Positions 1-64,000 of a stretch of 64,000 nucleotides of DNA are shown one piece after another. The stretch lies in the IMG/VR virus record IMGVR_UViG_3300023174_000104, positions 1 to 64,000 of that record; one strand, written 5' to 3'. Numbering within the stretch: the first letter of the stretch is position 1; each line of letters opens with the position of its first letter. The notes beneath the pieces were generated by a model. The model was not told the origin of the DNA and did no database searches. It saw nothing but the letters and a program-made list of their open reading frames with translations. This DNA comes from a virus. The translations under genes were made by a program, and so were the position numbers.

Positions 1-3000
1 CTTACTGTATAATCAACTCCGCGTATTAACTGAGTTACTATACCTGAAGTGTTAGTTAAATAAACCAATACACCATTATAATTTGCTGTAGCAAAATTAT
101 ATATTTTAGTTAAAGGGTATATACTAGTATCTAATGCGTTTGCAAAACTATAAGTGTTAGTTACATAAGCCGCCTTATTAGGCAACATGTCACTCCAAAA
201 GAAACTATTACTATCAATTTTTGCGTTAGTAATCTGATCCAACGCATCATCTAACATCTGAGCTGGACTCATATATATTGTATAGTCTGTACTATTAACG
301 GTATCAACTAGTAATGTTTTGAACGTAATATATTCTCTGCTATTATATAATAAAGCATTGAATAAATTATGATTTTGTTTACGTAAGAATGTACCGGGCA
401 ATACTAAACTAGCACTATTTTGTATAATTTTATTACCATATGGTACTAAATTACCTAAGTCACGATAATTGTTTGGTCCAAATACTTCACCGATTGTGTC
501 AGGATTATTATAAAAAATACTTTGATATTGTCCACGAATGTCGCCGACATTAACTTTAGTAACGTCAGCATTTAATGGATTATTATTTAAGTTAATTGGT
601 ATACTATAATATGCTGTGGTACTAACTTGGTCACTTAATAATAATATTTCAATTACAGTATCTATTAATGGGTTAGGTACAGTAAAAGTTACTATTGTTT
701 GTGTAGCTGTAGTAGTTACTTCATAATCACTATACGGTTGAATTTGATTATTTACAAAAACCTGTATAGTAGGCCATGCACTATCTGTATCAGCTAGTTT
801 AGCAATATCACATGTATAAGTAGTAGTTGGGTTACTAGTATAATAATTAAATTCAAATATTTGATATTGTACACTAGGGGCAATTGCTGTTTGCCAACCT
901 AATTGACGTATCGGTGTAGTAAGATTTGTATAATCATATACATAACCTGTATTAACTTTTTGAGTAATAGGAGTAGTACCGCTCACATAATTAAATGTTG
1001 CTGAATTTAATGACACATCAAAACTAATATCACCTACATTATCAATTGAACTGTATAATATTGAGAAGCCTAATATTGGATCATCTAATCCATAACCCAA
1101 ACTATATGAAAATAATTTATTACCAGCAAATGATGTTCCTACATATATTTCGCTATTACCAAAACTAATTCCATTATCATCAAATATATCAAATAACGGT
1201 GGTTGATTTACTGTGGTTTTTTGTTGACTTTCTATCCAATCTATTCCATCAAAGTAAAAATCCATACCTTCATAATTATAGCCTCTAAACACTACTGTTT
1301 GTTCATCAGCTAGTACCAACCCATCAGTTGCTTCTGTTAATGTGATAACAGGTTCGGAGCCAGGCACTAACGTAGAAAATCTAACATTATATATTTTATT
1401 TCGTACATTTAAAGAGGTGTCACCTGCAAAAACAATTCGTGCGCCATCAAACAAACTATAGCTATCGTTTTGTTGATCGTTGGCTGCTAATGACGTTGGC
1501 TCTGTAGTTGTAGTAATTATAATCAACCCTACCCATTCTACAGTTAATGTTGTAACTCCGGATACAGTAGATATAGCAGTAATTTGTGTGCTAGCTGGTA
1601 ATTGACTTGCGCCGTCAAACACCATATCAGTAACATATTGTCCAATTTGAAATCCACCGGTAATACCGTTTGTAGGAATTTCAATGGTAGTAGAAGTTAG
1701 TAACTCAATTGCTGTGCCAGTACCTGAACCTATTCCGGTTGCTGTAAATATAGTTCCTACAGTATTAGAACCAGCACCAATTAAAGTAAAATTAGTACTA
1801 CCAAGAGAAACTATTTTATATGTCTCACCTATTACAAATGATCCAGCAGTAAGTGTAGCAGATCCAGTAATATCGGCTGTATATGTTGTGTACACTTCTA
1901 CATCTGGATAATAATTTTCTTGTCCTGCAACATAATTAAGTGCATCAGTTGTTCTGAAATCAATAAAGTCAATTGGATCTTTTCCTATCACGCCTGAATT
2001 AAACATACGCAAATTGGGATAGAATTCAATAATTGGTCTTTTAGCTTTATTTGCCTGAGTAGCGTATAATGTAGCTAATTCAGGAGCATTATTATATGTT
2101 GCTGTTGCATTAATTACATCTATATGGAACCAACGATTACTTCTTGACCAAGCATTTTTGTCAATACTATTTCTAGCAATAGTAATATAATCAGGGGTCA
2201 CTGGAATATATAAATTACTATCATAATTTCCAATATCATATGGTGTTGTATCATACGGAATATATGTACCCAATGTGAATGGTTCTGGTGCTATTAAATC
2301 ATTAACTGCAATTAACTGAATTGCTGTGCCTACCCCTTCAACATAGTATCTTACATTTTCATAACTAGTAGGATAAATTTCACCAGAAAATATAACTTTT
2401 AACCCATTAGTGAATACAACACCATTAGGAGAAGTATAATTTTTCTTACCTAATATATCTACCGGTACATCAATACGATTAGTATTATTACTAGCAATAA
2501 TTTTTATTTGCCCAACTTTATTACTAGAGGTTCCGTCTTGATAATATAATGTATCTAATATTGAACTTATGTAAGGTATTAATGTGATTAGATTAGTAGT
2601 AGAACGATAAAAACTTCTACCAATCCATTCTGTACCATAATTAACTGTGATTTTTTGTTCTACTGGGATAGTACCGGCGGGTACTAATCTTATAACTGGA
2701 TTAGATACATCACCTTCATATGTAATTGTATAAAATGTAGCTGATAGGTCAGTGTAAAATCCACCATCATAATTTATAAAATCTGCTGTTGTTCCTGGTG
2801 GAACATACGGATCACCACCGGCTTCATCATATAACGTAGTTCCATAAAACTTAGAAATATATCCATCTAGTAAAATTGCTGTACCAGTACCAGCACCTAC
2901 TGCACTTACTTGTATACTATTACCGACAGCATAGGTAACACCGGTTGTTCCTGCAACAACATTCCAATCAGTAGTACCAAGATTATTAATAGTATATGTA

Positions 3001-3938
3001 TTACCTACCACTAATTGATTTGCGGGCACAATAGAATTATATGTTCCTGTATCGTTATAGAACATAAGAGTAAGACCCTGTAGTGAGGTTATACCATCAA
3101 TACCATTTGATAAACTACTAACGACTGCTCCATTGACTTGATCAAATGTTAGGGTACTAACTACGTCAACACGGTTGTTTCCGGGAAAATTATATTCGTC
3201 TTGTGCATTTTTAAATGGTACCGTAAATGTTACAACACCTTGTTCTGCTCCGTTATTGTCAACACCAAACACATCACGTGTTTGTATGTTTGGTTGTATA
3301 GGATCAAATCCAGTAATACCCGGAGCTCCTTGAATCCAAAATTTACTATTTTGATTAACACTAAAACGATATGTACCACCTTGTAATAAAGTTATTGATG
3401 GGTTAATAGTTCCTTGTGATTGTCCTTCAGGTGTAATAAGATAACCATTAGGTGTGTCGGTAACAATATAATCAGTGGCATTATAAACTGTTTCTGTACT
3501 AACTGTTACTGCTTCTGGTCCATCTGGAAGCCAATAATATTGAGTAAAGTTAATAATTTTATCAAGGTTAGTAAAACTATCCCAAGAATAAAATTGACTA
3601 GTAAATAAACGATTATTATCGTTTACTACACCACCTTCTAATTCTAAGCCATCAATTATTCCAGGATAACTAATAAAATCTTGTGCTGTATTTGTATCTT
3701 TCTTTAGAAAGACTACACCTGGATCTAACTGATAATCTGTCCTAATCTTTGTAGGTTCTGTAACATAATAATCTTTAGCATTGATCCCGTAACCAAATTT
3801 ACTACCTATATAACCTTCAATTTTTTTAACGTTGGGTTGGTCTACAATTTGATCTAATGTAGCATTTAAAAATTGACTATTGGTAGGTGTTTTAAATATT
3901 TCAGGTAGAAAATTTAGTGTTCTAATTCTTGTTGCCAT
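1..3938 (-). CDS. Large baseplate wedge/structural protein (gp7-like by position), 3'-truncated by the window edge
   Basis: Not in the ORF track. ATG at 3938 reads MATRIRTLNFLPEIFKTPTNSQFLNATLDQIV; the frame appears to stay open to the window edge (spot-checked only). Lies directly downstream of the gp6-like gene. Confidence 0.7.
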   Translation of the reverse strand, partial: MATRIRTLNFLPEIFKTPTNSQFLNATLDQIVDQPNVKKIEGYIGSKFGYGINAKDYYVTEPTKIRTDYQLDPGVVFLKKDTNTAQDFISYPGIIDGLELEGGVVNDNNRLFTSQFYSWDSFTNLDKIINFTQYYWLPDGPEAVTVSTETVYNATDYIVTDTPNGYLITPEGQSQGTINPSITLLQGGTYRFSVNQNSKFWIQGAPGITGFDPIQPNIQTRDVFGVDNNGAEQGVVTFTVPFKNAQDEYNFPGNNRVDVVSTLTFDQVNGAVVSSLSNGIDGITSLQGLTLMFYNDTGTYNSIVPANQLVVGNTYTINNLGTTDWNVVAGTTGVTYAVGNSIQVSAVGAGTGTAILLDGYISKFYGTTLYDEAGGDPYVPPGTTADFINYDGGFYTDLSATFYTITYEGDVSNPVIRLVPAGTIPVEQKITVNYGTEWIGRSFYRSTTNLITLIPYISSILDTLYYQDGTSSNKVGQIKIIASNNTNRIDVPVDILGKKNYTSPNGVVFTNGLKVIFSGEIYPTSYENVRYYVEGVGTAIQLIAVNDLIAPEPFTLGTYIPYDTTPYDIGNYDSNLYIPVTPDYITIARNSIDKNAWSRSNRWFHIDVINATATYNNAPELATLYATQANKAKRPIIEFYPNLRMFNSGVIGKDPIDFIDFRTTDALNYVAGQENYYPDVEVYTTYTADITGSATLTAGSFVIGETYKIVSLGSTNFTLIGAGSNTVGTIFTATGIGSGTGTAIELLTSTTIEIPTNGITGGFQIGQYVTDMVFDGASQLPASTQITAISTVSGVTTLTVEWVGLIIITTTTEPTSLAANDQQNDSYSLFDGARIVFAGDTSLNVRNKIYNVRFSTLVPGSEPVITLTEATDGLVLADEQTVVFRGYNYEGMDFYFDGIDWIESQQKTTVNQPPLFDIFDDNGISFGNSEIYVGTSFAGNKLFSYSLGYGLDDPILGFSILYSSIDNVGDISFDVSLNSATFNYVSGTTPITQKVNTGYVYDYTNLTTPIRQLGWQTAIAPSVQYQIFEFNYYTSNPTTTYTCDIAKLADTDSAWPTIQVFVNNQIQPYSDYEVTTTATQTIVTFTVPNPLIDTVIEILLLSDQVSTTAYYSIPINLNNNPLNADVTKVNVGDIRGQYQSIFYNNPDTIGEVFGPNNYRDLGNLVPYGNKIIQNSASLVLPGTFLRKQNHNLFNALLYNSREYITFKTLLVDTVNSTDYTIYMSPAQMLDDALDQITNAKIDSNSFFWSDMLPNKAAYVTNTYSFANALDTSIYPLTKIYNFATANYNGVLVYLTNTSGIVTQLIRGVDYTV

Positions 3939-3962
3939 TATTTCTCTCTATTAATATAGTAC

Positions 3963-6900
3963 TTATCTTATCTGTAATTGTGCTGGTGTAAGTGCGGCAA
4001 TTACAACTACATCATTTGCTGTTGCGCCATTTGCAAAGATTTCATATGGTGCGGCTTTTATTTCATATAAATCACCAAAACTCATTGTAGGGTCATTTGG
4101 AACTAATACTGCGGAACTAATTAATGCGCCCAATTGAGAATGTAAATAGGCACTTAATTCAGTAAAGTAAAACGTATCACCAAATGTCCAGTTATTAATA
4201 TCAAAGTATGTGTTCATAGCAGATAGAACAGCACTACGAATTTCACTATCACTTGCATTTGTATTAGCGGCTTTAATAACTTTTATAGTTGCTCTTAACT
4301 GACTTGGAGCTTTAGGTCCAAATAAAGGTACAAATACCACGCTATTTAAAATAACGCTATCACTTAACATCTTATAATCATTCAATGAACCATATGATTG
4401 GCTTAACTCATTAATAGTTGGTCTATCTGGCATCGGAACTGTACCAGTAATATCTTGTAACCAATTTTGATAAGCTGTATAATAAGCTTGTGTTACAACA
4501 TACAAATCAATAATATTAGTAGTAGCCGGATCAATACGTGTAGTATTATTACTATTATGGCGATATTGAAATTGTAATCCTTGTCTACCAGCTTTCATAA
4601 TATATTGCGGTTGTTCAGTTAAAACATAATATAATGTATTAACTGTTTGGTCTTGTATAGTTTTATAAAATACATTATCTGTAAAAGCGTAGAATAATTG
4701 TCCTTCATGATAATCATACTTAACAACTTCAATTTGAGTTTTAGTAGAGTATTGATATACAACAGTTGAAGATGCTATTAATTGATAACGTGAGAGATTA
4801 ATAGCATCTTCAATAAGTTCAAAAAAAGTATATATACCGATATTAGCATTACCATTAACATACCCGGTTACTTCACTAAAGAAATCAGGGTCACTAATTA
4901 GGGTTCTATCATTAACATCAATACTTGCTATTTCTACTTCAAAATCATTTACATAGCCGTCACTTTCAACAGTTTGTCCAATAATGCTAGTTGTTACTGG
5001 ACTAGCTAATGGATTATTACTGTTAGGCTGTGTGTTAGTTGCTAAAACTTTTACATAATCTTGTAAGATTTTACCACTAAACGGATCATATACTAATTTA
5101 CCTGTTTCATAAGTGAAACGTGTATCAGCTACACTTCCAAAGTAATAAGATAACGAACGATAGGATACACTATAACGATTGTTTCCTAAACTTAAAAAGT
5201 TTACAAAATAATTACTTGCATCATATGCACCAATACTCCAACGGTCTTGTGCAATGGTTAAGCTGTTATTAAATAACAAACTAAAACTTTGATTTAATTC
5301 CATTCTTACAATACACTCTTGTATTACAATATTAGGTAGTGAGTTATCAAATGCAGGTAATATAGTAGAAGCTATTGCAGCCTGCGGTACATAATCATTT
5401 AATGTTATTGGACCTGTTCCATTACTAAAGCCACCTTCACCATTATTATAACCATCGCCTATAACATTTAAGACAGTAGTCCATATATAATTTTTATTAG
5501 ACGGTCCGGCAATTCCTGATACTAATCTATTTGTGTCGTTAAAATAATATCCACTAGGAGCAATAAATTTTATTAATGCACCCTTAGTTACATATTTCAT
5601 GTTATAAGATGAATACGTTCCTACGGGAATAGGTACATTATCACTTCCACTTATATTATAAAAATATCCAGTTAAACTATTAGCATTGACCGTTTTAACT
5701 TGCCAATACACAGTTCCATCTCCAGACTGTGCATTAACATTATAACGAGTATAATTTTGTATATAATATTGTCTTGCACGATTATCAGCTAATAGTGATG
5801 ATAATTTATCAGTTAGAAAAGTAATAATATCACCGGATGTGGTAATAGTTAGTAGTTCATTACCATTAGTACTATCTTGGTAAATACCACCATCATTTGC
5901 AAAACTATTAGTGCTGGAGTATTTTCCGGTAGGATCTAACAGGTCTAAGTTTTTTGATACACCAACAGAACTACGGTTAATAGCTTTGCTTTTAATAATA
6001 GAACTGTATAATGTATATGGGAAATTATTGTAATCTTCACCATTAACCATTCTATTCTGGGTATAGTAGCGAGTAGGGGCACGTTGTTTAATGTTTGCTA
6101 ATGTTTCTCTTGCCTGTGCATTTGACACGGGTGTCTGTAATTCTAATCCTATTGTAAGTGTTTCTGTTCGTCCTACTCTACTAATATAACTTATTGTAAC
6201 TGATAGATTCTGCATTTCAGTTGGATCAATAGTATATGTCAATGCATTACCTGCACGTACATATGCTCTAAATGTTCCAACTGGAATCTCGGAAAATACT
6301 CCGTCACCAAAAACGTAACTAACTTGGTCATTAAATCTGGAACCTACTGAGAATATTCTACGAATACTATTTTCAGTTTGTAAATATGCGTCAGCATATA
6401 CATTTTCTACTTGTTTCCATAACGTTCTATTAACTGTAGAACTGTTATCCGTGCTTAATTGATATAACCAGGTGTCAGTATTATTAATACCCTGAATGTC
6501 ACCAATATCAACTACTTGATTACTAATTTGTTGTGCTAAATTAAAATCAAAGTTTTGTAAATTGCCTTGTTTAAAGTAAAAGAAAAACCCTGTATTTGGA
6601 CTACCGTAACCCAATTTGTCATTGCGATAAACCATATTCATTATACCGGTTGGGGCAGGTGGTATCTCATAAACATAATCTTCTCCAACACTAGTTACGC
6701 TAACTAATTCAAAGTTCATAGTTTGATTATCCACAGTTGATGTGAATGGTACTATAGGTAAACTAGCTGGTGGAATATTAATAGCATATTCATCTGTTTT
6801 GATACCTAGAATTTGAGCACTATTTCCTGGGAGACCGATACGCTGTGTGTTAATTAATGTGGCATTAATAATAGTATTAAATTGTTCTAACCAATTAATA

Positions 6901-7346
6901 TTTGCAGGGTCATTCCATAATACAGTTTGATTACTTAAATTGAATCCATTTAAATCAGTAATGTTTTCACTAGTTTGAATACTGGTTACTTTAATATAAC
7001 CTTGACCAGCTAGATTACGTTTAGCGGTATAACTAACCAAATTAGCAAGTTTAATAACGCTATCTCTACGTTCAGCAGTATCAATAAAGTTTTCACGTGC
7101 ATTTAAATCACTACGGAAAGCAAGACCCTGACCCATGAACGCCATAACATCTAATAAAGCAATAAATTCACTTGATTCAATATAGTCATTAAAGGTTTCA
7201 GGATAGTAAACACGTAAATAGTCAATAAAACTTTTACGTAGTGTTTCATAGTCGTAACTACGAAAATCGGCTTCACGGAAGGTTTGATAGATTGCCTTCC
7301 AATCGTTGACGCCGAATAGTGCTGATTGTCGTGAACTTGTAGCCAT
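3963..7346 (-). CDS. gp6: Baseplate wedge subunit, T4 gp6-like
   Basis: N-terminal DFRSYDYETLRKSFIDYL...DYIESSEFIALLDVMAF...ENFIDTAERRDSV and the later ETLANIKQRAP...QNRMVNGEDY are typical gp6/baseplate-J motifs. Follows the gp25-like gene. Confidence 0.85.
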   Translation of the reverse strand: MATSSRQSALFGVNDWKAIYQTFREADFRSYDYETLRKSFIDYLRVYYPETFNDYIESSEFIALLDVMAFMGQGLAFRSDLNARENFIDTAERRDSVIKLANLVSYTAKRNLAGQGYIKVTSIQTSENITDLNGFNLSNQTVLWNDPANINWLEQFNTIINATLINTQRIGLPGNSAQILGIKTDEYAINIPPASLPIVPFTSTVDNQTMNFELVSVTSVGEDYVYEIPPAPTGIMNMVYRNDKLGYGSPNTGFFFYFKQGNLQNFDFNLAQQISNQVVDIGDIQGINNTDTWLYQLSTDNSSTVNRTLWKQVENVYADAYLQTENSIRRIFSVGSRFNDQVSYVFGDGVFSEIPVGTFRAYVRAGNALTYTIDPTEMQNLSVTISYISRVGRTETLTIGLELQTPVSNAQARETLANIKQRAPTRYYTQNRMVNGEDYNNFPYTLYSSIIKSKAINRSSVGVSKNLDLLDPTGKYSSTNSFANDGGIYQDSTNGNELLTITTSGDIITFLTDKLSSLLADNRARQYYIQNYTRYNVNAQSGDGTVYWQVKTVNANSLTGYFYNISGSDNVPIPVGTYSSYNMKYVTKGALIKFIAPSGYYFNDTNRLVSGIAGPSNKNYIWTTVLNVIGDGYNNGEGGFSNGTGPITLNDYVPQAAIASTILPAFDNSLPNIVIQECIVRMELNQSFSLLFNNSLTIAQDRWSIGAYDASNYFVNFLSLGNNRYSVSYRSLSYYFGSVADTRFTYETGKLVYDPFSGKILQDYVKVLATNTQPNSNNPLASPVTTSIIGQTVESDGYVNDFEVEIASIDVNDRTLISDPDFFSEVTGYVNGNANIGIYTFFELIEDAINLSRYQLIASSTVVYQYSTKTQIEVVKYDYHEGQLFYAFTDNVFYKTIQDQTVNTLYYVLTEQPQYIMKAGRQGLQFQYRHNSNNTTRIDPATTNIIDLYVVTQAYYTAYQNWLQDITGTVPMPDRPTINELSQSYGSLNDYKMLSDSVILNSVVFVPLFGPKAPSQLRATIKVIKAANTNASDSEIRSAVLSAMNTYFDINNWTFGDTFYFTELSAYLHSQLGALISSAVLVPNDPTMSFGDLYEIKAAPYEIFANGATANDVVVIAALTPAQLQIR

Positions 7347-7400
7347 AATGGTATTCTCTTTTAAGTATTTATCTTAAATAAAAACACTACTTTTGGAAGA

Positions 7401-7850
7401 TTATTGAATTACTGCTGTATTAGTGCTATTATTGAAGAAAACACTAAGAGTTTGTGCGTTATTGAAGGGTGTTACAGCTAGCTCAATTTCTATTAATATC
7501 CCGTTTTCTTGCGGGTATGCACTAACAGTATTTAATAACATTCTTGGATCCTGAGTAGCAACTCGTCTTATTTCATTTTCTAATTGATTTTGTACATCAA
7601 ACGTGTTAGGTTCAAAAACAAAACTCCATAGTGTAGTACCGTAACTTGGATTACCAACTTTTTGTCCTTGCTGAATATTCAATGCATTAATGAAATCTTG
7701 TATAACTAACTGTTCATCTACTAATCTATATTTCTTGCCCGGAATAACTGGTTGCACCATAGAACCTACCCCACCTGCAATACCGGCTGGTAAATTAGTT
7801 GAACGGGGCTTGTTAGCGTTAATTGTACTGAAACCTATATATGATGGCAT
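7401..7850 (-). CDS. gp25: Baseplate wedge subunit, gp25-like
   Basis: LVIQDFINALNIQQGQKVGNPSYGTTLWSFVFEP...DPR matches the gp25/GPW fold pattern; 149 aa. Confidence 0.85.
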   Translation of the reverse strand: MPSYIGFSTINANKPRSTNLPAGIAGGVGSMVQPVIPGKKYRLVDEQLVIQDFINALNIQQGQKVGNPSYGTTLWSFVFEPNTFDVQNQLENEIRRVATQDPRMLLNTVSAYPQENGILIEIELAVTPFNNAQTLSVFFNNSTNTAVIQ

Positions 7851-7869
7851 GTTTTATCCTATAACATAT

Positions 7870-10800
7870 TTATGCTATGTTGTTTCGTTCATTCAGTAGG
7901 TCATACCCTTTTTTCTGAAGTGCTAATAACTGTGATCTGTATTGTTGTGTTGTTTCGTATATTGCCCTGACTGATGGATCGCCCGCGGGTAAGTTTTTAT
8001 TTGCATTTTCATATGTTTCTGCAGATGCATTATATTGTGCTCTAACTGTTTTAGCTTCCTCATTTAAAGCCTCTAATTTTGCATCAATTTCTTTATACTT
8101 TTCTTTTTTTGCATCTATTTTAGATAATCCAGCCTTATATACATCGTCACTAATACCAGCAAAGTTTGGTACTGGTATTTTTGCATCACCTAATAGACTA
8201 GTAACTTGTGACGTTAATTCACTTCTATCTGTAGTGTTAATAGCTACGGTAGGTAATTTAATTTGTACTGCTCCGCCCGAACTCATTGCACTAATAGCTG
8301 AATTTAATTGTGCTGCTGCACTGGTCGGTAATCCAGCAGAGGCTAGTGAGGCTAATGTTAGTTTTCCACTCTTTAAATCATCTAACCCTTTTGTTAGTGC
8401 TCCGGATGCCCCGGCAACTGCATTTAATGCACCTGAAGGTGCTAATGGATTGATTGATGATACATTAGATAATCCGTTTGTAATTGCAGATGCTTGACCA
8501 ATTAATCCTGTTACGGCAGTAACGCCCGGTACACTATTAATTGCCCCGAATGCATTATTAACGACAGATGCAACTACATTAGCACCGCCGGGTAATGCTC
8601 CCAATCCAGTAGATAGATTTGCGGTTGGGGACAATGCTGTTTTTATTAAGCCAGTAGCTGCTCCTATTGCTCCGCTTATTGCGCCGGTCACTGAACCCAA
8701 TGCACCTGATAATGGATTAGATGACGGGGCTTGTGCGGTTGCTTGAGCTTTTTCAGTAATCTCTCTAATGTTTTGCGGTACACCAGCTTGTAATGTAGGG
8801 AATGCTCCGGTAATTGCCGCAAATGCACTACCTGCTACTCCTTTAGCACTATCTAATAATCCTGCTATTCCACCTATAGCACCTTTAGCCATTCCACCCA
8901 ATGAGCCAACAACACTACTTAATCCACCTGTTACAGTACTTGCTAAGTTACCGGCAAAATTACCTGCTGATACTAAACTGCTAGCTGATCCTAATACATT
9001 ATTCAATGCTCCTGTAGCCGCTCCTACTACATTTGACACTGCGCCATTAACTGCACCTAATGCTGATCTAGAGGCGTTACTAACAAAGTTAACTGTATTT
9101 TGTACACCTGAAGTTGAGGCAGACATTACTAAACCTGCTATAGATGTACCAGATTCTTTACCTGTAATCAAGCCTGTTTGTGTTAACGTAGATTGTGCTT
9201 GTTGCATTGTTTGTACAGCTCCGGCAACTTGTGCTCCAGGATTATTTACATAGCTAGTTAAACTTGTTACACCATCTTTACCTGTAAATAAATTTGGAGT
9301 TAGTGCTTGTTGTATTGTTTTTCCATTCTGTACTAAACTATTAACTAATGCTGCCGATCCCGGTTTAATTGTTCCACTTGCTTCCATTTGCGCAGGACTT
9401 TGTGCCATAGCACCCGCTACTGCAACAGCACCCTGTGCTGTTTGTACTACTCCTGCACCCAATTTAACTGCGGCAGCTGCCGGTCCAGTTGCGGCTAATG
9501 TAGATAATTGTCCAACCATTGTGCCTGTCATATTCTTATCTAAAGCCGCACTAATTGCGGCTGAAGGTGGTACGGTAGATGCCACTGCCGCAGTTACAGG
9601 GTTAGTTGGTGCACCTGCATTTGCATTTGCAGATGCCACTGCCGCAGACGGTGCTGTTGGTAATGCCGCACTAGCATTGTTGTTAACCTTAACATCAACT
9701 CCCTGATTTGCACTAGCCCATGGTGCATGAGCTGGTGCTCTACTAACAATACTTAATAACTTGCCAGGTGCCGCTGCCCAACCTTTAACTGCATCATTTA
9801 ATGTATCAGTATGTGCTAATACTGGTAATGGTTTTACTTCTTGTGGTACAAGGCTAGAGGCACCTGTATTTAAGTTAATTTTACTACCATTAATGTAAGT
9901 GACTACATCACTATAGAACGATGCATCTGCTCCGCTTGCAAAACTCATCTGTCCATCAACTTTAGTGGTGTACTTACCAGAAGCATATAAACTAAAATCT
10001 GTTCCAACTTTTTGTGTAGTTTCTTTTTCACTATTAATAGCAATTGTATCAGCACTTATGTTTAATTGTTTACCTGCATTAATATTAATATTATTATCAG
10101 CATGAAGATTTAAATCTCCCTGTGTTCTTACATTGAATGAATTAGTAGAGTACATATCAATTGTACCTTCTTTACCTAACTCAATATAACTTTGTCCATT
10201 AGCATGAATGATGAATAATGTTTGACCATCATCACTCATTAATATTTGATGTCCTAAACTGCTACGTAATCTTACTAGTTGATCACGACCTAAAATGTCA
10301 CCATCATCCATTACTAATGTGTGGCCACCTCTACGTGCTACTACATTTAGTCCAGTAGGTTTCTCACTTGTTGCTGCCGTAGCAATTGATTCATCAGTAT
10401 ATCCACCTTCATATATAGGTCGTCCCGGTGTACTTACTCCCCAGCCAACACGACTTGGACTTTCACGCTGGGCACTAGATCCTATAACACCTCTAATAGG
10501 GTCTCTAATTAATCCCTGTTGTGCTAATATACTAGCAACGTAACTATGTACAGGTTTAGCATCAGTTAAAAACTTTCCGGTATTAGCAATACCCAAGTTA
10601 TTTGTATTAATATTAGTAACAGGTAACCTAACAGCACCACCTAGACCTTTTGCTTCACCTGCATTTGCTACAATATTATCTGTTCCGCCGATGGCAGGCA
10701 CCATTTGTAATGCGTCTGGCTGTGGCACACATCCAATCCAAAATCCATAATTAGGATCACCGTTAATGAATACACAAATAACAGTTGTCCCAATATCAGG

Positions 10801-11103
10801 TGGACTATTCCAAACACCATAACTGTTTGGATTCTTGGTGTATTCTCCGTAGCCTGTATTAGCGCCGGAAGGAGTTGTAACCCCGTAAAATGGACTCATA
10901 TAACTTACTGTAACCCAAGTAGAACTATCATCAGAATCTTCTCCACTTGCATCACTAATGTAAACTTGCAATCTTCCTGAACGAATAGGATCAATATTGT
11001 TTTTTACAACACCAAATACTGGTAATTCACGTAGTACTGCACCACCTGCATCAGCTTTACTTGCTTTTGTCGCCCCGCGGGGTTTAAATCCATCGTATTC
11101 CAT
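7870..11103 (-). CDS. Baseplate central spike, gp5/VgrG-like, with a long Ala/Gly/Ser-rich C-terminal extension
   Basis: N-terminal OB-fold signature GVVKNNIDPIRSGRLQV...PPDIGTTVICVF, then GHTLVMDD...GHQILMSD and beta-helix-like repeats. No lysozyme motif seen. Confidence 0.75.
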   Translation of the reverse strand: MEYDGFKPRGATKASKADAGGAVLRELPVFGVVKNNIDPIRSGRLQVYISDASGEDSDDSSTWVTVSYMSPFYGVTTPSGANTGYGEYTKNPNSYGVWNSPPDIGTTVICVFINGDPNYGFWIGCVPQPDALQMVPAIGGTDNIVANAGEAKGLGGAVRLPVTNINTNNLGIANTGKFLTDAKPVHSYVASILAQQGLIRDPIRGVIGSSAQRESPSRVGWGVSTPGRPIYEGGYTDESIATAATSEKPTGLNVVARRGGHTLVMDDGDILGRDQLVRLRSSLGHQILMSDDGQTLFIIHANGQSYIELGKEGTIDMYSTNSFNVRTQGDLNLHADNNININAGKQLNISADTIAINSEKETTQKVGTDFSLYASGKYTTKVDGQMSFASGADASFYSDVVTYINGSKINLNTGASSLVPQEVKPLPVLAHTDTLNDAVKGWAAAPGKLLSIVSRAPAHAPWASANQGVDVKVNNNASAALPTAPSAAVASANANAGAPTNPVTAAVASTVPPSAAISAALDKNMTGTMVGQLSTLAATGPAAAAVKLGAGVVQTAQGAVAVAGAMAQSPAQMEASGTIKPGSAALVNSLVQNGKTIQQALTPNLFTGKDGVTSLTSYVNNPGAQVAGAVQTMQQAQSTLTQTGLITGKESGTSIAGLVMSASTSGVQNTVNFVSNASRSALGAVNGAVSNVVGAATGALNNVLGSASSLVSAGNFAGNLASTVTGGLSSVVGSLGGMAKGAIGGIAGLLDSAKGVAGSAFAAITGAFPTLQAGVPQNIREITEKAQATAQAPSSNPLSGALGSVTGAISGAIGAATGLIKTALSPTANLSTGLGALPGGANVVASVVNNAFGAINSVPGVTAVTGLIGQASAITNGLSNVSSINPLAPSGALNAVAGASGALTKGLDDLKSGKLTLASLASAGLPTSAAAQLNSAISAMSSGGAVQIKLPTVAINTTDRSELTSQVTSLLGDAKIPVPNFAGISDDVYKAGLSKIDAKKEKYKEIDAKLEALNEEAKTVRAQYNASAETYENANKNLPAGDPSVRAIYETTQQYRSQLLALQKKGYDLLNERNNIA

Positions 11104-11117
11104 AATATTTCTTTAAG

Positions 11118-13562
11118 TTAAATTCCATCTTCTCTTCCGCCTTGATCAGCAGGTGGTCTAGTATTATTAATTATCCCATCCTCATTACTTTGACTGGATG
11201 CATTTGGTGAACTAGCATTAATATTGGTACCACCTTGATTGCCGGCTTGAGGATTTACTGACTGTACAGGTGGGTCTCCCATTAATCCGGTATCCGTATT
11301 ACCGGATTTAGTTATGTCACTTGTTTGTCTTTCTTTACCGATATTAGTATTAGGATCTGATGCAATAGCACGAGATGCATCTGGTTCCGTACTACCACGA
11401 TAATTATTAAACGTATTAATATTACATGTTAATTCTTGTGTAAATTTACCTTTAGAAAAAGTATGTTGTACTTCTCTGACATAATAACTAACACCTTTAA
11501 CTATATTTCGTATTTCTTTAGGGTAATTCCAAAATAATATAGATTCATTAATATCCATTACACCACTCTGATGGGTATCGCCGGCTTGATGGTTATAATC
11601 TATTGCTTCTTTAAAATCAATCTCTATAAACACTTGTCCACCATTTGGATTAATAGTAAAGCCTTTACCGTAAAATTGACGATATACACTATTAATACTA
11701 CTAGCTGATTCTGTCATTAAATAATCAGGATCACCTATAATAGTAAGTTTAACCATTGCATAATCGGCTGGACTAAACAAACTAGTTATTACACTATTTT
11801 GTGTTTGCTTACTTATATCTAGTAAACCAGTTTTATCTTCATTAACAAATTTGCCCGGACTACTTGGTACGTCATATCCACCTCCACTACTAGCAGTAGT
11901 AGCTCCGGGATTTATAGTAGCATTAAAGTATTGGTTATTCATAGTTTGTTCGTATGATATTATTTCTGAATTTTTTCCAGTATACCAATAATCATATCGT
12001 TTGTGAGGGCCGTAATATTTGGTAGTAGCATTTAAACTTTGACTTTTTACATAAGGAGTATCATATGGTTGAATAATATATGTAATTTCAAATGCAAAAT
12101 CTTTAATTGAATTATCAAACCCTAACACTTTAACTTCTGAGCTTAAGTTATACCATCTAAATGTTTTAGGTTTATCATTTTTCTTAACATCAGGGCTATT
12201 TGGTGTTTGGATTGGATCAACTTCATTAGCAAAGAGTGTAGTTAATGCGTTTGTCATATAATTACTTTGTGTAATAATATTTTGTATGCATTGCATTATG
12301 CTTCCACCATTTTTAAACTTAAGACTACGTTTGGTACTGTTAGGAAATGCTTTAAATACGGCATTTTCATTTACAGCTGCCAAATTTGGTATTCCTTCAC
12401 CCATTGGCCATTTAGTTTTATCCAAATCAGCTATGTTAACAATTGGTTGATTACCTATTAATTCTTTTGCTCCACCTACATAAGCTATTACATATTTTGT
12501 AGGTATACTTTCTTTTTTTGGATCTGCCTCTGCTAACTTTTGTTGCTCTTTGTTTAAGTGTAGAACTAAATCTTGCAGAGCATCATCTACTGTAGCACCT
12601 TGTACTTCTACATTTTTATCTACTCTTCCCCGTTTAACACCCATTGCTGTTCCCGGCCCAATTGGAACTGCTTCAATATTATAAACAGTTACTTTTCCGT
12701 CAAGCTTGAATTTAAAACTACTAATATAAATATCAAAAAATCTTTCAAATACACCACCGCCATCTGAATTAAAATTATCTTGAGGGAATGTATCTTTAGA
12801 TAGAACTTGACCCTTCTCATCATATCCTTGAAAACGTAAGCCTAGAATAAAAAATTGTCTAGTTGCATTAGACATCTTACTATAATTTTTTACTTTACTA
12901 ACGGATCTTAATTTGTTGGCAGCGTTTGTTAGTTTTGTTATTAAATTAAATCCATATGGTTCATATATATTAAAAGACATTCTCATCTCATTACTTGACG
13001 TACCAGTAGCTGGACCTTGTAATACATTTGTGATTTTTAAATCATCTATATAAAAATCTAAATTAAAAGCTCGTGAACCATCTGTGTTATTTGCTCCACC
13101 AGACTGTGCAATAATATATGCGCCAGATAAGTTATCAGCCGTATCAGCGGCTGCATTTGCATCCTTTGCATTTCTAATCGCATCAATTCTAGTTCTACCT
13201 GATTCAATAAAGGCTTTATATGCATCAGGTGTTATCATATATAATGAGGTTTGATATGTATAACTTGATAAGTTTGATAATGGATTTTTTATTCTTTGTC
13301 CTGGAAGATCGCCTGTTGAATACGCTATTTTATTTGGTGTATTATTAACTTGTCCTGCCTGAGTAGTTCCTGCATAACTCTGATTTTGAGTTTCCATTGG
13401 GTTACTATTTTCATTATATACCCCATTGGCGTTAGGAGGATTAATTTTATTTTCATTTTTTTTAGTTTCACTCCCACTATCTCCGTCAGCTTGGCCAACT
13501 AGGGTGTTTGAACTAGGAGTAGAAGATATTATCTCACCGTTATCCCCGTATATTATTGCCAT
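11118..13562 (-). CDS. Putative baseplate hub protein (gp27-like)
   Basis: Position between the gp53-like and gp5-like genes; C-terminal LTIIGDP...YYVREVQHTFSKGKFTQEL resembles hub/late-control-D proteins. Confidence 0.55.
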   Translation of the reverse strand: MAIIYGDNGEIISSTPSSNTLVGQADGDSGSETKKNENKINPPNANGVYNENSNPMETQNQSYAGTTQAGQVNNTPNKIAYSTGDLPGQRIKNPLSNLSSYTYQTSLYMITPDAYKAFIESGRTRIDAIRNAKDANAAADTADNLSGAYIIAQSGGANNTDGSRAFNLDFYIDDLKITNVLQGPATGTSSNEMRMSFNIYEPYGFNLITKLTNAANKLRSVSKVKNYSKMSNATRQFFILGLRFQGYDEKGQVLSKDTFPQDNFNSDGGGVFERFFDIYISSFKFKLDGKVTVYNIEAVPIGPGTAMGVKRGRVDKNVEVQGATVDDALQDLVLHLNKEQQKLAEADPKKESIPTKYVIAYVGGAKELIGNQPIVNIADLDKTKWPMGEGIPNLAAVNENAVFKAFPNSTKRSLKFKNGGSIMQCIQNIITQSNYMTNALTTLFANEVDPIQTPNSPDVKKNDKPKTFRWYNLSSEVKVLGFDNSIKDFAFEITYIIQPYDTPYVKSQSLNATTKYYGPHKRYDYWYTGKNSEIISYEQTMNNQYFNATINPGATTASSGGGYDVPSSPGKFVNEDKTGLLDISKQTQNSVITSLFSPADYAMVKLTIIGDPDYLMTESASSINSVYRQFYGKGFTINPNGGQVFIEIDFKEAIDYNHQAGDTHQSGVMDINESILFWNYPKEIRNIVKGVSYYVREVQHTFSKGKFTQELTCNINTFNNYRGSTEPDASRAIASDPNTNIGKERQTSDITKSGNTDTGLMGDPPVQSVNPQAGNQGGTNINASSPNASSQSNEDGIINNTRPPADQGGREDGI

Positions 13563-13874
13563 TTATAGTCCCAATAATTGTTTTAAGAAATCTGCCTTAG
13601 GTAAATATATACCCACACCTGTTACAAAATCAAAATAAGGATCTTTTAATCTGTTAGGATTTCTACTAGCAAATACCCACCATAATCTACTATCAGCATA
13701 TAAGTCAAATGCTAATAAGTCAGGACGATATTCATATACTGTTGTGATTTCCCAATAGATATCAGACTGTTGTTTTAATATAGGTCTGTCTACCATTACA
13801 TCTAAAAATTTACTATTAACTATGCCTGTAGCATAATATGGACTAGTTGCCGGATATATTGTATTATCTGCCAT
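13563..13874 (-). CDS. Baseplate wedge protein, gp53-like (LysM-type)
   Basis: YEYRPDLLAFDLYADSRLWWVF motif. Start moved to ATG 13874, which overlaps the upstream stop (TAATG) and has GGAGG upstream. Confidence 0.7.
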   Translation of the reverse strand: MADNTIYPATSPYYATGIVNSKFLDVMVDRPILKQQSDIYWEITTVYEYRPDLLAFDLYADSRLWWVFASRNPNRLKDPYFDFVTGVGIYLPKADFLKQLLGL

Positions 13875-15148
13875 TACCAAATTCCTCCACCACTTTTATT
13901 TTTATTACCTTGTAATAATGCTCCAGTTGCATAATCTTTTAAACTAAAGTTATTACTAATATCATTTCTAGTTACTATTGGATATGCTGTTATTGAAATA
14001 GTCATCTTAGTAGGCACATATGTTGGTTGTGCATTTGTATTTCTATTTCTCCATTTAGGATCACTTTGAATTGCACCAACATTTGGTGAGTTTGGACCCA
14101 CTTGTAATCTGCTTTCAGAGGGAGACATTTCACCACCTTTAGCATTATATGCAGTAGAATCAACACCAGGTAATAATGTAGGACTACCTGCACGTATATA
14201 GTCTACATCATTTGGTAGGCTATAATTAAACGTACTAATAACTAACGGATGCCTATCAAATTGAAAATCACCTAATCCACTCAAATAACACAATGGCGGA
14301 GGTGTTCCGGGTTTAGGTATTTGATCCTTACCATAAAACATTTTAGTAACTGACCTGAAAAAATGTATTACAGCTAACAGGTAATTTGCTTCATATGTAT
14401 CCTGTGCTGTGAAATCTCCAGTAATGGTAATTTGATCCACTGCACTATTTTTATATTGGATCATTTTATAATTACTATGTACAATATCTGATGATTCATA
14501 ATTGGCAGCATATGTAACTTGTATTTGAGGTAGATATGGGAAAACAACTCCCCTTGTGTTTTTTAAATATTCTAATATACCTGCATTAGTCGCATTATAT
14601 AAGTATGTTGAATTTGGTGCTAAACTAAGTCGTACACGCCAATCACCTTGTGTATTTGCATTCTCGGTATCTTGTGTAGTTTTTAATGATCTGGTTACAT
14701 TAGTAGGGCCCTGTAAGCCGGGTATTTGTGGGCCTTCATCAAGTCCGGTAGTGTCTATAGGATTTGGTATTTGTGGGCCTTCATCAAGTCCGGTAGTGTC
14801 AGTTATAATTTGTGTAGGTGTGTAATTTTCAATATTGCTATCACCAACCGGTTCATTATTAAGCAATACCTCAGGATCAATCTGGCGAGTAGTTGTAATT
14901 ATTATAGTATCTAGAGGTTCAGGTCCTGGCACTTGTAGTAATGTAGACAACTGTAGTTCAACTGCTTCTATTCGTGACACCAAAGGAATTACTTCAGTTT
15001 TGTTTATTACTCGGGCTTCTAATATGTCAGCCGGGCTAGGAATATAATCCGGAGTTTCATTACTTAATTTTTCAACCCTATCTTGGGCGGCCGCCAGCCT
15101 GGCTCTTAAATCTGCGAGTAGTAGTTCTAATTGTGCTTGTGACGCCAT
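13874..15148 (-). CDS. Putative baseplate tail-tube initiator/cap (gp48/gp54-like)
   Basis: GVVFPYLPQI...ITITGDFTAQ...HFFRSVTKMFYG...PPPLCYL resembles the tube-fold family; first gene of the baseplate operon. Confidence 0.55.
   Translation of the reverse strand: MASQAQLELLLADLRARLAAAQDRVEKLSNETPDYIPSPADILEARVINKTEVIPLVSRIEAVELQLSTLLQVPGPEPLDTIIITTTRQIDPEVLLNNEPVGDSNIENYTPTQIITDTTGLDEGPQIPNPIDTTGLDEGPQIPGLQGPTNVTRSLKTTQDTENANTQGDWRVRLSLAPNSTYLYNATNAGILEYLKNTRGVVFPYLPQIQVTYAANYESSDIVHSNYKMIQYKNSAVDQITITGDFTAQDTYEANYLLAVIHFFRSVTKMFYGKDQIPKPGTPPPLCYLSGLGDFQFDRHPLVISTFNYSLPNDVDYIRAGSPTLLPGVDSTAYNAKGGEMSPSESRLQVGPNSPNVGAIQSDPKWRNRNTNAQPTYVPTKMTISITAYPIVTRNDISNNFSLKDYATGALLQGNKNKSGGGIW
14721..14800. 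repeat. Two identical 35-bp copies with 45-bp period (encode DTTGLDEGPQIP)
   Basis: ggtatttgtgggccttcatcaagtccggtagtgtc at 14721-14755 and 14766-14800. Confidence 0.95.
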
Positions 15149-15221
15149 AATATGTTGTTATCCTTACACATATTTATCGCTAAATAAAAGTGCTAATTTT
15201 ACCCTTTTCTCTAAAAAACCG

Positions 15222-15250
15222 TTGCTTTTCTGCAACTATTGTGTTACACT
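15222..15250 (+). promoter_or_regulatory. Sigma70-type promoter for the gp55 gene
   Basis: TTGCTT-17 nt-TACACT with TG extended -10; AAGGA SD before ATG 15275. Confidence 0.55.
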
Positions 15251-15274
15251 AACACAAATCATAACAAGGAAACT

Positions 15275-16186
15275 ATGTCTCTATTACCCGCACCACGCAA
15301 ACCCGTAAACTATCTTAATAATAAAGATATTCTAAAAGAAATACACGAAAGTAAAAACGCATACTGCTGTTTCACTAAACCAGAATATCATCGTTATGAC
15401 TTTATTGTAGATATGCCCCAAGCTTCAATTGAGGATAGTCTAGCATATGCTTTTAAACCCGAAACTATTCAACAGGCAAAAGAAACTAGGGCACTACGTC
15501 TTAGCTTAGAACAAGGATCTAAAGATGCGATTAGCCCGGATTCAATAGAAATCACAGATTTAGTATTTCGTATAATGAATTGGGATCACGTTCCAGTTGC
15601 ACCAAAACAACCACGAAAAACAGTTAAAAAGAAAACAGCAAAGGACATCTTTGAATTTGAAGAACCAGATCCAGATGAAATCTTTGCTGACTTAGAAGAT
15701 ACAACTACTAAAGCTGAAGTGGATGATATGGTTCATGTTAAAGTTAACTTTCCCCCATTCCAACATTACAAAATTGATAGTAACAACACATTTTATTGCG
15801 TAGGCAAAAGTCATTGGGAAGGTGACTTAGAGACTGGTCATTTCAATAAAGAACATGGTAAAATCACAAACAAACTCGCCCGTATGTATATTATGATGTG
15901 CGAAAAATATGCAATGAAATATAATTGGCGTGGGTATACTTACCGAGATGAAATGCAAAATAGTGCAATACTTCAACTTACATACGTCGGTCTACGTTTC
16001 AATGAGGCTAAATCAGCTAACCCATTCGCTTATTATACTGCGGCAATTACTAATAGTTTCTGTCGTGTATTAAACACAGAAAAAAGAAATCAAAACATAC
16101 GTGATGACATTTTAGAAATTAACGGCTTAGCGCCTTCTTGGTCTAGGCAGGGAGGCACCAGCGGACAGAGTAGTTATGACGAATAA
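15275..16186 (+). CDS. gp55: Late-transcription sigma factor, T4 gp55-like
   Basis: NYLNNKDILKEI at the N-terminus and NWRGYTYRDEM...FNEAKSANPFAYYT gp55 core motifs. ATG 15275 has an AAGGA SD. Confidence 0.85.
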   Translation: MSLLPAPRKPVNYLNNKDILKEIHESKNAYCCFTKPEYHRYDFIVDMPQASIEDSLAYAFKPETIQQAKETRALRLSLEQGSKDAISPDSIEITDLVFRIMNWDHVPVAPKQPRKTVKKKTAKDIFEFEEPDPDEIFADLEDTTTKAEVDDMVHVKVNFPPFQHYKIDSNNTFYCVGKSHWEGDLETGHFNKEHGKITNKLARMYIMMCEKYAMKYNWRGYTYRDEMQNSAILQLTYVGLRFNEAKSANPFAYYTAAITNSFCRVLNTEKRNQNIRDDILEINGLAPSWSRQGGTSGQSSYDE

Positions 16187-16758
16187 AGCATTCTCCAACC
16201 TCTATATGTTGGAAATATTCCTCGTACTAGTCTACTAACAGCACCTCTATCATATCCATATTTTGATGCAAAATCATATTGTGTTGTTTCTATAACTTCC
16301 CCTGTTTTTATATTTTCAAATTGACGCAAGGTAGGTATAAATCTACTATTTTCTTTTCCTTTATTTTTATCTGTAAATGGATTTATATAATCAGGTTTAG
16401 ATATTCTATCTTTAGTATGGCTTGAACCATCTTTGCGTTTTTGCCATGGATGTTTTCCTTTCTCTATTCTTTTTTTATGATTAAGTTTAGCAATCTCAGA
16501 GATTTCCTCGCCGGACCATTTCATTTTTGCCGCTATTCTAAGGCATGCGGCAAAATCTCCTTGACTATAGTGAATGTCATAATGAGCCTGTATAGTGATG
16601 GCTATAAGATTTTCAGGATTATTGTTATGACTGTTTCCATCTACGTGGTGGATTTCGTATTTTCGTCCATCCAGTTCTTTTGGAATGAGTCCATGGTGTT
16701 GTTCATATATTTTACGATAGTTAACCTTGGTCCGTCTTTGTTTATTATAAATAGTCAT
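16174..16758 (-). CDS. Free-standing HNH homing endonuclease (family A) with C-terminal HTH-like domain
   Basis: YRKIYEQHHG...YEIHHVDGNSHNNNPENL...HYDIH. Start reassigned to ATG 16758 (AAGGAG SD). Confidence 0.85.
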   Translation of the reverse strand: MTIYNKQRRTKVNYRKIYEQHHGLIPKELDGRKYEIHHVDGNSHNNNPENLIAITIQAHYDIHYSQGDFAACLRIAAKMKWSGEEISEIAKLNHKKRIEKGKHPWQKRKDGSSHTKDRISKPDYINPFTDKNKGKENSRFIPTLRQFENIKTGEVIETTQYDFASKYGYDRGAVSRLVRGIFPTYRGWRMLYSS

Positions 16759-16824
16759 GCTGATTGCTCCTTCAAGCGTTAGAGTAGTTGGGCATTCCAC
16801 TGCCGCGAACTACACTATTATTTA
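16748..16824. promoter_or_regulatory. Conserved endonuclease leader element, copy 1, flanked by convergent TAAATA motifs
   Basis: Minus strand: TAAATA-N5-GTAGTTCGCGGCAGTGGAATGCCCAACTACTCTAACGCTTGAAGGAGCAATCAGC-ATG. Plus-strand TAAATA at 16748-16753. Confidence 0.85.
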
Positions 16825-16846
16825 TCACAACAGGGTAAATTACTTC

Positions 16847-16875
16847 TTTACTTCCATCATCAAATAAGTTAAACT
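16847..16875 (+). promoter_or_regulatory. Sigma70/T4-early-like promoter for gp47
   Basis: TTTACT-17 nt-TAAACT; the gp47 ATG is 7 nt downstream with no SD. Confidence 0.45.
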
Positions 16876-16882
16876 AGCATCT

Positions 16883-17896
16883 ATGTCAAATCTATTCAAA
16901 AAAGCGGCAGTAATGACTGACCTTCACATTGGTTTAAAATCAAATAGTATAGTTCACAATGAGGACTGTTTAAATTTTGTTAAATGGTTTATAGCAAAGG
17001 CAAAAGATGAAGGATGTGATACTGCAATTATATGTGGTGATTGGCATAATCACCGAGCTAGTATTAATATACATAGTCTACATTACTCTATGCAATGTTT
17101 AGAACTATTAAATGCTAGTTTTAATCAAGTATTCTTTTTAACAGGAAACCATGATCTATACTATAGAGAAAAGCGTGATATTCATAGTGTATTATGGGCA
17201 GGATATCTTCCAAATGTTCATGTTATTAATGACATTTTTACTGAAGGCGATGTGACTATTTGTCCATGGTTAGTAGGTGACGAGGCAAAACAAGTTAAAA
17301 AAATAAAATCCAAATATACATTTGGTCATTTTGAACTTCCCAATTTTTATATGAATGCACAAATATTAATGCCCGATCACGGAGACATTAATATGGACGA
17401 CTTTTCAAATACAGATTTGGTATTCAGTGGTCATTTCCATAAACGTCAAAGCAAAAAGAACGTATGGTATATTGGTAATGCTTTCCCACATAACTATGCT
17501 GACGCAGGTGATGATGCACGTGGTATGATGATACTAGAATGGGGTGAAGAACCTGTATTTCATAGTTGGCCACGTCAACCATTATATCGTGTGTATAAAC
17601 TAAGTGATGTACTAGAAAACCCTCAAGGCTTGCTATTGATTGACAGTCATGTTAGAGTACATCTTGATATTGATATTAGCTATGAAGAAGCAAACTTCAT
17701 ACGTGAAAGTTTTATACCAGAACATAAACTACGTGAGATGGCATTGATTCCCATTAAAGCAGAACAAACAGAGATAGCTGGTTCAGATGGACTTAAGTTT
17801 GAATCAGTTGACCAAATCGTCATTGACCAAATAAATTCTATTGAATCAAATACTTTTGACAAAAAACTATTGTTGGACATTTATAATAACATATGA
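16883..17896 (+). CDS. gp47: Recombination endonuclease subunit (Mre11/SbcD-like)
   Basis: Metallophosphoesterase motifs TDLH, GDWH, GNHD, GHFE, SGHFH; coupled to gp46. Confidence 0.9.
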   Translation: MSNLFKKAAVMTDLHIGLKSNSIVHNEDCLNFVKWFIAKAKDEGCDTAIICGDWHNHRASINIHSLHYSMQCLELLNASFNQVFFLTGNHDLYYREKRDIHSVLWAGYLPNVHVINDIFTEGDVTICPWLVGDEAKQVKKIKSKYTFGHFELPNFYMNAQILMPDHGDINMDDFSNTDLVFSGHFHKRQSKKNVWYIGNAFPHNYADAGDDARGMMILEWGEEPVFHSWPRQPLYRVYKLSDVLENPQGLLLIDSHVRVHLDIDISYEEANFIRESFIPEHKLREMALIPIKAEQTEIAGSDGLKFESVDQIVIDQINSIESNTFDKKLLLDIYNNI

Positions 17897-19968
17897 GCAT
17901 TACCCTAAAGAATATTACCCTTCGCAACTTCCTTTCAATTGGACAAATTACACAAGCTGTTAGTTTTGATAGACAAGACCTAACACTTATTCTAGGTGAG
18001 AACTTAGACTTAGGTGGTGATGGTGCTCGTAATGGTACAGGTAAAACTACCCTGATTCAGGGTCTCTCCTACGCCTTGTTTGGTATACCAATCAATAGCA
18101 TTCGTAAAGATAACTTAGTTAATCGTACAAATGGTAAAGCTATGATGGTTACACTAGAGTTTAACGTTGATGGCATTGATTATAAGATTGAACGTGGTCG
18201 TAAGCCAAACATTCTTAAGTTCTATGTAAACAACGATTTACAGAAAAACACGGACGATGCACAGGGTGAGAACAAAGAAACACAACAAGCTATTGAACGT
18301 GTGATTCATATGAGTGCCGATATGTTCAAACATATCGTTGCATTGAACACATATTCTGAACCATTCTTGGCACTAAAAACTAATGACCAACGTGATATCA
18401 TTGAGCAATTGCTTGGTATTACTTTGTTATCAGAAAAAGCTGAGGTCATTAAGAACATGATCCGTGATAGTAAAGATGGTATACAAGCTGAAGAATATCG
18501 TGTTAAGGGCATTGAAGAAGCTAACAAACGTGTAGCTGAACAGATTGAAGCACTAAAGCGTAGACAGAAATTATGGGTAGCAAAACATAATGAAGATTTA
18601 GATAAACTAGTACATGAGTATGATGATTTGTCCAAAATTGATATTGATCATGAGTTACTAAAACATAAAGAGTTACTAGTTTGGAACAAACAAAAACAAG
18701 ACCAAGATACTTACAATGCATTGGTTGCTCGTTCAACTGCTTGGCAACAAAAGCATGATACAGATGTTTCAATAGCACATAAGGCTTACTCACTTAAAAA
18801 TGAGTATGATATTGAAGCTGAACTTAAAGCTTGGACTGATTTAAAAGAATGGCTACATGATGAATCTGAACAAAAGTCTATTGCTACTAACATTGATACC
18901 CTAACCAAAAGTATCACAAAAGAAAAAAAATTAATTGATAAATTGGTTCGGGAAGTTAAAGAGTTAGAGGATCACAAGTGTTATGCTTGTGGTCAAGACT
19001 TCCATGATGATAAACATTTAGAGGTCACATTAGAAAAAACTACTCTACTTGAGAACGCACGTGCTGAATTAGTTCATTTTGAGACACAATTATCAATCAA
19101 TGAATCATTAGTTAGTGTGTTAGGACCTAAGCCTACACCCTCATACAAGACAGAAGCGGAAGCCATTCGTCATAGTGGTGATGTGTCTAACTTAAAGAAA
19201 GTTTGGGAAGATAAGAAACAAGAATCTAATCCATTTAGTGAACAACTAAATGAATTGACTCCTATAGTTTTAGGTGCTCAACCTGTCACTCATTACGACA
19301 CAGAAGCAGAAGCCATTGAACATCGTAGTAAAGTTAATACATTAATGACACAGATAGCTACAAAAGGTGCTGAGAGTGATCCATATGCTGAACAGGTAGT
19401 AGAGATGGAAAGTAATGCATTACAAGCTATTGATTTTGAAGCTATCAATAAATTAACAAGAACAATGGAACATCAGAAGTTCTTGTTAGATTTGTTAGTT
19501 AGTAAAGATAGTTTTGTTCGTAAAAAGATTATTGACCAGAACTTAAGTTACTTGAATGCACGATTGACACATTACTTAGATAAGATTGGTTTACCCCATC
19601 AGGTTATATTCCAGAACGATTTACAAGTTGAGATTACTGAACTCGGGCGTGAACTTGACTTTGATAACTTAAGTCGTGGTGAACGTAACCGTTTGATTCT
19701 TGGCTTGAGTTTTGCGTTTAGAGATGTATGGGAAAGTTTATATCGCCCAATCAATACATTGTTTATTGATGAGTTGATTGATAGCGGTCTTGACACAATG
19801 GGTGTTGAGAATGCTATTGCGATTCTTAAAGACATGAGCCGACGCAGACAGAAAAGTATTTGGCTTGTAAGTCACCGTGAAGAATTAGCTGGGCGTGTGC
19901 CTAGTGTTCTTAAAGTAATTAAAGAAGGTGGTTTTACCTCATATTCAACTACAACTGATATTATGTAA
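17893..19968 (+). CDS. gp46: Recombination ATPase subunit (Rad50/SbcC-like)
   Basis: Walker A NGTGKT, zinc hook CYACG, signature LSRGE, Walker B FIDE, H-loop VSH. Confidence 0.92.
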   Translation: MSITLKNITLRNFLSIGQITQAVSFDRQDLTLILGENLDLGGDGARNGTGKTTLIQGLSYALFGIPINSIRKDNLVNRTNGKAMMVTLEFNVDGIDYKIERGRKPNILKFYVNNDLQKNTDDAQGENKETQQAIERVIHMSADMFKHIVALNTYSEPFLALKTNDQRDIIEQLLGITLLSEKAEVIKNMIRDSKDGIQAEEYRVKGIEEANKRVAEQIEALKRRQKLWVAKHNEDLDKLVHEYDDLSKIDIDHELLKHKELLVWNKQKQDQDTYNALVARSTAWQQKHDTDVSIAHKAYSLKNEYDIEAELKAWTDLKEWLHDESEQKSIATNIDTLTKSITKEKKLIDKLVREVKELEDHKCYACGQDFHDDKHLEVTLEKTTLLENARAELVHFETQLSINESLVSVLGPKPTPSYKTEAEAIRHSGDVSNLKKVWEDKKQESNPFSEQLNELTPIVLGAQPVTHYDTEAEAIEHRSKVNTLMTQIATKGAESDPYAEQVVEMESNALQAIDFEAINKLTRTMEHQKFLLDLLVSKDSFVRKKIIDQNLSYLNARLTHYLDKIGLPHQVIFQNDLQVEITELGRELDFDNLSRGERNRLILGLSFAFRDVWESLYRPINTLFIDELIDSGLDTMGVENAIAILKDMSRRRQKSIWLVSHREELAGRVPSVLKVIKEGGFTSYSTTTDIM

Positions 19969-20016
19969 TTTTTCAAAAGTTTGATAAATAAGAAGTGAAT
20001 TCAATAAGGAGAACTT

Positions 20017-20667
20017 ATGTTTATCAATAACGAAGCTTATAATAGATATTATGAAATTATTGCGAAGGCAGAATCAATATGTCCCCGCAATATAAAAAAG
20101 ACAGAAGCTATGAAAATCAGGGGTTATATTGAAGATCATCATATCATACCTAAATGTTTAGGCGGTGCTGATGTTCTTGCTAATAAAGTTTGGTTGACAG
20201 CCGAAGAGCATTTTATGTGTCACAAATTATTAACTGAAATGACTGTAGATAATTCTAATGGTAAAATGTGGAGTGCATTATGGCGAATGATGAATAAGCA
20301 AAGCAAAAATCAAGATCGTGATTACCTCATTGATGCAAAGGAATATGCTATAGCTAGAGAACAAAACGCAAAAAATCATAGCATTAGAATGAGGGGTGAG
20401 TTAAATCCATTTCATAACAAAAAGCATACTTCTACAACAAAAGAAACAATGTCGGCTAAGAAAAAAGGAAAATCATATGAAGAAATTTTTGGAGCAGATA
20501 AAGCAAAAGAAATGAAAGAACGCAGAAGCACAGAGGGGCTCGGTAAGTTAAAAGGGCCGCAAAAGAAAATAGAGTGTCAACATTGTGGGGCCGTAGGTGG
20601 TTTTGGTATAATGAAGCGATGGCACGGTGACAAATGTAAATTTATCGGCACCAATCATACAGCATAA
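20017..20667 (+). CDS. Free-standing HNH homing endonuclease (family B, MobE-like) with NUMOD3-like and C-terminal Zn motif
   Basis: EDHHIIPKCLGG...LTAEEHFMCHKLL, NPFHNKKHT, CQHC...RWHGDKC. TAAATA and AAGGAG upstream. Confidence 0.85.
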   Translation: MFINNEAYNRYYEIIAKAESICPRNIKKTEAMKIRGYIEDHHIIPKCLGGADVLANKVWLTAEEHFMCHKLLTEMTVDNSNGKMWSALWRMMNKQSKNQDRDYLIDAKEYAIAREQNAKNHSIRMRGELNPFHNKKHTSTTKETMSAKKKGKSYEEIFGADKAKEMKERRSTEGLGKLKGPQKKIECQHCGAVGGFGIMKRWHGDKCKFIGTNHTA

Positions 20668-20675
20668 GTATTAAC

Positions 20676-21230
20676 ATGACATCACCACAGAAAGCTAAAG
20701 GATCAGGATTTGAGAGAGAAGTTGCAAAGTTTCTTTCTGACCTATATGGCGAAAGCTTTATACGAGCACCTGGTTCCGGAGCTTACATTGGTGGTAAAAA
20801 TCAGCATAGAACAGCAGTATTACATGAAGGACAAGTACGTTCTTTCAAAGGTGATATTGTACCCGGTCAGAGTTTCAGTAAGATGAACATTGAATGTAAG
20901 TTTTATGCAGATTTTCCTTTTCACTTACTACTTTCAGGTGACTGTAAAGTAATAAATACATGGATTGAACAATTAATGGATGTTGCCGAAGCCGGCGATG
21001 TAAATTTATTGTTTATGAAGTTTAATAGAAAAGGTCGTTATGTTGCCGTGCAATGCGGCTCAACATGGATAACAGACAATTTTGTCTATTATTCGTCAAG
21101 CAAGTTTGGCGATTGGCTAATCGTTGAATTTGATGACTTTTTTCAACACAACAGTACATTATTAAAAACCTATTCGGCAACACCAGACACCACGTCAAAT
21201 CAAACTGTTATTAATATCCCAACAACATAA
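20676..21230 (+). CDS. Holliday junction resolvase-like PD-(D/E)XK nuclease (Hjc-like)
   Basis: KAKGSGFEREVA...RAPGSGA...GDIV...IECK motif order. Confidence 0.75.
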   Translation: MTSPQKAKGSGFEREVAKFLSDLYGESFIRAPGSGAYIGGKNQHRTAVLHEGQVRSFKGDIVPGQSFSKMNIECKFYADFPFHLLLSGDCKVINTWIEQLMDVAEAGDVNLLFMKFNRKGRYVAVQCGSTWITDNFVYYSSSKFGDWLIVEFDDFFQHNSTLLKTYSATPDTTSNQTVINIPTT

Positions 21231-21239
21231 TAAAATAAA

Positions 21240-21606
21240 AATTCGTTGTCTGAGTTTGTCAGACCTCCTTGAAGATGCGTGTAAGAACGCTGATGGATCT
21301 GGAGTAAGCATAGTTAGTGATAACTATGGAATACCGAGAGGGCAATCGACAAAGCGAACCCTCAACAAGCTCACCCCTACTTTATCTTTGCGGGGTGAGA
21401 AGTGCGTTGCTGAAGAATCAATTGAAAGATCATTGATAGCTTCACTACAGTCCCATAACTTTACAGAGCAACCGGTAGCGTTTAGTAGCATCAAATAGCT
21501 AATTAGACGGGGAAAAGATGACAAAGGATGACGGGCATGGCAAATACCCTTAACCATTGGTAGTGCTGAATAGCACTACCATGGCTTTCTAAGCGGCAAT
21601 TGAATT
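21240..21606 (+). ncRNA. Putative large structured non-coding RNA (~365 nt)
   Basis: Locally GC-richer intergenic block with at least 8 hairpins, e.g. catagtta/taactatg 21309-21328, ctcacccc/ggggtgag 21370-21399, tggtagtgct/agcactacca near 21558-21581. The 5' and 3' ends can pair. G-U pairs favour the plus strand. Confidence 0.65.
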
Positions 21607-21649
21607 AATTAAATATAAACTCTTTATAAACAATAGATTACCGTAAAAA

Positions 21650-21693
21650 CTAAGAACGAACGAAGTGAGTTCTTAGATGAACGAAGTTCATCT
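21650..21693. other. Twin inverted repeats, one with a C-GAA-G triloop, after an AT-rich tract
   Basis: ctaagaac/gttcttag (21650-21676) and agatgaac-GAA-gttcatct (21675-21693). Confidence 0.7.
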
Positions 21694-21738
21694 TTACAAT
21701 AGAAATAAGAATATATAAACCTAATTTTCAATAAATGA

Positions 21739-22236
21739 CTAATTACGGGCTCTCTTACTTAAACTAATACGTGCTTTTGTTATATCACTAGTGGGCCCTT
21801 TTTTTCTGCCTAATAACTTTTCACGTATTTTTGTTTTTGTTTCTTCACTCAATTGCTTTCTAGTTGATCCTTTTTGTCTTTCAGATTGTCTTTGATTTGA
21901 TTCCGGTGAATGTTTAATTACTCCTTTTAAACCCTTATTCCAAGCATGTTGACCTTTTCTGGCGCCGCCGTCACCCTCTTCTGGTTTTAAATTTGCCCAT
22001 GTAACATCTTCAACTACATTCCATAAATTACTATAATGTTGGCCCCAGTATTTTATTTCTGAGTTGTCATTACATTCTTTAAGAATTTCTGTAGTTACGT
22101 CATAGCCGTGTTTTTTTATATGGCGCATCCATATAGTACCTGAACCTTTATATTCATGAGGGTTGGGATTTATTGTTTTTCCAAGATATTTAAGACCAGT
22201 AATGTTGTGGGTCTTTTTATACAAATAAATAGTCAT
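21739..22236 (-). CDS. Free-standing GIY-YIG (Seg-like) homing endonuclease with NUMOD3-like repeats
   Basis: IYLYKKTHNITGLKYLGKT...YKGSG...WANLKPEEGDGG, then AWNKG, HSPES and LSEETK repeats. Start ATG 22236 with AAGGAG. Confidence 0.85.
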   Translation of the reverse strand: MTIYLYKKTHNITGLKYLGKTINPNPHEYKGSGTIWMRHIKKHGYDVTTEILKECNDNSEIKYWGQHYSNLWNVVEDVTWANLKPEEGDGGARKGQHAWNKGLKGVIKHSPESNQRQSERQKGSTRKQLSEETKTKIREKLLGRKKGPTSDITKARISLSKRARN

Positions 22237-22303
22237 GCTGATGCTCCTTAATAGCGTTAGAGTAGTTGGGATGTACGAAGTCCGCGAACTACACAAATAT
22301 TTA
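22226..22303. promoter_or_regulatory. Conserved endonuclease leader element, copy 2, flanked by convergent TAAATA motifs
   Basis: Minus strand: TAAATA-N5-GTAGTTCGCGGACTTCGTACATCCCAACTACTCTAACGCTATTAAGGAGCATCAGC-ATG. Plus-strand TAAATA at 22226-22231. Confidence 0.85.
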
Positions 22304-22317
22304 TTCCAAATCAGTAC

Positions 22318-22494
22318 TTAGAAGTATGGTAGCCCTGATTTCTTAGTAATATCTAAGTTATCTTCTATTAATTTTGATATGGCTTTACGTTCATCACTAG
22401 ACATATTCAACACATCTTCATATGAAGCACCTCCACGCATATGCCAAGCCATACGTATAGCATGTTCTTTTATGTTAGTAATCTCTGACTCCAT
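22318..22494 (-). CDS. Small 58-aa ORF (gp51-like/tail-chaperone C-terminal part), probably also the -1 frameshift extension of the upstream gene
   Basis: Not in the ORF track. Reads MESEITNIKEHAIRMAWHMRGGASYEDVLNMSSDERKAISKLIEDNLDITKKSGLPYF; the frame stays open back to the slippery site at 22548-22554. Confidence 0.65.
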   Translation of the reverse strand: MESEITNIKEHAIRMAWHMRGGASYEDVLNMSSDERKAISKLIEDNLDITKKSGLPYF

Positions 22495-22541
22495 ATTGTC
22501 AATAAGCTTCTGGATATCTTCAGAGGTAAGATATAGAAGCT

Positions 22542-23363
22542 TTAACCGAAAAAATCGGTTACATTAAGTGTAAGAGTCTGTTCATATTGATGTTGGCAGT
22601 GGATACACTTTACCATTAATGGTTTAAGTTGAGCACTTTCACGTAATTTAATTGCTGTATTTTTTAAATTATCAAATGTTTTTTTATCCGTATTTCTTAA
22701 AAAATCATTGATATGTTCTTTTTCAGTAACAATTTCGTTAGGTGTAGAAATTGAATCAATGGTTTCTGTAATTAACTTCATACTTAGTTCATTAAGATTT
22801 TTCATTGTTTGTCCGGAAATACGTAGTCGTTCTTCACCGTCAGTAATATTTTCAATATTTCTGATTGTTTTTTCAATTTCAAATTGAACTAAGTTAATTT
22901 CATTTACCTTTTTATATGATATTGGATTGAATTTAATTATTAAGTCATTAATTTTAATCACATCATCATATTCTGGTTTTAAGTTACTAAGTAAACCTAC
23001 CAAGTTAATATTATATGATGCATCTTTTTCACATGAGGGGCATACAGATTCTACGTCTAACATATTTCCACTAGAAGCTACACGTATAGATATTAGTATT
23101 GCATCTAAATCTATTGCGGGTATAGCCCATGGATCTTTAATATTAGGAACACAGCTTTTAATAATTTCAGTTATTGCAATACCATTGAATAGTGCGTCCG
23201 GGGTTTTGCTTGTAATTTCATCTATAGCAGTCATGGGATATACCGGTAATTCTTTATTATCAGGTAGATCAATGGTGCCCTCCGGATAATACTTACCTTC
23301 GCTAGGTAATTTTACATAGATTGCAGGTCTACGAAAATATTGTTTTAGTGGGTTAGTGTTCAT
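22542..23363 (-). CDS. Baseplate hub assembly chaperone, gp26-like
   Basis: YVKLPSEGKYY...YPMTAIDE...DLDAILISIRVAS, CPSC and CIHC Zn pairs, ends DFFG. Start ATG 23363 with GGAGA SD. Confidence 0.75.
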   Translation of the reverse strand: MNTNPLKQYFRRPAIYVKLPSEGKYYPEGTIDLPDNKELPVYPMTAIDEITSKTPDALFNGIAITEIIKSCVPNIKDPWAIPAIDLDAILISIRVASSGNMLDVESVCPSCEKDASYNINLVGLLSNLKPEYDDVIKINDLIIKFNPISYKKVNEINLVQFEIEKTIRNIENITDGEERLRISGQTMKNLNELSMKLITETIDSISTPNEIVTEKEHINDFLRNTDKKTFDNLKNTAIKLRESAQLKPLMVKCIHCQHQYEQTLTLNVTDFFG

Positions 23364-23393
23364 TTTTTCTCCAAATATGTGTTTTTTGTAATC

Positions 23394-23414
23394 ATAAATA
23401 CTATTAATATTTAG
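23394..23414. promoter_or_regulatory. Opposed late promoters serving the divergent gp26-like and tape measure genes
   Basis: ATAAATA on plus (23394-23400) and CTAAATA on minus (23408-23414). The T4 late consensus is TATAAATA. Confidence 0.6.
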
Positions 23415-23427
23415 TGGGTAAAACAGT

Positions 23428-26196
23428 ATGGATAATAATATTGAAATTGATGAATTAATTAAAGCTCTTAGAGAAGCCACTGAGGTAGAACGGGAAAAAA
23501 CTGAAGTTACTAAAAGGTCTGCAGAACAGCAAGAAAAAGACCTACAAAACGCAATTGAACAATCTGCTGGATATACTAGAATTAACGGTAAACTAGTTAA
23601 ACAAGAAGAACAGCGAATTCAACTAGAAGCCAAACTTAATAAAGAATTAGAACAACAATTTGGAGCAGGAAAATTACGTGCTGATAAACAAGAAGCATTA
23701 TTTAATCAGCAATTAAAGCAACTAAACTACATGATTGATAGCAATGGTAAACTTGCTAAAACTAGTGTAGAACTTAATTCTTATCAACAAAAATTAATTA
23801 CTAGTGTAAAGAAACTAGCTGAAGAGGACGAAAGACGGTTAAAAAGTAAAGATAATATAATCCCTGAGTTAAAAAAGGGTTTAGCAGAGATAGGCAAAGC
23901 ATCATTTGGTGTTGCTACTAATCTAGCAAAAGGTGAAACCAGTTTTACTACGTTATTTCCATTAATGGATTCATTGGCTAGTGCGACTAGTGCTGTGGGT
24001 AAAGGTCTTTTAGGCATGATACCAGTTGTTGGTGGATTTGCCGCAGCTTTTTTTGAAGCTAGTACAAAAATAGCATTGGAAGGAAGTAAATTTCTTATAG
24101 AAATGCTAGAGAAAAGTGTTAAAGACTTTCAAGAAATGGGAAATGCGGGAGCTTTAATTAGTGGAGGAATGACCGCTCTTAATGATCAGATTTTAAAAGC
24201 CGGCATGACAACTGACGGGTTCAAAAAAGTAATAAAAGAAAGTGCTACTACATTGGCAGCTTGGAAGGGAACAGTGGGAGAAGGTGCTAGAGTATTTTCT
24301 GAGGCTATAGGAGAGTTATCATTAAAAGGCGCAGGTGATGACTTACGAAAATTAGGTTTCACTGCGGATCAAATGGGTGAATCGGCAGCGGCATTTTTAG
24401 AGCAAGAAATACGTTTGGGTCGTGGTAGAAACATGTCTCAAAAACAATTGGTAGAAGGTACTATCCGATATGCCAAAGAATTAGATTTACTAAGTAAAGT
24501 TACTGGGTTGAGCAGAGAGGATGCTCAAAAGCAACGTGATGAATTATTATCTGATAGTAGATATAGAGCCTCAATTGAGGGGATGAATAAAGAAAATCAA
24601 AACGCCCTTAACGGTTTGATTATGAGATTTAAAGATCCAAACTTAAAACGTGGTTTAATGGATTTGGCATCCGGAGCTATTACTACAAAAGACGCCGGTA
24701 TGTTAATCACTTCATTTGGTGACACAGCCTCTGATGCCATTCAATCTCTTAAAGATGCTTCACCCGAAGAGTTACCTAAAGTTCTTGATAAGGTAATGCT
24801 TGATTTTCAAAATTCTGCGAAAACCAATAAAGAGATGTTTGGTGAAGTATACAAATATTTAGAACCGGGTACAATGATTAATGCCGCAACAATTTTTGAT
24901 ATTGCATCCGGTAAATATACAACATCTATGGTACAGGCAAAAGAATCACAAGATGCACAGATAAAAAATACAGATAAATTAACTGAACAAACAATTGATG
25001 CTCAGAAAAATATGGAACTATTAAGTAGGAACATGAGAGAGTTGGCAAATGAACAGTTGCCAAAAGCATCAGAAGCAGTTGCATATTTTACTAAAAAATT
25101 ATATGAAGCAGTTTCAACAATTTTTGGTGGTCCTGTAGGAGAAGGCAAAACTATTGCGACTAAAGAAGAAGCAGATAAAAATGTTGAAAATGCACAGCGA
25201 AAATTAGAAAATGCTCAAAAAAATAATGATAAAGTAGCTGAAACAAAAGCACGGCAAGAACTTGAAGCCGCAAAAAATGCTAGAGATTTAGCAGAAATTG
25301 CTAGAAGAAATAGACAACAACCCGGCGCCGGTAAACCAGTAACACCAAACGGAACTACTAATCCCGCACCTACTCCTACTCCTACTCCTACTCCTACTCC
25401 TGTACCGGGCACTACACCTGCAAAACCTGCGCCTACTCCTGTACCAGGTACTAAACCTTCAACACCCACTCCTACTCCTGCACAGGGCACTAATCCTAAT
25501 AAAAAAACTGCAGACCAATTAGTTACATTTGGTTCAGGATCAGGTGATAAAGCTCACTTTGATATGTTAGACCCAACTGTACGTGATTCATTTATGAAAA
25601 TGATTGAGGAATATGGAAAATCTGTAAAAATTACCTCATCATTCCGAAGTTTTGAAGAACAAAAAGCATTATGGGATAAGGCCAGATCAGGCCCAACTCC
25701 TGATGTACGTATGCAAGACAATGGCATGCCGGTAGCAAGACCGGGCACAAGTAAGCATGAACAAAAAATGGCTATAGATTTATCAAAGTCTGATGCATTA
25801 GACTTTTATAACACAACTAAACGTAATGGGTCTGATCTGTTGAACAAGTATGGATTTAACTACGATCCAATAAAAGATGCTGTACATTTTGAAAAGGCTA
25901 GATTTGGTGGTATGTTTGATGGACCAGAATCTGGATACCCGGTTATGCTTCACGGTGAAGAAGCTGTAGTACCTAAACCTGATTTCACTGAACTTAAACA
26001 AACGATGAGTGAAGTATCTAAAAGTAGTTTAGCAACTGCAATGCCAAATCCTGTAACACAGAATAATGTTACCGATCCTGTACAGTCATTAAAAGCTCTA
26101 CATAATATTATGTCAGACAAATTTGATCAAATGATAAGTGTAATGGAAAAAAGCACCGATATACAATATAGAATATTAAACAATTCAATGGTTTAA
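23428..26196 (+). CDS. Tape measure protein with Pro/Thr linker and C-terminal M15/VanY-like peptidoglycan peptidase
   Basis: Long helical Ala/Leu/Gln-rich body, PTPTPT linker, then ITSSFRSFEEQ...PGTSKHEQKMAIDL...DAVHFE (SxHxxxxAxD...H Zn-peptidase motif). Confidence 0.75.
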   Translation: MDNNIEIDELIKALREATEVEREKTEVTKRSAEQQEKDLQNAIEQSAGYTRINGKLVKQEEQRIQLEAKLNKELEQQFGAGKLRADKQEALFNQQLKQLNYMIDSNGKLAKTSVELNSYQQKLITSVKKLAEEDERRLKSKDNIIPELKKGLAEIGKASFGVATNLAKGETSFTTLFPLMDSLASATSAVGKGLLGMIPVVGGFAAAFFEASTKIALEGSKFLIEMLEKSVKDFQEMGNAGALISGGMTALNDQILKAGMTTDGFKKVIKESATTLAAWKGTVGEGARVFSEAIGELSLKGAGDDLRKLGFTADQMGESAAAFLEQEIRLGRGRNMSQKQLVEGTIRYAKELDLLSKVTGLSREDAQKQRDELLSDSRYRASIEGMNKENQNALNGLIMRFKDPNLKRGLMDLASGAITTKDAGMLITSFGDTASDAIQSLKDASPEELPKVLDKVMLDFQNSAKTNKEMFGEVYKYLEPGTMINAATIFDIASGKYTTSMVQAKESQDAQIKNTDKLTEQTIDAQKNMELLSRNMRELANEQLPKASEAVAYFTKKLYEAVSTIFGGPVGEGKTIATKEEADKNVENAQRKLENAQKNNDKVAETKARQELEAAKNARDLAEIARRNRQQPGAGKPVTPNGTTNPAPTPTPTPTPTPVPGTTPAKPAPTPVPGTKPSTPTPTPAQGTNPNKKTADQLVTFGSGSGDKAHFDMLDPTVRDSFMKMIEEYGKSVKITSSFRSFEEQKALWDKARSGPTPDVRMQDNGMPVARPGTSKHEQKMAIDLSKSDALDFYNTTKRNGSDLLNKYGFNYDPIKDAVHFEKARFGGMFDGPESGYPVMLHGEEAVVPKPDFTELKQTMSEVSKSSLATAMPNPVTQNNVTDPVQSLKALHNIMSDKFDQMISVMEKSTDIQYRILNNSMV

Positions 26197-26223
26197 TACT
26201 AAATACTAAACAAAGTATCTACT

Positions 26224-28014
26224 ATGACCTATAAAAAACGTTTCTCAAATAAATCTGGCATGTCCAGTCCCATCTCTGGGTTTAATAATAACACCGGAGC
26301 TTGGAATGGTAGTCCTGGGCAAAACGGTAGTGATACCGGAGGATATAACAATGCTGAAATGGGCTATAAAAACTATCGTAGCCGTCTTCCAGAAGTATAT
26401 ACAGGTCATCCAAATCGTATTGAACGATATAATCAATATGAAATGATGGATGTTGATGCTGAGATTAATGCATGTTTGGACATCATTAGTGAATTCAGTA
26501 CACAAACAAATGACCATAATAAAACTCCCTTTGATTTAGATTTCAAAGACGATCCAACACAACATGAAGTTGAACTATTAAAAACTCAACTACAACAATG
26601 GTGTAAACTCAATGAGTTTGACACTAGAACATTTAAAATCTTCCGTAATACTATTAAGTTTGGTGATCAGGTATTTGTACGTGACCCGGAAAACTTTAAG
26701 TTATATTGGATAGATATGACTAAAGTTATTAAAGTTATTGTTAACGAAAGTGAAGGTAAAAAGCCCGAACAATATGTTATTAAAGATATTAACATTAACC
26801 TACAAAACTTAAGTGTAGCACAAAAAACAAATACAGACTTTGCCGCTAATCCAGCAACTGGTTTAGGTGGTACAGGTGGCGGAGCACAAGGTGGTGGCTA
26901 TACAGTTCCAAGTATGCCATATAATACATCAGGTAGTCGTTTTACATTAGGTCAAAGTGAAAGTGCTATTGATGCTAAACATATTGTTCATCTAAGCTTA
27001 ACAGAAGGTCTTGACCGCTTTTGGCCATTTGGTCAAAGTATTTTAGAAAACATCTTTAAAGTCTATAAGCAAAAAGAATTACTAGAAGATGCGGTATTAA
27101 TTTATCGTGTACAACGTGCTCCGGAACGTAGAATGTTTAAGATTGATGTTGGTAACATGCCAAGTCACTTAGCTATGGCTTTTGTTGAACGTATTAAGAA
27201 TGAGATTCATCAAAGACGTATTCCAAGTACACATGGTGGTGGTAGTGTAGTTGATGCTAGTTATAACCCATTAAGTATGAATGAAGATTACTTCTTCCCG
27301 GTTACTGCTGACGGAAGAGGATCAAGTGTTGAAGTATTACCCGGCGGACAGAATTTGGGTGAGATTGATGACTTGCGTTATTTTAACAACAGATTAGCAC
27401 GTGGTTTACGTGTGCCAAGTAGCTATCTTCCAACTGGGCCTGATGATAATCCTACTCCATTAAGTGATGGACGTGTTGGTACAGCTATGATTCAGGAGTT
27501 TCGTTTCAATCAATATTGCGAACGACTACAAAAGTATATTAGTCAAAAGTTAGATGAAGAATTTAAGTTATTCTTACGTTGGAGAGGGTTGAATATTGAT
27601 AGTGGTTTATTCCAATTACAGTTTAACCCACCGCAAAACTTTGCCGCTTATCGTCAAAGTGAATTAGATACTGCACGTATTGGTTCATTTAGTGCTATTG
27701 AACAGTATCCATATATAAGTAAGCGTTTTGCATTAGAGAGATTCTTGGGATTAACTGAAGAAGAAATTACTAAAAACGAAAAGATGTGGCGTGAAGAAAA
27801 TGACAAAGAGATTGAGATTGAGCCACAAGGTAATGATTTACGTAGTATTGGTGTATCAGTGGGTGATATTGAATCTGATACCCAAACCGGTGAAGATATG
27901 AATACACCTGAACCAGAAGATGGTTTAGATGGTATGGAAGTAGCCGGACCTGTTGGTAATGAAGCTGGAGGCATGGCAGGAAATGTGCCTGGTGGTGCTC
28001 CTGGACAGATATAA
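26224..28014 (+). CDS. gp20: Portal protein
   Basis: LLEDAVLIYRVQRAPERRMFKIDVGNMP...EDYFFP...LPGGQNLGEIDDLRYF, T4 gp20 signature. Confidence 0.95.
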   Translation: MTYKKRFSNKSGMSSPISGFNNNTGAWNGSPGQNGSDTGGYNNAEMGYKNYRSRLPEVYTGHPNRIERYNQYEMMDVDAEINACLDIISEFSTQTNDHNKTPFDLDFKDDPTQHEVELLKTQLQQWCKLNEFDTRTFKIFRNTIKFGDQVFVRDPENFKLYWIDMTKVIKVIVNESEGKKPEQYVIKDININLQNLSVAQKTNTDFAANPATGLGGTGGGAQGGGYTVPSMPYNTSGSRFTLGQSESAIDAKHIVHLSLTEGLDRFWPFGQSILENIFKVYKQKELLEDAVLIYRVQRAPERRMFKIDVGNMPSHLAMAFVERIKNEIHQRRIPSTHGGGSVVDASYNPLSMNEDYFFPVTADGRGSSVEVLPGGQNLGEIDDLRYFNNRLARGLRVPSSYLPTGPDDNPTPLSDGRVGTAMIQEFRFNQYCERLQKYISQKLDEEFKLFLRWRGLNIDSGLFQLQFNPPQNFAAYRQSELDTARIGSFSAIEQYPYISKRFALERFLGLTEEEITKNEKMWREENDKEIEIEPQGNDLRSIGVSVGDIESDTQTGEDMNTPEPEDGLDGMEVAGPVGNEAGGMAGNVPGGAPGQI

Positions 28015-28027
28015 GATAAATAAATAT

Positions 28028-28252
28028 ATGAAATTATTTGAGATGTTTACTCCTGCTATTGAAGGTTATCAAGATGTTGAGTCTGATAACAGCAAACCAA
28101 AGTGGAGAGAAAGCCGCAAAACTAAATTAACATTACGTCAGATTCGTAAATTGCGTAAGATGAATGATGTTAGAAATTATGAAAAGGCTAACTATCTTAA
28201 AAAGATTCATGCACAATATAGTCAGCCAAAACCTGATCAACCTCAACTATAA
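28028..28252 (+). CDS. Small basic head-module protein
   Basis: 74-aa ORF MKLFEMF...RKTKLTLRQIRKLRKM right after the portal; TAAATA 5 nt before the ATG. Confidence 0.65.
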   Translation: MKLFEMFTPAIEGYQDVESDNSKPKWRESRKTKLTLRQIRKLRKMNDVRNYEKANYLKKIHAQYSQPKPDQPQL

Positions 28253-28255
28253 TAG

Positions 28256-28834
28256 TTAAATTCCTATTATCCAACCCTTAACTGAATTTAATTTTCCTCT
28301 AACTAATTGGCTTATGTTACCTTGAGATGATTCTAGGTTGTATTTTTTAATAAAGTTAGACATTGATAATCTTTCAGTTTTTCCCGATTCAATATGTTTC
28401 CAATTATGAATTTCTCCGTTTTTTCTTTTGGGAATAGATTTCTTTTTAGGGATTTGTCCCGGTTTTAGAAAATGATGTGTGCCATTTTGAACTCTATCTG
28501 ATGCATGGGACGTACCGTCTTTCCTTCGCATAAGATTATGCGTTCCATTTTCAATTCTTTTTAAATTCTGTAAACTGTTTAATTCAGCTATCTGATTATA
28601 AGGTAATTTCATTTTTTGTGCTAATAAAAAACAAGCACCAAAATCTTGTTGAGAATAATGAATATCATAATGTTCTTTAAGTGATACTGCTATTATATTA
28701 TTTGGCTTATTATTGTAGTGATTCCCGTCAATATGATGGATTTCATAACTACGACCGTTATCTTCTTTTGGAATAGGACCGTAATGATTTTCATAAATCT
28801 TGCGATATTTGGTTGTTCCGCAATAAATACACAT
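28256..28834 (-). CDS. Free-standing HNH homing endonuclease (family A)
   Basis: YRKIYENHYG...YEIHHIDGNHYNNKPNNI...HYDIH; paralog of 16174-16758. Confidence 0.85.
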   Translation of the reverse strand: MCIYCGTTKYRKIYENHYGPIPKEDNGRSYEIHHIDGNHYNNKPNNIIAVSLKEHYDIHYSQQDFGACFLLAQKMKLPYNQIAELNSLQNLKRIENGTHNLMRRKDGTSHASDRVQNGTHHFLKPGQIPKKKSIPKRKNGEIHNWKHIESGKTERLSMSNFIKKYNLESSQGNISQLVRGKLNSVKGWIIGI

Positions 28835-28902
28835 GCTGATTGCTCCTTGTAAGCGTTAGAGTAGTTGGGGATTCCCGTCCCGTGAACTACATTTTCTACT
28901 TA
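28824..28902. promoter_or_regulatory. Conserved endonuclease leader element, copy 3, flanked by convergent TAARTA motifs
   Basis: Minus strand: TAAGTA-N6-GTAGTTCACGGGACGGGAATCCCCAACTACTCTAACGCTTACAAGGAGCAATCAGC-ATG. Plus-strand TAAATA at 28824-28829. Confidence 0.85.
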
Positions 28903-29000
28903 TTCTCCTCAAAAACGTAAAAAATACAGCGTTATTAGACATTTTTTGTTAACTGTGCATAAGTACAATACACAAAGCCATTTACTTAGGAGAAAATTCA

Positions 29001-29828
29001 ATGGATAATAAAAAATTTGAACAACTTATTGATTTGATTATCAATGAGAATGAAGAACAAGCTAAAGCATTGTTTCACGATATCGTGGTTGAAAAGTCAC
29101 GTGAAATTTATGAATCAATGATGGATGAAGAGCAAATGATGAACCAGCCTTCTGGTCAAGTACAAGATTTACTAGATGAAATCGGTAGTGAAGAAGAAGG
29201 TATGGCAGAAGCCGAAGATGAAGAATTTGACATTTCTGATATGGATGATGACGGTGAAGAAACTGTTGACATTGATATGGACGATGAAGAAGGTGACATG
29301 GAAGGTAAAGAAGGTTTAGAAGACCGTGTTGTTGACCTAGAAGATAAATTAGACCAGTTAATGGCTGAGTTTGAAGATATCATGGGTGGTGATGATATGG
29401 GTAGTGACGACATGGGTGACATGGGTGGTGACGACATGGACGCTGGTGAAGAAGACATGGACGCTGATGAAGAAGAAGCCGCTATGATGGAAGCTATCAC
29501 ACTAAAGAAAGTTTCTGTAACACACGGTGACAATGGTGTTCAAACAAAAAGCACAAACTTAAATAACAGTGGTCAAGCTGGTATGGATTCTAAGCCAGTT
29601 AAGTTCAGTGGTCAATCTGAAGCAGTTCCAACAGGACCAAAAGGCCCAAGTAATGCATATGCAAAAGGTGAGACAAGTGTTAAAGGTGCAGGATCATTTA
29701 AGAATGCTCCAGCACAAAACAATGCTGATTTAACAGCTGCACCTAAGCCAGTAACTAAAGACGAAGCAGGTAAAGTTCGTAGCCCAGTAGCAGAGTCACG
29801 TAAGACTCCTGCTAAAAGACGCATTTAA
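29001..29828 (+). CDS. Acidic prohead core protein (gp67/gp68-like by position)
   Basis: Extremely Asp/Glu-rich, immediately upstream of the prohead protease; AGGAG SD. Confidence 0.6.
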   Translation: MDNKKFEQLIDLIINENEEQAKALFHDIVVEKSREIYESMMDEEQMMNQPSGQVQDLLDEIGSEEEGMAEAEDEEFDISDMDDDGEETVDIDMDDEEGDMEGKEGLEDRVVDLEDKLDQLMAEFEDIMGGDDMGSDDMGDMGGDDMDAGEEDMDADEEEAAMMEAITLKKVSVTHGDNGVQTKSTNLNNSGQAGMDSKPVKFSGQSEAVPTGPKGPSNAYAKGETSVKGAGSFKNAPAQNNADLTAAPKPVTKDEAGKVRSPVAESRKTPAKRRI

Positions 29829-29842
29829 GGAATCTGAGAGCA

Positions 29843-30487
29843 ATGGCTTTGTATCTCAAGGAGCATCTGACATTTGACCGAGCCGGTATGGTTGTTGAAT
29901 CTGTCAGTGAAGGCGACAAGAAGAACCTTTATATGAAAGGGATCTTCATTCAGGGCGGGGTTAAAAACGCAAATGAGCGTGTTTACCCCGTGTCTGAAAT
30001 TGAAACTGCCGTCGGTACTCTAAATGAGCAAATTACAAGTGGTTACTCTGTATTGGGTGAAGTAGATCATCCAGATGACTTAAAAATTAACTTAGACCGT
30101 GTATCACATATGATTACTAGTATGTGGATGGATGGTGCTAATGGTTTCGGAAAGTTAAAGATTTTACCAACTCCAATGGGTGAATTAGTTAAGACTATGT
30201 TGGAGAGTGGTGTGAAACTCGGCGTTTCAAGTCGTGGTAGCGGTAACGTGAATGACTTAGACGGCAAAGTGAGTGACTTTGAAATAGTCACTGTGGATAT
30301 TGTCGCACAACCTAGTGCACCCAATGCTTATCCTAAAGCAATATATGAAGGTATGATGAATATGCGTCATGGTCATAAGTTGTTGGATATTGCAAAAGAT
30401 GCACAGAGCGATAAGAAGGTACAGAGATACCTGAAAGATGAAGTGGTTCGTCTTATCAAGGATCTCAAAATTAATAAAGGGGATTAA
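29843..30487 (+). CDS. gp21: Prohead protease
   Basis: GIFIQGGVKNANERVYP, LGEVDHP, GVSSRGSG, DIVAQPSAPNA. Confidence 0.95.
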   Translation: MALYLKEHLTFDRAGMVVESVSEGDKKNLYMKGIFIQGGVKNANERVYPVSEIETAVGTLNEQITSGYSVLGEVDHPDDLKINLDRVSHMITSMWMDGANGFGKLKILPTPMGELVKTMLESGVKLGVSSRGSGNVNDLDGKVSDFEIVTVDIVAQPSAPNAYPKAIYEGMMNMRHGHKLLDIAKDAQSDKKVQRYLKDEVVRLIKDLKINKGD

Positions 30488-30489
30488 GC

Positions 30490-31590
30490 ATGTTAGATGC
30501 TATCAAACCATTACTTGAGAGTGGATTAATCAATGAAGAAACTGGTGTCGCTATAAACGAGGCATGGGAATCTAAATTGAATGAGGCTCGTGAGCAAGTA
30601 CGTGCAGAATTACGTGAAGAATTCGCAACCAGGTATGAACATGACAGATACGTGATGGTAGAAGCCCTTGATAAAATGGTCAGTGAAGGTCTAAAAACTG
30701 AGATTGAAGAATTTCAGAATGAAAGACAAGCAATGAACGAAGACCGTGTAGTAGCGCAACAAAAATTGCGTGAATCAGCTACAAAATTCAATGATTTTAT
30801 GGTTACTAAACTAGCTGAAGAAATCAAAGAATTACGTAGTGAGCGTAAATTACAAATGGAAAGTCAGCAAAAGTTAGAACAATTTATTGTTCATGCTTTA
30901 GCACGTGAAATTAAAGAATTCACACAAGACAAACAAGCTGTAGTTGAAGCAAAGGTTAAGTTAGTTGCTGAAGGCCGTAAACAACTTGAAGCATTGAAGG
31001 CACGTTTTGTTGCTGAATCTGCTAAGAGATTGACTACGGTCGTTGCTAGCCAACTCAAAGGTGAATTAGGTCAATTAAAAGAAGATATCAAGATTGCTAG
31101 AGAAAATAACTTTGGTCGTCGTATCTTTGAAAGCTTTGCAAGTGAATTCAGCGTCACTCACTTAAGTGAGAAAGCAGAAACTCGCAAACTAATGACACAG
31201 CTAGAAGAAAAAGATAAGAAACTAGCCGAATCCATCAATACAATCAATAACGCTAAGAAGTTGATTGAATCAAAGGAACGTGAAGTTCGTATTATTAAAG
31301 AATCTAATCTACGTGAAAAAACAATGAGCGAGTTACTTGCTACATTGAACGAAGAAAAGGCTACAGTAATGCAGAACTTACTAGAAAGCGTCCAGACACC
31401 ACGTCTACAAGCCGCTTTCGATAAGTATCTTCCAGCAGTTCTAAATAACGGTAATGTTAAGCCAGCTACTAAAGCTAAATTAACAGAATCAGTTATCGTA
31501 GAAGCAACTGGGGATAAAGCTGCCAAACAAGAAGTTGATACAGAACAACGTGACAACGTTATCGATATCAAGCGTCTGGCAGGGCTTTAA
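30490..31590 (+). CDS. gp22: Prohead scaffold protein
   Basis: Coiled-coil Glu/Lys-rich protein between gp21 and gp23; GRRIFESFASEF motif. Confidence 0.8.
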   Translation: MLDAIKPLLESGLINEETGVAINEAWESKLNEAREQVRAELREEFATRYEHDRYVMVEALDKMVSEGLKTEIEEFQNERQAMNEDRVVAQQKLRESATKFNDFMVTKLAEEIKELRSERKLQMESQQKLEQFIVHALAREIKEFTQDKQAVVEAKVKLVAEGRKQLEALKARFVAESAKRLTTVVASQLKGELGQLKEDIKIARENNFGRRIFESFASEFSVTHLSEKAETRKLMTQLEEKDKKLAESINTINNAKKLIESKEREVRIIKESNLREKTMSELLATLNEEKATVMQNLLESVQTPRLQAAFDKYLPAVLNNGNVKPATKAKLTESVIVEATGDKAAKQEVDTEQRDNVIDIKRLAGL

Positions 31591-31619
31591 TTAAAGACAT
31601 AATTTAGGAGAAATATAAA

Positions 31620-32816
31620 ATGTCAAAAGTACTCTTAGAAAGCCGTTGGGACGAGACCAAAGAAGCTCTGTTAGAAGGCTTAAAAGGAACTCGCCGTTCA
31701 ACAATGGGTGTTATTTTAGAAAACACCAAAAAACAGTTACTAGCTGAATCTTCAGCCGGTACTACAACAGCTGGTAATATCGCTACACTAAACCGTGTGA
31801 TTCTTCCAGTTATCCGTCGTGTCATGCCAACCGTTATCGCTAACGAATTGGTAGGCGTTCAGCCAATGACAGGACCAGTTGGTCAAATTCACACTCTACG
31901 TGTTCGTTATGCTCAGTCATTAACAGACAACAGTGCGGCTCAAACTAGCGTTACAGCTGGTCAAGAAGCATTGAGTCCATTCTTGATTGCTCAAGCATAT
32001 TCACGCACTCCAAGTGCTGATGGAACATCTGCATATTATACTGCTAACGATACTGCTGCCCTAGAAGGCAACGGTGGTAAGCAAATCAGCGTACAAATTT
32101 TGCGTCAAGCTGTTGAAGCTAAATCACGTAAGTTACAAGCACGTTGGACATTTGAAGCGGCTCAAGACGCTCAAAGCCAACATGGTATTGACGTTGAAGC
32201 AGAAATCATGGCCGCGCTAGCACAAGAAATTACTGCTGAAATCGACCAAGAAATTCTATTGTCATTACGTACTCTAGCATCTACAGAGTTCACATACAAC
32301 CAAGCTACTGTATCTGGTACAGCTACATACGTTGGTGACGAACACGCTGCTCTAGCTGTTCTAATCAATCGTGTCGCTAACTTGATCGCACAACGCACAC
32401 GTCGTGGTGCTGGTAACTGGGCTGTCGTTTCTAGCGCCGCATTGACAGTATTGCAATCTGCAACTACTTCAGCTTTTGCTCGTACAACAGAAGGTACATT
32501 CGAAGCTCCAACTAACACTAAGTTCGTTGGTACATTGAATGGCGCAATGAGAGTTTTCGTTGACTCTTATGCTCCTGACACAACACCAGTACTGGTTGGC
32601 TACAAAGGTTCTTCAGAGACTGATGCAGCCGCATTCTATTGCCCATACATTCCATTGATGAGCAGTGGTGTTGTTCTAGATCCATCAACATTCGAACCAG
32701 TCGTATCATTTATGACTCGTTACGGGTACATAGAGCTTACTAATACTGCGTCATCTTTCGGTAACGCAGCCGATTATGTTGGTGAAATAGCCGTGCAAAA
32801 TCTTACTTTCCAATAA
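31620..32816 (+). CDS. gp23: Major capsid protein
   Basis: RRVMPTVIANELVGVQPMTGPVGQI, VEAKSRKL, EITAEIDQEI, FYCPYIPL, TRYG; strong SD and biased codon usage. Confidence 0.97.
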   Translation: MSKVLLESRWDETKEALLEGLKGTRRSTMGVILENTKKQLLAESSAGTTTAGNIATLNRVILPVIRRVMPTVIANELVGVQPMTGPVGQIHTLRVRYAQSLTDNSAAQTSVTAGQEALSPFLIAQAYSRTPSADGTSAYYTANDTAALEGNGGKQISVQILRQAVEAKSRKLQARWTFEAAQDAQSQHGIDVEAEIMAALAQEITAEIDQEILLSLRTLASTEFTYNQATVSGTATYVGDEHAALAVLINRVANLIAQRTRRGAGNWAVVSSAALTVLQSATTSAFARTTEGTFEAPTNTKFVGTLNGAMRVFVDSYAPDTTPVLVGYKGSSETDAAAFYCPYIPLMSSGVVLDPSTFEPVVSFMTRYGYIELTNTASSFGNAADYVGEIAVQNLTFQ

Positions 32817-32840
32817 AATTTGGTTTGTTTATTTTGTTAA

Positions 32841-32871
32841 ACAAAAAGGGTACTTGGTACCCTTTTTTGTT
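32841..32871 (+). terminator. Rho-independent terminator after gp23 (possibly bidirectional)
   Basis: aaaaa-gggtac-ttg-gtaccc-tttttt. Confidence 0.85.
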
Positions 32872-32925
32872 GGCTATAGTTAAGTAGTAGTGTATTATAT
32901 TGAATTAACAAACATAAATAATATT

Positions 32926-33672
32926 ATGAACAAATATGAAAAATGGTACGCTGCCATAACAAAACGAGGTCAACATAGACATATTGATGATTATACTGAA
33001 ATACATCATATACTTCCTGAATCATTAGGCGGACCAGACACTCCGGAAAACAAAACAACATTAACTGCAAGAGAACATTTCATATGTCATTGGTTATTAA
33101 CAAAGATATACAAAGACGGTGAAGCACATTGGAAAATGTTGAATGCTATTCGTATTATGCGAGCCGAAAACAAAAATCAACAACGATATTTTACTAAAAT
33201 AACCTCGAGGGTTTATTCTAATCTTAAAAAAGAATACTCACAGTTACAGAGTATTAAATTTTCAGGTTCTGGCAACGGTATGTATGGAAAAAATCATACA
33301 AAAGAAACTAAAAAAACAATAGGAGATGCTAATAGAGGTCGTACTCAACCAATGGAGGAAAAAATAAAACAAAAGTTAGCAATTACCGGAAGAAAACGAA
33401 ATCCTTTTACTGATGAATGGAAAGAAAAAATGTCGTCGGCTAAACAAGGAGAAAAGAATAATATGTTTGGAAAAAACCACACTGATGAAACTAAACAGAA
33501 ACAGCGTGAGAAAGCAACAGGAAGAAAACAATCACCTGAAACAGTTGCTAAAAAATCAGAAGCTATCAGAGGATTAAAGCGTGAAAAGAAACTATGTCCG
33601 CATTGTAATAACGAAGTAGCAGTCAATGGTTATGTAAGATGGCACGGTGACAATTGTAAGCAAAAAGCATAA
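32926..33672 (+). CDS. Free-standing HNH homing endonuclease (family B) with NUMOD3-like repeats
   Basis: EIHHILPESLGG...LTAREHFICHWLL, NGMYGKNHT, NNMFGKNHT, CPHC...RWHGDNC. Confidence 0.85.
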   Translation: MNKYEKWYAAITKRGQHRHIDDYTEIHHILPESLGGPDTPENKTTLTAREHFICHWLLTKIYKDGEAHWKMLNAIRIMRAENKNQQRYFTKITSRVYSNLKKEYSQLQSIKFSGSGNGMYGKNHTKETKKTIGDANRGRTQPMEEKIKQKLAITGRKRNPFTDEWKEKMSSAKQGEKNNMFGKNHTDETKQKQREKATGRKQSPETVAKKSEAIRGLKREKKLCPHCNNEVAVNGYVRWHGDNCKQKA

Positions 33673-33706
33673 ATACAATATCTCAACGGGATGGGAAGTT
33701 ACAATC

Positions 33707-33730
33707 AAGCACTCTTCGGGGTGCTTTTTT
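33707..33730 (+). terminator. Rho-independent terminator with UUCG loop
   Basis: aagcactc-ttcg-gggtgctt-tttt. Confidence 0.9.
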
Positions 33731-33774
33731 GTTGGCTATGGTTATTTGATAAATAGAATAAAGGGTAAGATATT

Positions 33775-34725
33775 ATGAACTTAAGTGGTTTAACATTAAC
33801 AGGTGGGTTTAGTTACACTGCACCCCCTCCTCCCGGCACACAGAAAGCTATATTTGGATATGGAACTACCGGTACAGTAACTTCAATAACCAATCTAGTA
33901 TCAAACACGGGTGTTGTAGCGACAGATACCACAGGAGTAGGTACTGTAAGGCGACAACTTGCAGCCACAGGGTATGGTACAACTGGTCAGGCAATGTTTG
34001 GATATGGTATATTATCCGACGGTACAACATTTACGGCAATAACTAATCTTGTAAGTAATACAGGCGTAGTAGCAACTGATACTACAGGAGTAGGTACTGC
34101 TAGATGGCAACTTGCAGCCGCAGTTTACGGTAGTACCGGACAAGCAATATTTGGATATGGTGGAGATGGCACCGGTTATCTTTCTATAACTAATTTAGTA
34201 TCAAATACCGGTGCTGTAGCAACTGATACTACAGGAGTAGGTACTCAAAGATCAGCACTTGCGGCATCAGGATATGGAAATGATAAAGCTATTTTTGGTT
34301 ATGGTTTTGCTTCCGGAACAGCACAAGTATCAATGACCAACCTAGTAAGTAATACAGGCGTAGTAGCAACTGATACTACTGGAGTAGGTACTGCAAGAAG
34401 TCTTCTTGCGGCAGCAAGTTACGGTAATGATAAAGCTATATTTGGTTATGGTCAGGAATCCGGCGGGATCCGATCATCAATCACTAATAAAGTATCAAAC
34501 ACCGGTGTCGTTGCTACTGATACTACAGGTGTCGGTACTACTAGGGGTAATCTTGCAGCCGCTGGTTATGGAGGGGACAAAGCCATATTTGGATATGGGT
34601 ATGATGGTGCGGCATTAGCCGCAGTAACTAATCTTGTGTCTAATACAGGTGTGGTTGCCACAGATACTGCAAGTGTCGGTACTGCGAGACAGGGCCTTGC
34701 AGCCGCAGGGTATTCAACTAGTTAA
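33775..34725 (+). CDS. Six-repeat (about 47 aa) putative beta-propeller virion/adhesin protein
   Basis: Repeats of AIFGYG...TNLVSNTGVVATDTTGVGTAR..LAA; late promoter motif upstream. Confidence 0.65.
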   Translation: MNLSGLTLTGGFSYTAPPPPGTQKAIFGYGTTGTVTSITNLVSNTGVVATDTTGVGTVRRQLAATGYGTTGQAMFGYGILSDGTTFTAITNLVSNTGVVATDTTGVGTARWQLAAAVYGSTGQAIFGYGGDGTGYLSITNLVSNTGAVATDTTGVGTQRSALAASGYGNDKAIFGYGFASGTAQVSMTNLVSNTGVVATDTTGVGTARSLLAAASYGNDKAIFGYGQESGGIRSSITNKVSNTGVVATDTTGVGTTRGNLAAAGYGGDKAIFGYGYDGAALAAVTNLVSNTGVVATDTASVGTARQGLAAAGYSTS

Positions 34726-34773
34726 TAAAAATTTGTAATATAACACTACCTAAACTTATAAAATATTGATAAT

Positions 34774-35718
34774 TTATAAAGTATAGTCAGTATCAACCGT
34801 TATATCCAATATACTTCTACGTTTTTCTTTTAATTTTTTTTGATGCAATCTATTACAATTAGCACATAGTGTTTTTAAATTACTTTTTTCTTTATTCTTA
34901 TTATCACCGTCTTTATACACTATATCAAGTTGACATTTATCTTCAGGTATAAAACTACATTTTTCACATTTGTTCTTTTTATGTAATAGATAACCATGTT
35001 TTGGATTGTATGCGGCTTTACTACATGTAACACAGTATTTGTGCCATTTAATAAACCCATGTTTACTTTTACCATTACTTTTTGATAATGATACTTTGCA
35101 ATGTTCACATAAAGGTCTAGTGGGCTGTTTAGTAATCACTATACCTGAAGTTCTTGCTAGTATTTTTTGCTTTTTAATTTTTTCTTTTTCGTCTATCTTT
35201 TTCTGTTTTTGTATAGCTTTATTTCGTATTTTTTCTTTTTTCTTTTCTTCCTGTCGTTGTAATGTTAATAATCTTCTTTCATTTTTCTTATCTAAAAAAA
35301 CTTTATCCTTTTCAGTTAATAGTCCATTTTCAATGCGACTATTACGAAGTTTTATAGTATCTTTCATTTTTTCTACAGCTTCTGTAGTAAGTTTTTGTCC
35401 TTTTTTTCGTCCTGGACCTTTGTGACCACCTGGTGCAATATTCCATCCTATATCAATACTAGGTCTTAACTCTGCTTCACGTAGATAGCAAGTATTTTCT
35501 TTATCAGTTAGTATTACTTCTTTGATAATATTTTCCCAACCGTATTTTTTAATAGCATTTACTAAATGTATATTTTTATGCTTATTGGTTTGTACTTGAG
35601 TTATATGAGACCTCATTCGTACATTAAAGTTTTTTGTCACACCAATATAACCATCTGTAGATGGATCTGTGTGTTCTGGTAATCTTATCCAGTATAATAG
35701 TGCAATATCTTTTTTCAT
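34774..35718 (-). CDS. GIY-YIG endonuclease fused to a Zn-finger/degenerate HNH domain
   Basis: LYWIR...GYIGVTKNFNVRMRSH...E...GWNIAPGG at the N-terminus; CEHC, CVTC, CEKC...QLDIVYKDGDNKN...NLKTLCANC at the C-terminus. ATG 35718 is 5 nt after TAAATA. Confidence 0.75.
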   Translation of the reverse strand: MKKDIALLYWIRLPEHTDPSTDGYIGVTKNFNVRMRSHITQVQTNKHKNIHLVNAIKKYGWENIIKEVILTDKENTCYLREAELRPSIDIGWNIAPGGHKGPGRKKGQKLTTEAVEKMKDTIKLRNSRIENGLLTEKDKVFLDKKNERRLLTLQRQEEKKKEKIRNKAIQKQKKIDEKEKIKKQKILARTSGIVITKQPTRPLCEHCKVSLSKSNGKSKHGFIKWHKYCVTCSKAAYNPKHGYLLHKKNKCEKCSFIPEDKCQLDIVYKDGDNKNKEKSNLKTLCANCNRLHQKKLKEKRRSILDITVDTDYTL

Positions 35719-35838
35719 GCATATATTTATAATAAAAAAGATTTTTTGAGTGCTTTTACTCAACATAAAATGGTGTTTTATGGAATACTTCTTTTATTTT
35801 TTTGATAAATATATTATAACAATTTTTCAGGATATTAC

Positions 35839-38800
35839 ATGGCAGCAGATGAATTTAATTCGTTAGGTGGGTACTCGGTAAATATACCACCTATTACCGT
35901 AATTGATGAAAACGGTAATGTAGTTACAAACGTATTAGCTCCTGCAGGTAATGTTGCTGTGGCAAGAATTTATGCCGCAAATTACTTTTATGCCAATGGT
36001 GTACCATTCAATGCAGGTGGTAATCCATACGGTCCAAACGATAGTGTTCAGTTTAATAGTAATGGTGCATTTGATGGTAGTGCAAATTTCACATTTAATA
36101 ATATTACTCAATTATTAACTGTTCCTAGTATAAATGTCTCTGGTTTAAGTAATTTAGGTAATATAGGAAATATTACCATTACAGGTGGCACTGCAGGATA
36201 TCTGTTAACCACTAGTGGCAATGGTGTGTTAAATTGGACACCTCCTAGTACTGGTTCTGCTATTAGTAATGGTACAAGTAATTTAAATATTACTACAGTT
36301 AACGGTAATATAGTTGCAGGTATTAATGGTGTAGCAAATGTATTTTCTATAACTAGTGAAGGTGCTATAACGTCCGGTAATGTAATTGCTGGTAATGTTA
36401 AAACTGACAACTTGTTGTATGCTAACGGTGATCCATATGTATTTACGACTAATGCTGCCGGTAGTAACACCCAAGTTCAATTCAATAACAATAATGCATT
36501 TAGTGCTAGTGCTAATTTTACTTTTGATAATACTACTAATACATTATCAGTAACAAATATAATATCAAATGGTGCTGGTTTATCAAATATTACTGGTGCA
36601 AATGTTACTGGTCAAGTTGATTATGCAGCCATAGCTAATAGTGTAGATGTAGCCAATGTAGTAGGTATAGGTAATATAGCTACCATAAATTTAGATGGTA
36701 ACGTTAGTAACATTTTACGTGGTGACGGTACTTGGGGAGCAGAAGCCGGCAATTTAAATGCAAATTTTGCAAATTTTGCTGGCAATGTAACAGTAAGTTC
36801 TCAGCCAAATATCACAAGTCTTGGTACACTTGTTAGTTTAACTGTTGCAGGTAATGCAAATATAACTGGAAATTTAGCAACTCAAGGTACTATAGTATCT
36901 AATGCTAATATAACCGGTGCTAATTTAATAACTAGTAATGGAATTTATGCGAACACCGCTACTATTACTGCTAATCTTACATCAGGTAATGCTAATTTAG
37001 GTAACTTGGCTACTGCTAATTACATAAATGTATCACAACAGTTTAATGGTAATGTTGCCAACTTTAGCGGTAATGTAACATCATTAAATGCTAATTTAGG
37101 TAACTTGGCTACTGCTAATTACATAAATGTATCACAACAGTTTAATGGTAATGTTGCCAACTTTAGCGGTAATATAACAGCATTAAATGCTAATTTAGGT
37201 AATCTAGTTACTGCTAATTATGTAAACGTTTCAAGTAATACAATAACAAATAATTTAACTGTTAATTTAGCGTTAAGTGGTAATACAGCCAATTTCACTG
37301 GTAACATAACAGCATTAAATGCTAATTTAGGTAATCTAGTTACAGCCAATTATGTAAACGTATCACAACAACTTAATGGTAATACAGCCAACTTCACCGG
37401 CAACATAACAGCATTAAATGCTAATTTAGGTAACTTGGCTACTGCCAATTATGTAAACGTATCAAGTAATACAATAACAAATAATTTAACTGTTAATTTA
37501 GCGTTAAGTGGTAATACGGCTAACTTTATTGGTAATTTAAATGCAGGTAATTTAAGCACAGCTGGCACTGGCAATATTACAATGTTTGGCGGAAATATCA
37601 ATGGTGCTAATGTAATTACTGCTAATATTTTTAGTGGCAATCTATCAGCAACAACTGCCGAAATTTCTGGCAACACAACAACAAATAATCTAACCGTTAA
37701 TTCACACATTTCAGCTAATACTGCTAATTTCAGTGGTAACTTAACAGCATTAAATGCTAATTTGGGTAACTTAGCTACTGCTAATTACATAAACGTATCA
37801 CAACAGCTTAATGGTAATGTTGCTAATTTCAGTGGTAACTTAACAGCATTAAATGCTAATTTGGGTAACTTAGCTACTGCTAATTATGTAAATGTATCAA
37901 GTAATCTAATTGTTAGTAATTTAACAGTTAATTTAGAGTTAAGTGGTAATACAGCCAACTTCACTGGTAACGTAACATCTTTAAATGCTAATTTGGGTAA
38001 TCTAGTTACAGCCAATTATGTAAACGTTTCAAGTAATACAATAACGAATAACTTAACTGTTAATTTAGAGTTAAGTGGTAACACAGCTAACTTCAGTGGC
38101 AACATAACATCATTAAATGCTACCTTAGGTAATCTAGCTACTGCTAATTATGTAAATGTATCACAGCAACTTAATGGTAATGTTGCTAATTTCAGTGGCA
38201 ACGTAACATCATTAAATGCTAACTTAGGTAATCTAGCTACTGTTAATTTTATACAAACCAATGAGATATTTAATGGAAATAGTAATGTTAGAATAGCTCC
38301 AAATGGTAATGTAACAGTTTCTGTTACTGGCACAACAAATGTATATACTTTAAGTAATGTAGGTGCAAACATTGTTGGTTATGTGTCAGCGAACGGCAAC
38401 GGAACATTTGGTGCATTATATTCAAATACGTTAACATCTCAGGCTGGCAATATAACAATATATGCCGCACCGGGAAATAACTATGTTGAACTACGTCCTT
38501 CTGGCAATGGTCATGTAGATGTTGCCAATTATAGAATTCAAAATTTAGGGACGCCTGTTACTAGTACAGATGCCGCAACAAAACAATATGTTGATGATGT
38601 TGCTCAAGGTTTAAACATACATGATGCCTGTCAGGCAGCAACATCAACAACTTTGAATATAATTACTAGTGGTACTGTTGCATATAATAATGGTGCTAGT
38701 GGAGTAGGTGCAAACTTAGTAACAACTGGATCATTTAATTTAATAGATGGAGTAAATGTACAAACTAGTGGAACACGTATTTTAGTTAAAAATGAAGCTA

Positions 38801-41232
38801 ATGCAGTATGGAATGGTATCTATACTTGGGCAAATAGTACAACAATTGTTCGTGCAACTGATTTTAATAGTGTACCAGAAGTAGAAGCAGGTGATTTTAC
38901 TTTCATAACCGGTGGCACACTTTATGATAATACGGGTTGGGTACAAACATCTGTTGTAGTTACTATTGGCACTGATCCAATTGAATTTACACAATTCAGT
39001 GGTGCTGGTACTTATCAAGCAGGTAGTGGTTTAACGTTAACGGGTACAGTATTCAGTGTAAATGTTGATAATGTCACTACTGAAATTGCAGGAGGTAATG
39101 TAGTAGTTAAAGCAAATGCACAACTAACTACTCCTAATATTGGCGCCGCAACTGGTACTAGTATAAATTTAACTGGTAATGTATTAGCAAATAACATAAA
39201 CGCCAATACCAAAATAACATCTTTTGATATAGGTGTTTCTAACAATATTGTTACATCTAATGCAACAATAAACCTTGAGTTGTCAGGTAATACTGCAAAT
39301 TTTACCGGTAATATAAAATCATTAAATGCTAATCTTGGTAATTTGGCTATAGCTAATTACTTTCAAGGTGATGGTAGCTTACTTACAAATGTTTCTGCTA
39401 CTGGAAGTCTGTCAAACGGTACATCAAATGTTAGTATTCCGTCTGTTAATGGTAATGTAAATATAAGTGTTAATGGTAATGCGAATATATTAACTGTGAC
39501 CGGTACAGGTGCAAATTTAACAGGAACATTGAATGTTACCGGATTAGTAACTATACCAAATACAGCAGGTGGCGCAACTGATATAGCACTAGGTAATCCT
39601 ACTCAAGGTAATCTAATTAGTAATGCTGTAACTTTAACAAACTCATCATCTGTGTCAAATGCAATAGCTCAATTAAATGTAGTATTAGGAAAATTAGTTC
39701 CTCCTTCTCCCCCAACGTTCCCCGCTAGTCAATCAATTGCTATCAGTACTTTGTCAACATATCGTATGGCAAACTTCACTCAAACTGATAATACACCCGG
39801 AGCTAATAAATCAGTAGCCGGTGGTACAACAGTAACTAATGTTCGTAGAGCCAGTTCTTATGTCACTGGTAACATCACAGTAGCAGGTCCAGGAGACACT
39901 GGAACAATAACAGCATTTTTAAATGGTGCAGATGCAGGTAATAGAACACTTACAAGTAGTTTAAATGGTAACGGAACTTATAGTAATTTGGTTATATTTA
40001 ATAACTATGATTATAATGTTGCTAATGCAAATATTGCAGCCGGCTTTTGGAGCGTATTCTCCTCAAGAGCCGCAGGCACTGTAACCGAGGGTTGGAATGA
40101 AGTTTATATTGCTGATAGTGCGGCAAGTAATACAAATACTGCAAATTGGTATTATGATTCTAGTGCACCGGGAACTCCTTCTTTTAGTTCATTAACTATA
40201 TCTCCACCTGTATCACCAAGTTATACATATTCAAGTACAGTTCCTCATTATACCAACACAAACATATTCACGTTAACAGCTAATGTTAATAAATTAAGTG
40301 GTAATATGTATCCAACAAGTGATACGTTTGTTACAGGTACATCAGGTGGAGCATTTGGTACACCAAGTAGTGTAACATACTCGGCAGCGGGAGTAACAAC
40401 TCCATTAGCACAAAACTTATATGTAAGTTCTGGTAATGCTTCTATATCAACTACTGCAACTATTATATCTGGATTTGGTGCAAGTAGTACTGGTCCTTCA
40501 TTATCATCAAACAACAGCTATAACTCTGCTACACAAGCATTTACATCAACTTTGGCTGCAAATGTATTGTACAAAACAGGTACTGTTAGTTCTGCATCAA
40601 CGATTGAAGAAGCAAATGTATTTGTTGGATCAACTATTGGTACTGGATCTGGTTTAGCATTTAGAATTATTAATCCAGGTAGTGCTGACACTCCGGTATA
40701 TACTGCAAGTGCAGCCGCTTTTAATAGTCAATCAAGTACATTACAAACATATGATTCAACTGTTGTTGCTAATATATTAAAGCATGACCAAACAAATTAT
40801 AGTACTGGATATTTACCGTTAGGACCTAATTTAAGTTCCGGACGTACTGGTTCACAGTATTTTACTTTTAAAATTATTAGAACATCTGTTTCTAAATTTG
40901 ATATTAAGTGGACTGGTACTATTGCAGGATTATGGATAGCATTACCGGGAAGTGTTATTGATAGTACAAGTAGTGCAAATGGATGGATTGATATGAGTAT
41001 AGCATATGCCGGAGCAGGTATACCAGGGGTGAATAGCCCAGGTAATGGTAGTAATGGTTGTGCCTTGGGGGGAGTAGCCCCGTTAAATAGTGCCCAAACT
41101 AATAAATCAGTAACAGCAACATTTGGTACAGTAAGTAGCTCTAGTACAGCAACTAGTGAAATTTACATACGTATTAAGTTAACAAGTGGGCAATCAGTGA
41201 CCGCTCTTTCTTTACAGACTGCGAGTAACTAA
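35839..41232 (+). CDS. Long tail fibre/virion protein with Asn-rich beta-repeats
   Basis: 1797 aa, ANLGNL repeats, DAATKQYVD fibre module, Ser/Thr-rich C-terminal domain. Confidence 0.7.
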   Translation: MAADEFNSLGGYSVNIPPITVIDENGNVVTNVLAPAGNVAVARIYAANYFYANGVPFNAGGNPYGPNDSVQFNSNGAFDGSANFTFNNITQLLTVPSINVSGLSNLGNIGNITITGGTAGYLLTTSGNGVLNWTPPSTGSAISNGTSNLNITTVNGNIVAGINGVANVFSITSEGAITSGNVIAGNVKTDNLLYANGDPYVFTTNAAGSNTQVQFNNNNAFSASANFTFDNTTNTLSVTNIISNGAGLSNITGANVTGQVDYAAIANSVDVANVVGIGNIATINLDGNVSNILRGDGTWGAEAGNLNANFANFAGNVTVSSQPNITSLGTLVSLTVAGNANITGNLATQGTIVSNANITGANLITSNGIYANTATITANLTSGNANLGNLATANYINVSQQFNGNVANFSGNVTSLNANLGNLATANYINVSQQFNGNVANFSGNITALNANLGNLVTANYVNVSSNTITNNLTVNLALSGNTANFTGNITALNANLGNLVTANYVNVSQQLNGNTANFTGNITALNANLGNLATANYVNVSSNTITNNLTVNLALSGNTANFIGNLNAGNLSTAGTGNITMFGGNINGANVITANIFSGNLSATTAEISGNTTTNNLTVNSHISANTANFSGNLTALNANLGNLATANYINVSQQLNGNVANFSGNLTALNANLGNLATANYVNVSSNLIVSNLTVNLELSGNTANFTGNVTSLNANLGNLVTANYVNVSSNTITNNLTVNLELSGNTANFSGNITSLNATLGNLATANYVNVSQQLNGNVANFSGNVTSLNANLGNLATVNFIQTNEIFNGNSNVRIAPNGNVTVSVTGTTNVYTLSNVGANIVGYVSANGNGTFGALYSNTLTSQAGNITIYAAPGNNYVELRPSGNGHVDVANYRIQNLGTPVTSTDAATKQYVDDVAQGLNIHDACQAATSTTLNIITSGTVAYNNGASGVGANLVTTGSFNLIDGVNVQTSGTRILVKNEANAVWNGIYTWANSTTIVRATDFNSVPEVEAGDFTFITGGTLYDNTGWVQTSVVVTIGTDPIEFTQFSGAGTYQAGSGLTLTGTVFSVNVDNVTTEIAGGNVVVKANAQLTTPNIGAATGTSINLTGNVLANNINANTKITSFDIGVSNNIVTSNATINLELSGNTANFTGNIKSLNANLGNLAIANYFQGDGSLLTNVSATGSLSNGTSNVSIPSVNGNVNISVNGNANILTVTGTGANLTGTLNVTGLVTIPNTAGGATDIALGNPTQGNLISNAVTLTNSSSVSNAIAQLNVVLGKLVPPSPPTFPASQSIAISTLSTYRMANFTQTDNTPGANKSVAGGTTVTNVRRASSYVTGNITVAGPGDTGTITAFLNGADAGNRTLTSSLNGNGTYSNLVIFNNYDYNVANANIAAGFWSVFSSRAAGTVTEGWNEVYIADSAASNTNTANWYYDSSAPGTPSFSSLTISPPVSPSYTYSSTVPHYTNTNIFTLTANVNKLSGNMYPTSDTFVTGTSGGAFGTPSSVTYSAAGVTTPLAQNLYVSSGNASISTTATIISGFGASSTGPSLSSNNSYNSATQAFTSTLAANVLYKTGTVSSASTIEEANVFVGSTIGTGSGLAFRIINPGSADTPVYTASAAAFNSQSSTLQTYDSTVVANILKHDQTNYSTGYLPLGPNLSSGRTGSQYFTFKIIRTSVSKFDIKWTGTIAGLWIALPGSVIDSTSSANGWIDMSIAYAGAGIPGVNSPGNGSNGCALGGVAPLNSAQTNKSVTATFGTVSSSSTATSEIYIRIKLTSGQSVTALSLQTASN
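36988..38250 (+). repeat. Tandem coding repeats with 99-nt and 132-nt units
   Basis: aatgctaatttagg recurs at 36988, 37087, 37186, 37318, 37417 and further downstream. Confidence 0.9.
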
Positions 41233-41234
41233 TT

Positions 41235-43370
41235 ATGGCAGTATCACAATCACAAATTGTTGACTTATTATATAAACAGGCATTCGGTGTTACAAAAACC
41301 GATACGGCTACTAATAAGAGTCCTAGTAACGAAAATATTCCTAGTCCTCTTTTAATACGTGGTGATACAATTTGGACACAATCAGATCAAATCCCATCAA
41401 CCGCAACAGCAACTGCAGGTATTGTTCAGGCATATACTGGCGCAAATGCAATAGAATGTATTGCAGATAATACAACTGTTCCAATTGGTGGAATATATCC
41501 AACATGGCTAACCGAATTAACATATTGGATTCCTTCAGAATTTGGCGCTACCTATACAGTACAAGTTTGGGTTGATAATCCAGGAGTTGCTAATCCAACT
41601 TTAACTGGTACACAGATTTTTGCAGCCGGCTCTGGTGGTACAGGACAATATTATTATAATTATCAATCAGGAGTATTAAACTTTATTGGTGAAACAATAC
41701 CGGCGTCGTTGACTTCTGGTAAAGTATTATACATTGTTGGTTATAGATATATAGGCGAAGTTGGTGTAACAAACTTACCTAATAATACTACTATAGGTAA
41801 TTTGAATTTTACCGGTACTACGATAAGTAGTACAACTGCAAATGGCAATATTATTATTGCTCCAAATGGTACTGGAACAGTACAAATTAGTTCTGCAGTA
41901 ACATCTAATGGTAATATTACTGCAACCTTTTTTATTGGAAACGGTAGTCAATTAACTGGAGTAGCGGCTAGCAATGCGGCAACTTCAGGTACAGTAACTG
42001 ATAATGCACAACCAAACATCACATCAGTTGGCACATTAATTTCATTAAATGTTTCTAGTAATGTTACTGCTAGTAATTTTATAGGTGCATTAGCTAATGG
42101 AAATAGTAATGTAAATATACCTAATATTAATGGCAATATTAATTTAACCGCAGTAGGCAATACTACTATGGTAGTTACAGGTACTGGTGTTAATGTAGAA
42201 GGTACTTTAACTACTACAGGAAGTCTTACTTTAATTGGTAGCAATGTAACTGGCGCTAATGTTGTTTTTGCTAACACTGTTTCTGCCAATTTATTAGCAA
42301 CAACATCAAATGTTTCAAGTAATAGTATTACAAATAATTTAACTGTTAATTTGGCACTTAGTGGTAATACTGCTAACTTCACTGGTAATATAATAACATT
42401 AAATGCAAATTTAGGTAATGCAGCCTCTGCTAATTATTTTATTGGAAACGGTAGTTTATTAACAGGAGTAGCAGCCAGTAATGCAGTAAGTGCGGGTACG
42501 GTAACTAATAATTCTCAACCTAATATTACTAGTGTTGGTACATTAATTTCATTAGATATTTCTGGTAATCTTACTGCAGGCAATGCTAATTTAGGTAACC
42601 TAATAACAGCTAACTTCTTCAGTGGGTCGGGCAATTTATTAAGCAATATTCAGGGAAGTAATGTTACCGGTAATGTAACTAGTGCAGTTACAGCTAATTT
42701 TGCTAACTACGCAGGTAATGTAACTTTAGCGGCCCAATCAAATATTACAAGTGTTGGAACATTAACAAGTTTATCAGTAACTGGTAACATCAGTACCGGG
42801 AATGCTAACTTAGGTAACCTTGCAACAGCTAACTTCTTTAGTGGATCCGGTAATAACTTAAGTAATATTCAAGGAAGTAATGTCACTGGTCAAGTAGGTA
42901 ACGCATTAGTAGCTAGTACAGTGTATACAAATGCTCAACCAAACATTACAAGTACAGGTACATTAACAGGTTTAACTGTATCAGGACATTTAACAGCAAA
43001 CACATTCCAGATGGGATATGGAATATATGCATTTTATTCTACATCTGTATATTTTGCTACAACAGCTAGTACATCTGCTAATCAATTATTATGGGATTAT
43101 CCTGTGGCAGACTTGTCTGCTATTGATTTTACCATTATTGCAACAGATAATGTAGGTGCTTCTAGACAATCATGTAAGATATCAGCCGCCATATTAGGTA
43201 CAACTGTTACATATAACGAATATGGTGGATTGTTTATAAACGGTGGGGTGGGCAGTTTTAGTGTAATATATAATGGAAGTGGGCCAACACCAACTTTAGA
43301 GTTGGTAGTAACTCCGGATTCTTCAAATCTAACAGAATATAATATGCTAATTTCTAAGTATTTGGTGTGA
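41235..43370 (+). CDS. Tail fibre-associated protein
   Basis: 711 aa with AQPNITSVGTL and ANLGNL repeats shared with neighbouring genes. Confidence 0.65.
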   Translation: MAVSQSQIVDLLYKQAFGVTKTDTATNKSPSNENIPSPLLIRGDTIWTQSDQIPSTATATAGIVQAYTGANAIECIADNTTVPIGGIYPTWLTELTYWIPSEFGATYTVQVWVDNPGVANPTLTGTQIFAAGSGGTGQYYYNYQSGVLNFIGETIPASLTSGKVLYIVGYRYIGEVGVTNLPNNTTIGNLNFTGTTISSTTANGNIIIAPNGTGTVQISSAVTSNGNITATFFIGNGSQLTGVAASNAATSGTVTDNAQPNITSVGTLISLNVSSNVTASNFIGALANGNSNVNIPNINGNINLTAVGNTTMVVTGTGVNVEGTLTTTGSLTLIGSNVTGANVVFANTVSANLLATTSNVSSNSITNNLTVNLALSGNTANFTGNIITLNANLGNAASANYFIGNGSLLTGVAASNAVSAGTVTNNSQPNITSVGTLISLDISGNLTAGNANLGNLITANFFSGSGNLLSNIQGSNVTGNVTSAVTANFANYAGNVTLAAQSNITSVGTLTSLSVTGNISTGNANLGNLATANFFSGSGNNLSNIQGSNVTGQVGNALVASTVYTNAQPNITSTGTLTGLTVSGHLTANTFQMGYGIYAFYSTSVYFATTASTSANQLLWDYPVADLSAIDFTIIATDNVGASRQSCKISAAILGTTVTYNEYGGLFINGGVGSFSVIYNGSGPTPTLELVVTPDSSNLTEYNMLISKYLV

Positions 43371-43425
43371 TATACCAATACATAAATTACGAAAAAGATA
43401 AATATAAATATAAGGACACAACAAA

Positions 43426-46400
43426 ATGGCAATTAAAGCACTAAACTCAGTAGCTGGCTTCTCAGTAGGTGAAGTACCAGCAAATATTATATTAGCAAAC
43501 GGTGACATAACATCTAATAATGGCACGTTTACGGCAAACATTTCGGCAGGAAATGTATTAACCAATAATCTCTTATATGCTAATGGTAATCCATGGGATA
43601 TTGGTGGTATTCCAGGTGGCTCAAATACCCAGATTCAGTTTAATGATGCTGGTGAATTTGGCGGTAGTGCTAACTTTACCTTTAATCAGTCAACTAATGT
43701 ATTGACTGTTACTGGTAATATTGCCGGTACGAATGTCAATGCTGGTAACTTGTTAACTGCTAATTATGTAACAGGTACCTTAACAACAGCCGCACAGCCA
43801 AATATTACAAGTGTTGGAACTTTAACTGGTTTAACAGTTAGTGATGGTAACGTTAGTAATACCATAATTGCATATGGTAATGGTACTCTTGCTGTGTCCG
43901 GCAACATTACTGCTAATAACTTTGTTGGTAATATTAGTGGTAACATTTCAGGTAATATTGTCATTCCTGGTTCAAATACAGGTGTTGTGTTTAATGACAA
44001 TGGTAATGCTAATACAAGCACCGCATTTACCTTTAACAAGGCAAGTAATTTAGTTACTATTACATCTAATGCTAACGTCGGTAATTTGATATCAGGTGGA
44101 GTTGTGTCCGCAACTGGTAACGTGTCCGGTGCTAATTTAACAACAGGCGGTGTATTAAGTGTAACAGGTAATGCTAACGTTGGTAACTTAGGTACAGGTG
44201 GTTTGATAGTTGCAAGTGGCAACATTGATGGTGGAAATTTAAATACGGGCGGAGCACTAAGTGTAACAGGTAATGCTAACGTTGGTAACTTAGGAACTGC
44301 AGGTTTAGTTACTGCAACCGGCAACGTAAGTGGTGGTAATTTAACTACCACTGGTTTAGTATCTGCAACCGGCAACGTAAGTGGTGGTAATTTAACTACA
44401 GGTGGCGTAGTACAAGCAACAGGCAATGTTAATGGTGCCAACTTTAATACACTTGGTACTGCTAATATAGGTGATCTAAAGATTTCAGGTAATGTTGAAG
44501 GTAATTTAATACCCAAAACATCTAACACATATAATTTAGGTAATAGTACATATTACTGGAAAGATTTGTTCTTATCCGGCACTACTATTACGCTAGGTGA
44601 TCAAACAATTTCTTCAAATGCAAATGGTGTTATCTTATCAAATACAACATTCATAAGTACATTAAATGCATCAGGTAATGCTAATGTTGGTAATTTAGGT
44701 ACTGCAGGTTCGATTACTGCAACAGGCAATGTAAGTGGTGGTAATTTAACTACTACTGGTGTAGTATCTGCAACTGGTAATGTATCTGGTGGTAACTTAA
44801 CAACAGCCGGTGTACTAAGTGTAACAGGTAATGCTAACGTTGGTAATTTAGGTACAGCTGGTCTAATAGTTGCAACTGGTAATATTGATGGTGGTAACTT
44901 AAATACTGGTGGAATAGTATCCGCATCTGGCAACATAGTTTCTAATGCAAACGTTGTTACAGATTTGATTGTTGGTAGAACAAGTAGTGTAACAATTACC
45001 GCAACTGGTTCTAATCAAAATATTAATTTGACTCCAACAGGTACTGGTACAGTTAACGTTGGTAATTTTATTATATCTAACGTACAAACTCCATTATCAG
45101 ATTTTGATGCCGCAACAAAGAAATACGTAGATGACGTTGCTCAAGGTCTAAACGTACACGATGCAGCATTGGCAGCAACAACTAATACACTTGCTATATT
45201 GACTGGCGGTACTATCACATATAATAATGGTACAGCAGGCGTTGGTGCAACATTGACACTATCAGGTTCACCAACTAAGAATTTCACAAGTGCAAATACT
45301 TTTGATGGTAATGTCACCGCAGTGACAACTAGTCGTATTCTTGTTAAGAGCGAAACAAATGCGGCATATAACGGTGTTTACGTTGTTACAAGTTCAACTG
45401 TTCTAACAAGAGCAAGTGATTACAATACTGTTCCGGAAGTTGAAGCAGGTGACTTCATATTCGTACAAGACGGTACTACATACAATGACTCAGGTTGGGT
45501 ACAGACATCATCAGTAACTACTATTGGTACTGATCCAATATTGTTCACTCAATTCTCAGGCGCCGGTACATATACAGCAGGCACCGGTTTAGCATTAAAT
45601 GGTACTGAATTCAGTATTGCTAACACAACTGTTACTGCAGGTGCATATGGTAACGGTGATTATAATGCTACATTTACTGTTAATAGTCAAGGTCAATTAA
45701 CAGCGGCTGCTAACGTAGCAATTACTGCTAACGCAGCCAACTTAACAGGTACCACCCTTGCTTCAACAATAGTAACTTCAAGTTTAACAAGTGTTGGTAC
45801 ATTAGGCTCATTGGCAGTTACAGCAAATGTAACTGCTGGTAATGTATATGCTAATAGCGGAACAATTGGTGCAAGTTTATTAACTGGTACACTAACTACT
45901 GCGGCTCAGCCAAATATTACAAGTGTTGGCTCATTAAGTTCATTAACAGTAGCAGGTACAAGTAACTTAGGTCCTGTTGGTAATGTAACTATTACAGGTG
46001 GATCAAGTGGACAAGTTTTAAGTACAAATGGTTCAGGTGGTTTATCATTTATAACAATAAATTCATCTGGTATATCAAATGGTACAAGTAATGTAAGTAT
46101 TCCAGTATCTAATGGCAATGTTAACATGTCTGTTGGCGGAAACGCTAATGTATTGGTTGTTACAGGTACCGGAGTTAACGTAGCAGGTAATTTAAATGCT
46201 ACCGGAAATGTTAGTTTAGGTGGAGGTTCGGGTGGTAATTTAAGTGGTGCTAATAATATTAGTGCAAACACATTCACTGGTACACTTACAACAAATGCTC
46301 AACCAAATATCACAAGTGTTGGTACATTAACAAGTTTAGCAGTAACAGGTAACATTAGTTCAGGTAATGCTAATTTAGGTAATTTAGTAACAGCTAATTT

Positions 46401-48495
46401 CTTTAGCGGTTCTGGTAATAACTTAAGTAATATTCAAGGTGGTAACGTTTCTGGCCAAGTAGGTAACGCACTAGTGGCAGGTACAGTATATACAAATGCT
46501 CAACCAAATATTACAAGTGTTGGTACATTAGCTAATTTAACAGTAGGTGGTACAAGCAATTTAGGTCCAGTCGGTAATGTAACTATTACCGGTGGTTCAA
46601 GTGGACAAGTTTTAAGTACAAATGGTTCAGGTGGATTATCATTTATTACTATCGGTACAGCCGGTGTATCAAATGGTAATAGTAATGTTAGTATTGCAAC
46701 TGCCGGCGGTAATGTAACAACCAGTGTAGCTGGCAATGCTAACGTATTAGTTGTTACTGGCACAGGAATATTAGTTAACGGTAACGGAAATGTTACTGGT
46801 AATCTAACAGCAGGTAATATCATTGCAGGCGGAGGTTCTGGTGGTAATATTACTGGTGCAAACTTAGTTTCTGCTAACTTCTTCACTGGTACATTAACAA
46901 CAGCCGCACAGCCAAATATCACAAGTGTCGGTACATTAACAAGTTTAGCAGTAACTGGCAATATCAGTTCAGGTAATGCTAATTTAGGTAACTTAGTTAC
47001 AGCTAACTTCTTTAGTGGTTCTGGTAATAATTTAAGTAATATTCAAGGTGCTAACGTTACTGGCACAGTAGCAAGCGCATCAACTGCAGTAACAGTAACT
47101 GCAAATGCTCAACCTAATATTACAAGTACAGGTACACTAACAAGTTTAGGCGTATCAGGTGCAGTAACAGCAAGCACATTAGTTTCTAACGTTGCAACCG
47201 GCACTGCTCCATTAACAGTAACAAGTACAACACGTGTTTCTAACTTAAACGTTGCATATGCTAACGTAGCAGATAATATTAATGTAGCAGCCGGAACAGG
47301 AAATAATTTCCTTATATTTGCAAATGCAGCAACAGGTAATGTATCAGAATTAACAAGTACAGGATTAACTGCTAACTTATCTAATAATTCTATCACAGCA
47401 ACTACATTTGTTGGTACATTGGCTGGTTCATTAGCTAATGGTAATAGTAATGTTAACATACCAAATGCAAATGGTAATATTAATCTAACTGCTGTAGGAA
47501 ATACAACATTAGTAGTTACAGGCACTGGCGCAAATATTGAAGGAACATTAAATGTAACCGGTAATGCAGTTGTTGGAAATCTAACAACAGGTGGAGCTGG
47601 TGGTAACATTTCGGGTGCTAATAACATTAGTGCTAACACATTCACTGGTACATTAACAACAGCCGCACAGCCAAATATTACAAGTGTTGGTACATTAACA
47701 AGTTTGGCGGTAACAGGTAATGTTACTGCTGGTAATGCTAATGTAACTGGTCAATTAATTTCTACTGTTTCAACAGGTACTGCACCGTTTGTAGTTACAT
47801 CAACTACAACTGTTGCTAACTTGTCAGTAGCTACCGCAACAACAGCCGGATCTGCAACAACAGCTGGCACAGTAACAACAAATGCTCAACCTAACATCAC
47901 TAGTGTTGGTACATTAACAAGTTTAGCTGTGACAGGTAATGTTACTGCTGGTAATTTAATAGGTGTGTTTGCTAATGGTAATAGTAGCATTTCTATTCCA
48001 TCAGCTAATGGTAATATTAATATTTCAGCAGGTGGAACACCGAATGAATTAGTAATCACTAGTACAGGAGTTAATGTAGCCGGTACATTAAATGCTACAG
48101 GTAACATTAATGGTGGTAATGTAATTACAACCGGTGTTGCGGTCGCTAATTCGGGCGTCCAGATTAGTAACTCTGCTGTTTATTTTGCTAATGTTACTAC
48201 ATCTTCAACTACACCAAACCAAACAATTGCAACAATTGCATTAACTAGTTCTTATATAACAGGAGTAGAATATTTAGTTAAAGGGGTAGATGCTGCCGGT
48301 GCTAAATACAGTGTAGCTACAGTTGTATCAGTTACTAATGGAACCATATCAGATTATTCTACTTTTGCAACAGTCAATATAGGAGGATCAACTGGGTCAT
48401 TATCAGTTAACATATCAGGAAGTAATATTGCGTTGCAAGTTACCCCTGCAAGTAGTAACTCAACTGTATGGACTACCCAATTTAGAGTCATTTAA
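43426..48495 (+). CDS. Long tail fibre protein
   Basis: 1689 aa, 17-aa GNVSGGNLTT repeats, DAATKKYVD module, many AQPNITSVGTL units. Confidence 0.7.
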   Translation: MAIKALNSVAGFSVGEVPANIILANGDITSNNGTFTANISAGNVLTNNLLYANGNPWDIGGIPGGSNTQIQFNDAGEFGGSANFTFNQSTNVLTVTGNIAGTNVNAGNLLTANYVTGTLTTAAQPNITSVGTLTGLTVSDGNVSNTIIAYGNGTLAVSGNITANNFVGNISGNISGNIVIPGSNTGVVFNDNGNANTSTAFTFNKASNLVTITSNANVGNLISGGVVSATGNVSGANLTTGGVLSVTGNANVGNLGTGGLIVASGNIDGGNLNTGGALSVTGNANVGNLGTAGLVTATGNVSGGNLTTTGLVSATGNVSGGNLTTGGVVQATGNVNGANFNTLGTANIGDLKISGNVEGNLIPKTSNTYNLGNSTYYWKDLFLSGTTITLGDQTISSNANGVILSNTTFISTLNASGNANVGNLGTAGSITATGNVSGGNLTTTGVVSATGNVSGGNLTTAGVLSVTGNANVGNLGTAGLIVATGNIDGGNLNTGGIVSASGNIVSNANVVTDLIVGRTSSVTITATGSNQNINLTPTGTGTVNVGNFIISNVQTPLSDFDAATKKYVDDVAQGLNVHDAALAATTNTLAILTGGTITYNNGTAGVGATLTLSGSPTKNFTSANTFDGNVTAVTTSRILVKSETNAAYNGVYVVTSSTVLTRASDYNTVPEVEAGDFIFVQDGTTYNDSGWVQTSSVTTIGTDPILFTQFSGAGTYTAGTGLALNGTEFSIANTTVTAGAYGNGDYNATFTVNSQGQLTAAANVAITANAANLTGTTLASTIVTSSLTSVGTLGSLAVTANVTAGNVYANSGTIGASLLTGTLTTAAQPNITSVGSLSSLTVAGTSNLGPVGNVTITGGSSGQVLSTNGSGGLSFITINSSGISNGTSNVSIPVSNGNVNMSVGGNANVLVVTGTGVNVAGNLNATGNVSLGGGSGGNLSGANNISANTFTGTLTTNAQPNITSVGTLTSLAVTGNISSGNANLGNLVTANFFSGSGNNLSNIQGGNVSGQVGNALVAGTVYTNAQPNITSVGTLANLTVGGTSNLGPVGNVTITGGSSGQVLSTNGSGGLSFITIGTAGVSNGNSNVSIATAGGNVTTSVAGNANVLVVTGTGILVNGNGNVTGNLTAGNIIAGGGSGGNITGANLVSANFFTGTLTTAAQPNITSVGTLTSLAVTGNISSGNANLGNLVTANFFSGSGNNLSNIQGANVTGTVASASTAVTVTANAQPNITSTGTLTSLGVSGAVTASTLVSNVATGTAPLTVTSTTRVSNLNVAYANVADNINVAAGTGNNFLIFANAATGNVSELTSTGLTANLSNNSITATTFVGTLAGSLANGNSNVNIPNANGNINLTAVGNTTLVVTGTGANIEGTLNVTGNAVVGNLTTGGAGGNISGANNISANTFTGTLTTAAQPNITSVGTLTSLAVTGNVTAGNANVTGQLISTVSTGTAPFVVTSTTTVANLSVATATTAGSATTAGTVTTNAQPNITSVGTLTSLAVTGNVTAGNLIGVFANGNSSISIPSANGNINISAGGTPNELVITSTGVNVAGTLNATGNINGGNVITTGVAVANSGVQISNSAVYFANVTTSSTTPNQTIATIALTSSYITGVEYLVKGVDAAGAKYSVATVVSVTNGTISDYSTFATVNIGGSTGSLSVNISGSNIALQVTPASSNSTVWTTQFRVI

Positions 48496-48511
48496 GGATA
48501 TACACAAAGAG

Positions 48512-49204
48512 ATGCAACATTATAGAAAAATTTGGGAAAGTATTAATGGTCCTATACCAATTGATGAGTTTGGTAGAACATACGAAATTCATCATATTGA
48601 CGGTAACCATAAAAATAATTCCGTTGACAACTTACAGTGTATTTCAATAAAAGAGCACTATGATATTCATTATTCTCAAGGAGATTTAGGTGCATGTTAC
48701 CTAATAGGTGTTAGAATGCAAATGACCACATCAGAACTATCAACTTTGTCGTCTTTGGTTCAACAAGAAAAAATAAAGAATAAAACTCATGCTTTTTTAC
48801 GAAAAGATTTTCAAAAAAATATGCAAAATAAACGTGTTGCAGATGGTGTACATCCGTGGCAAAATTCAGAATTGCAAAAAAAGAAAGCATTAATGAGGGT
48901 TAAAAATGGAACGCATCCTTGGTTGGGATCAGAGTTTGCTAAAAAAAATAATTTAAAAAGAATAAAAGATAACACTCATAATTTTTTAGGAGATACTAAT
49001 CCAGGAAAACTGAATTTTGAAGCAGGCACTAGTCATATCAATAATAAAGAATGGCAAAAGGAAAAAGCAAAAAAACAAATTGAGAAGGGTACACATAACT
49101 CACAAGTTAAGTGGGTTTGTTCTAAATGTAATAAAGAAGGTAAAGGCTCAGGTGCTTTTTCTAGATTTCACGGTAATAACTGTAAATCTCTAGTGGTAGC
49201 GTAA
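48512..49204 (+). CDS. Free-standing HNH homing endonuclease (family A)
   Basis: HYRKIWESING...YEIHHIDGNHKNNSVDNL...HYDIH, GTHPW-type repeats, C-terminal CSKC...RFHGNNC. Start reassigned to ATG 48512. Confidence 0.85.
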   Translation: MQHYRKIWESINGPIPIDEFGRTYEIHHIDGNHKNNSVDNLQCISIKEHYDIHYSQGDLGACYLIGVRMQMTTSELSTLSSLVQQEKIKNKTHAFLRKDFQKNMQNKRVADGVHPWQNSELQKKKALMRVKNGTHPWLGSEFAKKNNLKRIKDNTHNFLGDTNPGKLNFEAGTSHINNKEWQKEKAKKQIEKGTHNSQVKWVCSKCNKEGKGSGAFSRFHGNNCKSLVVA

Positions 49205-49218
49205 GCAGAAAGTAAAGA

Positions 49219-52200
49219 ATGGCAAAGAAACCCTTCATTTCGGTTGATGGTATCACCGTAGGTGAAGCCAACGCACTAGTGAACGTTATTTTATCCAATG
49301 GTGATATTACCACAAGTAATATTACTATTGGTAATAACGCTAACTTAGGCAATGTCGGTAATATTATTATTACCGGCGGTTCTTCCGGCTATGTATTAAG
49401 CACAAATGGATCAGGGAATCTTTCTTGGATAGCACAATCCGGTGGAGGTAGCACCAGCAATATTAGTAATGGCAATAGTAATGTAAATATTGCTACAGAA
49501 AATGGCAACATCACCATGAGTGCTGTTGGCAATGCTAATATCGTAGTAGTTACCGGTACTGGAGCAAATATTACAGGAACATTAAATGTAACCGGTAATG
49601 CTACTGTTGGTAACATTATTACAGGTGCTGGATCAGGTGGTAATATCACCGGTGCAAATGTAATCTCTGCTAATACAGTTACAGCTAGCGGTAATATTAC
49701 TGCTGGTAATGCTAATTTAGGCAATGCAGTAACAGCTAATTTCTTTATTGGTAGTGGTGCTAATTTAACAAGTATAGCCGGAGCCAATGTTTCTGGTCAA
49801 GTAGGTAATGCATTAGTAGCAAGTACTGTATATACAAATGCACAACCTAATATTACTTCAGTTGGTACATTAACTAGTTTAAGTGTTTCTGGTACAGGAT
49901 CATTTGGTGCTAATGTTAATTTAAACAGTTTTAATATAACAAATCTTGCAACTCCAGTAGCAAGCACAGATGCCGCAACAAAACAATATGTTGATGATGT
50001 TGCTCAAGGCTTGAACGTACATGATAGTGTACAAGCCGCAACGCCAACAACACTAGCATCTATTACCGGTGGAACAATAACATATAATAACGGCTCTAGT
50101 GGAGTAGGTGCAAATCTAACTACTACTGGATCATTTAATTTAATAGATGGTGTAAATGTACAAACATCAGGTACACGTATTCTAGTCAAGAACGAAGCAA
50201 ACGCAGTATTCAATGGTATATATACTTGGAGTAACGCAACGGTAATTACACGTGCGGTTGACTATAATACTGTACCTGAAGTAGAAGCAGGTGATTTTGT
50301 ATTCTGCACAGGTGGCACACTATATGATAATACCGGTTGGGTACAAACAAGTACTGTTACTGCAATTGGTACTACTGGTAATAACATTGAATTCACTCAG
50401 TTTTCAGGAGCTGGTACATATCAAGCTGGTACGGGTTTAACATTAACAGGTAGTACCTTTAGTGTAAATGCTAGTCAAACTCAAGTTACTAGTGTAGGTA
50501 CATTGGGTAATTTAACTGTTAGCGGTAATGCAACAGTCGGTAATTTAGTTACTAGTGGTAGTGGTGGTACATTATCTAACATCAATGTTGTTTCAGCTAA
50601 TACATTTACTGCAAGTGGAAATATTACTGCTGGTAATGCTAATTTAGGTAACTCAGTAACAGCTAACTTTTTTACTGGTAATCTTTACGGAACAGCAAAT
50701 TTAGCAACATTTGCAACCACTGCAAATGCGGTAGCAGGATCTAATGTATCCGGTCAAGTAGGTAATGCATTAGTAGCGGGGACAGTTTATACTGCGGCAC
50801 AACCAAATATAACAAGTGTTGGTACATTAACTGGTTTAACAAGCACAGGTACAGTTAACTTAACTGGTGCAAGTAATGTTAGTTTAGGACCAGTTGGTAA
50901 TGTAAAAATCACAGGTGGTAGTAATGGACAGTACTTACAGACAGATGGAACCGGAACACTAAACTGGGTAAGTATTAGCTCAAGTGCTACATTAGCAAAT
51001 GGCAATAGTAATGTAAATATACCAGCCGCAAATGGCAATATCAACTTAACAGCAGTTGGTAATACAGTTATGGTAGTTACTGGTACTGGTGTTAATGTGG
51101 CCGGTACATTAAATATATCTGGCAATACAACAGTAAGTAATCTAATATCATCAGGTACCGGAGGTAATATTAGTAATGCTAATGTTATCTCAGCAAATAC
51201 ATTTATTGCTAGTGGTAATATCACTGCAACTAATATCAATACAACCGGTAGTGGTGGTAATATTGGTAATGCAAATGTTATCAGTGCAAATACGTTTATT
51301 GCGAGTGGTAATATCACAGCCGGTAATGCAAACTTAGGTAATGCAACTACTGCTAATTATTTCATTGGTAACTTTTATGGTACAGCCAACTCAGCTACAA
51401 CAGCGGGTACTGTAACAACAGCCGCACAACCAAATATTACTTCAGTTGGAACATTAAGTAGTTTATCAGTTACTGGTAACATCAGTTCAGGTAATGCTAA
51501 TTTAGGTAACTTAGTAACAGCTAACTTCTTTAGTGGTAATGGTAGTCTATTAACTGGTATTACAGTAAGTGCCGGTAATTCAATTGTAAATGGTAATAGC
51601 AATGTAAGTATTCCAGTCGCAAATGGAAATGTTAATATTAGTGCTGTAGGAAATGCAAACGTTTTAGTTATTACAGGCACTGGGGCAAACATTACAGGTA
51701 CAGCTAACATCAGCGGTAACTTAAGTGTAGGGAACATAGTAACTAGTGGCAGTGGTGGTAATATTACCGGTGGTAATGTTATTTCCGCTAATACATTTAT
51801 AGCTAGCGGTAATATAACAGCTAGTAATGCTAATTTAGGTAATGCGGTAACAGCTAACTATTTTATTGGTAACTTATATGGCACAGCTAATTTAGCTACA
51901 TTTGCAACTACTGCTAATAGTGTAGCAGGTGGTAATGTTTCTGGTCAAGTGGGTAATGCATTAGTAGCAAGTACTGTATATACAAATGCACAGCCAAACA
52001 TAACAAGTGTTGGTACATTAACTAGTTTAAGTGTATCCGGTACAGGATTATTTGGTGCTAATGTTAATTTAAATAGTTTTAACATCACTAATTTAGCTAC
52101 ACCGGTTGCAAGCACAGATGCCGCAACAAAACAATATGTTGATGACGTTGCTCAAGGACTAAACATACATGATGCAGTAGCAGCCGCGACACCAACAACA

Positions 52201-54450
52201 CTAGCATCTATTACCGGTGGAACAATAACATATAATAACGGCTCTAGTGGAGTAGGTGCAAACTTGACAACTACTGGCACTTTTAACTTAATAGACGGTG
52301 TAAATGTACAAACATCAGGTACACGTATTTTAGTTAAGAACGAGGCAAATGCAGTATTTAATGGTATATATACTTGGAGTAACGCAACCGTTATTACACG
52401 TGCAACTGATTATAATACTGTACCTGAAGTAGAAGCAGGTGATTTTGTATTCTGCACAGGTGGTACACTATATGATAATACCGGTTGGGTACAAACCAGT
52501 ACTGTTACGGCAATTGGTACTGCTGGTAATAACATTGAATTCACCCAGTTTAGTGGTGCAGGTACATATACAGCAGGTACTGGTTTAACATTAACTGGCA
52601 GTGTATTCAGTATTTCTAATACAACTGTAACAGCCGGCAGTTATGGCAATGGCGATAGAGTTGCAACGTTTACGGTTAATAGTCAAGGTCAATTAACAGC
52701 AGCAGCTAATACAGCAATAACAGCTAATGCCGCTAACTTAACAGGAACAACTCTTGCTACTGGTATTGTTACTAGTTCATTAACCAGTGTTGGTAATTTA
52801 ATTGGATTAACAGTAAGTAATTCTTCTAGTACAGTTAACTTCTCAAATACAGCTAACGTTACTTTGGGTACTGTATCTAACTTACATATTAGTGGTGGTA
52901 CAAACGCATATGTATTAAGTACTGATGGTGCAGGTAATTTAAGTTGGGTAGCTCAAACAGCCGGTGGCGGATCTAATATCAGTAATGGCAATAGTAATGT
53001 AAGTATTGCTACTGCAAATGGCAATATAACATTCAGTGCAGTTGGTAATGCTAATGTAATGACTATTACCGGTACTGGTGCAAACATTACTGGATATACT
53101 ACTATTACAGGTAATCTATCCGCTGGTAATATCACTACAGGTGCTGGCACAGGTGGTAACATCAGTGGTGCTAATGTAATATCTGCTAATATAGTAAATG
53201 CTACACTTAGTGCTAACTTAGGTAACAGTGTTACTGCTAATTACTTTATTGGTAACTTTTATGGTACTGCTAATAGTGCTACAACAGCAGGTACAGTAAC
53301 AACTGCGGCTCAACCAAATATCACTTCAGTTGGTACATTGACTAGTTTAGCAGTAACAGGTAATGCTTCGGCAGGTAACCTGAATACAGCAGGTGCAGTT
53401 GTAGCAAGCACCTTAACTTCAAATGTAGCTACTGGTACTGCTCCAATAACAGTAACTTCAACTACACGTGTTAGTAACTTAAACGTTGCTTATGCTAACG
53501 TGGCTGACAATATTAATGTATCAGCCGGAACAGGAAATAACTTCCTTATCTTTGCAAATGCGGCAACAGGCAATATAGCAGAATTAACAAGCACAGGCCT
53601 CACTGCTAACTTGTCAAATAACTCTATTACTGCAACAACATTCGTTGGCACATTAAGTGGTGCCGCAACAAGCGCAACAACAGCAGGTACAGTAACAACT
53701 AATGCACAACCAAATATCACAAGTGTTGGTACATTAACCGGACTAACAAGTACAGGTACTATTAACTTAACTAGTGCAAGCAATGTATCACTCGGACCAG
53801 TTGGTAACGTAAAAATTACTGGCGGTAGTAATGGTCAATATCTACAAACAGACGGATCAGGTACATTGACTTGGGCTACTGTAAGTTCTGGTTCTACTAG
53901 TAATATCAGTAATGGCAATAGTAATGTAAATATTGCATCAGCTAATGGTAACATTACAATGAGTGCAGTAGGTAATGCTAATATTGTTACCGTAACAGGA
54001 ACTGGCATTAACGTAGCAGGTACATTAAATACAACAGGAAATGTAACATTAAGTGGATCAAATGTTAGTTTGGGTGCAGTAGGTAATGTAAAAATCACGG
54101 GTGGTTCAAACACATATGTATTAAGTACAGATGGTGCAGGTAACTTAAGTTGGGTAGCACCACCAGCCGGTGCAAATGTAACAGTAGATAACTTTACAGG
54201 TAATGGTGTACAGACAGTATTTACTTTAAGTACCACGCCTACAGGCATAAATCAAACTAGTGTTAACTATAATGGAGCTACCGTATTACGTACAGATTAC
54301 ACACTAGCTAACGCTAACATTACATTTAGTAGTGCTCCTGCAAATGGCAGTTATATAGAAGTAACAACAATCAATTTAACCACTAGTGGTGGAGGTGGTG
54401 GAGCATCATCGGCTGCCGCAGTAGGCTATTCATTAATATTCGGAGGATAA
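49219..54450 (+). CDS. Long tail fibre protein with an internally duplicated module
   Basis: 1743 aa with two near-identical DAATKQYVDDVAQGLN...FTQFSGAGTY modules. Confidence 0.7.
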   Translation: MAKKPFISVDGITVGEANALVNVILSNGDITTSNITIGNNANLGNVGNIIITGGSSGYVLSTNGSGNLSWIAQSGGGSTSNISNGNSNVNIATENGNITMSAVGNANIVVVTGTGANITGTLNVTGNATVGNIITGAGSGGNITGANVISANTVTASGNITAGNANLGNAVTANFFIGSGANLTSIAGANVSGQVGNALVASTVYTNAQPNITSVGTLTSLSVSGTGSFGANVNLNSFNITNLATPVASTDAATKQYVDDVAQGLNVHDSVQAATPTTLASITGGTITYNNGSSGVGANLTTTGSFNLIDGVNVQTSGTRILVKNEANAVFNGIYTWSNATVITRAVDYNTVPEVEAGDFVFCTGGTLYDNTGWVQTSTVTAIGTTGNNIEFTQFSGAGTYQAGTGLTLTGSTFSVNASQTQVTSVGTLGNLTVSGNATVGNLVTSGSGGTLSNINVVSANTFTASGNITAGNANLGNSVTANFFTGNLYGTANLATFATTANAVAGSNVSGQVGNALVAGTVYTAAQPNITSVGTLTGLTSTGTVNLTGASNVSLGPVGNVKITGGSNGQYLQTDGTGTLNWVSISSSATLANGNSNVNIPAANGNINLTAVGNTVMVVTGTGVNVAGTLNISGNTTVSNLISSGTGGNISNANVISANTFIASGNITATNINTTGSGGNIGNANVISANTFIASGNITAGNANLGNATTANYFIGNFYGTANSATTAGTVTTAAQPNITSVGTLSSLSVTGNISSGNANLGNLVTANFFSGNGSLLTGITVSAGNSIVNGNSNVSIPVANGNVNISAVGNANVLVITGTGANITGTANISGNLSVGNIVTSGSGGNITGGNVISANTFIASGNITASNANLGNAVTANYFIGNLYGTANLATFATTANSVAGGNVSGQVGNALVASTVYTNAQPNITSVGTLTSLSVSGTGLFGANVNLNSFNITNLATPVASTDAATKQYVDDVAQGLNIHDAVAAATPTTLASITGGTITYNNGSSGVGANLTTTGTFNLIDGVNVQTSGTRILVKNEANAVFNGIYTWSNATVITRATDYNTVPEVEAGDFVFCTGGTLYDNTGWVQTSTVTAIGTAGNNIEFTQFSGAGTYTAGTGLTLTGSVFSISNTTVTAGSYGNGDRVATFTVNSQGQLTAAANTAITANAANLTGTTLATGIVTSSLTSVGNLIGLTVSNSSSTVNFSNTANVTLGTVSNLHISGGTNAYVLSTDGAGNLSWVAQTAGGGSNISNGNSNVSIATANGNITFSAVGNANVMTITGTGANITGYTTITGNLSAGNITTGAGTGGNISGANVISANIVNATLSANLGNSVTANYFIGNFYGTANSATTAGTVTTAAQPNITSVGTLTSLAVTGNASAGNLNTAGAVVASTLTSNVATGTAPITVTSTTRVSNLNVAYANVADNINVSAGTGNNFLIFANAATGNIAELTSTGLTANLSNNSITATTFVGTLSGAATSATTAGTVTTNAQPNITSVGTLTGLTSTGTINLTSASNVSLGPVGNVKITGGSNGQYLQTDGSGTLTWATVSSGSTSNISNGNSNVNIASANGNITMSAVGNANIVTVTGTGINVAGTLNTTGNVTLSGSNVSLGAVGNVKITGGSNTYVLSTDGAGNLSWVAPPAGANVTVDNFTGNGVQTVFTLSTTPTGINQTSVNYNGATVLRTDYTLANANITFSSAPANGSYIEVTTINLTTSGGGGGASSAAAVGYSLIFGG

Positions 54451-54451
54451 C

Positions 54452-54823
54452 ATGGCAGCACCAAACATAATCAGTGCAACAACAATCAATGGTAAAACAA
54501 CGGGTGCGAACCTAACAACTACAAGTGCAACTACAGTATTAAACAATGCTGTTGGTAGTGGTAAGTGTTTAAAAGTAAATACACTCAATGTAGCTAATTA
54601 CGGTGCTAGTACAGCTAATGTGACCGTTGCTTGGTATAATGCAGCCAACGTTGGTGGTACAGCATTTGCGATTGCAGGTAACGTTACAGTTCCTTCTGGC
54701 GGCACAGTAACAGTTATACAAAAGAACACGCAATACTATTTGGAAGAAAATAATAGTTTGGGAGCAACTGCAGGTACTGCAAATACTCTTATTGTCACTT
54801 GTAGCTATGAGGATATAAGTTAA
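54452..54823 (+). CDS. Small virion/fibre accessory protein
   Basis: 123-aa beta-rich ORF (MAAPNII) with GGAGG SD, closely coupled within the fibre operon. Confidence 0.55.
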   Translation: MAAPNIISATTINGKTTGANLTTTSATTVLNNAVGSGKCLKVNTLNVANYGASTANVTVAWYNAANVGGTAFAIAGNVTVPSGGTVTVIQKNTQYYLEENNSLGATAGTANTLIVTCSYEDIS

Positions 54824-54824
54824 A

Positions 54825-55718
54825 ATGGCTCAATTTCCATCTTCTACTAGTGCTAGTGGCCTATGGTCATTAACAGATGTACGTAATAATTTAATGGGAT
54901 CAAACTGGCCATTAATGACTGTTTCATTAGTTGAATATTTAGTAGTAGCCGGCGGCGGCGGCGGAGCCGGTGGCGGCGGCGGAGCCGGTGGATATAGAAC
55001 GGCAACTGGTTTTTCAGTATCCCCGGGCGTAGCATTAACTGTTACAGTAGGTGCAGGTGGAAGTGCTGGAGTAAACACTACAGGTAACGGAACTTCGGGA
55101 AATGATTCAGCATTCAGTTCTATTACGTCCACCGGTGGAGGATATGGTGCAGGTGGTACATCCGGCACTAATCCACAAGGTGGTACAGGCGGTAGCGGCG
55201 GCGGTTCTTGGACTTATGCAGCCGCACTAAAAGCCGGAGGCGCCGGTAATACCCCATCAACCAGCCCGGCTCAGGGATATAATGGTGGGGCAACATATGC
55301 TACTAGCCCGGGAGCTAACGCCGGCGGAGGTGGTGGTTCATCTAGTCTTGGTTTGGGTCCTAATGGCAATGCAGGATCCGGTGGAGATTCAGGTAGTGGC
55401 AATTACGGTGGTGTCGGTGGTTCGGGTACCACTTCAACTATTTCAGGTTCTTCAGTAACATATGCCGCGGGTGGCGGAGGTTATGTATTACTTACTAATG
55501 CCGCCGGCGCCGCAAATACAGGTACCGGTGGAGGTGGTTCATCTAGTTCTGGTGGCGGCGCCGGCTTATCAGGGTACGCCGGCGGGTCTGGTGTCGTCAT
55601 TGTACGTTATGCAGATAATTATCCAGCCGCAACATCTACCACTGGTTCACCAACAATAACAGTTGCCGGTGGGTACAGGGTATATAAATGGACTACTAGT
55701 GGGTCAATAACATTTTAA
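54825..55718 (+). CDS. Glycine-rich fibre tip/adhesin protein
   Basis: EYLVVAGGGGG...GGGGAGGY, ANTGTGGGG, GGSGVVIVRY polyglycine motifs. Confidence 0.65.
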   Translation: MAQFPSSTSASGLWSLTDVRNNLMGSNWPLMTVSLVEYLVVAGGGGGAGGGGGAGGYRTATGFSVSPGVALTVTVGAGGSAGVNTTGNGTSGNDSAFSSITSTGGGYGAGGTSGTNPQGGTGGSGGGSWTYAAALKAGGAGNTPSTSPAQGYNGGATYATSPGANAGGGGGSSSLGLGPNGNAGSGGDSGSGNYGGVGGSGTTSTISGSSVTYAAGGGGYVLLTNAAGAANTGTGGGGSSSSGGGAGLSGYAGGSGVVIVRYADNYPAATSTTGSPTITVAGGYRVYKWTTSGSITF

Positions 55719-55730
55719 ATAGGAAATTAA

Positions 55731-56087
55731 ATGAGTCATTTTGCAAAAATAGATGAAAACAACACAGTAACACAAGTTATTGTAATAGAACAAGATGTAG
55801 TAGATACAGGTCTATTTGGAGAGCCAAGCTCTTGGATTCAAACAAGTTATAACACCAGTGGCGGCGTACACAAATTAGGCGGTACACCATTACGTAAAAA
55901 TTATGCTGGTATAGGATATACATATGATGTAACAAGAGATGCATTTATACCACCTAAACCATTCAATTCATGGACATTAAATGAAGATACATGCTTGTAT
56001 GAAGCCCCTACAATAATGCCAGATGATGGTAAAATCTATAATTGGGATGAAGAAACAACAAGTTGGGTTGAAGTAGTACAACCGTAA
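55731..56087 (+). CDS. Conserved small phage protein (possible fibre assembly helper)
   Basis: MSHFAKIDENN...WIQTSYN...LRKNYAGIGYTYD...DAFIPPKPFNSW...WDE; AGGA SD. Confidence 0.55.
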   Translation: MSHFAKIDENNTVTQVIVIEQDVVDTGLFGEPSSWIQTSYNTSGGVHKLGGTPLRKNYAGIGYTYDVTRDAFIPPKPFNSWTLNEDTCLYEAPTIMPDDGKIYNWDEETTSWVEVVQP

Positions 56088-56153
56088 AGATTAAATTGGA
56101 TTAAATATATAGATGGGCTACACAAGTAGACCAATATAAAAAGAGAAATATAC

Positions 56154-58487
56154 ATGGCAATTACAAAGTTACAACCGTTCAATTTAGACACAACCGCGAA
56201 CTATACCTTTGCCAATGTAACCGCAAGTAATGTTAATGGTGCTAATTTAGTTAGCGCAAACTATGTTACTGGCACACTAACAACTGCCGCACAGCCAAAT
56301 ATAACAAGTACAGGAACATTGGTTAATCTAACTGTTTCTGGTAATACTTCTTTCACTGGCGCTAATGTGTCATTAGGTGCAGTTGGTAATCTAAAAATTA
56401 CCGGAGGTACTGCTAACTATGTACTACAAACAGATGGTGCAGGTAACTTATCTTGGGTCGCTGTAAGCTCTGGATCTACTAGTAACATTAGTAATGGTAA
56501 TAGTAACGTTAATATCCCATCAAGTAATGGCAACATCAACTTAACCGCTGTTGGTAATACTACAATGGTTGTTACTGGTACAGGCGTTAACGTAGCCGGT
56601 ACATTAAACGTTACGGGAAATGCTACAGTTGGTAATTTAGTTACTTCGGGCTCTGGTGGCACATTATCTAATATCAATGTTATCTCAGCTAATACATTCA
56701 CTGCGTCAGGTAATATTACTGCTGGTAATGCAAACCTCGGTAATGCAGTAAGAGCTAATTTCTTTATTGGTAGTGGTGCTAACTTAACAAGCTTACCCGG
56801 TAGTAATGTTTCTGGACAAGTAGGTAATGCATTAGTAGCGGGAACAGTTTATACTGCGGCACAACCAAATATTACAAGTGTTGGTACACTAACTGGTTTA
56901 ACAAGTACAGGTACAGCTAATTTAATTGGTGCAAGCAATGTATCACTCGGACCAGTTGGTAATGTAAAAATTACAGGTGGTAGTAACGGTCAATACTTGC
57001 AAACAGACGGATCCGGAACACTAACTTGGTCTACCGTAAGTTCTGGATCAACAAGTAATATAAGTAATGGTAATAGTAATGTAAGTATTGCATCAGCTAA
57101 TGGCAATATTACTATGAGTAGTGCAGGCAATGCAAATATAGTAGTAGTAACAGGCACTGGTGTTAACGTAGCCGGTACATTAAACGTTACGGGAAATGCC
57201 ACTGTCGGTAATATTGTAACTTCTGGCTCAGGTGGTAATGTATCTAATGTTAATGTAATCAGTGCTAACACATTTATTGCAAGTGGTAATATCTCAGCAA
57301 ATAATATCAATACCACTGGTTCAGGTGGCAATATTGGTAATGCAAATGTTATTTCTGCTAATACATTCATTGCAAGTGGTAATATCACAGCCGGTAATGC
57401 TAATTTAGGTAATCTAGTTACCGCTAATTTCTTTACAGGTAATGGTAGTCTATTAACTGGTATTTCAACGTCTAGCATATCAAACGGTAATAGTAATATT
57501 TCTATTCCAACAGCTAATGGTAATATTAACATCTCGGCAGGTGGAACACCAAATGAATTAGTAATTACTAGTACCGGTATTAATGTAGCCGGTACATTAA
57601 ATGCTACAGGTAATGCTAATGTAGGTAATTTAGGTGCAACTGGAGTCATAGCAACTACATTAACCGGTTCGTTAACAACAGCCGCACAACCAAATATAAC
57701 TTCAGTTGGTACATTAACTAGTTTAACAGTTACTGGTAATATAACATCCGGCAATGCTAATTTAGGTAACTTAGTAACAGCTAACTTCTTTAGTGGTAAT
57801 GGTAGTCTATTAACTGGTATTACAGTAAGCGCAGGTAATACTATTGTAAACGGAAATAGTAACGTAACTGTAACTGCAAACGGAAATGTCAATACAAGTG
57901 TATCCGGTAACGCAAACATTTTAGTAGTAACAGGTACAGGTGCAAATATTACTGGTACATTAAATGTATCTGGCAATACAACAGTCAGTAATTTAATATC
58001 ATCAGGTACCGGAGGTAATATTAGTAATGCTAATGTTATAAGTGCAAATACATTTACTGCAAGTGGTAATATCACAGCTGGTAATCTGATAACTAGTGGT
58101 AGTGGTGGTAATATTACCGGCGGCAATGTTATTTCCGCTAATACATTAATTGCATCTAATGTTAATCTTACCGCATATAAAGAAACTGTAGTTGCAGGTG
58201 GTAATACAGGTGCAGCTACATTAACTCCAAACGTAGCTACCGGAACTATATTTAACTACACTTTGACTGGCAATATTACTATTAATGCATTGGGTAACGC
58301 CGTGGCTGGATCTAGTGCAGTATTGATATTAACACAAGACGGTACAGGTAACAGACTATTATCTAGTACGATGAAATTTGCTAGTGCATCAAAAACATTG
58401 TCAACTGCGGCATCTAGTGTTGATATTATATCAGTTTTTTATGATGGTACCACATATTACGCAACATTGAGTAAAGGCTACGCATAA
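56154..58487 (+). CDS. Tail fibre protein built from the same repeat modules
   Basis: 777 aa with ISNGNSNV, AQPNITSVGTL and ANVISANTF modules. Confidence 0.65.
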   Translation: MAITKLQPFNLDTTANYTFANVTASNVNGANLVSANYVTGTLTTAAQPNITSTGTLVNLTVSGNTSFTGANVSLGAVGNLKITGGTANYVLQTDGAGNLSWVAVSSGSTSNISNGNSNVNIPSSNGNINLTAVGNTTMVVTGTGVNVAGTLNVTGNATVGNLVTSGSGGTLSNINVISANTFTASGNITAGNANLGNAVRANFFIGSGANLTSLPGSNVSGQVGNALVAGTVYTAAQPNITSVGTLTGLTSTGTANLIGASNVSLGPVGNVKITGGSNGQYLQTDGSGTLTWSTVSSGSTSNISNGNSNVSIASANGNITMSSAGNANIVVVTGTGVNVAGTLNVTGNATVGNIVTSGSGGNVSNVNVISANTFIASGNISANNINTTGSGGNIGNANVISANTFIASGNITAGNANLGNLVTANFFTGNGSLLTGISTSSISNGNSNISIPTANGNINISAGGTPNELVITSTGINVAGTLNATGNANVGNLGATGVIATTLTGSLTTAAQPNITSVGTLTSLTVTGNITSGNANLGNLVTANFFSGNGSLLTGITVSAGNTIVNGNSNVTVTANGNVNTSVSGNANILVVTGTGANITGTLNVSGNTTVSNLISSGTGGNISNANVISANTFTASGNITAGNLITSGSGGNITGGNVISANTLIASNVNLTAYKETVVAGGNTGAATLTPNVATGTIFNYTLTGNITINALGNAVAGSSAVLILTQDGTGNRLLSSTMKFASASKTLSTAASSVDIISVFYDGTTYYATLSKGYA

Positions 58488-59470
58488 TGTTTAGTGCGGC
58501 AGTTGGTGGGTTTACATTTGGTGTACCCTCTCCGGCCCCCTCGCCCGCCCCTACTGCAACTGCAGGATGGAATGCAGGTGGCGGTTCTTCAGGGCAGATT
58601 TCTACCATAGATAGAATAACATTTGCAACTGATACAGCAACAGCTACTGCTAGAGGACCACTAGCAACTAATCAAAGTAATGCAGGTGGAGTAGGTACAA
58701 CAACTGATGGATGGTTTGGAGGCGGATATTCCAATTCCCCGGCCCCTGGTACAAAAGTTTCAACCGTGCAACGTATTACATATGCCACCGATACTACTAC
58801 TGCTAGTACTAGAGGTTCTTTATCAATATCTAGCTTTGGTTTAGCATCATCAAGTGATAATACAACATATGGATGGTTTGGTGGAGGATATACCCCATCA
58901 GCTCCCTATTATCTTTCTATTGTAAATAGAATAACATATGCATCTGACACCAATACGTCAAGTGTACGCGGCCCTTTAAGTATTATAGTATATTTACAAG
59001 CAGCAACAGGTGATCAAAATTATGGATGGTTCACCGGCGGAACAACGACCGGCGGGCCTAGTTCTACAACTTATATAGATCGTATTACATATGCCACCGA
59101 TACTGCTACGGCCACAAATCGTGGAGCATTGTCATTAGCAACAAGAATGCATATGGCAGTAACTGACGGCACAACCTATGGATGGTTTGCAGGTGGTAGT
59201 CCAGGTATCAGTCTATCAACAGTACAGCGTATCACATTTGCAAATGATACTGCAACAGCAAGTAGTCGTGGTCCGTTAAACGCTACAAGATACTTAGCCT
59301 CAGGTACTTGTGACAATACATACGGATGGTTTGGTGGTGGATTTGTACCAGCTGGTACTTCTTCAACGACAACACGCATAACATATGCAACAGATACTGC
59401 TACATCAACAGATAGAGGTAACTTGTCTCAAGCTAGAACACGTGTAGCCGGCACCTCAGGTGTACAATAA
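58487..59470 (+). CDS. Six-repeat Kelch-like putative beta-propeller protein
   Basis: Repeats of GWFGGG...STVQRITYATDTATA..RG.L; ATG overlaps the upstream stop. Confidence 0.65.
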   Translation: MFSAAVGGFTFGVPSPAPSPAPTATAGWNAGGGSSGQISTIDRITFATDTATATARGPLATNQSNAGGVGTTTDGWFGGGYSNSPAPGTKVSTVQRITYATDTTTASTRGSLSISSFGLASSSDNTTYGWFGGGYTPSAPYYLSIVNRITYASDTNTSSVRGPLSIIVYLQAATGDQNYGWFTGGTTTGGPSSTTYIDRITYATDTATATNRGALSLATRMHMAVTDGTTYGWFAGGSPGISLSTVQRITFANDTATASSRGPLNATRYLASGTCDNTYGWFGGGFVPAGTSSTTTRITYATDTATSTDRGNLSQARTRVAGTSGVQ

Positions 59471-59481
59471 AAGGAATAATA

Positions 59482-59613
59482 ATGAGTATAACAATAACAG
59501 GTGGAATATCATTAGGTGAAGGTTTAGGAATAACTGCCTCATTGCTATATACTTCTATAACATATGGTCATAATGTTGGTTATAAGATTGAACAAGAAAC
59601 TTTTAACAAATAA
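59482..59613 (+). pseudogene. 43-aa ORF, likely a truncated remnant of a propeller/fibre-accessory gene
   Basis: AAGGA SD; MSITITGGISLGEGLGIT resembles the N-terminal leader of 33775 (MNLSGLTLTGGFSY), then the ORF ends early. Confidence 0.4.
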
Positions 59614-59682
59614 GTGCTACTAACATTCATAAAGCACTAGGTTTATAAACCAATCTTTTCAATTTAGATAAGTAGTTATCTA

Positions 59683-60120
59683 ATGAATACATTTCAATCA
59701 TCTTACGACAATAGATTACAATCTTGGTATAACTTACGCAACCAAATCAAAAACTACGATTTAGGTCAACAATGCATAGAAATAGATAAATGGTGGCAAA
59801 AAGCCCCATTAGTTAACCACTATCTTCATCCAATTGATTTACCCACTTGGCCCGGTCCTTGGGAACTTTTGGTAGAAAACACCTATTGTACTCTTGCAAG
59901 AGGTCTAGGAATGTGCTATACTCTACTATTAATGGATATTACTAATATAGAATTCGTACTAGCTACTGATATTCAAGGAAATGACACATCATTAGTCTTA
60001 GTAGATAACGCAAAATATGTGCTTAATTACTGGCCAAATACGGTGATAAGTAATAATCTAAAAGATTTTAAAATAGTAAGCAAGTTAGATATAACAACAA
60101 TTAATAATAAAATAGGGTAA
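59683..60120 (+). CDS. Conserved hypothetical protein, possibly transglutaminase-like cysteine protease fold
   Basis: WPGPWELL..NTYCTLARGLGMCYTL loosely resembles the WxTPxE...GDCEDxA..Y..L pattern. Confidence 0.45.
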   Translation: MNTFQSSYDNRLQSWYNLRNQIKNYDLGQQCIEIDKWWQKAPLVNHYLHPIDLPTWPGPWELLVENTYCTLARGLGMCYTLLLMDITNIEFVLATDIQGNDTSLVLVDNAKYVLNYWPNTVISNNLKDFKIVSKLDITTINNKIG

Positions 60121-60123
60121 AAC

Positions 60124-62445
60124 ATGAAAATATACGTCACCAAAAGAGATGGGACAAAAGAGCCATTAATGTTAGAAAAATGGCAAGCACAAGTAGCAAA
60201 AATATGTGTAGGGATAGCAGATGTTAGCCCTTCAATGGTAGAGATTAAATCACAACTACACTTCTATGATGGAATTTCAACTAAAGAAATTGATGGAATT
60301 ACATTACGTGCAGTAGTTGATTTGATTGATGTAGAAAACAATCCAGATATAGGACATACAAACTATCAATATGTAGCCGGTAAACAACGTCTATCTATGC
60401 TTAGGAAAGATGTATATGGATCATACGAAGTTCCTCACCTCTACGAAATTGTAAAAACTAATGTAGCTACAGGATTATATACTAGCGAACTACTAGAGTG
60501 GTATACTGAAGAAGATTGGAACAAGATGAATGACATACTTGACCATTCTAAAGACGAACAATATAGTTATGCCGCCATTGAGCAATTGATTGAAAAATAC
60601 TTAGTAAAGAATAGAAGCACAAAGGAAATATATGAAACTCCACAAATTAGATACATGGTTGCAGCCGCTACTGTCTTCCACAAAGAAGAGCCTAACAGTG
60701 CTAGAATGCGTTACATTAAAGAGTATTACAACGCTGCCAGCGATGGTCTTTTTACTCTTGCTACTCCTGTTCTCGCTGGTCTTGGGACTCCTACTAAACA
60801 GTTTAGTAGTTGCGTACTTATCCGCAGTGATGATGACTTGGACAGTATTTTTGCTTCTGGAGAAATGATGGCTAAATATGCTAGCAAACGTGCTGGCATT
60901 GGCTTAGAGATTGGCAGATTACGCCCATTAGGATCACCTATTCGTGGTGGTGAGATTATGCACACAGGCATGATACCTTTTTTAAAGAAATGGTTTGGCG
61001 ACTTAAGAAGTTGCAGTCAAGGAGGTATTCGCAATGCTAGTGCTACAGTTTTTTATCCAATTTGGCATCATCAGTTTGATGATCTTATTGTCCTTAAGAA
61101 CAATCAAGGGACAGACGAAACACGTGTTAGGTTCATGGACTATGGGGTTGTTCTTAGTGCTTTCTTCTGGAGAAGATTTAAAAACAAAGAACAAATAACC
61201 TTCTTTGATCCTAATGAAGTTCCTGATCTTTATCAAGCATTCTATAGTAATACAGAATTGTTTGAAGAACTATATGTTAAATATGAAAAACGTAAAGACT
61301 TAAGAAAGAAAACAATGAATGCAGAAGATGTATTCAAAGGTGGAATTCTTAAAGAACGAACAGATACAGGACGTATCTATCTAGTGTTCGTTGACAATGT
61401 TATGAATCAAGGACCTTTTGATCCTGAATATCATACAATTTACCAGAGTAACTTATGCTGTGAAATTCTTTTACCTACTAAATCCTTTAAACGTTTGGAT
61501 GACAGCGATGGTCGTATCGCTCTTTGCACATTGGGCAGTATCAATTGGGGTGCGTTCCGTAACCCAGAAGATATGCGCCGTGCTTGTCGCATATTGCATC
61601 GTAGCCTCAATAACATTCTTGACTATCAAGACTTTTTATCCATTCAATCTAAATTATCAAACGATGAAATCAGACCTCTTGGAATTGGAATCACTAATCT
61701 TGCCTACTGGCACGCCAAGCGAAGTTTCAAGTACGGAGAAAAAGACTCCTTGGCTGAAGTCAAGACGTGGATGGAACATCTATCCTTCTACTTAACTGAA
61801 GCAAGTGTGGAACTAGCACAAGAACGTGGACGCTGTGAACATAGTGATAAAACACGTTATGGTCAAGGTATCTTCCCCTGGGAATTACGTGCTAAAGGTG
61901 TTAACGAATTAGCTAACTTTGAACCAGAACTTAATTGGGAAGCACTACGTGCTATGATGCGTAGTTATGGTGTCCGTAATGCTACACAAATGGCTGTAGC
62001 TCCTGTAGAATCTAGTTCTGTAGTTATTAACTCAACAAATGGTATTGAAATGCCAATGAGTTTAATCTCTGTAAAAGAAAGTAAAGCAGGAAGTTTTGTA
62101 CAAGTTGTTCCAGAATATCATAGATTGAAAAATAAATATCAATTGATGTGGGAACAAAAAGATTGTGATGGTTACTTAAAGACAGCGGCAGTTATCGCAG
62201 CCTATGTAGATCAAAGTATAAGTACTAATACTTTCTATAACCCTGCACATTTCCCTGAACGTAAAGTTCCAACAACATTGATTGCTAAGAACTTAATGAA
62301 CTTTTGGTATTGGGGCGGAAAAACCCTATACTATTCACTCATAAATAAAGCAGGTAGTAAAAGTCAAGACGAGACTGTATTGGATTTACCAAGTGGATTT
62401 AACGACATTGATGATGAATCTGATTGTGAGTCATGTAAGCTTTAA
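60124..62445 (+). CDS. nrdA: Ribonucleotide reductase class Ia alpha subunit with ATP cone
   Basis: VTKRDG ATP cone, FSSCV, QSNLCCEI, CTLG, KTLYY, terminal CESCKL. Confidence 0.97.
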   Translation: MKIYVTKRDGTKEPLMLEKWQAQVAKICVGIADVSPSMVEIKSQLHFYDGISTKEIDGITLRAVVDLIDVENNPDIGHTNYQYVAGKQRLSMLRKDVYGSYEVPHLYEIVKTNVATGLYTSELLEWYTEEDWNKMNDILDHSKDEQYSYAAIEQLIEKYLVKNRSTKEIYETPQIRYMVAAATVFHKEEPNSARMRYIKEYYNAASDGLFTLATPVLAGLGTPTKQFSSCVLIRSDDDLDSIFASGEMMAKYASKRAGIGLEIGRLRPLGSPIRGGEIMHTGMIPFLKKWFGDLRSCSQGGIRNASATVFYPIWHHQFDDLIVLKNNQGTDETRVRFMDYGVVLSAFFWRRFKNKEQITFFDPNEVPDLYQAFYSNTELFEELYVKYEKRKDLRKKTMNAEDVFKGGILKERTDTGRIYLVFVDNVMNQGPFDPEYHTIYQSNLCCEILLPTKSFKRLDDSDGRIALCTLGSINWGAFRNPEDMRRACRILHRSLNNILDYQDFLSIQSKLSNDEIRPLGIGITNLAYWHAKRSFKYGEKDSLAEVKTWMEHLSFYLTEASVELAQERGRCEHSDKTRYGQGIFPWELRAKGVNELANFEPELNWEALRAMMRSYGVRNATQMAVAPVESSSVVINSTNGIEMPMSLISVKESKAGSFVQVVPEYHRLKNKYQLMWEQKDCDGYLKTAAVIAAYVDQSISTNTFYNPAHFPERKVPTTLIAKNLMNFWYWGGKTLYYSLINKAGSKSQDETVLDLPSGFNDIDDESDCESCKL

Positions 62446-62489
62446 TTAACTACTAATATTATTAGTCTTTGATTAAGATAAATAATAAT

Positions 62490-63254
62490 ATGAATTATAA
62501 AAAACACTACGATATGTTAATTGAACGGAGTAACAACCGAATACTTGAAGGCTATGTTGAAAAACATCACATAGTTCCCAAGTGTTTAGGCGGGACTGAT
62601 GAAAAAAGCAACATATCAATATTAACACCTGAAGAACATTTTTTAGCACATCAGTTATTAATTAAAATGTATCCTGGTAATAGGGATTTAATATATGCTA
62701 CTCAATTAATGACAGCTCACCAAACATCTGCTAGAGTGAACAATAAACTGTTTGGTTGGTTAAGAAAACAATGTGCGTTAGCAATGTCAACTCAGACTAA
62801 AAATTGGATATCAAAAAACGGTCATCCGCGAGGTATGTTAGGTAAAAAACATGATGTTAACAACATTGATGCTATAACAGCTGGCATAAAAAAGACAGCA
62901 TTGGAAAAAAGGATTGAAGTACACACATATAACTTAGATGGATCTTTTTATAAAACATATAACTCGTTGATTGAATGTGCCAAAGATTTAGAAACAAATC
63001 CCTCAAATGTTAAGTACACCGCAGATGGTAACTTTGGGCATTGTAAGAATAAACAAATACGATATGACTATGTTGAATCTATGGCTGCGTATACTAAACC
63101 TTCTCCTCTAAGAGGAAAACAAAAATCAGAAGAACACATACTAAACTTGAAGAAAGCAAGAGAACAAAGATATACTTGTGTACACTGTGGATTTATTTCA
63201 GGCAAATCTACAATAACAAGATTTCACAACAACAACTGTAAAACAAAATTATGA
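62490..63254 (+). CDS. Free-standing HNH homing endonuclease between nrdA and nrdB (MobE-like)
   Basis: YVEKHHIVPKCLGG...LTPEEHFLAHQLL; same position as T4 mobE; stop overlaps the nrdB start (ATGA). Confidence 0.88.
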   Translation: MNYKKHYDMLIERSNNRILEGYVEKHHIVPKCLGGTDEKSNISILTPEEHFLAHQLLIKMYPGNRDLIYATQLMTAHQTSARVNNKLFGWLRKQCALAMSTQTKNWISKNGHPRGMLGKKHDVNNIDAITAGIKKTALEKRIEVHTYNLDGSFYKTYNSLIECAKDLETNPSNVKYTADGNFGHCKNKQIRYDYVESMAAYTKPSPLRGKQKSEEHILNLKKAREQRYTCVHCGFISGKSTITRFHNNNCKTKL

Positions 63255-64000
63255 GTAAACAACAATACAACCTACACACTAAGACAGATTATTTGAATAG
63301 AAAAATGTTTTTGGACCCGGAAGGTCCCGTAACCATTCAAAGGTTTGAAGAAGTAAAATATAAGAAGATTGCAGACTTTGAAACAACTGCACGTGGATTC
63401 TTTTGGGTTCCAGAAGAAGTATCATTAACAAAAGATGCTAATGATTTCAAAGAAGCAAGTGATGCAGTAAGACACATCTTTACTAGTAACCTATTGCGCC
63501 AAACTGCATTAGACAGTTTGCAAGGTCGTGCACCAAGTCAAGTGTTTACTCCGGTAGTATCCTTGCCTGAATTAGAAGCATTGATTTACAATTGGTCATT
63601 CTTTGAAACAAACATTCATAGCCGTTCATATAGTCATATCATTCGTAACATTTACAATGTGCCTAAAGAAGTATTCAATACTATCCATGATACAAAAGAG
63701 ATAGTTGATATGGCAAGTAGTGTTGGAAGATACTATGACGAACTACATAAAGTAAATTGCCGCAAAGAGTTAGGTGAAGATGTAAATGAAAAAGAACACA
63801 TCAAAGCAATTTATATGGCACTACATGCTAGCTACGCATTGGAAGCATTTAGATTTATGGTATCATTCGCTACAAGTTTAGCAATGGTTGAGAACAAAAT
63901 CTTTATTGGTAATGGTAACATTATCAGTTTAATTCTACAAGATGAATTGTTACATAAAGGCTGGACTGCCTACCTTATCAATCAAGTAGTAAAAGAAGAT
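63251..64000 (+). CDS. nrdB: Ribonucleotide reductase class Ia beta subunit, truncated by the window edge
   Basis: Not in the ORF track. Reads MSKQQYNL...QRFEEVKY...FFWVPEEVSL...QTALDSLQGR...ETNIHSRSYSHI...EAFRFMVSF...DELLH. Confidence 0.95.
   Translation, partial: MSKQQYNLHTKTDYLNRKMFLDPEGPVTIQRFEEVKYKKIADFETTARGFFWVPEEVSLTKDANDFKEASDAVRHIFTSNLLRQTALDSLQGRAPSQVFTPVVSLPELEALIYNWSFFETNIHSRSYSHIIRNIYNVPKEVFNTIHDTKEIVDMASSVGRYYDELHKVNCRKELGEDVNEKEHIKAIYMALHASYALEAFRFMVSFATSLAMVENKIFIGNGNIISLILQDELLHKGWTAYLINQVVKED

Follow-up and report, generated by a model that had tools for sequence, protein, structure and literature searches.

A portable cassette with facing late-type promoter boxes and a predicted antisense RNA at the 5' end of homing endonuclease genes in uncultured freshwater jumbo phages

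Introduction

Homing endonucleases are, to our knowledge, the commonest selfish genes of large phages, and we know of only a few cases, from T4 and Aeh1, in which control that spares the carrier has been worked out, all of them sense-strand masks of the ribosome-binding site (RBS). The stretch of DNA considered here (in the following, the window) comprises 64,000 nucleotides, positions 1 to 64,000 of the IMG/VR record IMGVR_UViG_3300023174_000104, and belongs to a contig of 96.7 kb (28% complete) from an uncultured giant T4-like lake phage. Three of its homing endonuclease genes, from two unrelated families, start with the same cassette of hairpins and promoter-like boxes. What does this shared 5' end do, and on which of the two strands does it do it?

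Three cassette copies in the window

The gapped consensus pattern of the cassette has three matches in the window (0.00 expected from 100 shuffles), all on the minus strand and where a preliminary description of this DNA had placed them. A covariance model searched against the 96.7-kb contig recognizes the same three copies with 82.9–94.4 bits (E ≤ 1e-18) and nothing credible besides; a weak match at 56135–56220 on the minus strand (E 0.19) was taken as noise.

Copy 1 (16748–16824, minus strand; 94.4 bits, E 7.5e-22) begins, in the direction of the gene, with the sense late-promoter hexamer TAAATA (16824–16819), which is followed by a spacer (16818–16814) and by the predicted sense +1, a G at 16813. 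The first hairpin, H1, extends from 16813 to 16784 with its outer arms at 16813–16808 and 16789–16784, and the second, H2, from 16782 to 16760 with a 5' arm (16782–16775), a loop in which the GG of the Shine-Dalgarno (SD) sequence is found (16774–16769) and a 3' arm (16768–16760). Then come a C at 16759, the complement of the predicted antisense +1, the ATG (16758–16756) and TATTTA (16753–16748), the putative antisense promoter hexamer. The gene encodes an HNH homing endonuclease of 194 amino acids (16174–16758, minus strand; Pfam HNH_3, 4.7e-10; PHROG 12324); both its neighbours are in the opposite orientation, and at its 3' end it overlaps with the stop of the gene at 15275–16186 on the plus strand. 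The predicted antisense RNA 1 (16759–16826, plus strand) would start with G 16759, 5 nt after the plus-strand TATAAATA at 16746–16753, and its modelled fold has H2', H1' and a U-rich tail in this order.

Copy 2 (22226–22303, minus strand; 89.5 bits) has TAAATA at 22303–22298, a predicted sense +1 at G 22292, H1 at 22292–22262, H2 at 22260–22238, the C at 22237, ATG at 22236–22234 and TATTTA at 22231–22226. Its antisense RNA 2 is predicted on the plus strand (22237–22305), 5 nt after AATAAATA at 22224–22231. The gene (21739–22236, minus strand; 165 amino acids), which has the same orientation as its upstream neighbours, belongs to PHROG 314 'homing endonuclease' (6e-11). Pfam itself makes no call, and sequence and profile searches of the PDB gave no match; hhalign aligns the protein with the Pfam-recognised GIY-YIG group with a probability of 88% (E 3e-6), and it is therefore referred to as GIY-YIG-like.

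Copy 3 (28824–28902, minus strand; 82.9 bits) carries the variant sense hexamer TAAGTA (28902–28897) and a 6-nt spacer before the predicted sense +1, G 28890. H1 is found at 28890–28861, H2 at 28859–28836, the C at 28835, ATG at 28834–28832 and TATTTA at 28829–28824; antisense RNA 3 is predicted at 28835–28905 on the plus strand, starting 5 nt after AATAAATA at 28822–28829. The HNH homing endonuclease gene (28256–28834, minus strand; 192 amino acids; Pfam HNH_3, 1.2e-8) lies in inverted orientation, with the portal region on one side and the head genes on the other.

What had been described for these copies from the sequence was thus largely accurate: two genes are HNH and one is GIY-YIG-like, TAARTA lies 5, 5 and 6 nt ahead of the stem, TATTTA (TAAATA on the plus strand) lies 5 nt beyond the end of CAGC in all three copies, and the inner stem varies by compensatory changes.

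A cassette family and its cargo

IMG/VR was scanned with three differently anchored patterns, each with at least 120 matches. Almost every match listed contains the complete cassette in the order (N)ATAAATA, 5 nt, H1, H2 holding the SD, start codon and TATTTA, and among these matches every recognisable ORF downstream of the cassette is a homing endonuclease, which bears out the expected linkage to nuclease genes. The cassette-bearing nucleases listed fall into at least five clusters that span HNH and GIY-YIG, so that the idea of a portable module common to unrelated nuclease families also held. The clusters are based on N-terminal domains because single-linkage clustering of the whole nucleases merged all of them via shared DNA-binding modules. 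In related phages the cassette, about 80 bp long, is found at the head of hundreds of unrelated nuclease genes, and sequence comparison identifies it as the portable 5' end of free-standing homing-endonuclease units in an uncultured freshwater clade of jumbo phages of the T4 superfamily.

As to whether the element has been described before, Rfam has no match in the window at the gathering score and, in a permissive search, only noise (E ≥ 1). Searches of cultured phages (INPHARED; megablast and blastn with the cassette and copy 1 as queries) gave no match, and a literature search for the literal cassette motifs returned only unrelated primers.

Two covarying hairpins

Among the matches listed, compensatory changes are found in 9 of the 18 base pairs of H1 and H2. 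Doubly changed cells in both hairpins number 242 against 55 ± 5.7 in shuffles, none of 500 of which reached this value; such cell counts overstate independent events since the sequences share ancestry. Of the cells in these matches 89% are paired, as against 17–47% when the partners are slid. The covariation that had been proposed as a check is therefore strong in both hairpins, and on these comparative grounds both helices are real and under selection.

The arms CUAAYGCU and AGCRUCAG of H2 pair over 8 bp, and the SD is divided between its loop (GG) and its 3' arm (AG). This covarying helix replaces the pairing of CTCT and GCT segments with AGGAGC that had been suggested. In a subclass of the matches listed the ATG lies inside H2, and even there TATTTA retains its distance from CAGC. 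The outer stem of H1 looked invariant and palindromic under the first two search anchors. This was an artefact of these anchors: in the third scan, which left the stem unconstrained, it covaries, with 22 arm haplotypes among the matches listed. The preliminary claim of an invariant GTAGTT/AACTAC stem is thus correct within the source genome but does not hold across the family.

Facing promoter boxes

The hexamer TATTTA is exact in 161 of 171 cassettes among the matches listed and lies 5 nt from CAGC in 132 of 169; for the sense box TAAATA the corresponding numbers are 165 of 171 and, for the 5-nt spacing, 141 of 169. In these matches the distance of TATTTA is fixed relative to H2, not to the ATG, and the hexamer occurs in each of the three frames (27, 25 and 117 cases), even inside one protein family. 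At both boxes the listed matches show the same tolerated variant, TAAGTA on the sense side and TACTTA within the ORF.

The late box of T4 spans −13 to −6 (PMC2988020), which leaves 5 nt between the box and +1. By this measure the antisense +1 would be the base opposite the C of CAGC, 1–3 nt before the start codon, and the predicted overlap with the leader would be 55–56 nt, the SD included. In the window, NATAAATA is found 15–27 nt ahead of many structural genes. Motif, spacing and analogy suggest that both boxes act as late promoters. Sigma-70-like sites are not enriched (50 found, 55.9 expected).

The strand to which the fold belongs

A helix selected in an RNA is expected to differ between the two strands in its wobble pairs, since an A·C on the gene strand reads as a G·U on the opposite strand. 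Among the matches listed, the non-Watson-Crick cells of H2 on the gene strand are A·C in 245 cases and G·U in only one, with 19 other mismatches. Without the invariant column the ratio is 103 to 1, in the outer stem of H1 it is 10 to 0, and counted by haplotype it is 17 to 1 (all among the matches listed). The modelled folding energy of H2 is −6.5 kcal/mol for the antisense and −2.75 kcal/mol for the sense strand, and H2 is predicted to be stabler as antisense in 170 of 171 cassettes listed, the difference in shuffled controls being −0.7 ± 1.5. Judged by this asymmetry, selection has acted on the fold of the antisense strand; in the mRNA, A·C mismatches weaken H2.

The same hairpins could be read as a leader that works on the sense strand only, H1 being a 5'-terminal stabiliser of the mRNA, H2 a weak attenuator of the RBS and TATTTA an AU-rich translation element or a stretch conserved by recombination, with no functional antisense RNA. 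The predicted sense +1 is indeed the first base of H1, so that the hairpin would be 5'-terminal, H2 partly occludes the SD in the models (mean unpaired probability 0.31), and hairpins in front of homing endonuclease genes are a recurrent finding (PMC2988022, PMC2677866). Mismatches that serve to weaken a helix should, however, be of all kinds, and the near-exclusive A·C among the matches listed is then unexpected; moreover, TATTTA recurs as the exact hexamer, its distance set by H2 and not by the ATG, and it matches the phage's own promoter box together with the tolerated variant. We consider a sense-only leader improbable.

The inserted unit and its orientation

Relatives with an empty site show that the insert consists of ORF, cassette and promoter and ends at most 8 nt beyond the box; the cassette therefore travels with the ORF as a single unit. 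The unit of copy 3 extends from about 28256 to 28910, and the relatives L296–L299, with portals of 94–96% amino acid identity, represent its empty site. The site of copy 1 is empty in 65 of 78 relatives, one of which, L389, lacks the copy-1 HNH gene. At the 3' edge of the unit the empty-site comparisons revealed neither a copy of the element nor a matching one.

The position of the cassette at one edge of a mobile unit would also suit a fold of single-stranded DNA, in which the plus-strand hairpins form during replication, recombination or homing and serve the mobility of the unit and not its expression. Since G·T is the least destabilising mismatch in DNA hairpins too, the strand bias alone cannot separate RNA from single-stranded DNA. 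But promoter boxes flank both helices at the exact promoter-to-start distance, homing by double-strand-break repair requires no hairpin, and the 3' edge has no counterpart, all of which makes such a DNA fold very improbable.

The units tend to be inverted. Among the matches listed, 99 of 150 units (66%) run against their upstream neighbour, and 62 of 150 run against both neighbours; counted by upstream neighbour, 136 listed units are divergent and 47 co-oriented. The covariance model has four matches near the portals of 80 related phages, and all four, like the three window copies, point against the portal gene or against most of the plus-strand genes around them, although the upstream neighbours of copy 2 are co-oriented. 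The HNH genes of the contig that lack a cassette are co-oriented.

This orientation bears on a mechanism of the kind known from T-even phages and Aeh1, in which the TAAATA region would pair with TATTTA and mask the start region in read-through RNAs, and late transcripts would escape. The two hexamers are complementary, they do pair in some minimum-free-energy folds modelled for read-through RNAs, and the classical arrangement exists in the clade: L380 and L408 carry at the copy-1 site a co-oriented GIY-YIG gene with the box inside a 10-bp hairpin, the 3' arm of which contains an SD-like AGGG. In the cassette, however, the box precedes H1 by 5 nt and is part of neither covarying helix, and most units are inverted and therefore receive no sense read-through from host promoters. 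The modelled unpaired probabilities of SD and AUG are alike in late (0.31/0.44) and read-through RNAs (0.32/0.43), and TACTTA variants occur without compensation at the upstream box. On the last two counts a bypass of the I-TevI type was rejected; we regard it as scarcely credible.

More weight has to be given to the possibility that the cassette is a bidirectional promoter module, in which the box within the ORF mainly restarts late transcription of the host gene past the inverted unit, and the antisense hairpins form a stabilising 5' leader of the host mRNA instead of a regulator of the nuclease. The inversion bias among the matches listed fits this possibility at least as well as antisense control; the orientations of the portal-adjacent and window copies and of the cassette-less HNH genes also speak for it. 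The sense box lies a median of about 48 nt from the ORF start of the divergent neighbour, and 99 of 136 divergent spacers lack a TAAATA of their own (both among the matches listed). In L389 a TAAATA is present just past the upstream stop and is displaced by the copy-1 insertion, and in T4 host-gene promoters are embedded in seg and mob genes (PMC2988022). On the other hand, units whose upstream neighbour is co-oriented, window copy 2 among them, preserve TATTTA and the antisense-biased fold no less well (TATTTA in 41 of 43 listed cases, against 124 of 135 with a divergent neighbour), several divergent neighbours, including those of copy 3 and L327, retain their own late box beside the cassette, and a start that exactly covers the SD, with an anti-SD in the loop, is left unexplained. 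As the main function a bidirectional module is unlikely, if far from negligible, and it does not exclude antisense control.

A putative antisense control of the nuclease

The conserved fold fits the strand opposite the gene, and a small antisense RNA that restrains the nuclease is therefore its most likely product. The idea of an antisense RNA, which was part of the preliminary description, passes the comparative tests in that the box is independent of the reading frame and stands at a promoter-like spacing and the fold is that of the antisense strand. We hold it somewhat probable, from sequence and analogy, that two late promoters directed toward each other give rise to the mRNA of the nuclease and to a cis-antisense RNA covering its RBS.

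The sequence of events might be as follows. Two facing late-type boxes, (N)ATAAATA, bracket a stretch of 55–56 bp. Transcription of the nuclease mRNA would set out from the upstream box, with the first G of H1 as its first base. The other box, TATTTA, lies within the initial codons of the ORF and would give rise to a transcript of the opposite strand that begins with the G facing the terminal C of CAGC. This RNA, fully complementary to the entire 5' UTR including the SD, should fold into two adjacent hairpins, H2' from nucleotide 2 with the anti-SD CCUU in its loop and H1' next to it, followed by a U-rich stretch. Both boxes presumably fire late. The antisense RNA would pair with the mRNA leader in cis and probably also in trans between copies, and pairing would block ribosome binding, trigger cleavage of the duplex, or both. 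The selfish nuclease could thereby be kept low in the manner of IS10 RNA-OUT or SymR. In a possible second role, the outward promoter may restart transcription into the neighbouring host gene, since most units are inverted inside host transcription units.

The cassette sequence is present in metatranscriptome assemblies from four runs, which consist of unstranded assembled contigs in which DNA carry-over is possible. With the same qualification, metatranscriptome X16 has a summed depth of 35 at 22241, and a loose end at 22271 leads to the loop of another copy. It should be noted that the antisense RNA may be long instead of small: in 166 of 177 cassettes among the matches listed, 5 or more of 8 nt in the tail after H1' are U, but this richness in U does no more than mirror the sense promoter, the tail begins with AC or AT, the stem is interrupted, and a simple terminator scan made no call.

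Window copies 1 and 3 have identical blocks of 17–19 nt on the SD side. Because of such identity across copies, the antisense RNA of any one copy could hold down all nucleases in the cell that carry the cassette, also those that a co-infecting phage brings in, in a multicopy inhibition or 'truce' among selfish endonucleases that would at the same time provide the host phage with a replacement late promoter wherever a unit inserts backward. We offer such a shared, trans-acting network as a speculation that is rather unlikely to be correct.

Comparison with known systems

A close precedent is IS10/Tn10. Its antisense RNA, RNA-OUT, a stem-loop of 69 nt, is complementary to the region of the mRNA where translation starts; it prevents the ribosome from binding and can act in trans, which results in multicopy inhibition (PMC5006887). 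As in the cassette, the enzyme gene of a selfish element has an inward promoter and, just inside of it, an outward one (PMC5006887). There is no sequence similarity between the two, and the cassette differs in its phage late-type boxes, its predicted two-hairpin antisense RNA and its cargo, homing endonucleases of many families; the overlap with the mRNA would comprise the whole 55–56-nt leader as compared with 35 nt in IS10, the RNA of the cassette and its effect being predicted only. SymR of Escherichia coli is transcribed from a reverse promoter inside the ORF of the toxin gene symE, and its 5' end covers the SD (PMC3874152). SymE resembles the cargo of the cassette in being a nuclease-like toxin, in a type I toxin-antitoxin system (PMC3874152), but the system is chromosomal and SOS-linked, is not portable among unrelated genes and has no convergent phage late promoters.

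Among phage genes, I-TevI, I-TevII, I-TevIII, segB and mobE of Aeh1 have a late promoter and an RNA structure directly 5' that limits expression of the nuclease (PMC2988022). There the promoter lies inside the RBS-sequestering hairpin and the mask acts on the sense strand of read-through transcripts (PMC2988022), whereas the cassette has its promoter outside the helices, equal modelled accessibility in both forms of the RNA and an antisense-strand fold. An RNA antisense to a homing endonuclease gene has been seen experimentally in the T4-like cyanophage S-PM2, namely CfrI, and late promoters of the form NATAAATA occur in that group of phages (PMC2984593). With a length of about 225 nt, CfrI links psbA to F-CphI at one locus; CfrI is not known as a conserved, portable two-hairpin cassette.

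Two further descriptions come close to the cassette itself. In their work on GOS 'fractured genes', Dassa et al. (2009) described hairpins, with TATAAATA, that are conserved in the 5' UTRs of free-standing endonuclease genes of the GIY-YIG and Vsr-like kinds; the hairpins contain two conserved motifs complementary to each other and are accompanied by a late-promoter box (PMC2677866). Like the cassette, these loci are metagenomic and phage-like and include one freshwater lake, the comparison being by description and not by motif sequence. In their text the authors read the hairpins as sense-strand RBS masks and propose neither an antisense promoter nor a strand analysis (PMC2677866). The PeSL elements of T4-type phages are short conserved modules of promoter and stem-loop that move with variable genes (PMC2839356, PMC4122927). 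PeSLs combine sigma-70-type early promoters with terminator stem-loops flanking genes in hyperplastic regions, whereas the cassette has convergent late-type boxes, is found at the 5' end only and shows no enrichment of sigma-70-like sites.

Implications

The covariance model of the cassette, R1, would be a ready-made, sequence-defined RNA family for use in the annotation of uncultured jumbo-phage genomes. If the antisense reading is true, antisense RNA control, already known for transposons and type I toxins, would be added to the repertoire of homing endonucleases, and it would explain why the insertion of inverted units inside late operons is tolerated.

Source Phage and the Three Cassette Copies

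The window belongs to a 96.7-kb IMG/VR contig (CheckV completeness 28%) of a T4-superfamily myovirus whose genes include Portal_T4 and those for a T4 baseplate protein and a gp47-like phosphoesterase. Its closest cultured portal relatives are the jumbo phages PA5oct, Atu_ph07, XaC1 and Phosso (49–54% amino-acid identity), and the phage is found in metagenomes from lakes, drinking water and an estuary setting. Three copies of a cassette lie on the minus strand (16748–16824, 22226–22303 and 28824–28902) where the preliminary description had placed them, a gapped consensus giving 3 matches vs. 0 expected. On the gene (sense) strand each copy consists of TAA(A/G)TA (the sense box), 5–6 nt, hairpin H1 (30–31 nt), U, hairpin H2 (23–24 nt), C, ATG, 2 nt and TATTTA (the antisense box, inside the first codons); the same hairpins on the antisense strand are called H1′ and H2′. 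Two of the genes behind the cassettes, described as HNH genes, both encode HNH_3 endonucleases. The third, described as a GIY-YIG gene, is assigned to PHROG-314 ‘homing endonuclease’, and its family aligns to a Pfam-recognised GIY-YIG group (88% probability, E 3e-6).

Distribution and Cargo

IMG/VR was scanned with three different anchors, namely a 16-mer at the H1/H2 junction, H1 alone, and the canonical segment from H2 through the Shine-Dalgarno sequence (SD) to ATG alone, each of which gave at least 120 matches. The whole cassette is present in every match listed for the junction anchor and, apart from a few chance hits, in those listed for the other two. Among 98 distinct downstream ORFs listed, all those recognised by Pfam or PHROGs are a homing endonuclease or its DNA-binding modules (HNH_3, HNH, HNH_5, GIY-YIG, SegE_GIY-YIG, NUMOD3, PHROGs 314, 655 and 12324), and the N-terminal domains of the downstream ORFs form at least five unrelated-looking clusters. 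The idea of a portable module on unrelated nucleases is borne out by this cargo.

There was no match to the cassette in 50,697 deposited phage genomes, none in Rfam when checked for an already described RNA family, and its literal motifs were not found in the searchable literature; it may overlap hairpin motifs of Dassa et al. (2009), known here by description. Among 185,579 prokaryote genomes searched, it occurs on three short contigs only, all in Bacteroidota MAGs (L213, L214 and L215, binned as Mucilaginibacter sp., ‘Bacteroides sp.’ and Bacteroidetes bacterium, respectively). These are a weak hint of the phage host, or a binning artefact. The strong conservation of GGAG within the cassette agrees poorly with this hint.

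The cassette is not universal in the clade, since it is missing from two of the four endonuclease-like ORFs in a sample taken without bias from the surroundings of portal genes (on the related contigs L300:6054–6657 and L318:7087–7711); both ORFs lie directly behind a host gene and are co-oriented with it. Decayed units are found on a set of contigs (L117, minus strand near 408–499; L035:7675–7719; L072; L055): in one form H1 is followed by only the 5′ half of H2, the SD missing, and in others the cassette is followed by an ORF of only 15–87 aa. They are probably remnants of lost endonucleases.

Covarying Helices and Their Strand

Covariation was assessed in an alignment of 142 distinct cassettes from the IMG/VR matches listed. 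The two-helix model pairs 89% of the cells, vs. 17–47% with the partners slid. Doubly changed cells number 242, vs. 55 ± 5.7 in shuffles (0 of 500 shuffles reached the observed value), and double changes occur in 9 of the 18 pairs. Two details of the pairing as first described were wrong. The ‘invariant’ outer stem GTAGTT/AACTAC was a product of the search anchors: with H1 unconstrained, 22 arm haplotypes occur among 66 distinct hairpins, for example GTGAGT/ACTCAC, GAGGGT/ACCCTC and GCCGAT/ATCGGC. The SD does not pair as claimed either; H2 is CUAAYGCU/AGCRUCAG, with the GG of the SD in the loop and its AG in the 3′ arm. Alternatives within H2 are GCC/GGC, GUC/GAC, UGAUU/AAUCA and ACAUU/AAUGU, its outer end can be UUUA...CAAC in place of UCUA...CAGC, and the ATG lies 1–3 nt beyond it. 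In a small subclass (contigs L146, L166, L171, L185, L203 and L214) the ATG is found inside the 3′ arm of H2, e.g., CUAGACA/UGUCCAG, so that the helix encloses both SD and AUG; the spacing between CAGC and TATTTA (4–5 nt) is still kept.

When H2 is read on the gene strand, its non-Watson-Crick cells are A·C/C·A in 245 cases vs. G·U in 1, with only 19 other mismatches. The bias holds when the invariant third pair is left out (A·C 103 vs. G·U 1), when counted by H2 haplotype (17 vs. 1) and in the outer stem of H1 (10 vs. 0). A·C on the gene strand is G·U on the complement and, accordingly, H2 folds more stably on the antisense strand (−6.5 kcal/mol vs. −2.75 kcal/mol sense); this is so in 170 of 171 cassettes listed, whereas shuffled controls differ by −0.7 ± 1.5. 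Because of the A·C excess and the stability of antisense H2, the preserved fold is, as judged from the sequences, that of the nuclease gene's antisense strand.

Putative Promoter Boxes at Both Ends

Many structural genes of the window have N(A/C)TAAATA 15–27 nt ahead of their starts, and ATAAATA is strongly enriched in the intergenic 10%. This box matches NATAAATA, which serves other T4-like phages as a late promoter (PMC2984593). The late box of T4 is located at −13 to −6, hence five bases lie between box and +1 (PMC2988020). Of 171 cassettes listed, 165 have TAAATA as the sense box and 161 have exactly TATTTA as the antisense box. In 141 of 169 the sense box is separated by 5 nt from the initial G of H1, and in 132 of 169 the antisense box is separated by 5 nt from CAGC. 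The predicted sense start is G in all 177 cassettes listed, and the predicted antisense start is G in 167 and A in 4 of those listed. The two predicted transcripts would overlap over exactly the 55–56-nt leader, each beginning with a terminal hairpin.

It should be noted that the distance between TATTTA and the ATG varies (0, 1 or 2 nt), that each of the three reading frames is represented (27, 25 and 117 cassettes listed), and that N-termini differ within a single HNH cluster (MTIY, MCIY, MYLP, MIFI). Because of this and of its fixed distance to CAGC, TATTTA is a nucleotide-level element whose position follows that of the RNA helices, not a coding constraint.

The sole tolerated variant, TAAGTA/TACTTA, is found at both boxes; the sense box of copy 3, for example, is TAAGTA (28897–28902). 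The head gene at 29001 has CATAAGTA upstream in the window (28968–28975), where the empty-site relatives L296–L299 have a CTAAATA-type box. Judging from these two sites, the source genome seems to tolerate TAAGTA as a variant of the late box.

Insertion and Orientation

The copy-3 unit is missing from L296–L299, related phages whose portals are 94–96% identical, and the insert has the stop codon of the nuclease gene (about 28256) at one end and, at the other, reaches at most 8 nt past the sense box (about 28910). An empty copy-1 site is seen in 65 of 78 relatives; by comparison with the relative L389 the insert there spans about 16187–16832, ending just past the sense box. At both sites the insert is ORF plus cassette, and therefore the cassette moves with the nuclease gene. 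L296–L299 also retain a clean terminator hairpin, with the stem CAGCAC/GTGCTG and a T run, which is degraded in the window beside the copy-3 insertion.

The units are mostly inverted. Of 150 listed, 99 have an upstream neighbour encoded on the opposite strand, 62 have both neighbours there, and only 14 are co-oriented with both. In the portal regions of 80 related phages (653 kb) all four covariance-model hits are anti-oriented to the portal. The source contig carries at least five further HNH genes, cassette-less and co-oriented with plus-strand operons. In L380 (1650–1780) and L408, close relatives with a gp47-like protein 97% and 73% identical, respectively, the copy-1 site (window 16187–16882) holds instead a different, co-oriented GIY-YIG gene. 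Its leader is of the classical I-TevI/mobE type, with GATAAATA inside a 10-bp hairpin (CCCTAAATGA...TCATTTAGGG) and an SD-like AGGG in the 3′ arm. Since the cassette units are mostly inverted and this co-oriented gene has the classical hairpin, the clade appears from its sequences to rely on the known sense-strand mask where insertions are co-oriented, and on the cassette mainly where they are inverted.

Three cassette-less co-oriented HNH genes of one subfamily have NATAAATA, exactly 5 nt, and then ATG (window 32913–32928 and 62477–62492; contig G000:C1:72284–72301; N-termini MNKYEKWY, MNYKKHY and MNYENHY). They are candidates for leaderless late mRNAs, because the predicted late start is at or beside the A of the start codon.

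Proposed Antisense Control

If both boxes fire late, the antisense RNA would pair with the leader of the nuclease mRNA, the anti-SD CCUU in the loop of H2′ meeting AAGG exposed in the loop of mRNA H2, and ribosome binding would be blocked or an RNase III substrate formed. The geometry is the same as in IS10 RNA-IN/RNA-OUT (PMC5006887) and symE/SymR (PMC3874152). CfrI, observed in a T4-like phage, is one case of an antisense RNA that overlies a homing endonuclease gene (PMC2984593).

A serious rival, compatible with such a role, is that the cassette serves as an outward promoter for the neighbouring gene. This would agree with the inversion bias and with the finding that 99 of 136 divergent spacers, among cassettes listed, have no box of their own. 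However, conservation of TATTTA and of the strand bias is equal with a co-oriented upstream neighbour (41 of 43 cassettes listed) and with a divergent one (124 of 135), and for this reason an intrinsic, nuclease-directed role ranks first.

In 166 of 177 cassettes listed the predicted antisense RNA has a U-rich tail after H1′, but this tail begins with AC or AT and mirrors the sense promoter, and a terminator scan made no call. Parts of the phage are present in four metatranscriptome runs from three studies, as assembled contigs that give no strand, ends or levels. At copy 2, cassette-bearing RNA-library contigs reach a summed depth of 35 at 22241 in one run (X16; assembled, unstranded), and a loose end at 22271 leads into the H1 loop of another copy. 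Window 20670–21603, an ORF-poor structured stretch (21240–21606) and the preceding gene, is covered by RNA-library contigs, without strand, in all four runs from the three studies; two of these (21286–21484 and 21346–21475) have 0 differences from the window, and the summed depth is among the higher values in the 14 kb compared.

The central proposal of an antisense control module has thus passed all comparative tests, with two pairing details corrected and with transcripts that are predicted only. The cassette is new to Rfam and was not found in the searchable literature, and the sequences partly support its being a cis-antisense RNA control on a selfish gene, which would be a variant form of a known kind of control.

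Follow-up and report, generated by a model that had tools for sequence, protein, structure and literature searches.

Locus and distribution

The window (the whole 64,000-nt stretch of DNA analyzed) carried a conserved structured RNA of ~360 nt at positions 21241–21600 of the + strand. It was preceded by a PDDEXK_15 (Hjc/resolvase-like) nuclease gene, whose reading frame was closed by its own stop codon at 21228–21230, and followed by a terminator-like tail and then by a gene on the opposite strand. The features of the locus were as follows:

20676–21230, + strand: PDDEXK_15 (Hjc/resolvase-like) nuclease gene, 184 aa (Pfam PF24608, E = 4e-26), the probable source of the RNA's transcript
21186–21196, + strand: mini-hairpin P0 (GAC-ACCAC-GUC), within the last codons of the nuclease
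21197–21240, + strand: A-rich linker from P0 to the core, variable in length and sequence, containing the nuclease stop codon
21241–21600, + strand: conserved core of the structured RNA (conservation profile, covariation, shuffles)
21601–21639, + strand: AT-rich spacer, variable in sequence
21640–21691, + strand: conserved tail (conservation 0.8–0.9; stem variants preserve pairing)
21640–21648, + strand: ACCGUAAA motif of the tail
21650–21676, + strand: tail hairpin T1, loop GAACGAAGUGA
21677–21691, + strand: tail hairpin T2, GAA loop

The RNA was carried by all ~200 related IMG/VR loci fetched, where it lay between the gp46/Rad50–nuclease genes and a convergent baseplate gene, adjoining recombination genes. 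In one relative (L133), the RNA was kept, but radical-SAM/SPASM and SegE genes stood in place of the nuclease. The carriers are a clade of uncultured T4-like jumbo phages of fresh and brackish water. Cultured phages gave no match (blastn against 50,697 phage records), and no cellular homologue was found when 185,579 prokaryotic species genomes were scanned with a 19-base motif (3 hits, all chance). A prior description of the RNA was not found in the literature, although it may well be among the 8495 unnamed candidates of a 2023 IMG/VR structured-RNA survey (PMC10690425). Related genomes encoded a permuted tmRNA, located elsewhere than the RNA, and 25–46 tRNAs; in G003, the RNA mapped to 91 kb, the tRNA cluster to 193–203 kb. 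The RNA family was abundant in lake, estuary, and drinking-water metagenomes.

A preliminary description of this DNA, made from the letters only, had placed a non-coding, GC-richer element downstream of the nuclease, and both its placement and its character held. The GC content was 0.41–0.435 in the element vs. 0.28–0.36 in the flanks. The sole ORFs in the element (80 aa on the + and 77 aa on the − strand) were not conserved, and several relatives had none of the six frames open for more than 50–55 aa, so a protein gene was rejected.

Comparative support for the structure

The structure model comprised 100 base pairs in 18 helices. Across 58 distinct sequences, 95.5% of the cells were paired and 69 of the 100 pairs had compensatory changes (changes on both sides). 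None of 500 shuffles matched these pairing and compensation values, and in slid controls 34–44% of the cells (~40%) paired. G-U cells outnumbered A-C cells over the whole model (595 vs. 148), which identifies the + strand as the RNA strand. Among 127 distinct sequences, 83 positions were at least 97% conserved, the near-invariant positions being concentrated in junctions, and in distant relatives conservation was 76% for the RNA vs. 71% for the neighbouring coding DNA. Single-sequence folding was compared with shuffled controls as well (z = −3.1 on the + and −4.3 on the − strand); these scores favor a structured RNA but are only suggestive of it, and the comparative evidence is decisive.

The RNA truly belongs to a family of ~360-nt non-coding RNAs that had not been catalogued before. 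Its body is compact, with fifteen nested helices, including a four-way junction, and three pseudoknots. The earlier reading of the element as a phage-encoded structured RNA outside the known classes is borne out by the covariation, by the G-U vs. A-C count, which places it on the + strand, and by the lack of an Rfam match (see below).

Helices and pseudoknots

The helices and the strands that join them were located as follows:

21248–21264, + strand: P1 hairpin, 6 bp, sequence variable, with both-side changes in 6/6 pairs
21265–21304, + strand: P2, CUCC (21265–21268) with GGAG (21301–21304), enclosing P2a
21277–21290, + strand: P2a hairpin inside P2, covarying
21309–21328, + strand: P3 hairpin, 8 bp, with both-side changes in every pair
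21332–21477, + strand: central four-way junction domain, supported by covariation
21332–21336 with 21473–21477, + strand: P4, closing P5/P5a, P6/P6a, and P7
21338–21363, + strand: P5/P5a
21365–21403, + strand: P6/P6a
21380–21389, + strand: P6a loop, its first two bases in pseudoknot PK3 and the next eight in PK1
21406–21411 with 21467–21472, + strand: P7, enclosing P7a/b and the invariant strand ACUACAG...ACUUUACAG
21412–21443, + strand: P7a/b
21449–21454, + strand: junction strand AGUCCC, with 21449–21450 in PK3 and 21451–21454 in PK2
21480–21508, + strand: P8 hairpin, 10 bp, with both-side changes in 9/10 pairs
21510–21521, + strand: 3′ strand GGGAAAAGAUGA, with 21510–21513 in PK2 and 21514–21521 in PK1
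21554–21584, + strand: P10 hairpin, 12 bp and one bulge, loop UGAAUA, near-invariant in sequence

All stems listed in the preliminary description were recovered and kept in the relatives: gtctga/tcagac is P1, gcgt/acgc P2a, catagtta/taactatg P3, gaggg/ccctc P5, ctcacccc/ggggtgag P6a, gttgct/agcaac around tgaag/cttca P7/P7a, cgtttagt...aattagacg P8, and tggtagtgc/gcactacca P10. Compensatory changes were found in all of these. The one other listed stem, ctcc/ggag (P2), is present and kept but shows no covariation either way; it was invariant in 58 of 58 distinct rows, so that its pairing is neither proven nor disproven. A proposed pairing of the ends (aattc-gttgtc with ggcaat-t-gaatt) had to be given up: the strands were paired in 35–81% of the 127 sequences, with no compensatory change, and the helix clashes with P1.

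The central domain was also captured by a covariance model (R1), built on this 152-nt core only, which gave a single hit in the window, at 151 bits. Within the domain, C21460 was seen only with G21477 (12/12), and U21460 may form a base triple with U21332-A21477.

The pseudoknot suspected at first reading between ttatcttt (21382–21389) and aaagatga (21514–21521) is PK1, which covaried at 21382/21521 (U-A 94, C-G 29) and 21384/21519 (A-U 74, G-C 48). PK2 covaried at 21451/21513 (U-A 84, C-G 21, A-U 8) and 21452/21512 (C-G 118, U-A 8), and the counts for PK3, between the P6a loop and 21449–21450, were C-G 84, U-A 22, and U-G 19. Together, the three pseudoknots are predicted from these patterns to join the P6a loop, the junction strand, and the 3′ strand into a closed three-way junction made of loop and junction strands only.

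Outside the central domain, P8 had 139 G-U and 4 A-C cells. The rare changes in P10 were compensatory or G-U, its upper stem being without A-C cells. In both P2 and P10, the sequence was conserved well above what pairing needs. The 5′ strand of P2 belongs to an invariant CUCCU-GA stretch that resembles the 16S anti-Shine-Dalgarno sequence; this stretch and UGGAG were invariant in 127 sequences, while the stems beside them vary.

Twin segments around P10

Two single-stranded segments with the same letters flank P10, and conservation falls directly after the second:

21533–21543, + strand: segment A (GGGCAUGGCAA), mostly in the P9 loop, having the letters of segment B plus a 2-nt insert
21533–21535 with 21547–21549, + strand: small hairpin P9
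21591–21600, + strand: segment B (AAGCGGCAAU), the final conserved block of the core, repeating the letters of segment A

The segments changed together, letter for letter, at 21535/21593 (G/G 68, U/U 28, C/C 11, A/A 2) and 21539/21595 (G/G 102, A/A 10), and whole segments were switched between members, GGUAAU occurring with GGUAAU and GAUAAU with GAUAAU. At seven core positions, the letters of A and B were identical in 100–117 of the 127 sequences. In 108–117 of the 127, the flanks had G at segment A and A at segment B, and they differed only by G-to-A transitions. Twins that are alike everywhere, with flanks that differ by G-to-A only, are the pattern expected if both pair with one complementary strand.

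That strand was searched for at several scales. No consistent complement was present within the RNA, G-U pairs allowed, and no exact complement in the loci with 2.5-kb flanks. A G-U-tolerant partner site ~200 nt upstream, in the nuclease gene, was found in 35/127 members and rejected, as it did not covary and was broken by synonymous changes. Nothing convincing was found in a 96.7-kb contig. Four large related genomes each had a few near-perfect and 40–54 wobble-tolerant sites, with no common orthologous context where the segment letters differ, and no site fell within the tRNA or tmRNA genes of related genomes. Since the searches of the RNA, its flanks, and the phage genomes yielded no complementary strand, the template DNA strand of segment B would be the simplest candidate.

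Flanking hairpins and transcription

The RNA body is set between two AU-rich linkers and bracketed by small hairpins, P0 upstream and T1/T2 downstream. P0 was present in 106/116 members, 18–75 nt upstream of P1, with the linker between P0 and the core varying over the same range; its stem variants GGC/GCC, GAG/CUC, and GUC/GAC preserve the pairing. P0 stood after the stop codon or without an ORF in 7 members, one of them being L133, which lacks the nuclease gene. P0 is probably the 5′ flanking hairpin of the element. We infer that the RNA body is excised from the mRNA or located at its end, with the linker at 21197–21240 as a processing region.

The spacer on the 3′ side had a mean GC content of 0.23 vs. 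0.36–0.41 for the genomes, but was not richer in AT than the other intergenic DNA of the window (GC 0.28 at 21600–21799). Read on the minus strand, where a U-run follows it, T1 also resembles a terminator of the convergent baseplate operon. Motifs of the mini-hairpin type (GCGAAGC, ACGAAGU, etc.) occurred at least once in 116/122 tails and at least twice in 90/122, the first of them 28–112 nt past segment B in the relatives; given a background of 0.06–0.13 per 200 nt, the tails are enriched ~15-fold or more. Mini-hairpin motifs of this kind have been reported at phage priming sites (PMC13037366), and those of the tail may also be the preferred terminator loops of this phage group. The P0 hairpin overlapping the last nuclease codons, the same-letter segments around P10, and the tail of AT-rich spacer and mini-hairpins are new here.

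RNA-library contigs from four studies covered 20664–21563, and three bridged the nuclease gene and the RNA, although DNA carry-over is possible in contigs, which give neither strand nor ends. Their depth was roughly equal over gene and element, while the Rad50 and baseplate genes were less covered. Contigs of two studies stopped at 21559 and 21563, just before a strain-variable loop, and these stops were not taken as evidence of the 3′ end of the RNA. Directly before the RNA, neither a sigma-70-like site nor a T4-late-type TATAAATA promoter was found. The RNA family appears to be expressed, and the RNA is probably the 3′ part of a transcript that also carries the resolvase-like nuclease gene. 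This agrees with the co-transcription suggested in the preliminary description in that contigs run from gene to element, evidence that is weak because it comes from contigs.

Comparison with known RNA classes

Only a few RNA classes of bacteria or phages are known that are both large and highly structured, and new biochemistry came to light with each one that has been solved: the ribosome, RNase P, introns, tmRNA, and, more recently, OLE, GOLLD, and ROOL. A search with Rfam 15 (4227 models, including GOLLD, ROOL, OLE, raiA, HEARO, and Polynucleobacter-1) gave no gathering-score match in the whole window. The sub-threshold matches within the element were to CRISPR-DR25 (17 nt) and to an lncRNA (30 nt), both at E ~1, and in 13 further members nothing matched inside the element at E ≤ 10. 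Core motifs of RNase P, tmRNA, and group I/II introns had not been seen by eye either, and none of these models matched at E ≤ 10. A tmRNA, with its tRNA-like ends and tag reading frame, was ruled out by ARAGORN, which found no tRNA or tmRNA in the window.

Group I introns and RNase P RNA resemble this RNA in size, in having long-range pseudoknots and junction strands that are conserved, and in covariation suggestive of base triples; this phage group also has numerous tRNA genes requiring processing. However, no intron or RNase P model matched, no gene is interrupted, and the helix order fits neither. A group I intron was ruled out because the nuclease ORF ends before the element and the next gene is antisense, RF00028 gave no match at E ≤ 10 (14 members), and the helices found do not follow the order P3-P4-P5-P6-P7-P3′-P8-P7′. 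RNase P RNA (P4 pseudoknot, CR-I/CR-V) was rejected because none of the RNase P models gave a hit at E ≤ 10, and P4 of the element encloses just 146 nt and three arms. A template RNA for a reverse transcriptase (retron, DRT2, or telomerase type) was also rejected, there being no RVT_1 (PF00078) match in five related genomes, three of them complete; as to the DRT2 type, the repeat unit from A to B is 50–66 nt long and follows no multiple-of-three rule, and the unit in the window has stops in all frames.

GOLLD (RF01998) and ROOL (RF03087) are likewise large, ornate, pseudoknotted non-coding RNAs of phages and prophages rich in tRNA genes, found by comparative genomics. They differ in that no sequence or structure match was obtained (cmscan, E ≤ 10, 14 members), in length (roughly 580–800 nt vs. 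~360 nt), and in hosts and habitat, and the RNA is not beside the tRNA genes in G003. Both reportedly form multimers (bioRxiv 10.1101/2024.12.08.627333).

The omega and HEARO RNAs of IscB and TnpB share a structured, pseudoknotted form of a few hundred nucleotides and a place beside, and transcription with, a nuclease gene. In contrast, the nuclease here has an unrelated fold (PD-(D/E)XK), there are no transposon ends and no Rfam HEARO match, and the RNA persists without the nuclease (L133), as the nuclease does without the RNA. The phi29 pRNA (120–174 nt), which oligomerises through complementary loops, is also a phage-encoded structured RNA that is part of a DNA-handling machine and not a regulator, but the twin segments described above are alike, not complementary, and no Rfam match was found.

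Proposed function

Judging from its anatomy, the RNA may grip a complementary strand of nucleic acid, which could be its own DNA template. We tentatively propose that it acts by strand capture, forming an R-loop, a reading drawn from sequence patterns that we hold to be possible rather than probable. Segments A, in its loop, and B would be placed next to each other at the base of the invariant P10. Segment A would keep the newly made transcript attached to its template, the template strand of segment B, and so seed a lasting RNA–DNA hybrid. The hybrid could then spread into the AT-rich spacer and expose the tail mini-hairpins on the displaced strand. DNA replication, or recombination-dependent replication, would start at this site, much as with ColE1 RNA II.

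ColE1 RNA II, like the R-loop origins of T4 and T7, provides a long folded transcript that enters an AT-rich region beside replication and recombination genes. A stretch far upstream in it reportedly binds template DNA near the origin (Masukata and Tomizawa 1990). It can do so because the upstream stretch has the same sense as the downstream one, and segments A and B share this arrangement: the upstream RNA segment could pair with the template DNA of the downstream stretch, a likeness of sequence pattern only. There is no homology, and the RNA body here is more conserved and more knotted.

That the RNA organises a start site of replication (or recombination-dependent replication) in jumbo phages, through the R-loop of segment A and primase-type mini-hairpins, is a further step that we consider rather unlikely. 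The surroundings look origin-like, with the AT-rich spacer, the tail mini-hairpins, and the recombination genes, and the role of replication primer, offered as a possibility in the preliminary description, gains some indirect support from the A/B twin pattern and from the motifs and spacer of the tail. In five large contigs, the global GC-skew minimum was situated 4–40 kb upstream of the RNA (4, 4, and 6.5 kb in G000, G003, and G004; ~39–40 kb in G002 and G005), in a profile that mostly tracks gene direction and is ambiguous as to an origin. Against a primer, the 83 invariant positions and three pseudoknots seem to far exceed what a primer needs. Against an origin, the T4 origins oriF and oriG and the T7 origins need only a promoter and an unwinding element, and the T4 origins work without an ornate RNA. 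The partner of the segments may also be other than template DNA: it could be host-encoded or short, or a protein could read both segments.

If strand capture is right, the RNA would reveal how DNA replication begins in giant T4-like phages. An origin role, if true, would make it the first ornate, pseudoknotted origin RNA in any virus, a ColE1-like mechanism reinvented in a 350-kb phage. The compact size (~360 nt), unusually rich covariation, abundance, apparent expression, and clear-cut architecture, with its closed three-way pseudoknot junction and twin same-letter strands, make the family well suited to cryo-EM and to testing directly for an R-loop.

Alternative explanations

Should strand capture be wrong, the RNA would still be a candidate for a new ribonucleoprotein or ribozyme, and it is conceivable, if somewhat doubtful, that it represents a new class of free-standing ribonucleoprotein scaffold or ribozyme, the kind of role presumed for GOLLD, ROOL, and OLE; a ribozyme was also among the possibilities raised in the preliminary description. 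The junctions and pseudoknots would form a binding or catalytic pocket, and the twin segments, instead of pairing, would either dock one phage factor at two places or make tertiary contacts. This would suit the near-invariant positions, most of which are in junctions, the closed pseudoknotted fold with its possible triple, the conservation of P2 and P10 well past pairing needs, and the negative searches for a nucleic-acid partner. However, the segments vary freely (four bases at one position, whole switches) and yet stay alike, which is typical of base pairing and hard to reconcile with a protein site, and neither a candidate protein partner nor an evident cleavage or ligation site was found.

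It is improbable that the RNA is a translation decoy, in which the invariant CCUCCUU (21264–21270), a copy of the 16S anti-Shine-Dalgarno end held by the invariant GGAG, would bind bS21, S1, or Shine-Dalgarno sequences and bias translation to phage messages. Ribosomal protein bS21 is common in aquatic phages generally, which counts against this reading, as does its gene being ~150 kb from the RNA in G003. Still, bS21 was encoded in 4/5 related genomes, including all three complete ones, and together with the permuted tmRNA and the 25–46 tRNAs it indicates that this phage group invests in translation; the invariance of CUCCU-GA and UGGAG between variable stems fits as well. One report links bS21 to another large RNA, OLE (PMC12054373). 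A 6-nt match is nonetheless expected by chance in ~1/12 RNAs of 360 nt, no other likeness to 16S rRNA was detected with Rfam models, and the twin segments and tail are left unexplained.

The element could also be a cis-acting 3′ untranslated element that shields the recombination-gene mRNA from 3′ exonucleases or insulates the convergent units, with no role of its own. Its place as the last part of a transcription unit, opposite a convergent gene, the similar RNA contig depth over gene and element, and the resemblance of T1 and T2 to terminators agree with this, but we regard it as unlikely: a pair of terminator hairpins would suffice, a 360-nt body with three pseudoknots, 83 invariant positions, and conservation above that of the protected gene is disproportionate, and the element is retained in L133, where the upstream gene has been replaced.

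Much as the omega RNAs serve IscB and TnpB, the RNA might be a guide or partner of the adjacent PD-(D/E)XK nuclease, being directly downstream on the same strand in ~200 loci, probably co-transcribed, and equipped with variable single-stranded segments that could serve as guides. This role, one of those raised in the preliminary description, was weakened by the comparisons and is very unlikely, as the two do not obligatorily co-occur. L133 has the RNA without the nuclease, and PA5oct, Phosso, and SCTP-2 have a nuclease 39–43% identical to it, with the RNA found neither beside that gene (nhmmer on the nuclease regions) nor, as a match to the core domain, in the whole genomes (covariance model R1; best E = 0.5). 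Hundreds of phages have PDDEXK_15 proteins that are ordinary resolvase-like enzymes, and the synteny may reflect only common descent.

Finally, the view that there is no RNA, but a DNA-level site (recombination, packaging, or protein-bound palindromes), an unrecognised protein gene, or a chance structure, is close to refuted: although P10 is a near-invariant 12-bp palindrome with flanking direct repeats, like a recombinase site, and the minus strand folds well too, no reading frame is conserved, G-U cells are tolerated on the + strand where A-C cells are rare (overall, in P8, and in upper P10), and the long-range pseudoknots covary.

The structured RNA and its locus

The element at window positions 21241–21600 (+) defines a new class of phage RNA, large and pseudoknotted. 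That it is a genuine structured RNA and founds a new family we regard as practically certain. The source of the window is an IMG/VR contig of 96.7 kb, with an estimated completeness of 28%, that belongs to a T4-like jumbo phage. The order Rad50, nuclease, element and convergent baseplate gene was constant throughout the relatives.

Features of the locus (window coordinates)
17893–19968, +, gp46/Rad50 gene
20017–20667, +, NUMOD3 homing-endonuclease-like ORF
20676–21230, +, PDDEXK_15 resolvase-like nuclease gene
Between 21230 and 21739, gene-free stretch with the RNA element, from the nuclease gene to the 185-aa ORF
21739–22296, −, 185-aa ORF, no Pfam match
22542–23480, −, T4-type baseplate gene

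The ORFs at 20017–20667 (+) and 21739–22296 (−) flank the block of nuclease and RNA and look like sporadic homing-endonuclease insertions, because most relatives are without them. One RNA-library contig omits 19949–20664 and so represents the arrangement that lacks the first (NUMOD3) insertion. At a related locus (L133:5786–7161), radical-SAM and SPASM ORFs and a SegE-type GIY-YIG endonuclease replace the nuclease gene, while the RNA is retained.

Conservation among relatives

The nuclease protein was used as bait to fetch 80 related viral contigs, and in virtually every one the DNA directly behind the nuclease gene matched the window's stretch at 70–98% identity. A 19-base pattern was then taken from the strand with the highest conservation, and a motif scan with it yielded at least 120 further contigs; among all matches listed (at least 120), each contig held one copy, full-length or cut by the contig end. 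The preliminary description of a gene-free, GC-richer stretch was borne out: its GC content was higher than that of its flanks, and no reading frame in it was conserved across the relatives. Among distant relatives, the element was 76% conserved vs 71% for the adjacent coding DNA. Conservation set in at approximately 21241 and fell steeply after 21600, with a second conserved block at 21640–21695. Folding energy, proposed earlier as a check, was on each strand somewhat better than that of shuffled sequences (z = −3.1 on +, −4.3 on −), although such scores by themselves prove little about structure.

Secondary structure and pseudoknots

In the alignment of 60 related elements (A1), invariant single-stranded blocks alternated with stems, both sides of which changed together. 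RNAalifold predicted 69 pairs, 48 with compensatory changes. Three pseudoknots (PK1–PK3) and a few extra helices were added from mutual information on 127 distinct sequences, and the final model of 100 pairs in 18 helices was counted on A1.

Parts of the fold
5′ part, P1, P2 with P2a, P3
Central part, four-way junction in which P4 closes P5, P6 and P7
3′ part, P8, P9, P10
21380–21389, P6a loop, pairs with the junction strand and the 3′ strand
21449–21454, junction strand AGUCCC, pairs with the P6a loop and the 3′ strand
21510–21521, 3′ strand GGGAAAAGAUGA, pairs with the P6a loop and the junction strand

Paired cells made up 95.5% in the model vs 82.9% in shuffles and 34–44% with partners slid 1–3 columns, and 69 pairs were changed on both sides (46.5 in shuffles); 0/500 shuffles reached any of five measures. 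PK1, PK2 and PK3 join the three loop strands, with covariation in all three pairings, and together close a three-way junction built of loop strands only. All stems noted by eye in the preliminary description reappear in the model, as does its pseudoknot, now supported by covariation as PK1; the pairing of the element's two ends was the only proposed pairing that failed. U21460 was changed to C only where G replaces A21477 in the P4 pair U21332-A21477 (12/12), a hint of a base triple that switches from U.A-U to C.G-C. G-U pairs outnumbered A-C pairs (595 vs 148 overall, 139 vs 4 in P8), and therefore the selected molecule is RNA from the + strand.

Flanking hairpins

The structure proposed at 21240–21606 stood, and the element reaches past these limits on both sides. 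Upstream, the mini-hairpin P0 (GAC-ACCAC-GUC, 21186–21196) was found 18–75 nt before P1 in 106/116 members, with compensatory stem variants (GGC/GCC, GAG/CUC, GUC/GAC). In most phages it falls within the final codons of the nuclease gene, but in seven it follows the stop codon, and it is also present in L133; P0 therefore belongs to the RNA element and not to the protein. Downstream of the core come an AT-rich spacer (GC 0.23), the conserved ACCGUAAA motif, and the hairpins T1 and T2. The core thus appears to sit between two AU-rich linkers bracketed by hairpins, which is the usual layout of RNAs trimmed from longer transcripts. The loops of T1 and T2 bear GCGAAGC- or ACGAAGU-type mini-hairpin motifs, with at least one in 116/122 tails and at least two in 90/122 (expected 0.06–0.13 per 200 nt). 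According to a recent review, motifs of this kind are common where phage replication is initiated and primed (PMC13037366).

Searches for known families and homologues

Rfam 15 gave no match anywhere in the window at gathering scores, and at E ≤ 10 neither the window's element nor any of 13 further members matched; together with the covariation and the G-U excess, this supports the first reading as a structured RNA of unknown class. No tRNA or tmRNA was detected by ARAGORN. A group I intron was excluded because the element interrupts no gene, and by helix order. When one genome from each of 185,579 prokaryotic species was scanned with the 19-base motif, three chance matches and no homologue came up. 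No prior description of the element was found in the literature searched.

The nearest cultured phages were Pseudomonas PA5oct, Sinorhizobium Phosso and Salicola SCTP-2 (Rad50 and nuclease 39–43% identical to the window's). The RNA was absent beside their nuclease genes, and R1, a covariance model of the 152-nt core domain, found the domain nowhere in their genomes. In PA5oct, a 1.5-kb stretch adjoining the nuclease gene (MK797984.1, 75666–77180) is annotated with only four tiny ORFs (117–153 nt); it has no similarity to the element RNA (nhmmer, R1) and might conceal another non-coding element.

Expression

Metagenomic DNA runs of drinking-water, lake, estuary, wastewater and marine origin contained the element sequence, and six metatranscriptome runs contained about one third of its words. 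RNA-library contigs from four studies covered 20664–21563 at word depths of 13–27 or more, vs up to about 10 for Rad50 and 0–2.5 for the baseplate gene. Three of the contigs bridged the nuclease gene and the RNA, which fits the co-transcription suggested earlier and does no more than fit it; strand, ends and DNA carry-over are beyond judgement because the RNA data are contigs. No promoter-like site was found directly in front of the RNA. In one subclade of divergent members (L058, L081, L089, L109, L117, L140), the conserved intergenic motif CACAGAACCCU precedes the RNA's 5′ conserved block by about 3–15 nt; this motif, which the contig of the window lacks, may act as a promoter or in processing.

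Twin segments and possible function

Two segments flank the invariant hairpin P10, one on either side.

21533–21543, segment A, mostly in the P9 loop
21591–21600, segment B, last conserved block of the core

Once a 2-nt insert in A is set aside, their letters always agree: 21535/21593 were G/G in 68 sequences, U/U in 28, C/C in 11 and A/A in 2, and 21539/21595 were G/G in 102 and A/A in 10. Divergent clades switch both together (GGUAAU with GGUAAU, GAUAAU with GAUAAU). At the two flanking bases, segment A has G where segment B has A in 108–117/127 sequences, a pure transition. Covariation of this same-letter kind, in which transitions are the only differences, is the signature of two strands pairing with one common partner, because U or T can pair with A as well as with G. 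No such partner with conserved context was found in the RNA, its 2.5-kb flanks, the 96.7-kb contig, or four large related genomes and their tRNA/tmRNA genes.

One partner, the template DNA strand of segment B, would require no extra sequence: it necessarily complements B, and it complements A if wobble pairs and a 2-nt bulge are allowed. In the plasmid ColE1, an upstream stretch of the primer RNA II reportedly binds template DNA near the origin, giving a persistent hybrid (work of Masukata and Tomizawa in 1990); segment A on the template of B would be a similar arrangement. Such a mechanism would create an R-loop adjoining the AT-rich stretch and the priming-type mini-hairpins, beside phage recombination genes. 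Strand capture is put forward tentatively as the best explanation, and its origin/R-loop version is more doubtful still. In five large contigs, the cumulative GC-skew minimum lay upstream of the RNA by 4 kb (G000 and G003), 6.5 kb (G004) or about 39–40 kb (G002 and G005), and the skew tracks gene direction. The skew forms a clean V, with the minimum at 87 kb and the maximum at 214 kb in the 348.7-kb relative G003, and with the minimum at 17 kb in the window's contig (1–96688). This last minimum is where the gp46 gene block begins, and the RNA follows 4 kb downstream. The coding strands are rich in G.

About equally likely as strand capture is the main rival, a ribonucleoprotein or ribozyme with a partner not visible here. 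A role in translation is a minor alternative: CCUCCUU (21264–21270) copies the anti-Shine-Dalgarno sequence and is held by an invariant GGAG, and related genomes encode ribosomal protein bS21, permuted tmRNA and 25–46 tRNAs. The RNA as a guide of the adjacent nuclease is weakened from both sides, since L133 has the RNA with the nuclease replaced, and PA5oct, Phosso and SCTP-2 have the nuclease without the RNA. A reverse-transcription template with repeat jumping, which would also yield twin segments, was rejected because no reverse transcriptase gene was found in five related genomes and the unit between the segments has no constraint on length or frame.

Translation genes of related genomes

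Genes for bS21 (PF01165, 48–58 bits) occurred in 4/5 related genomes, including all three complete ones.

G001:63744–63896 and 471943–472095, bS21, two copies in one genome
G002:168208–168360, bS21
G003:241570–241722, bS21
G004:256387–256536, bS21
G003:38319–38707 and 193529–202935, example tRNA/tmRNA coordinates

The tRNA genes of complete relatives form a single cluster (25 in G003, 46 in G002). A permuted, two-piece tmRNA was present in all four of G002, G003, G004 and G005, with tags such as ANDSQFALAA, a style that presumably points to a proteobacterial, perhaps betaproteobacterial, host.
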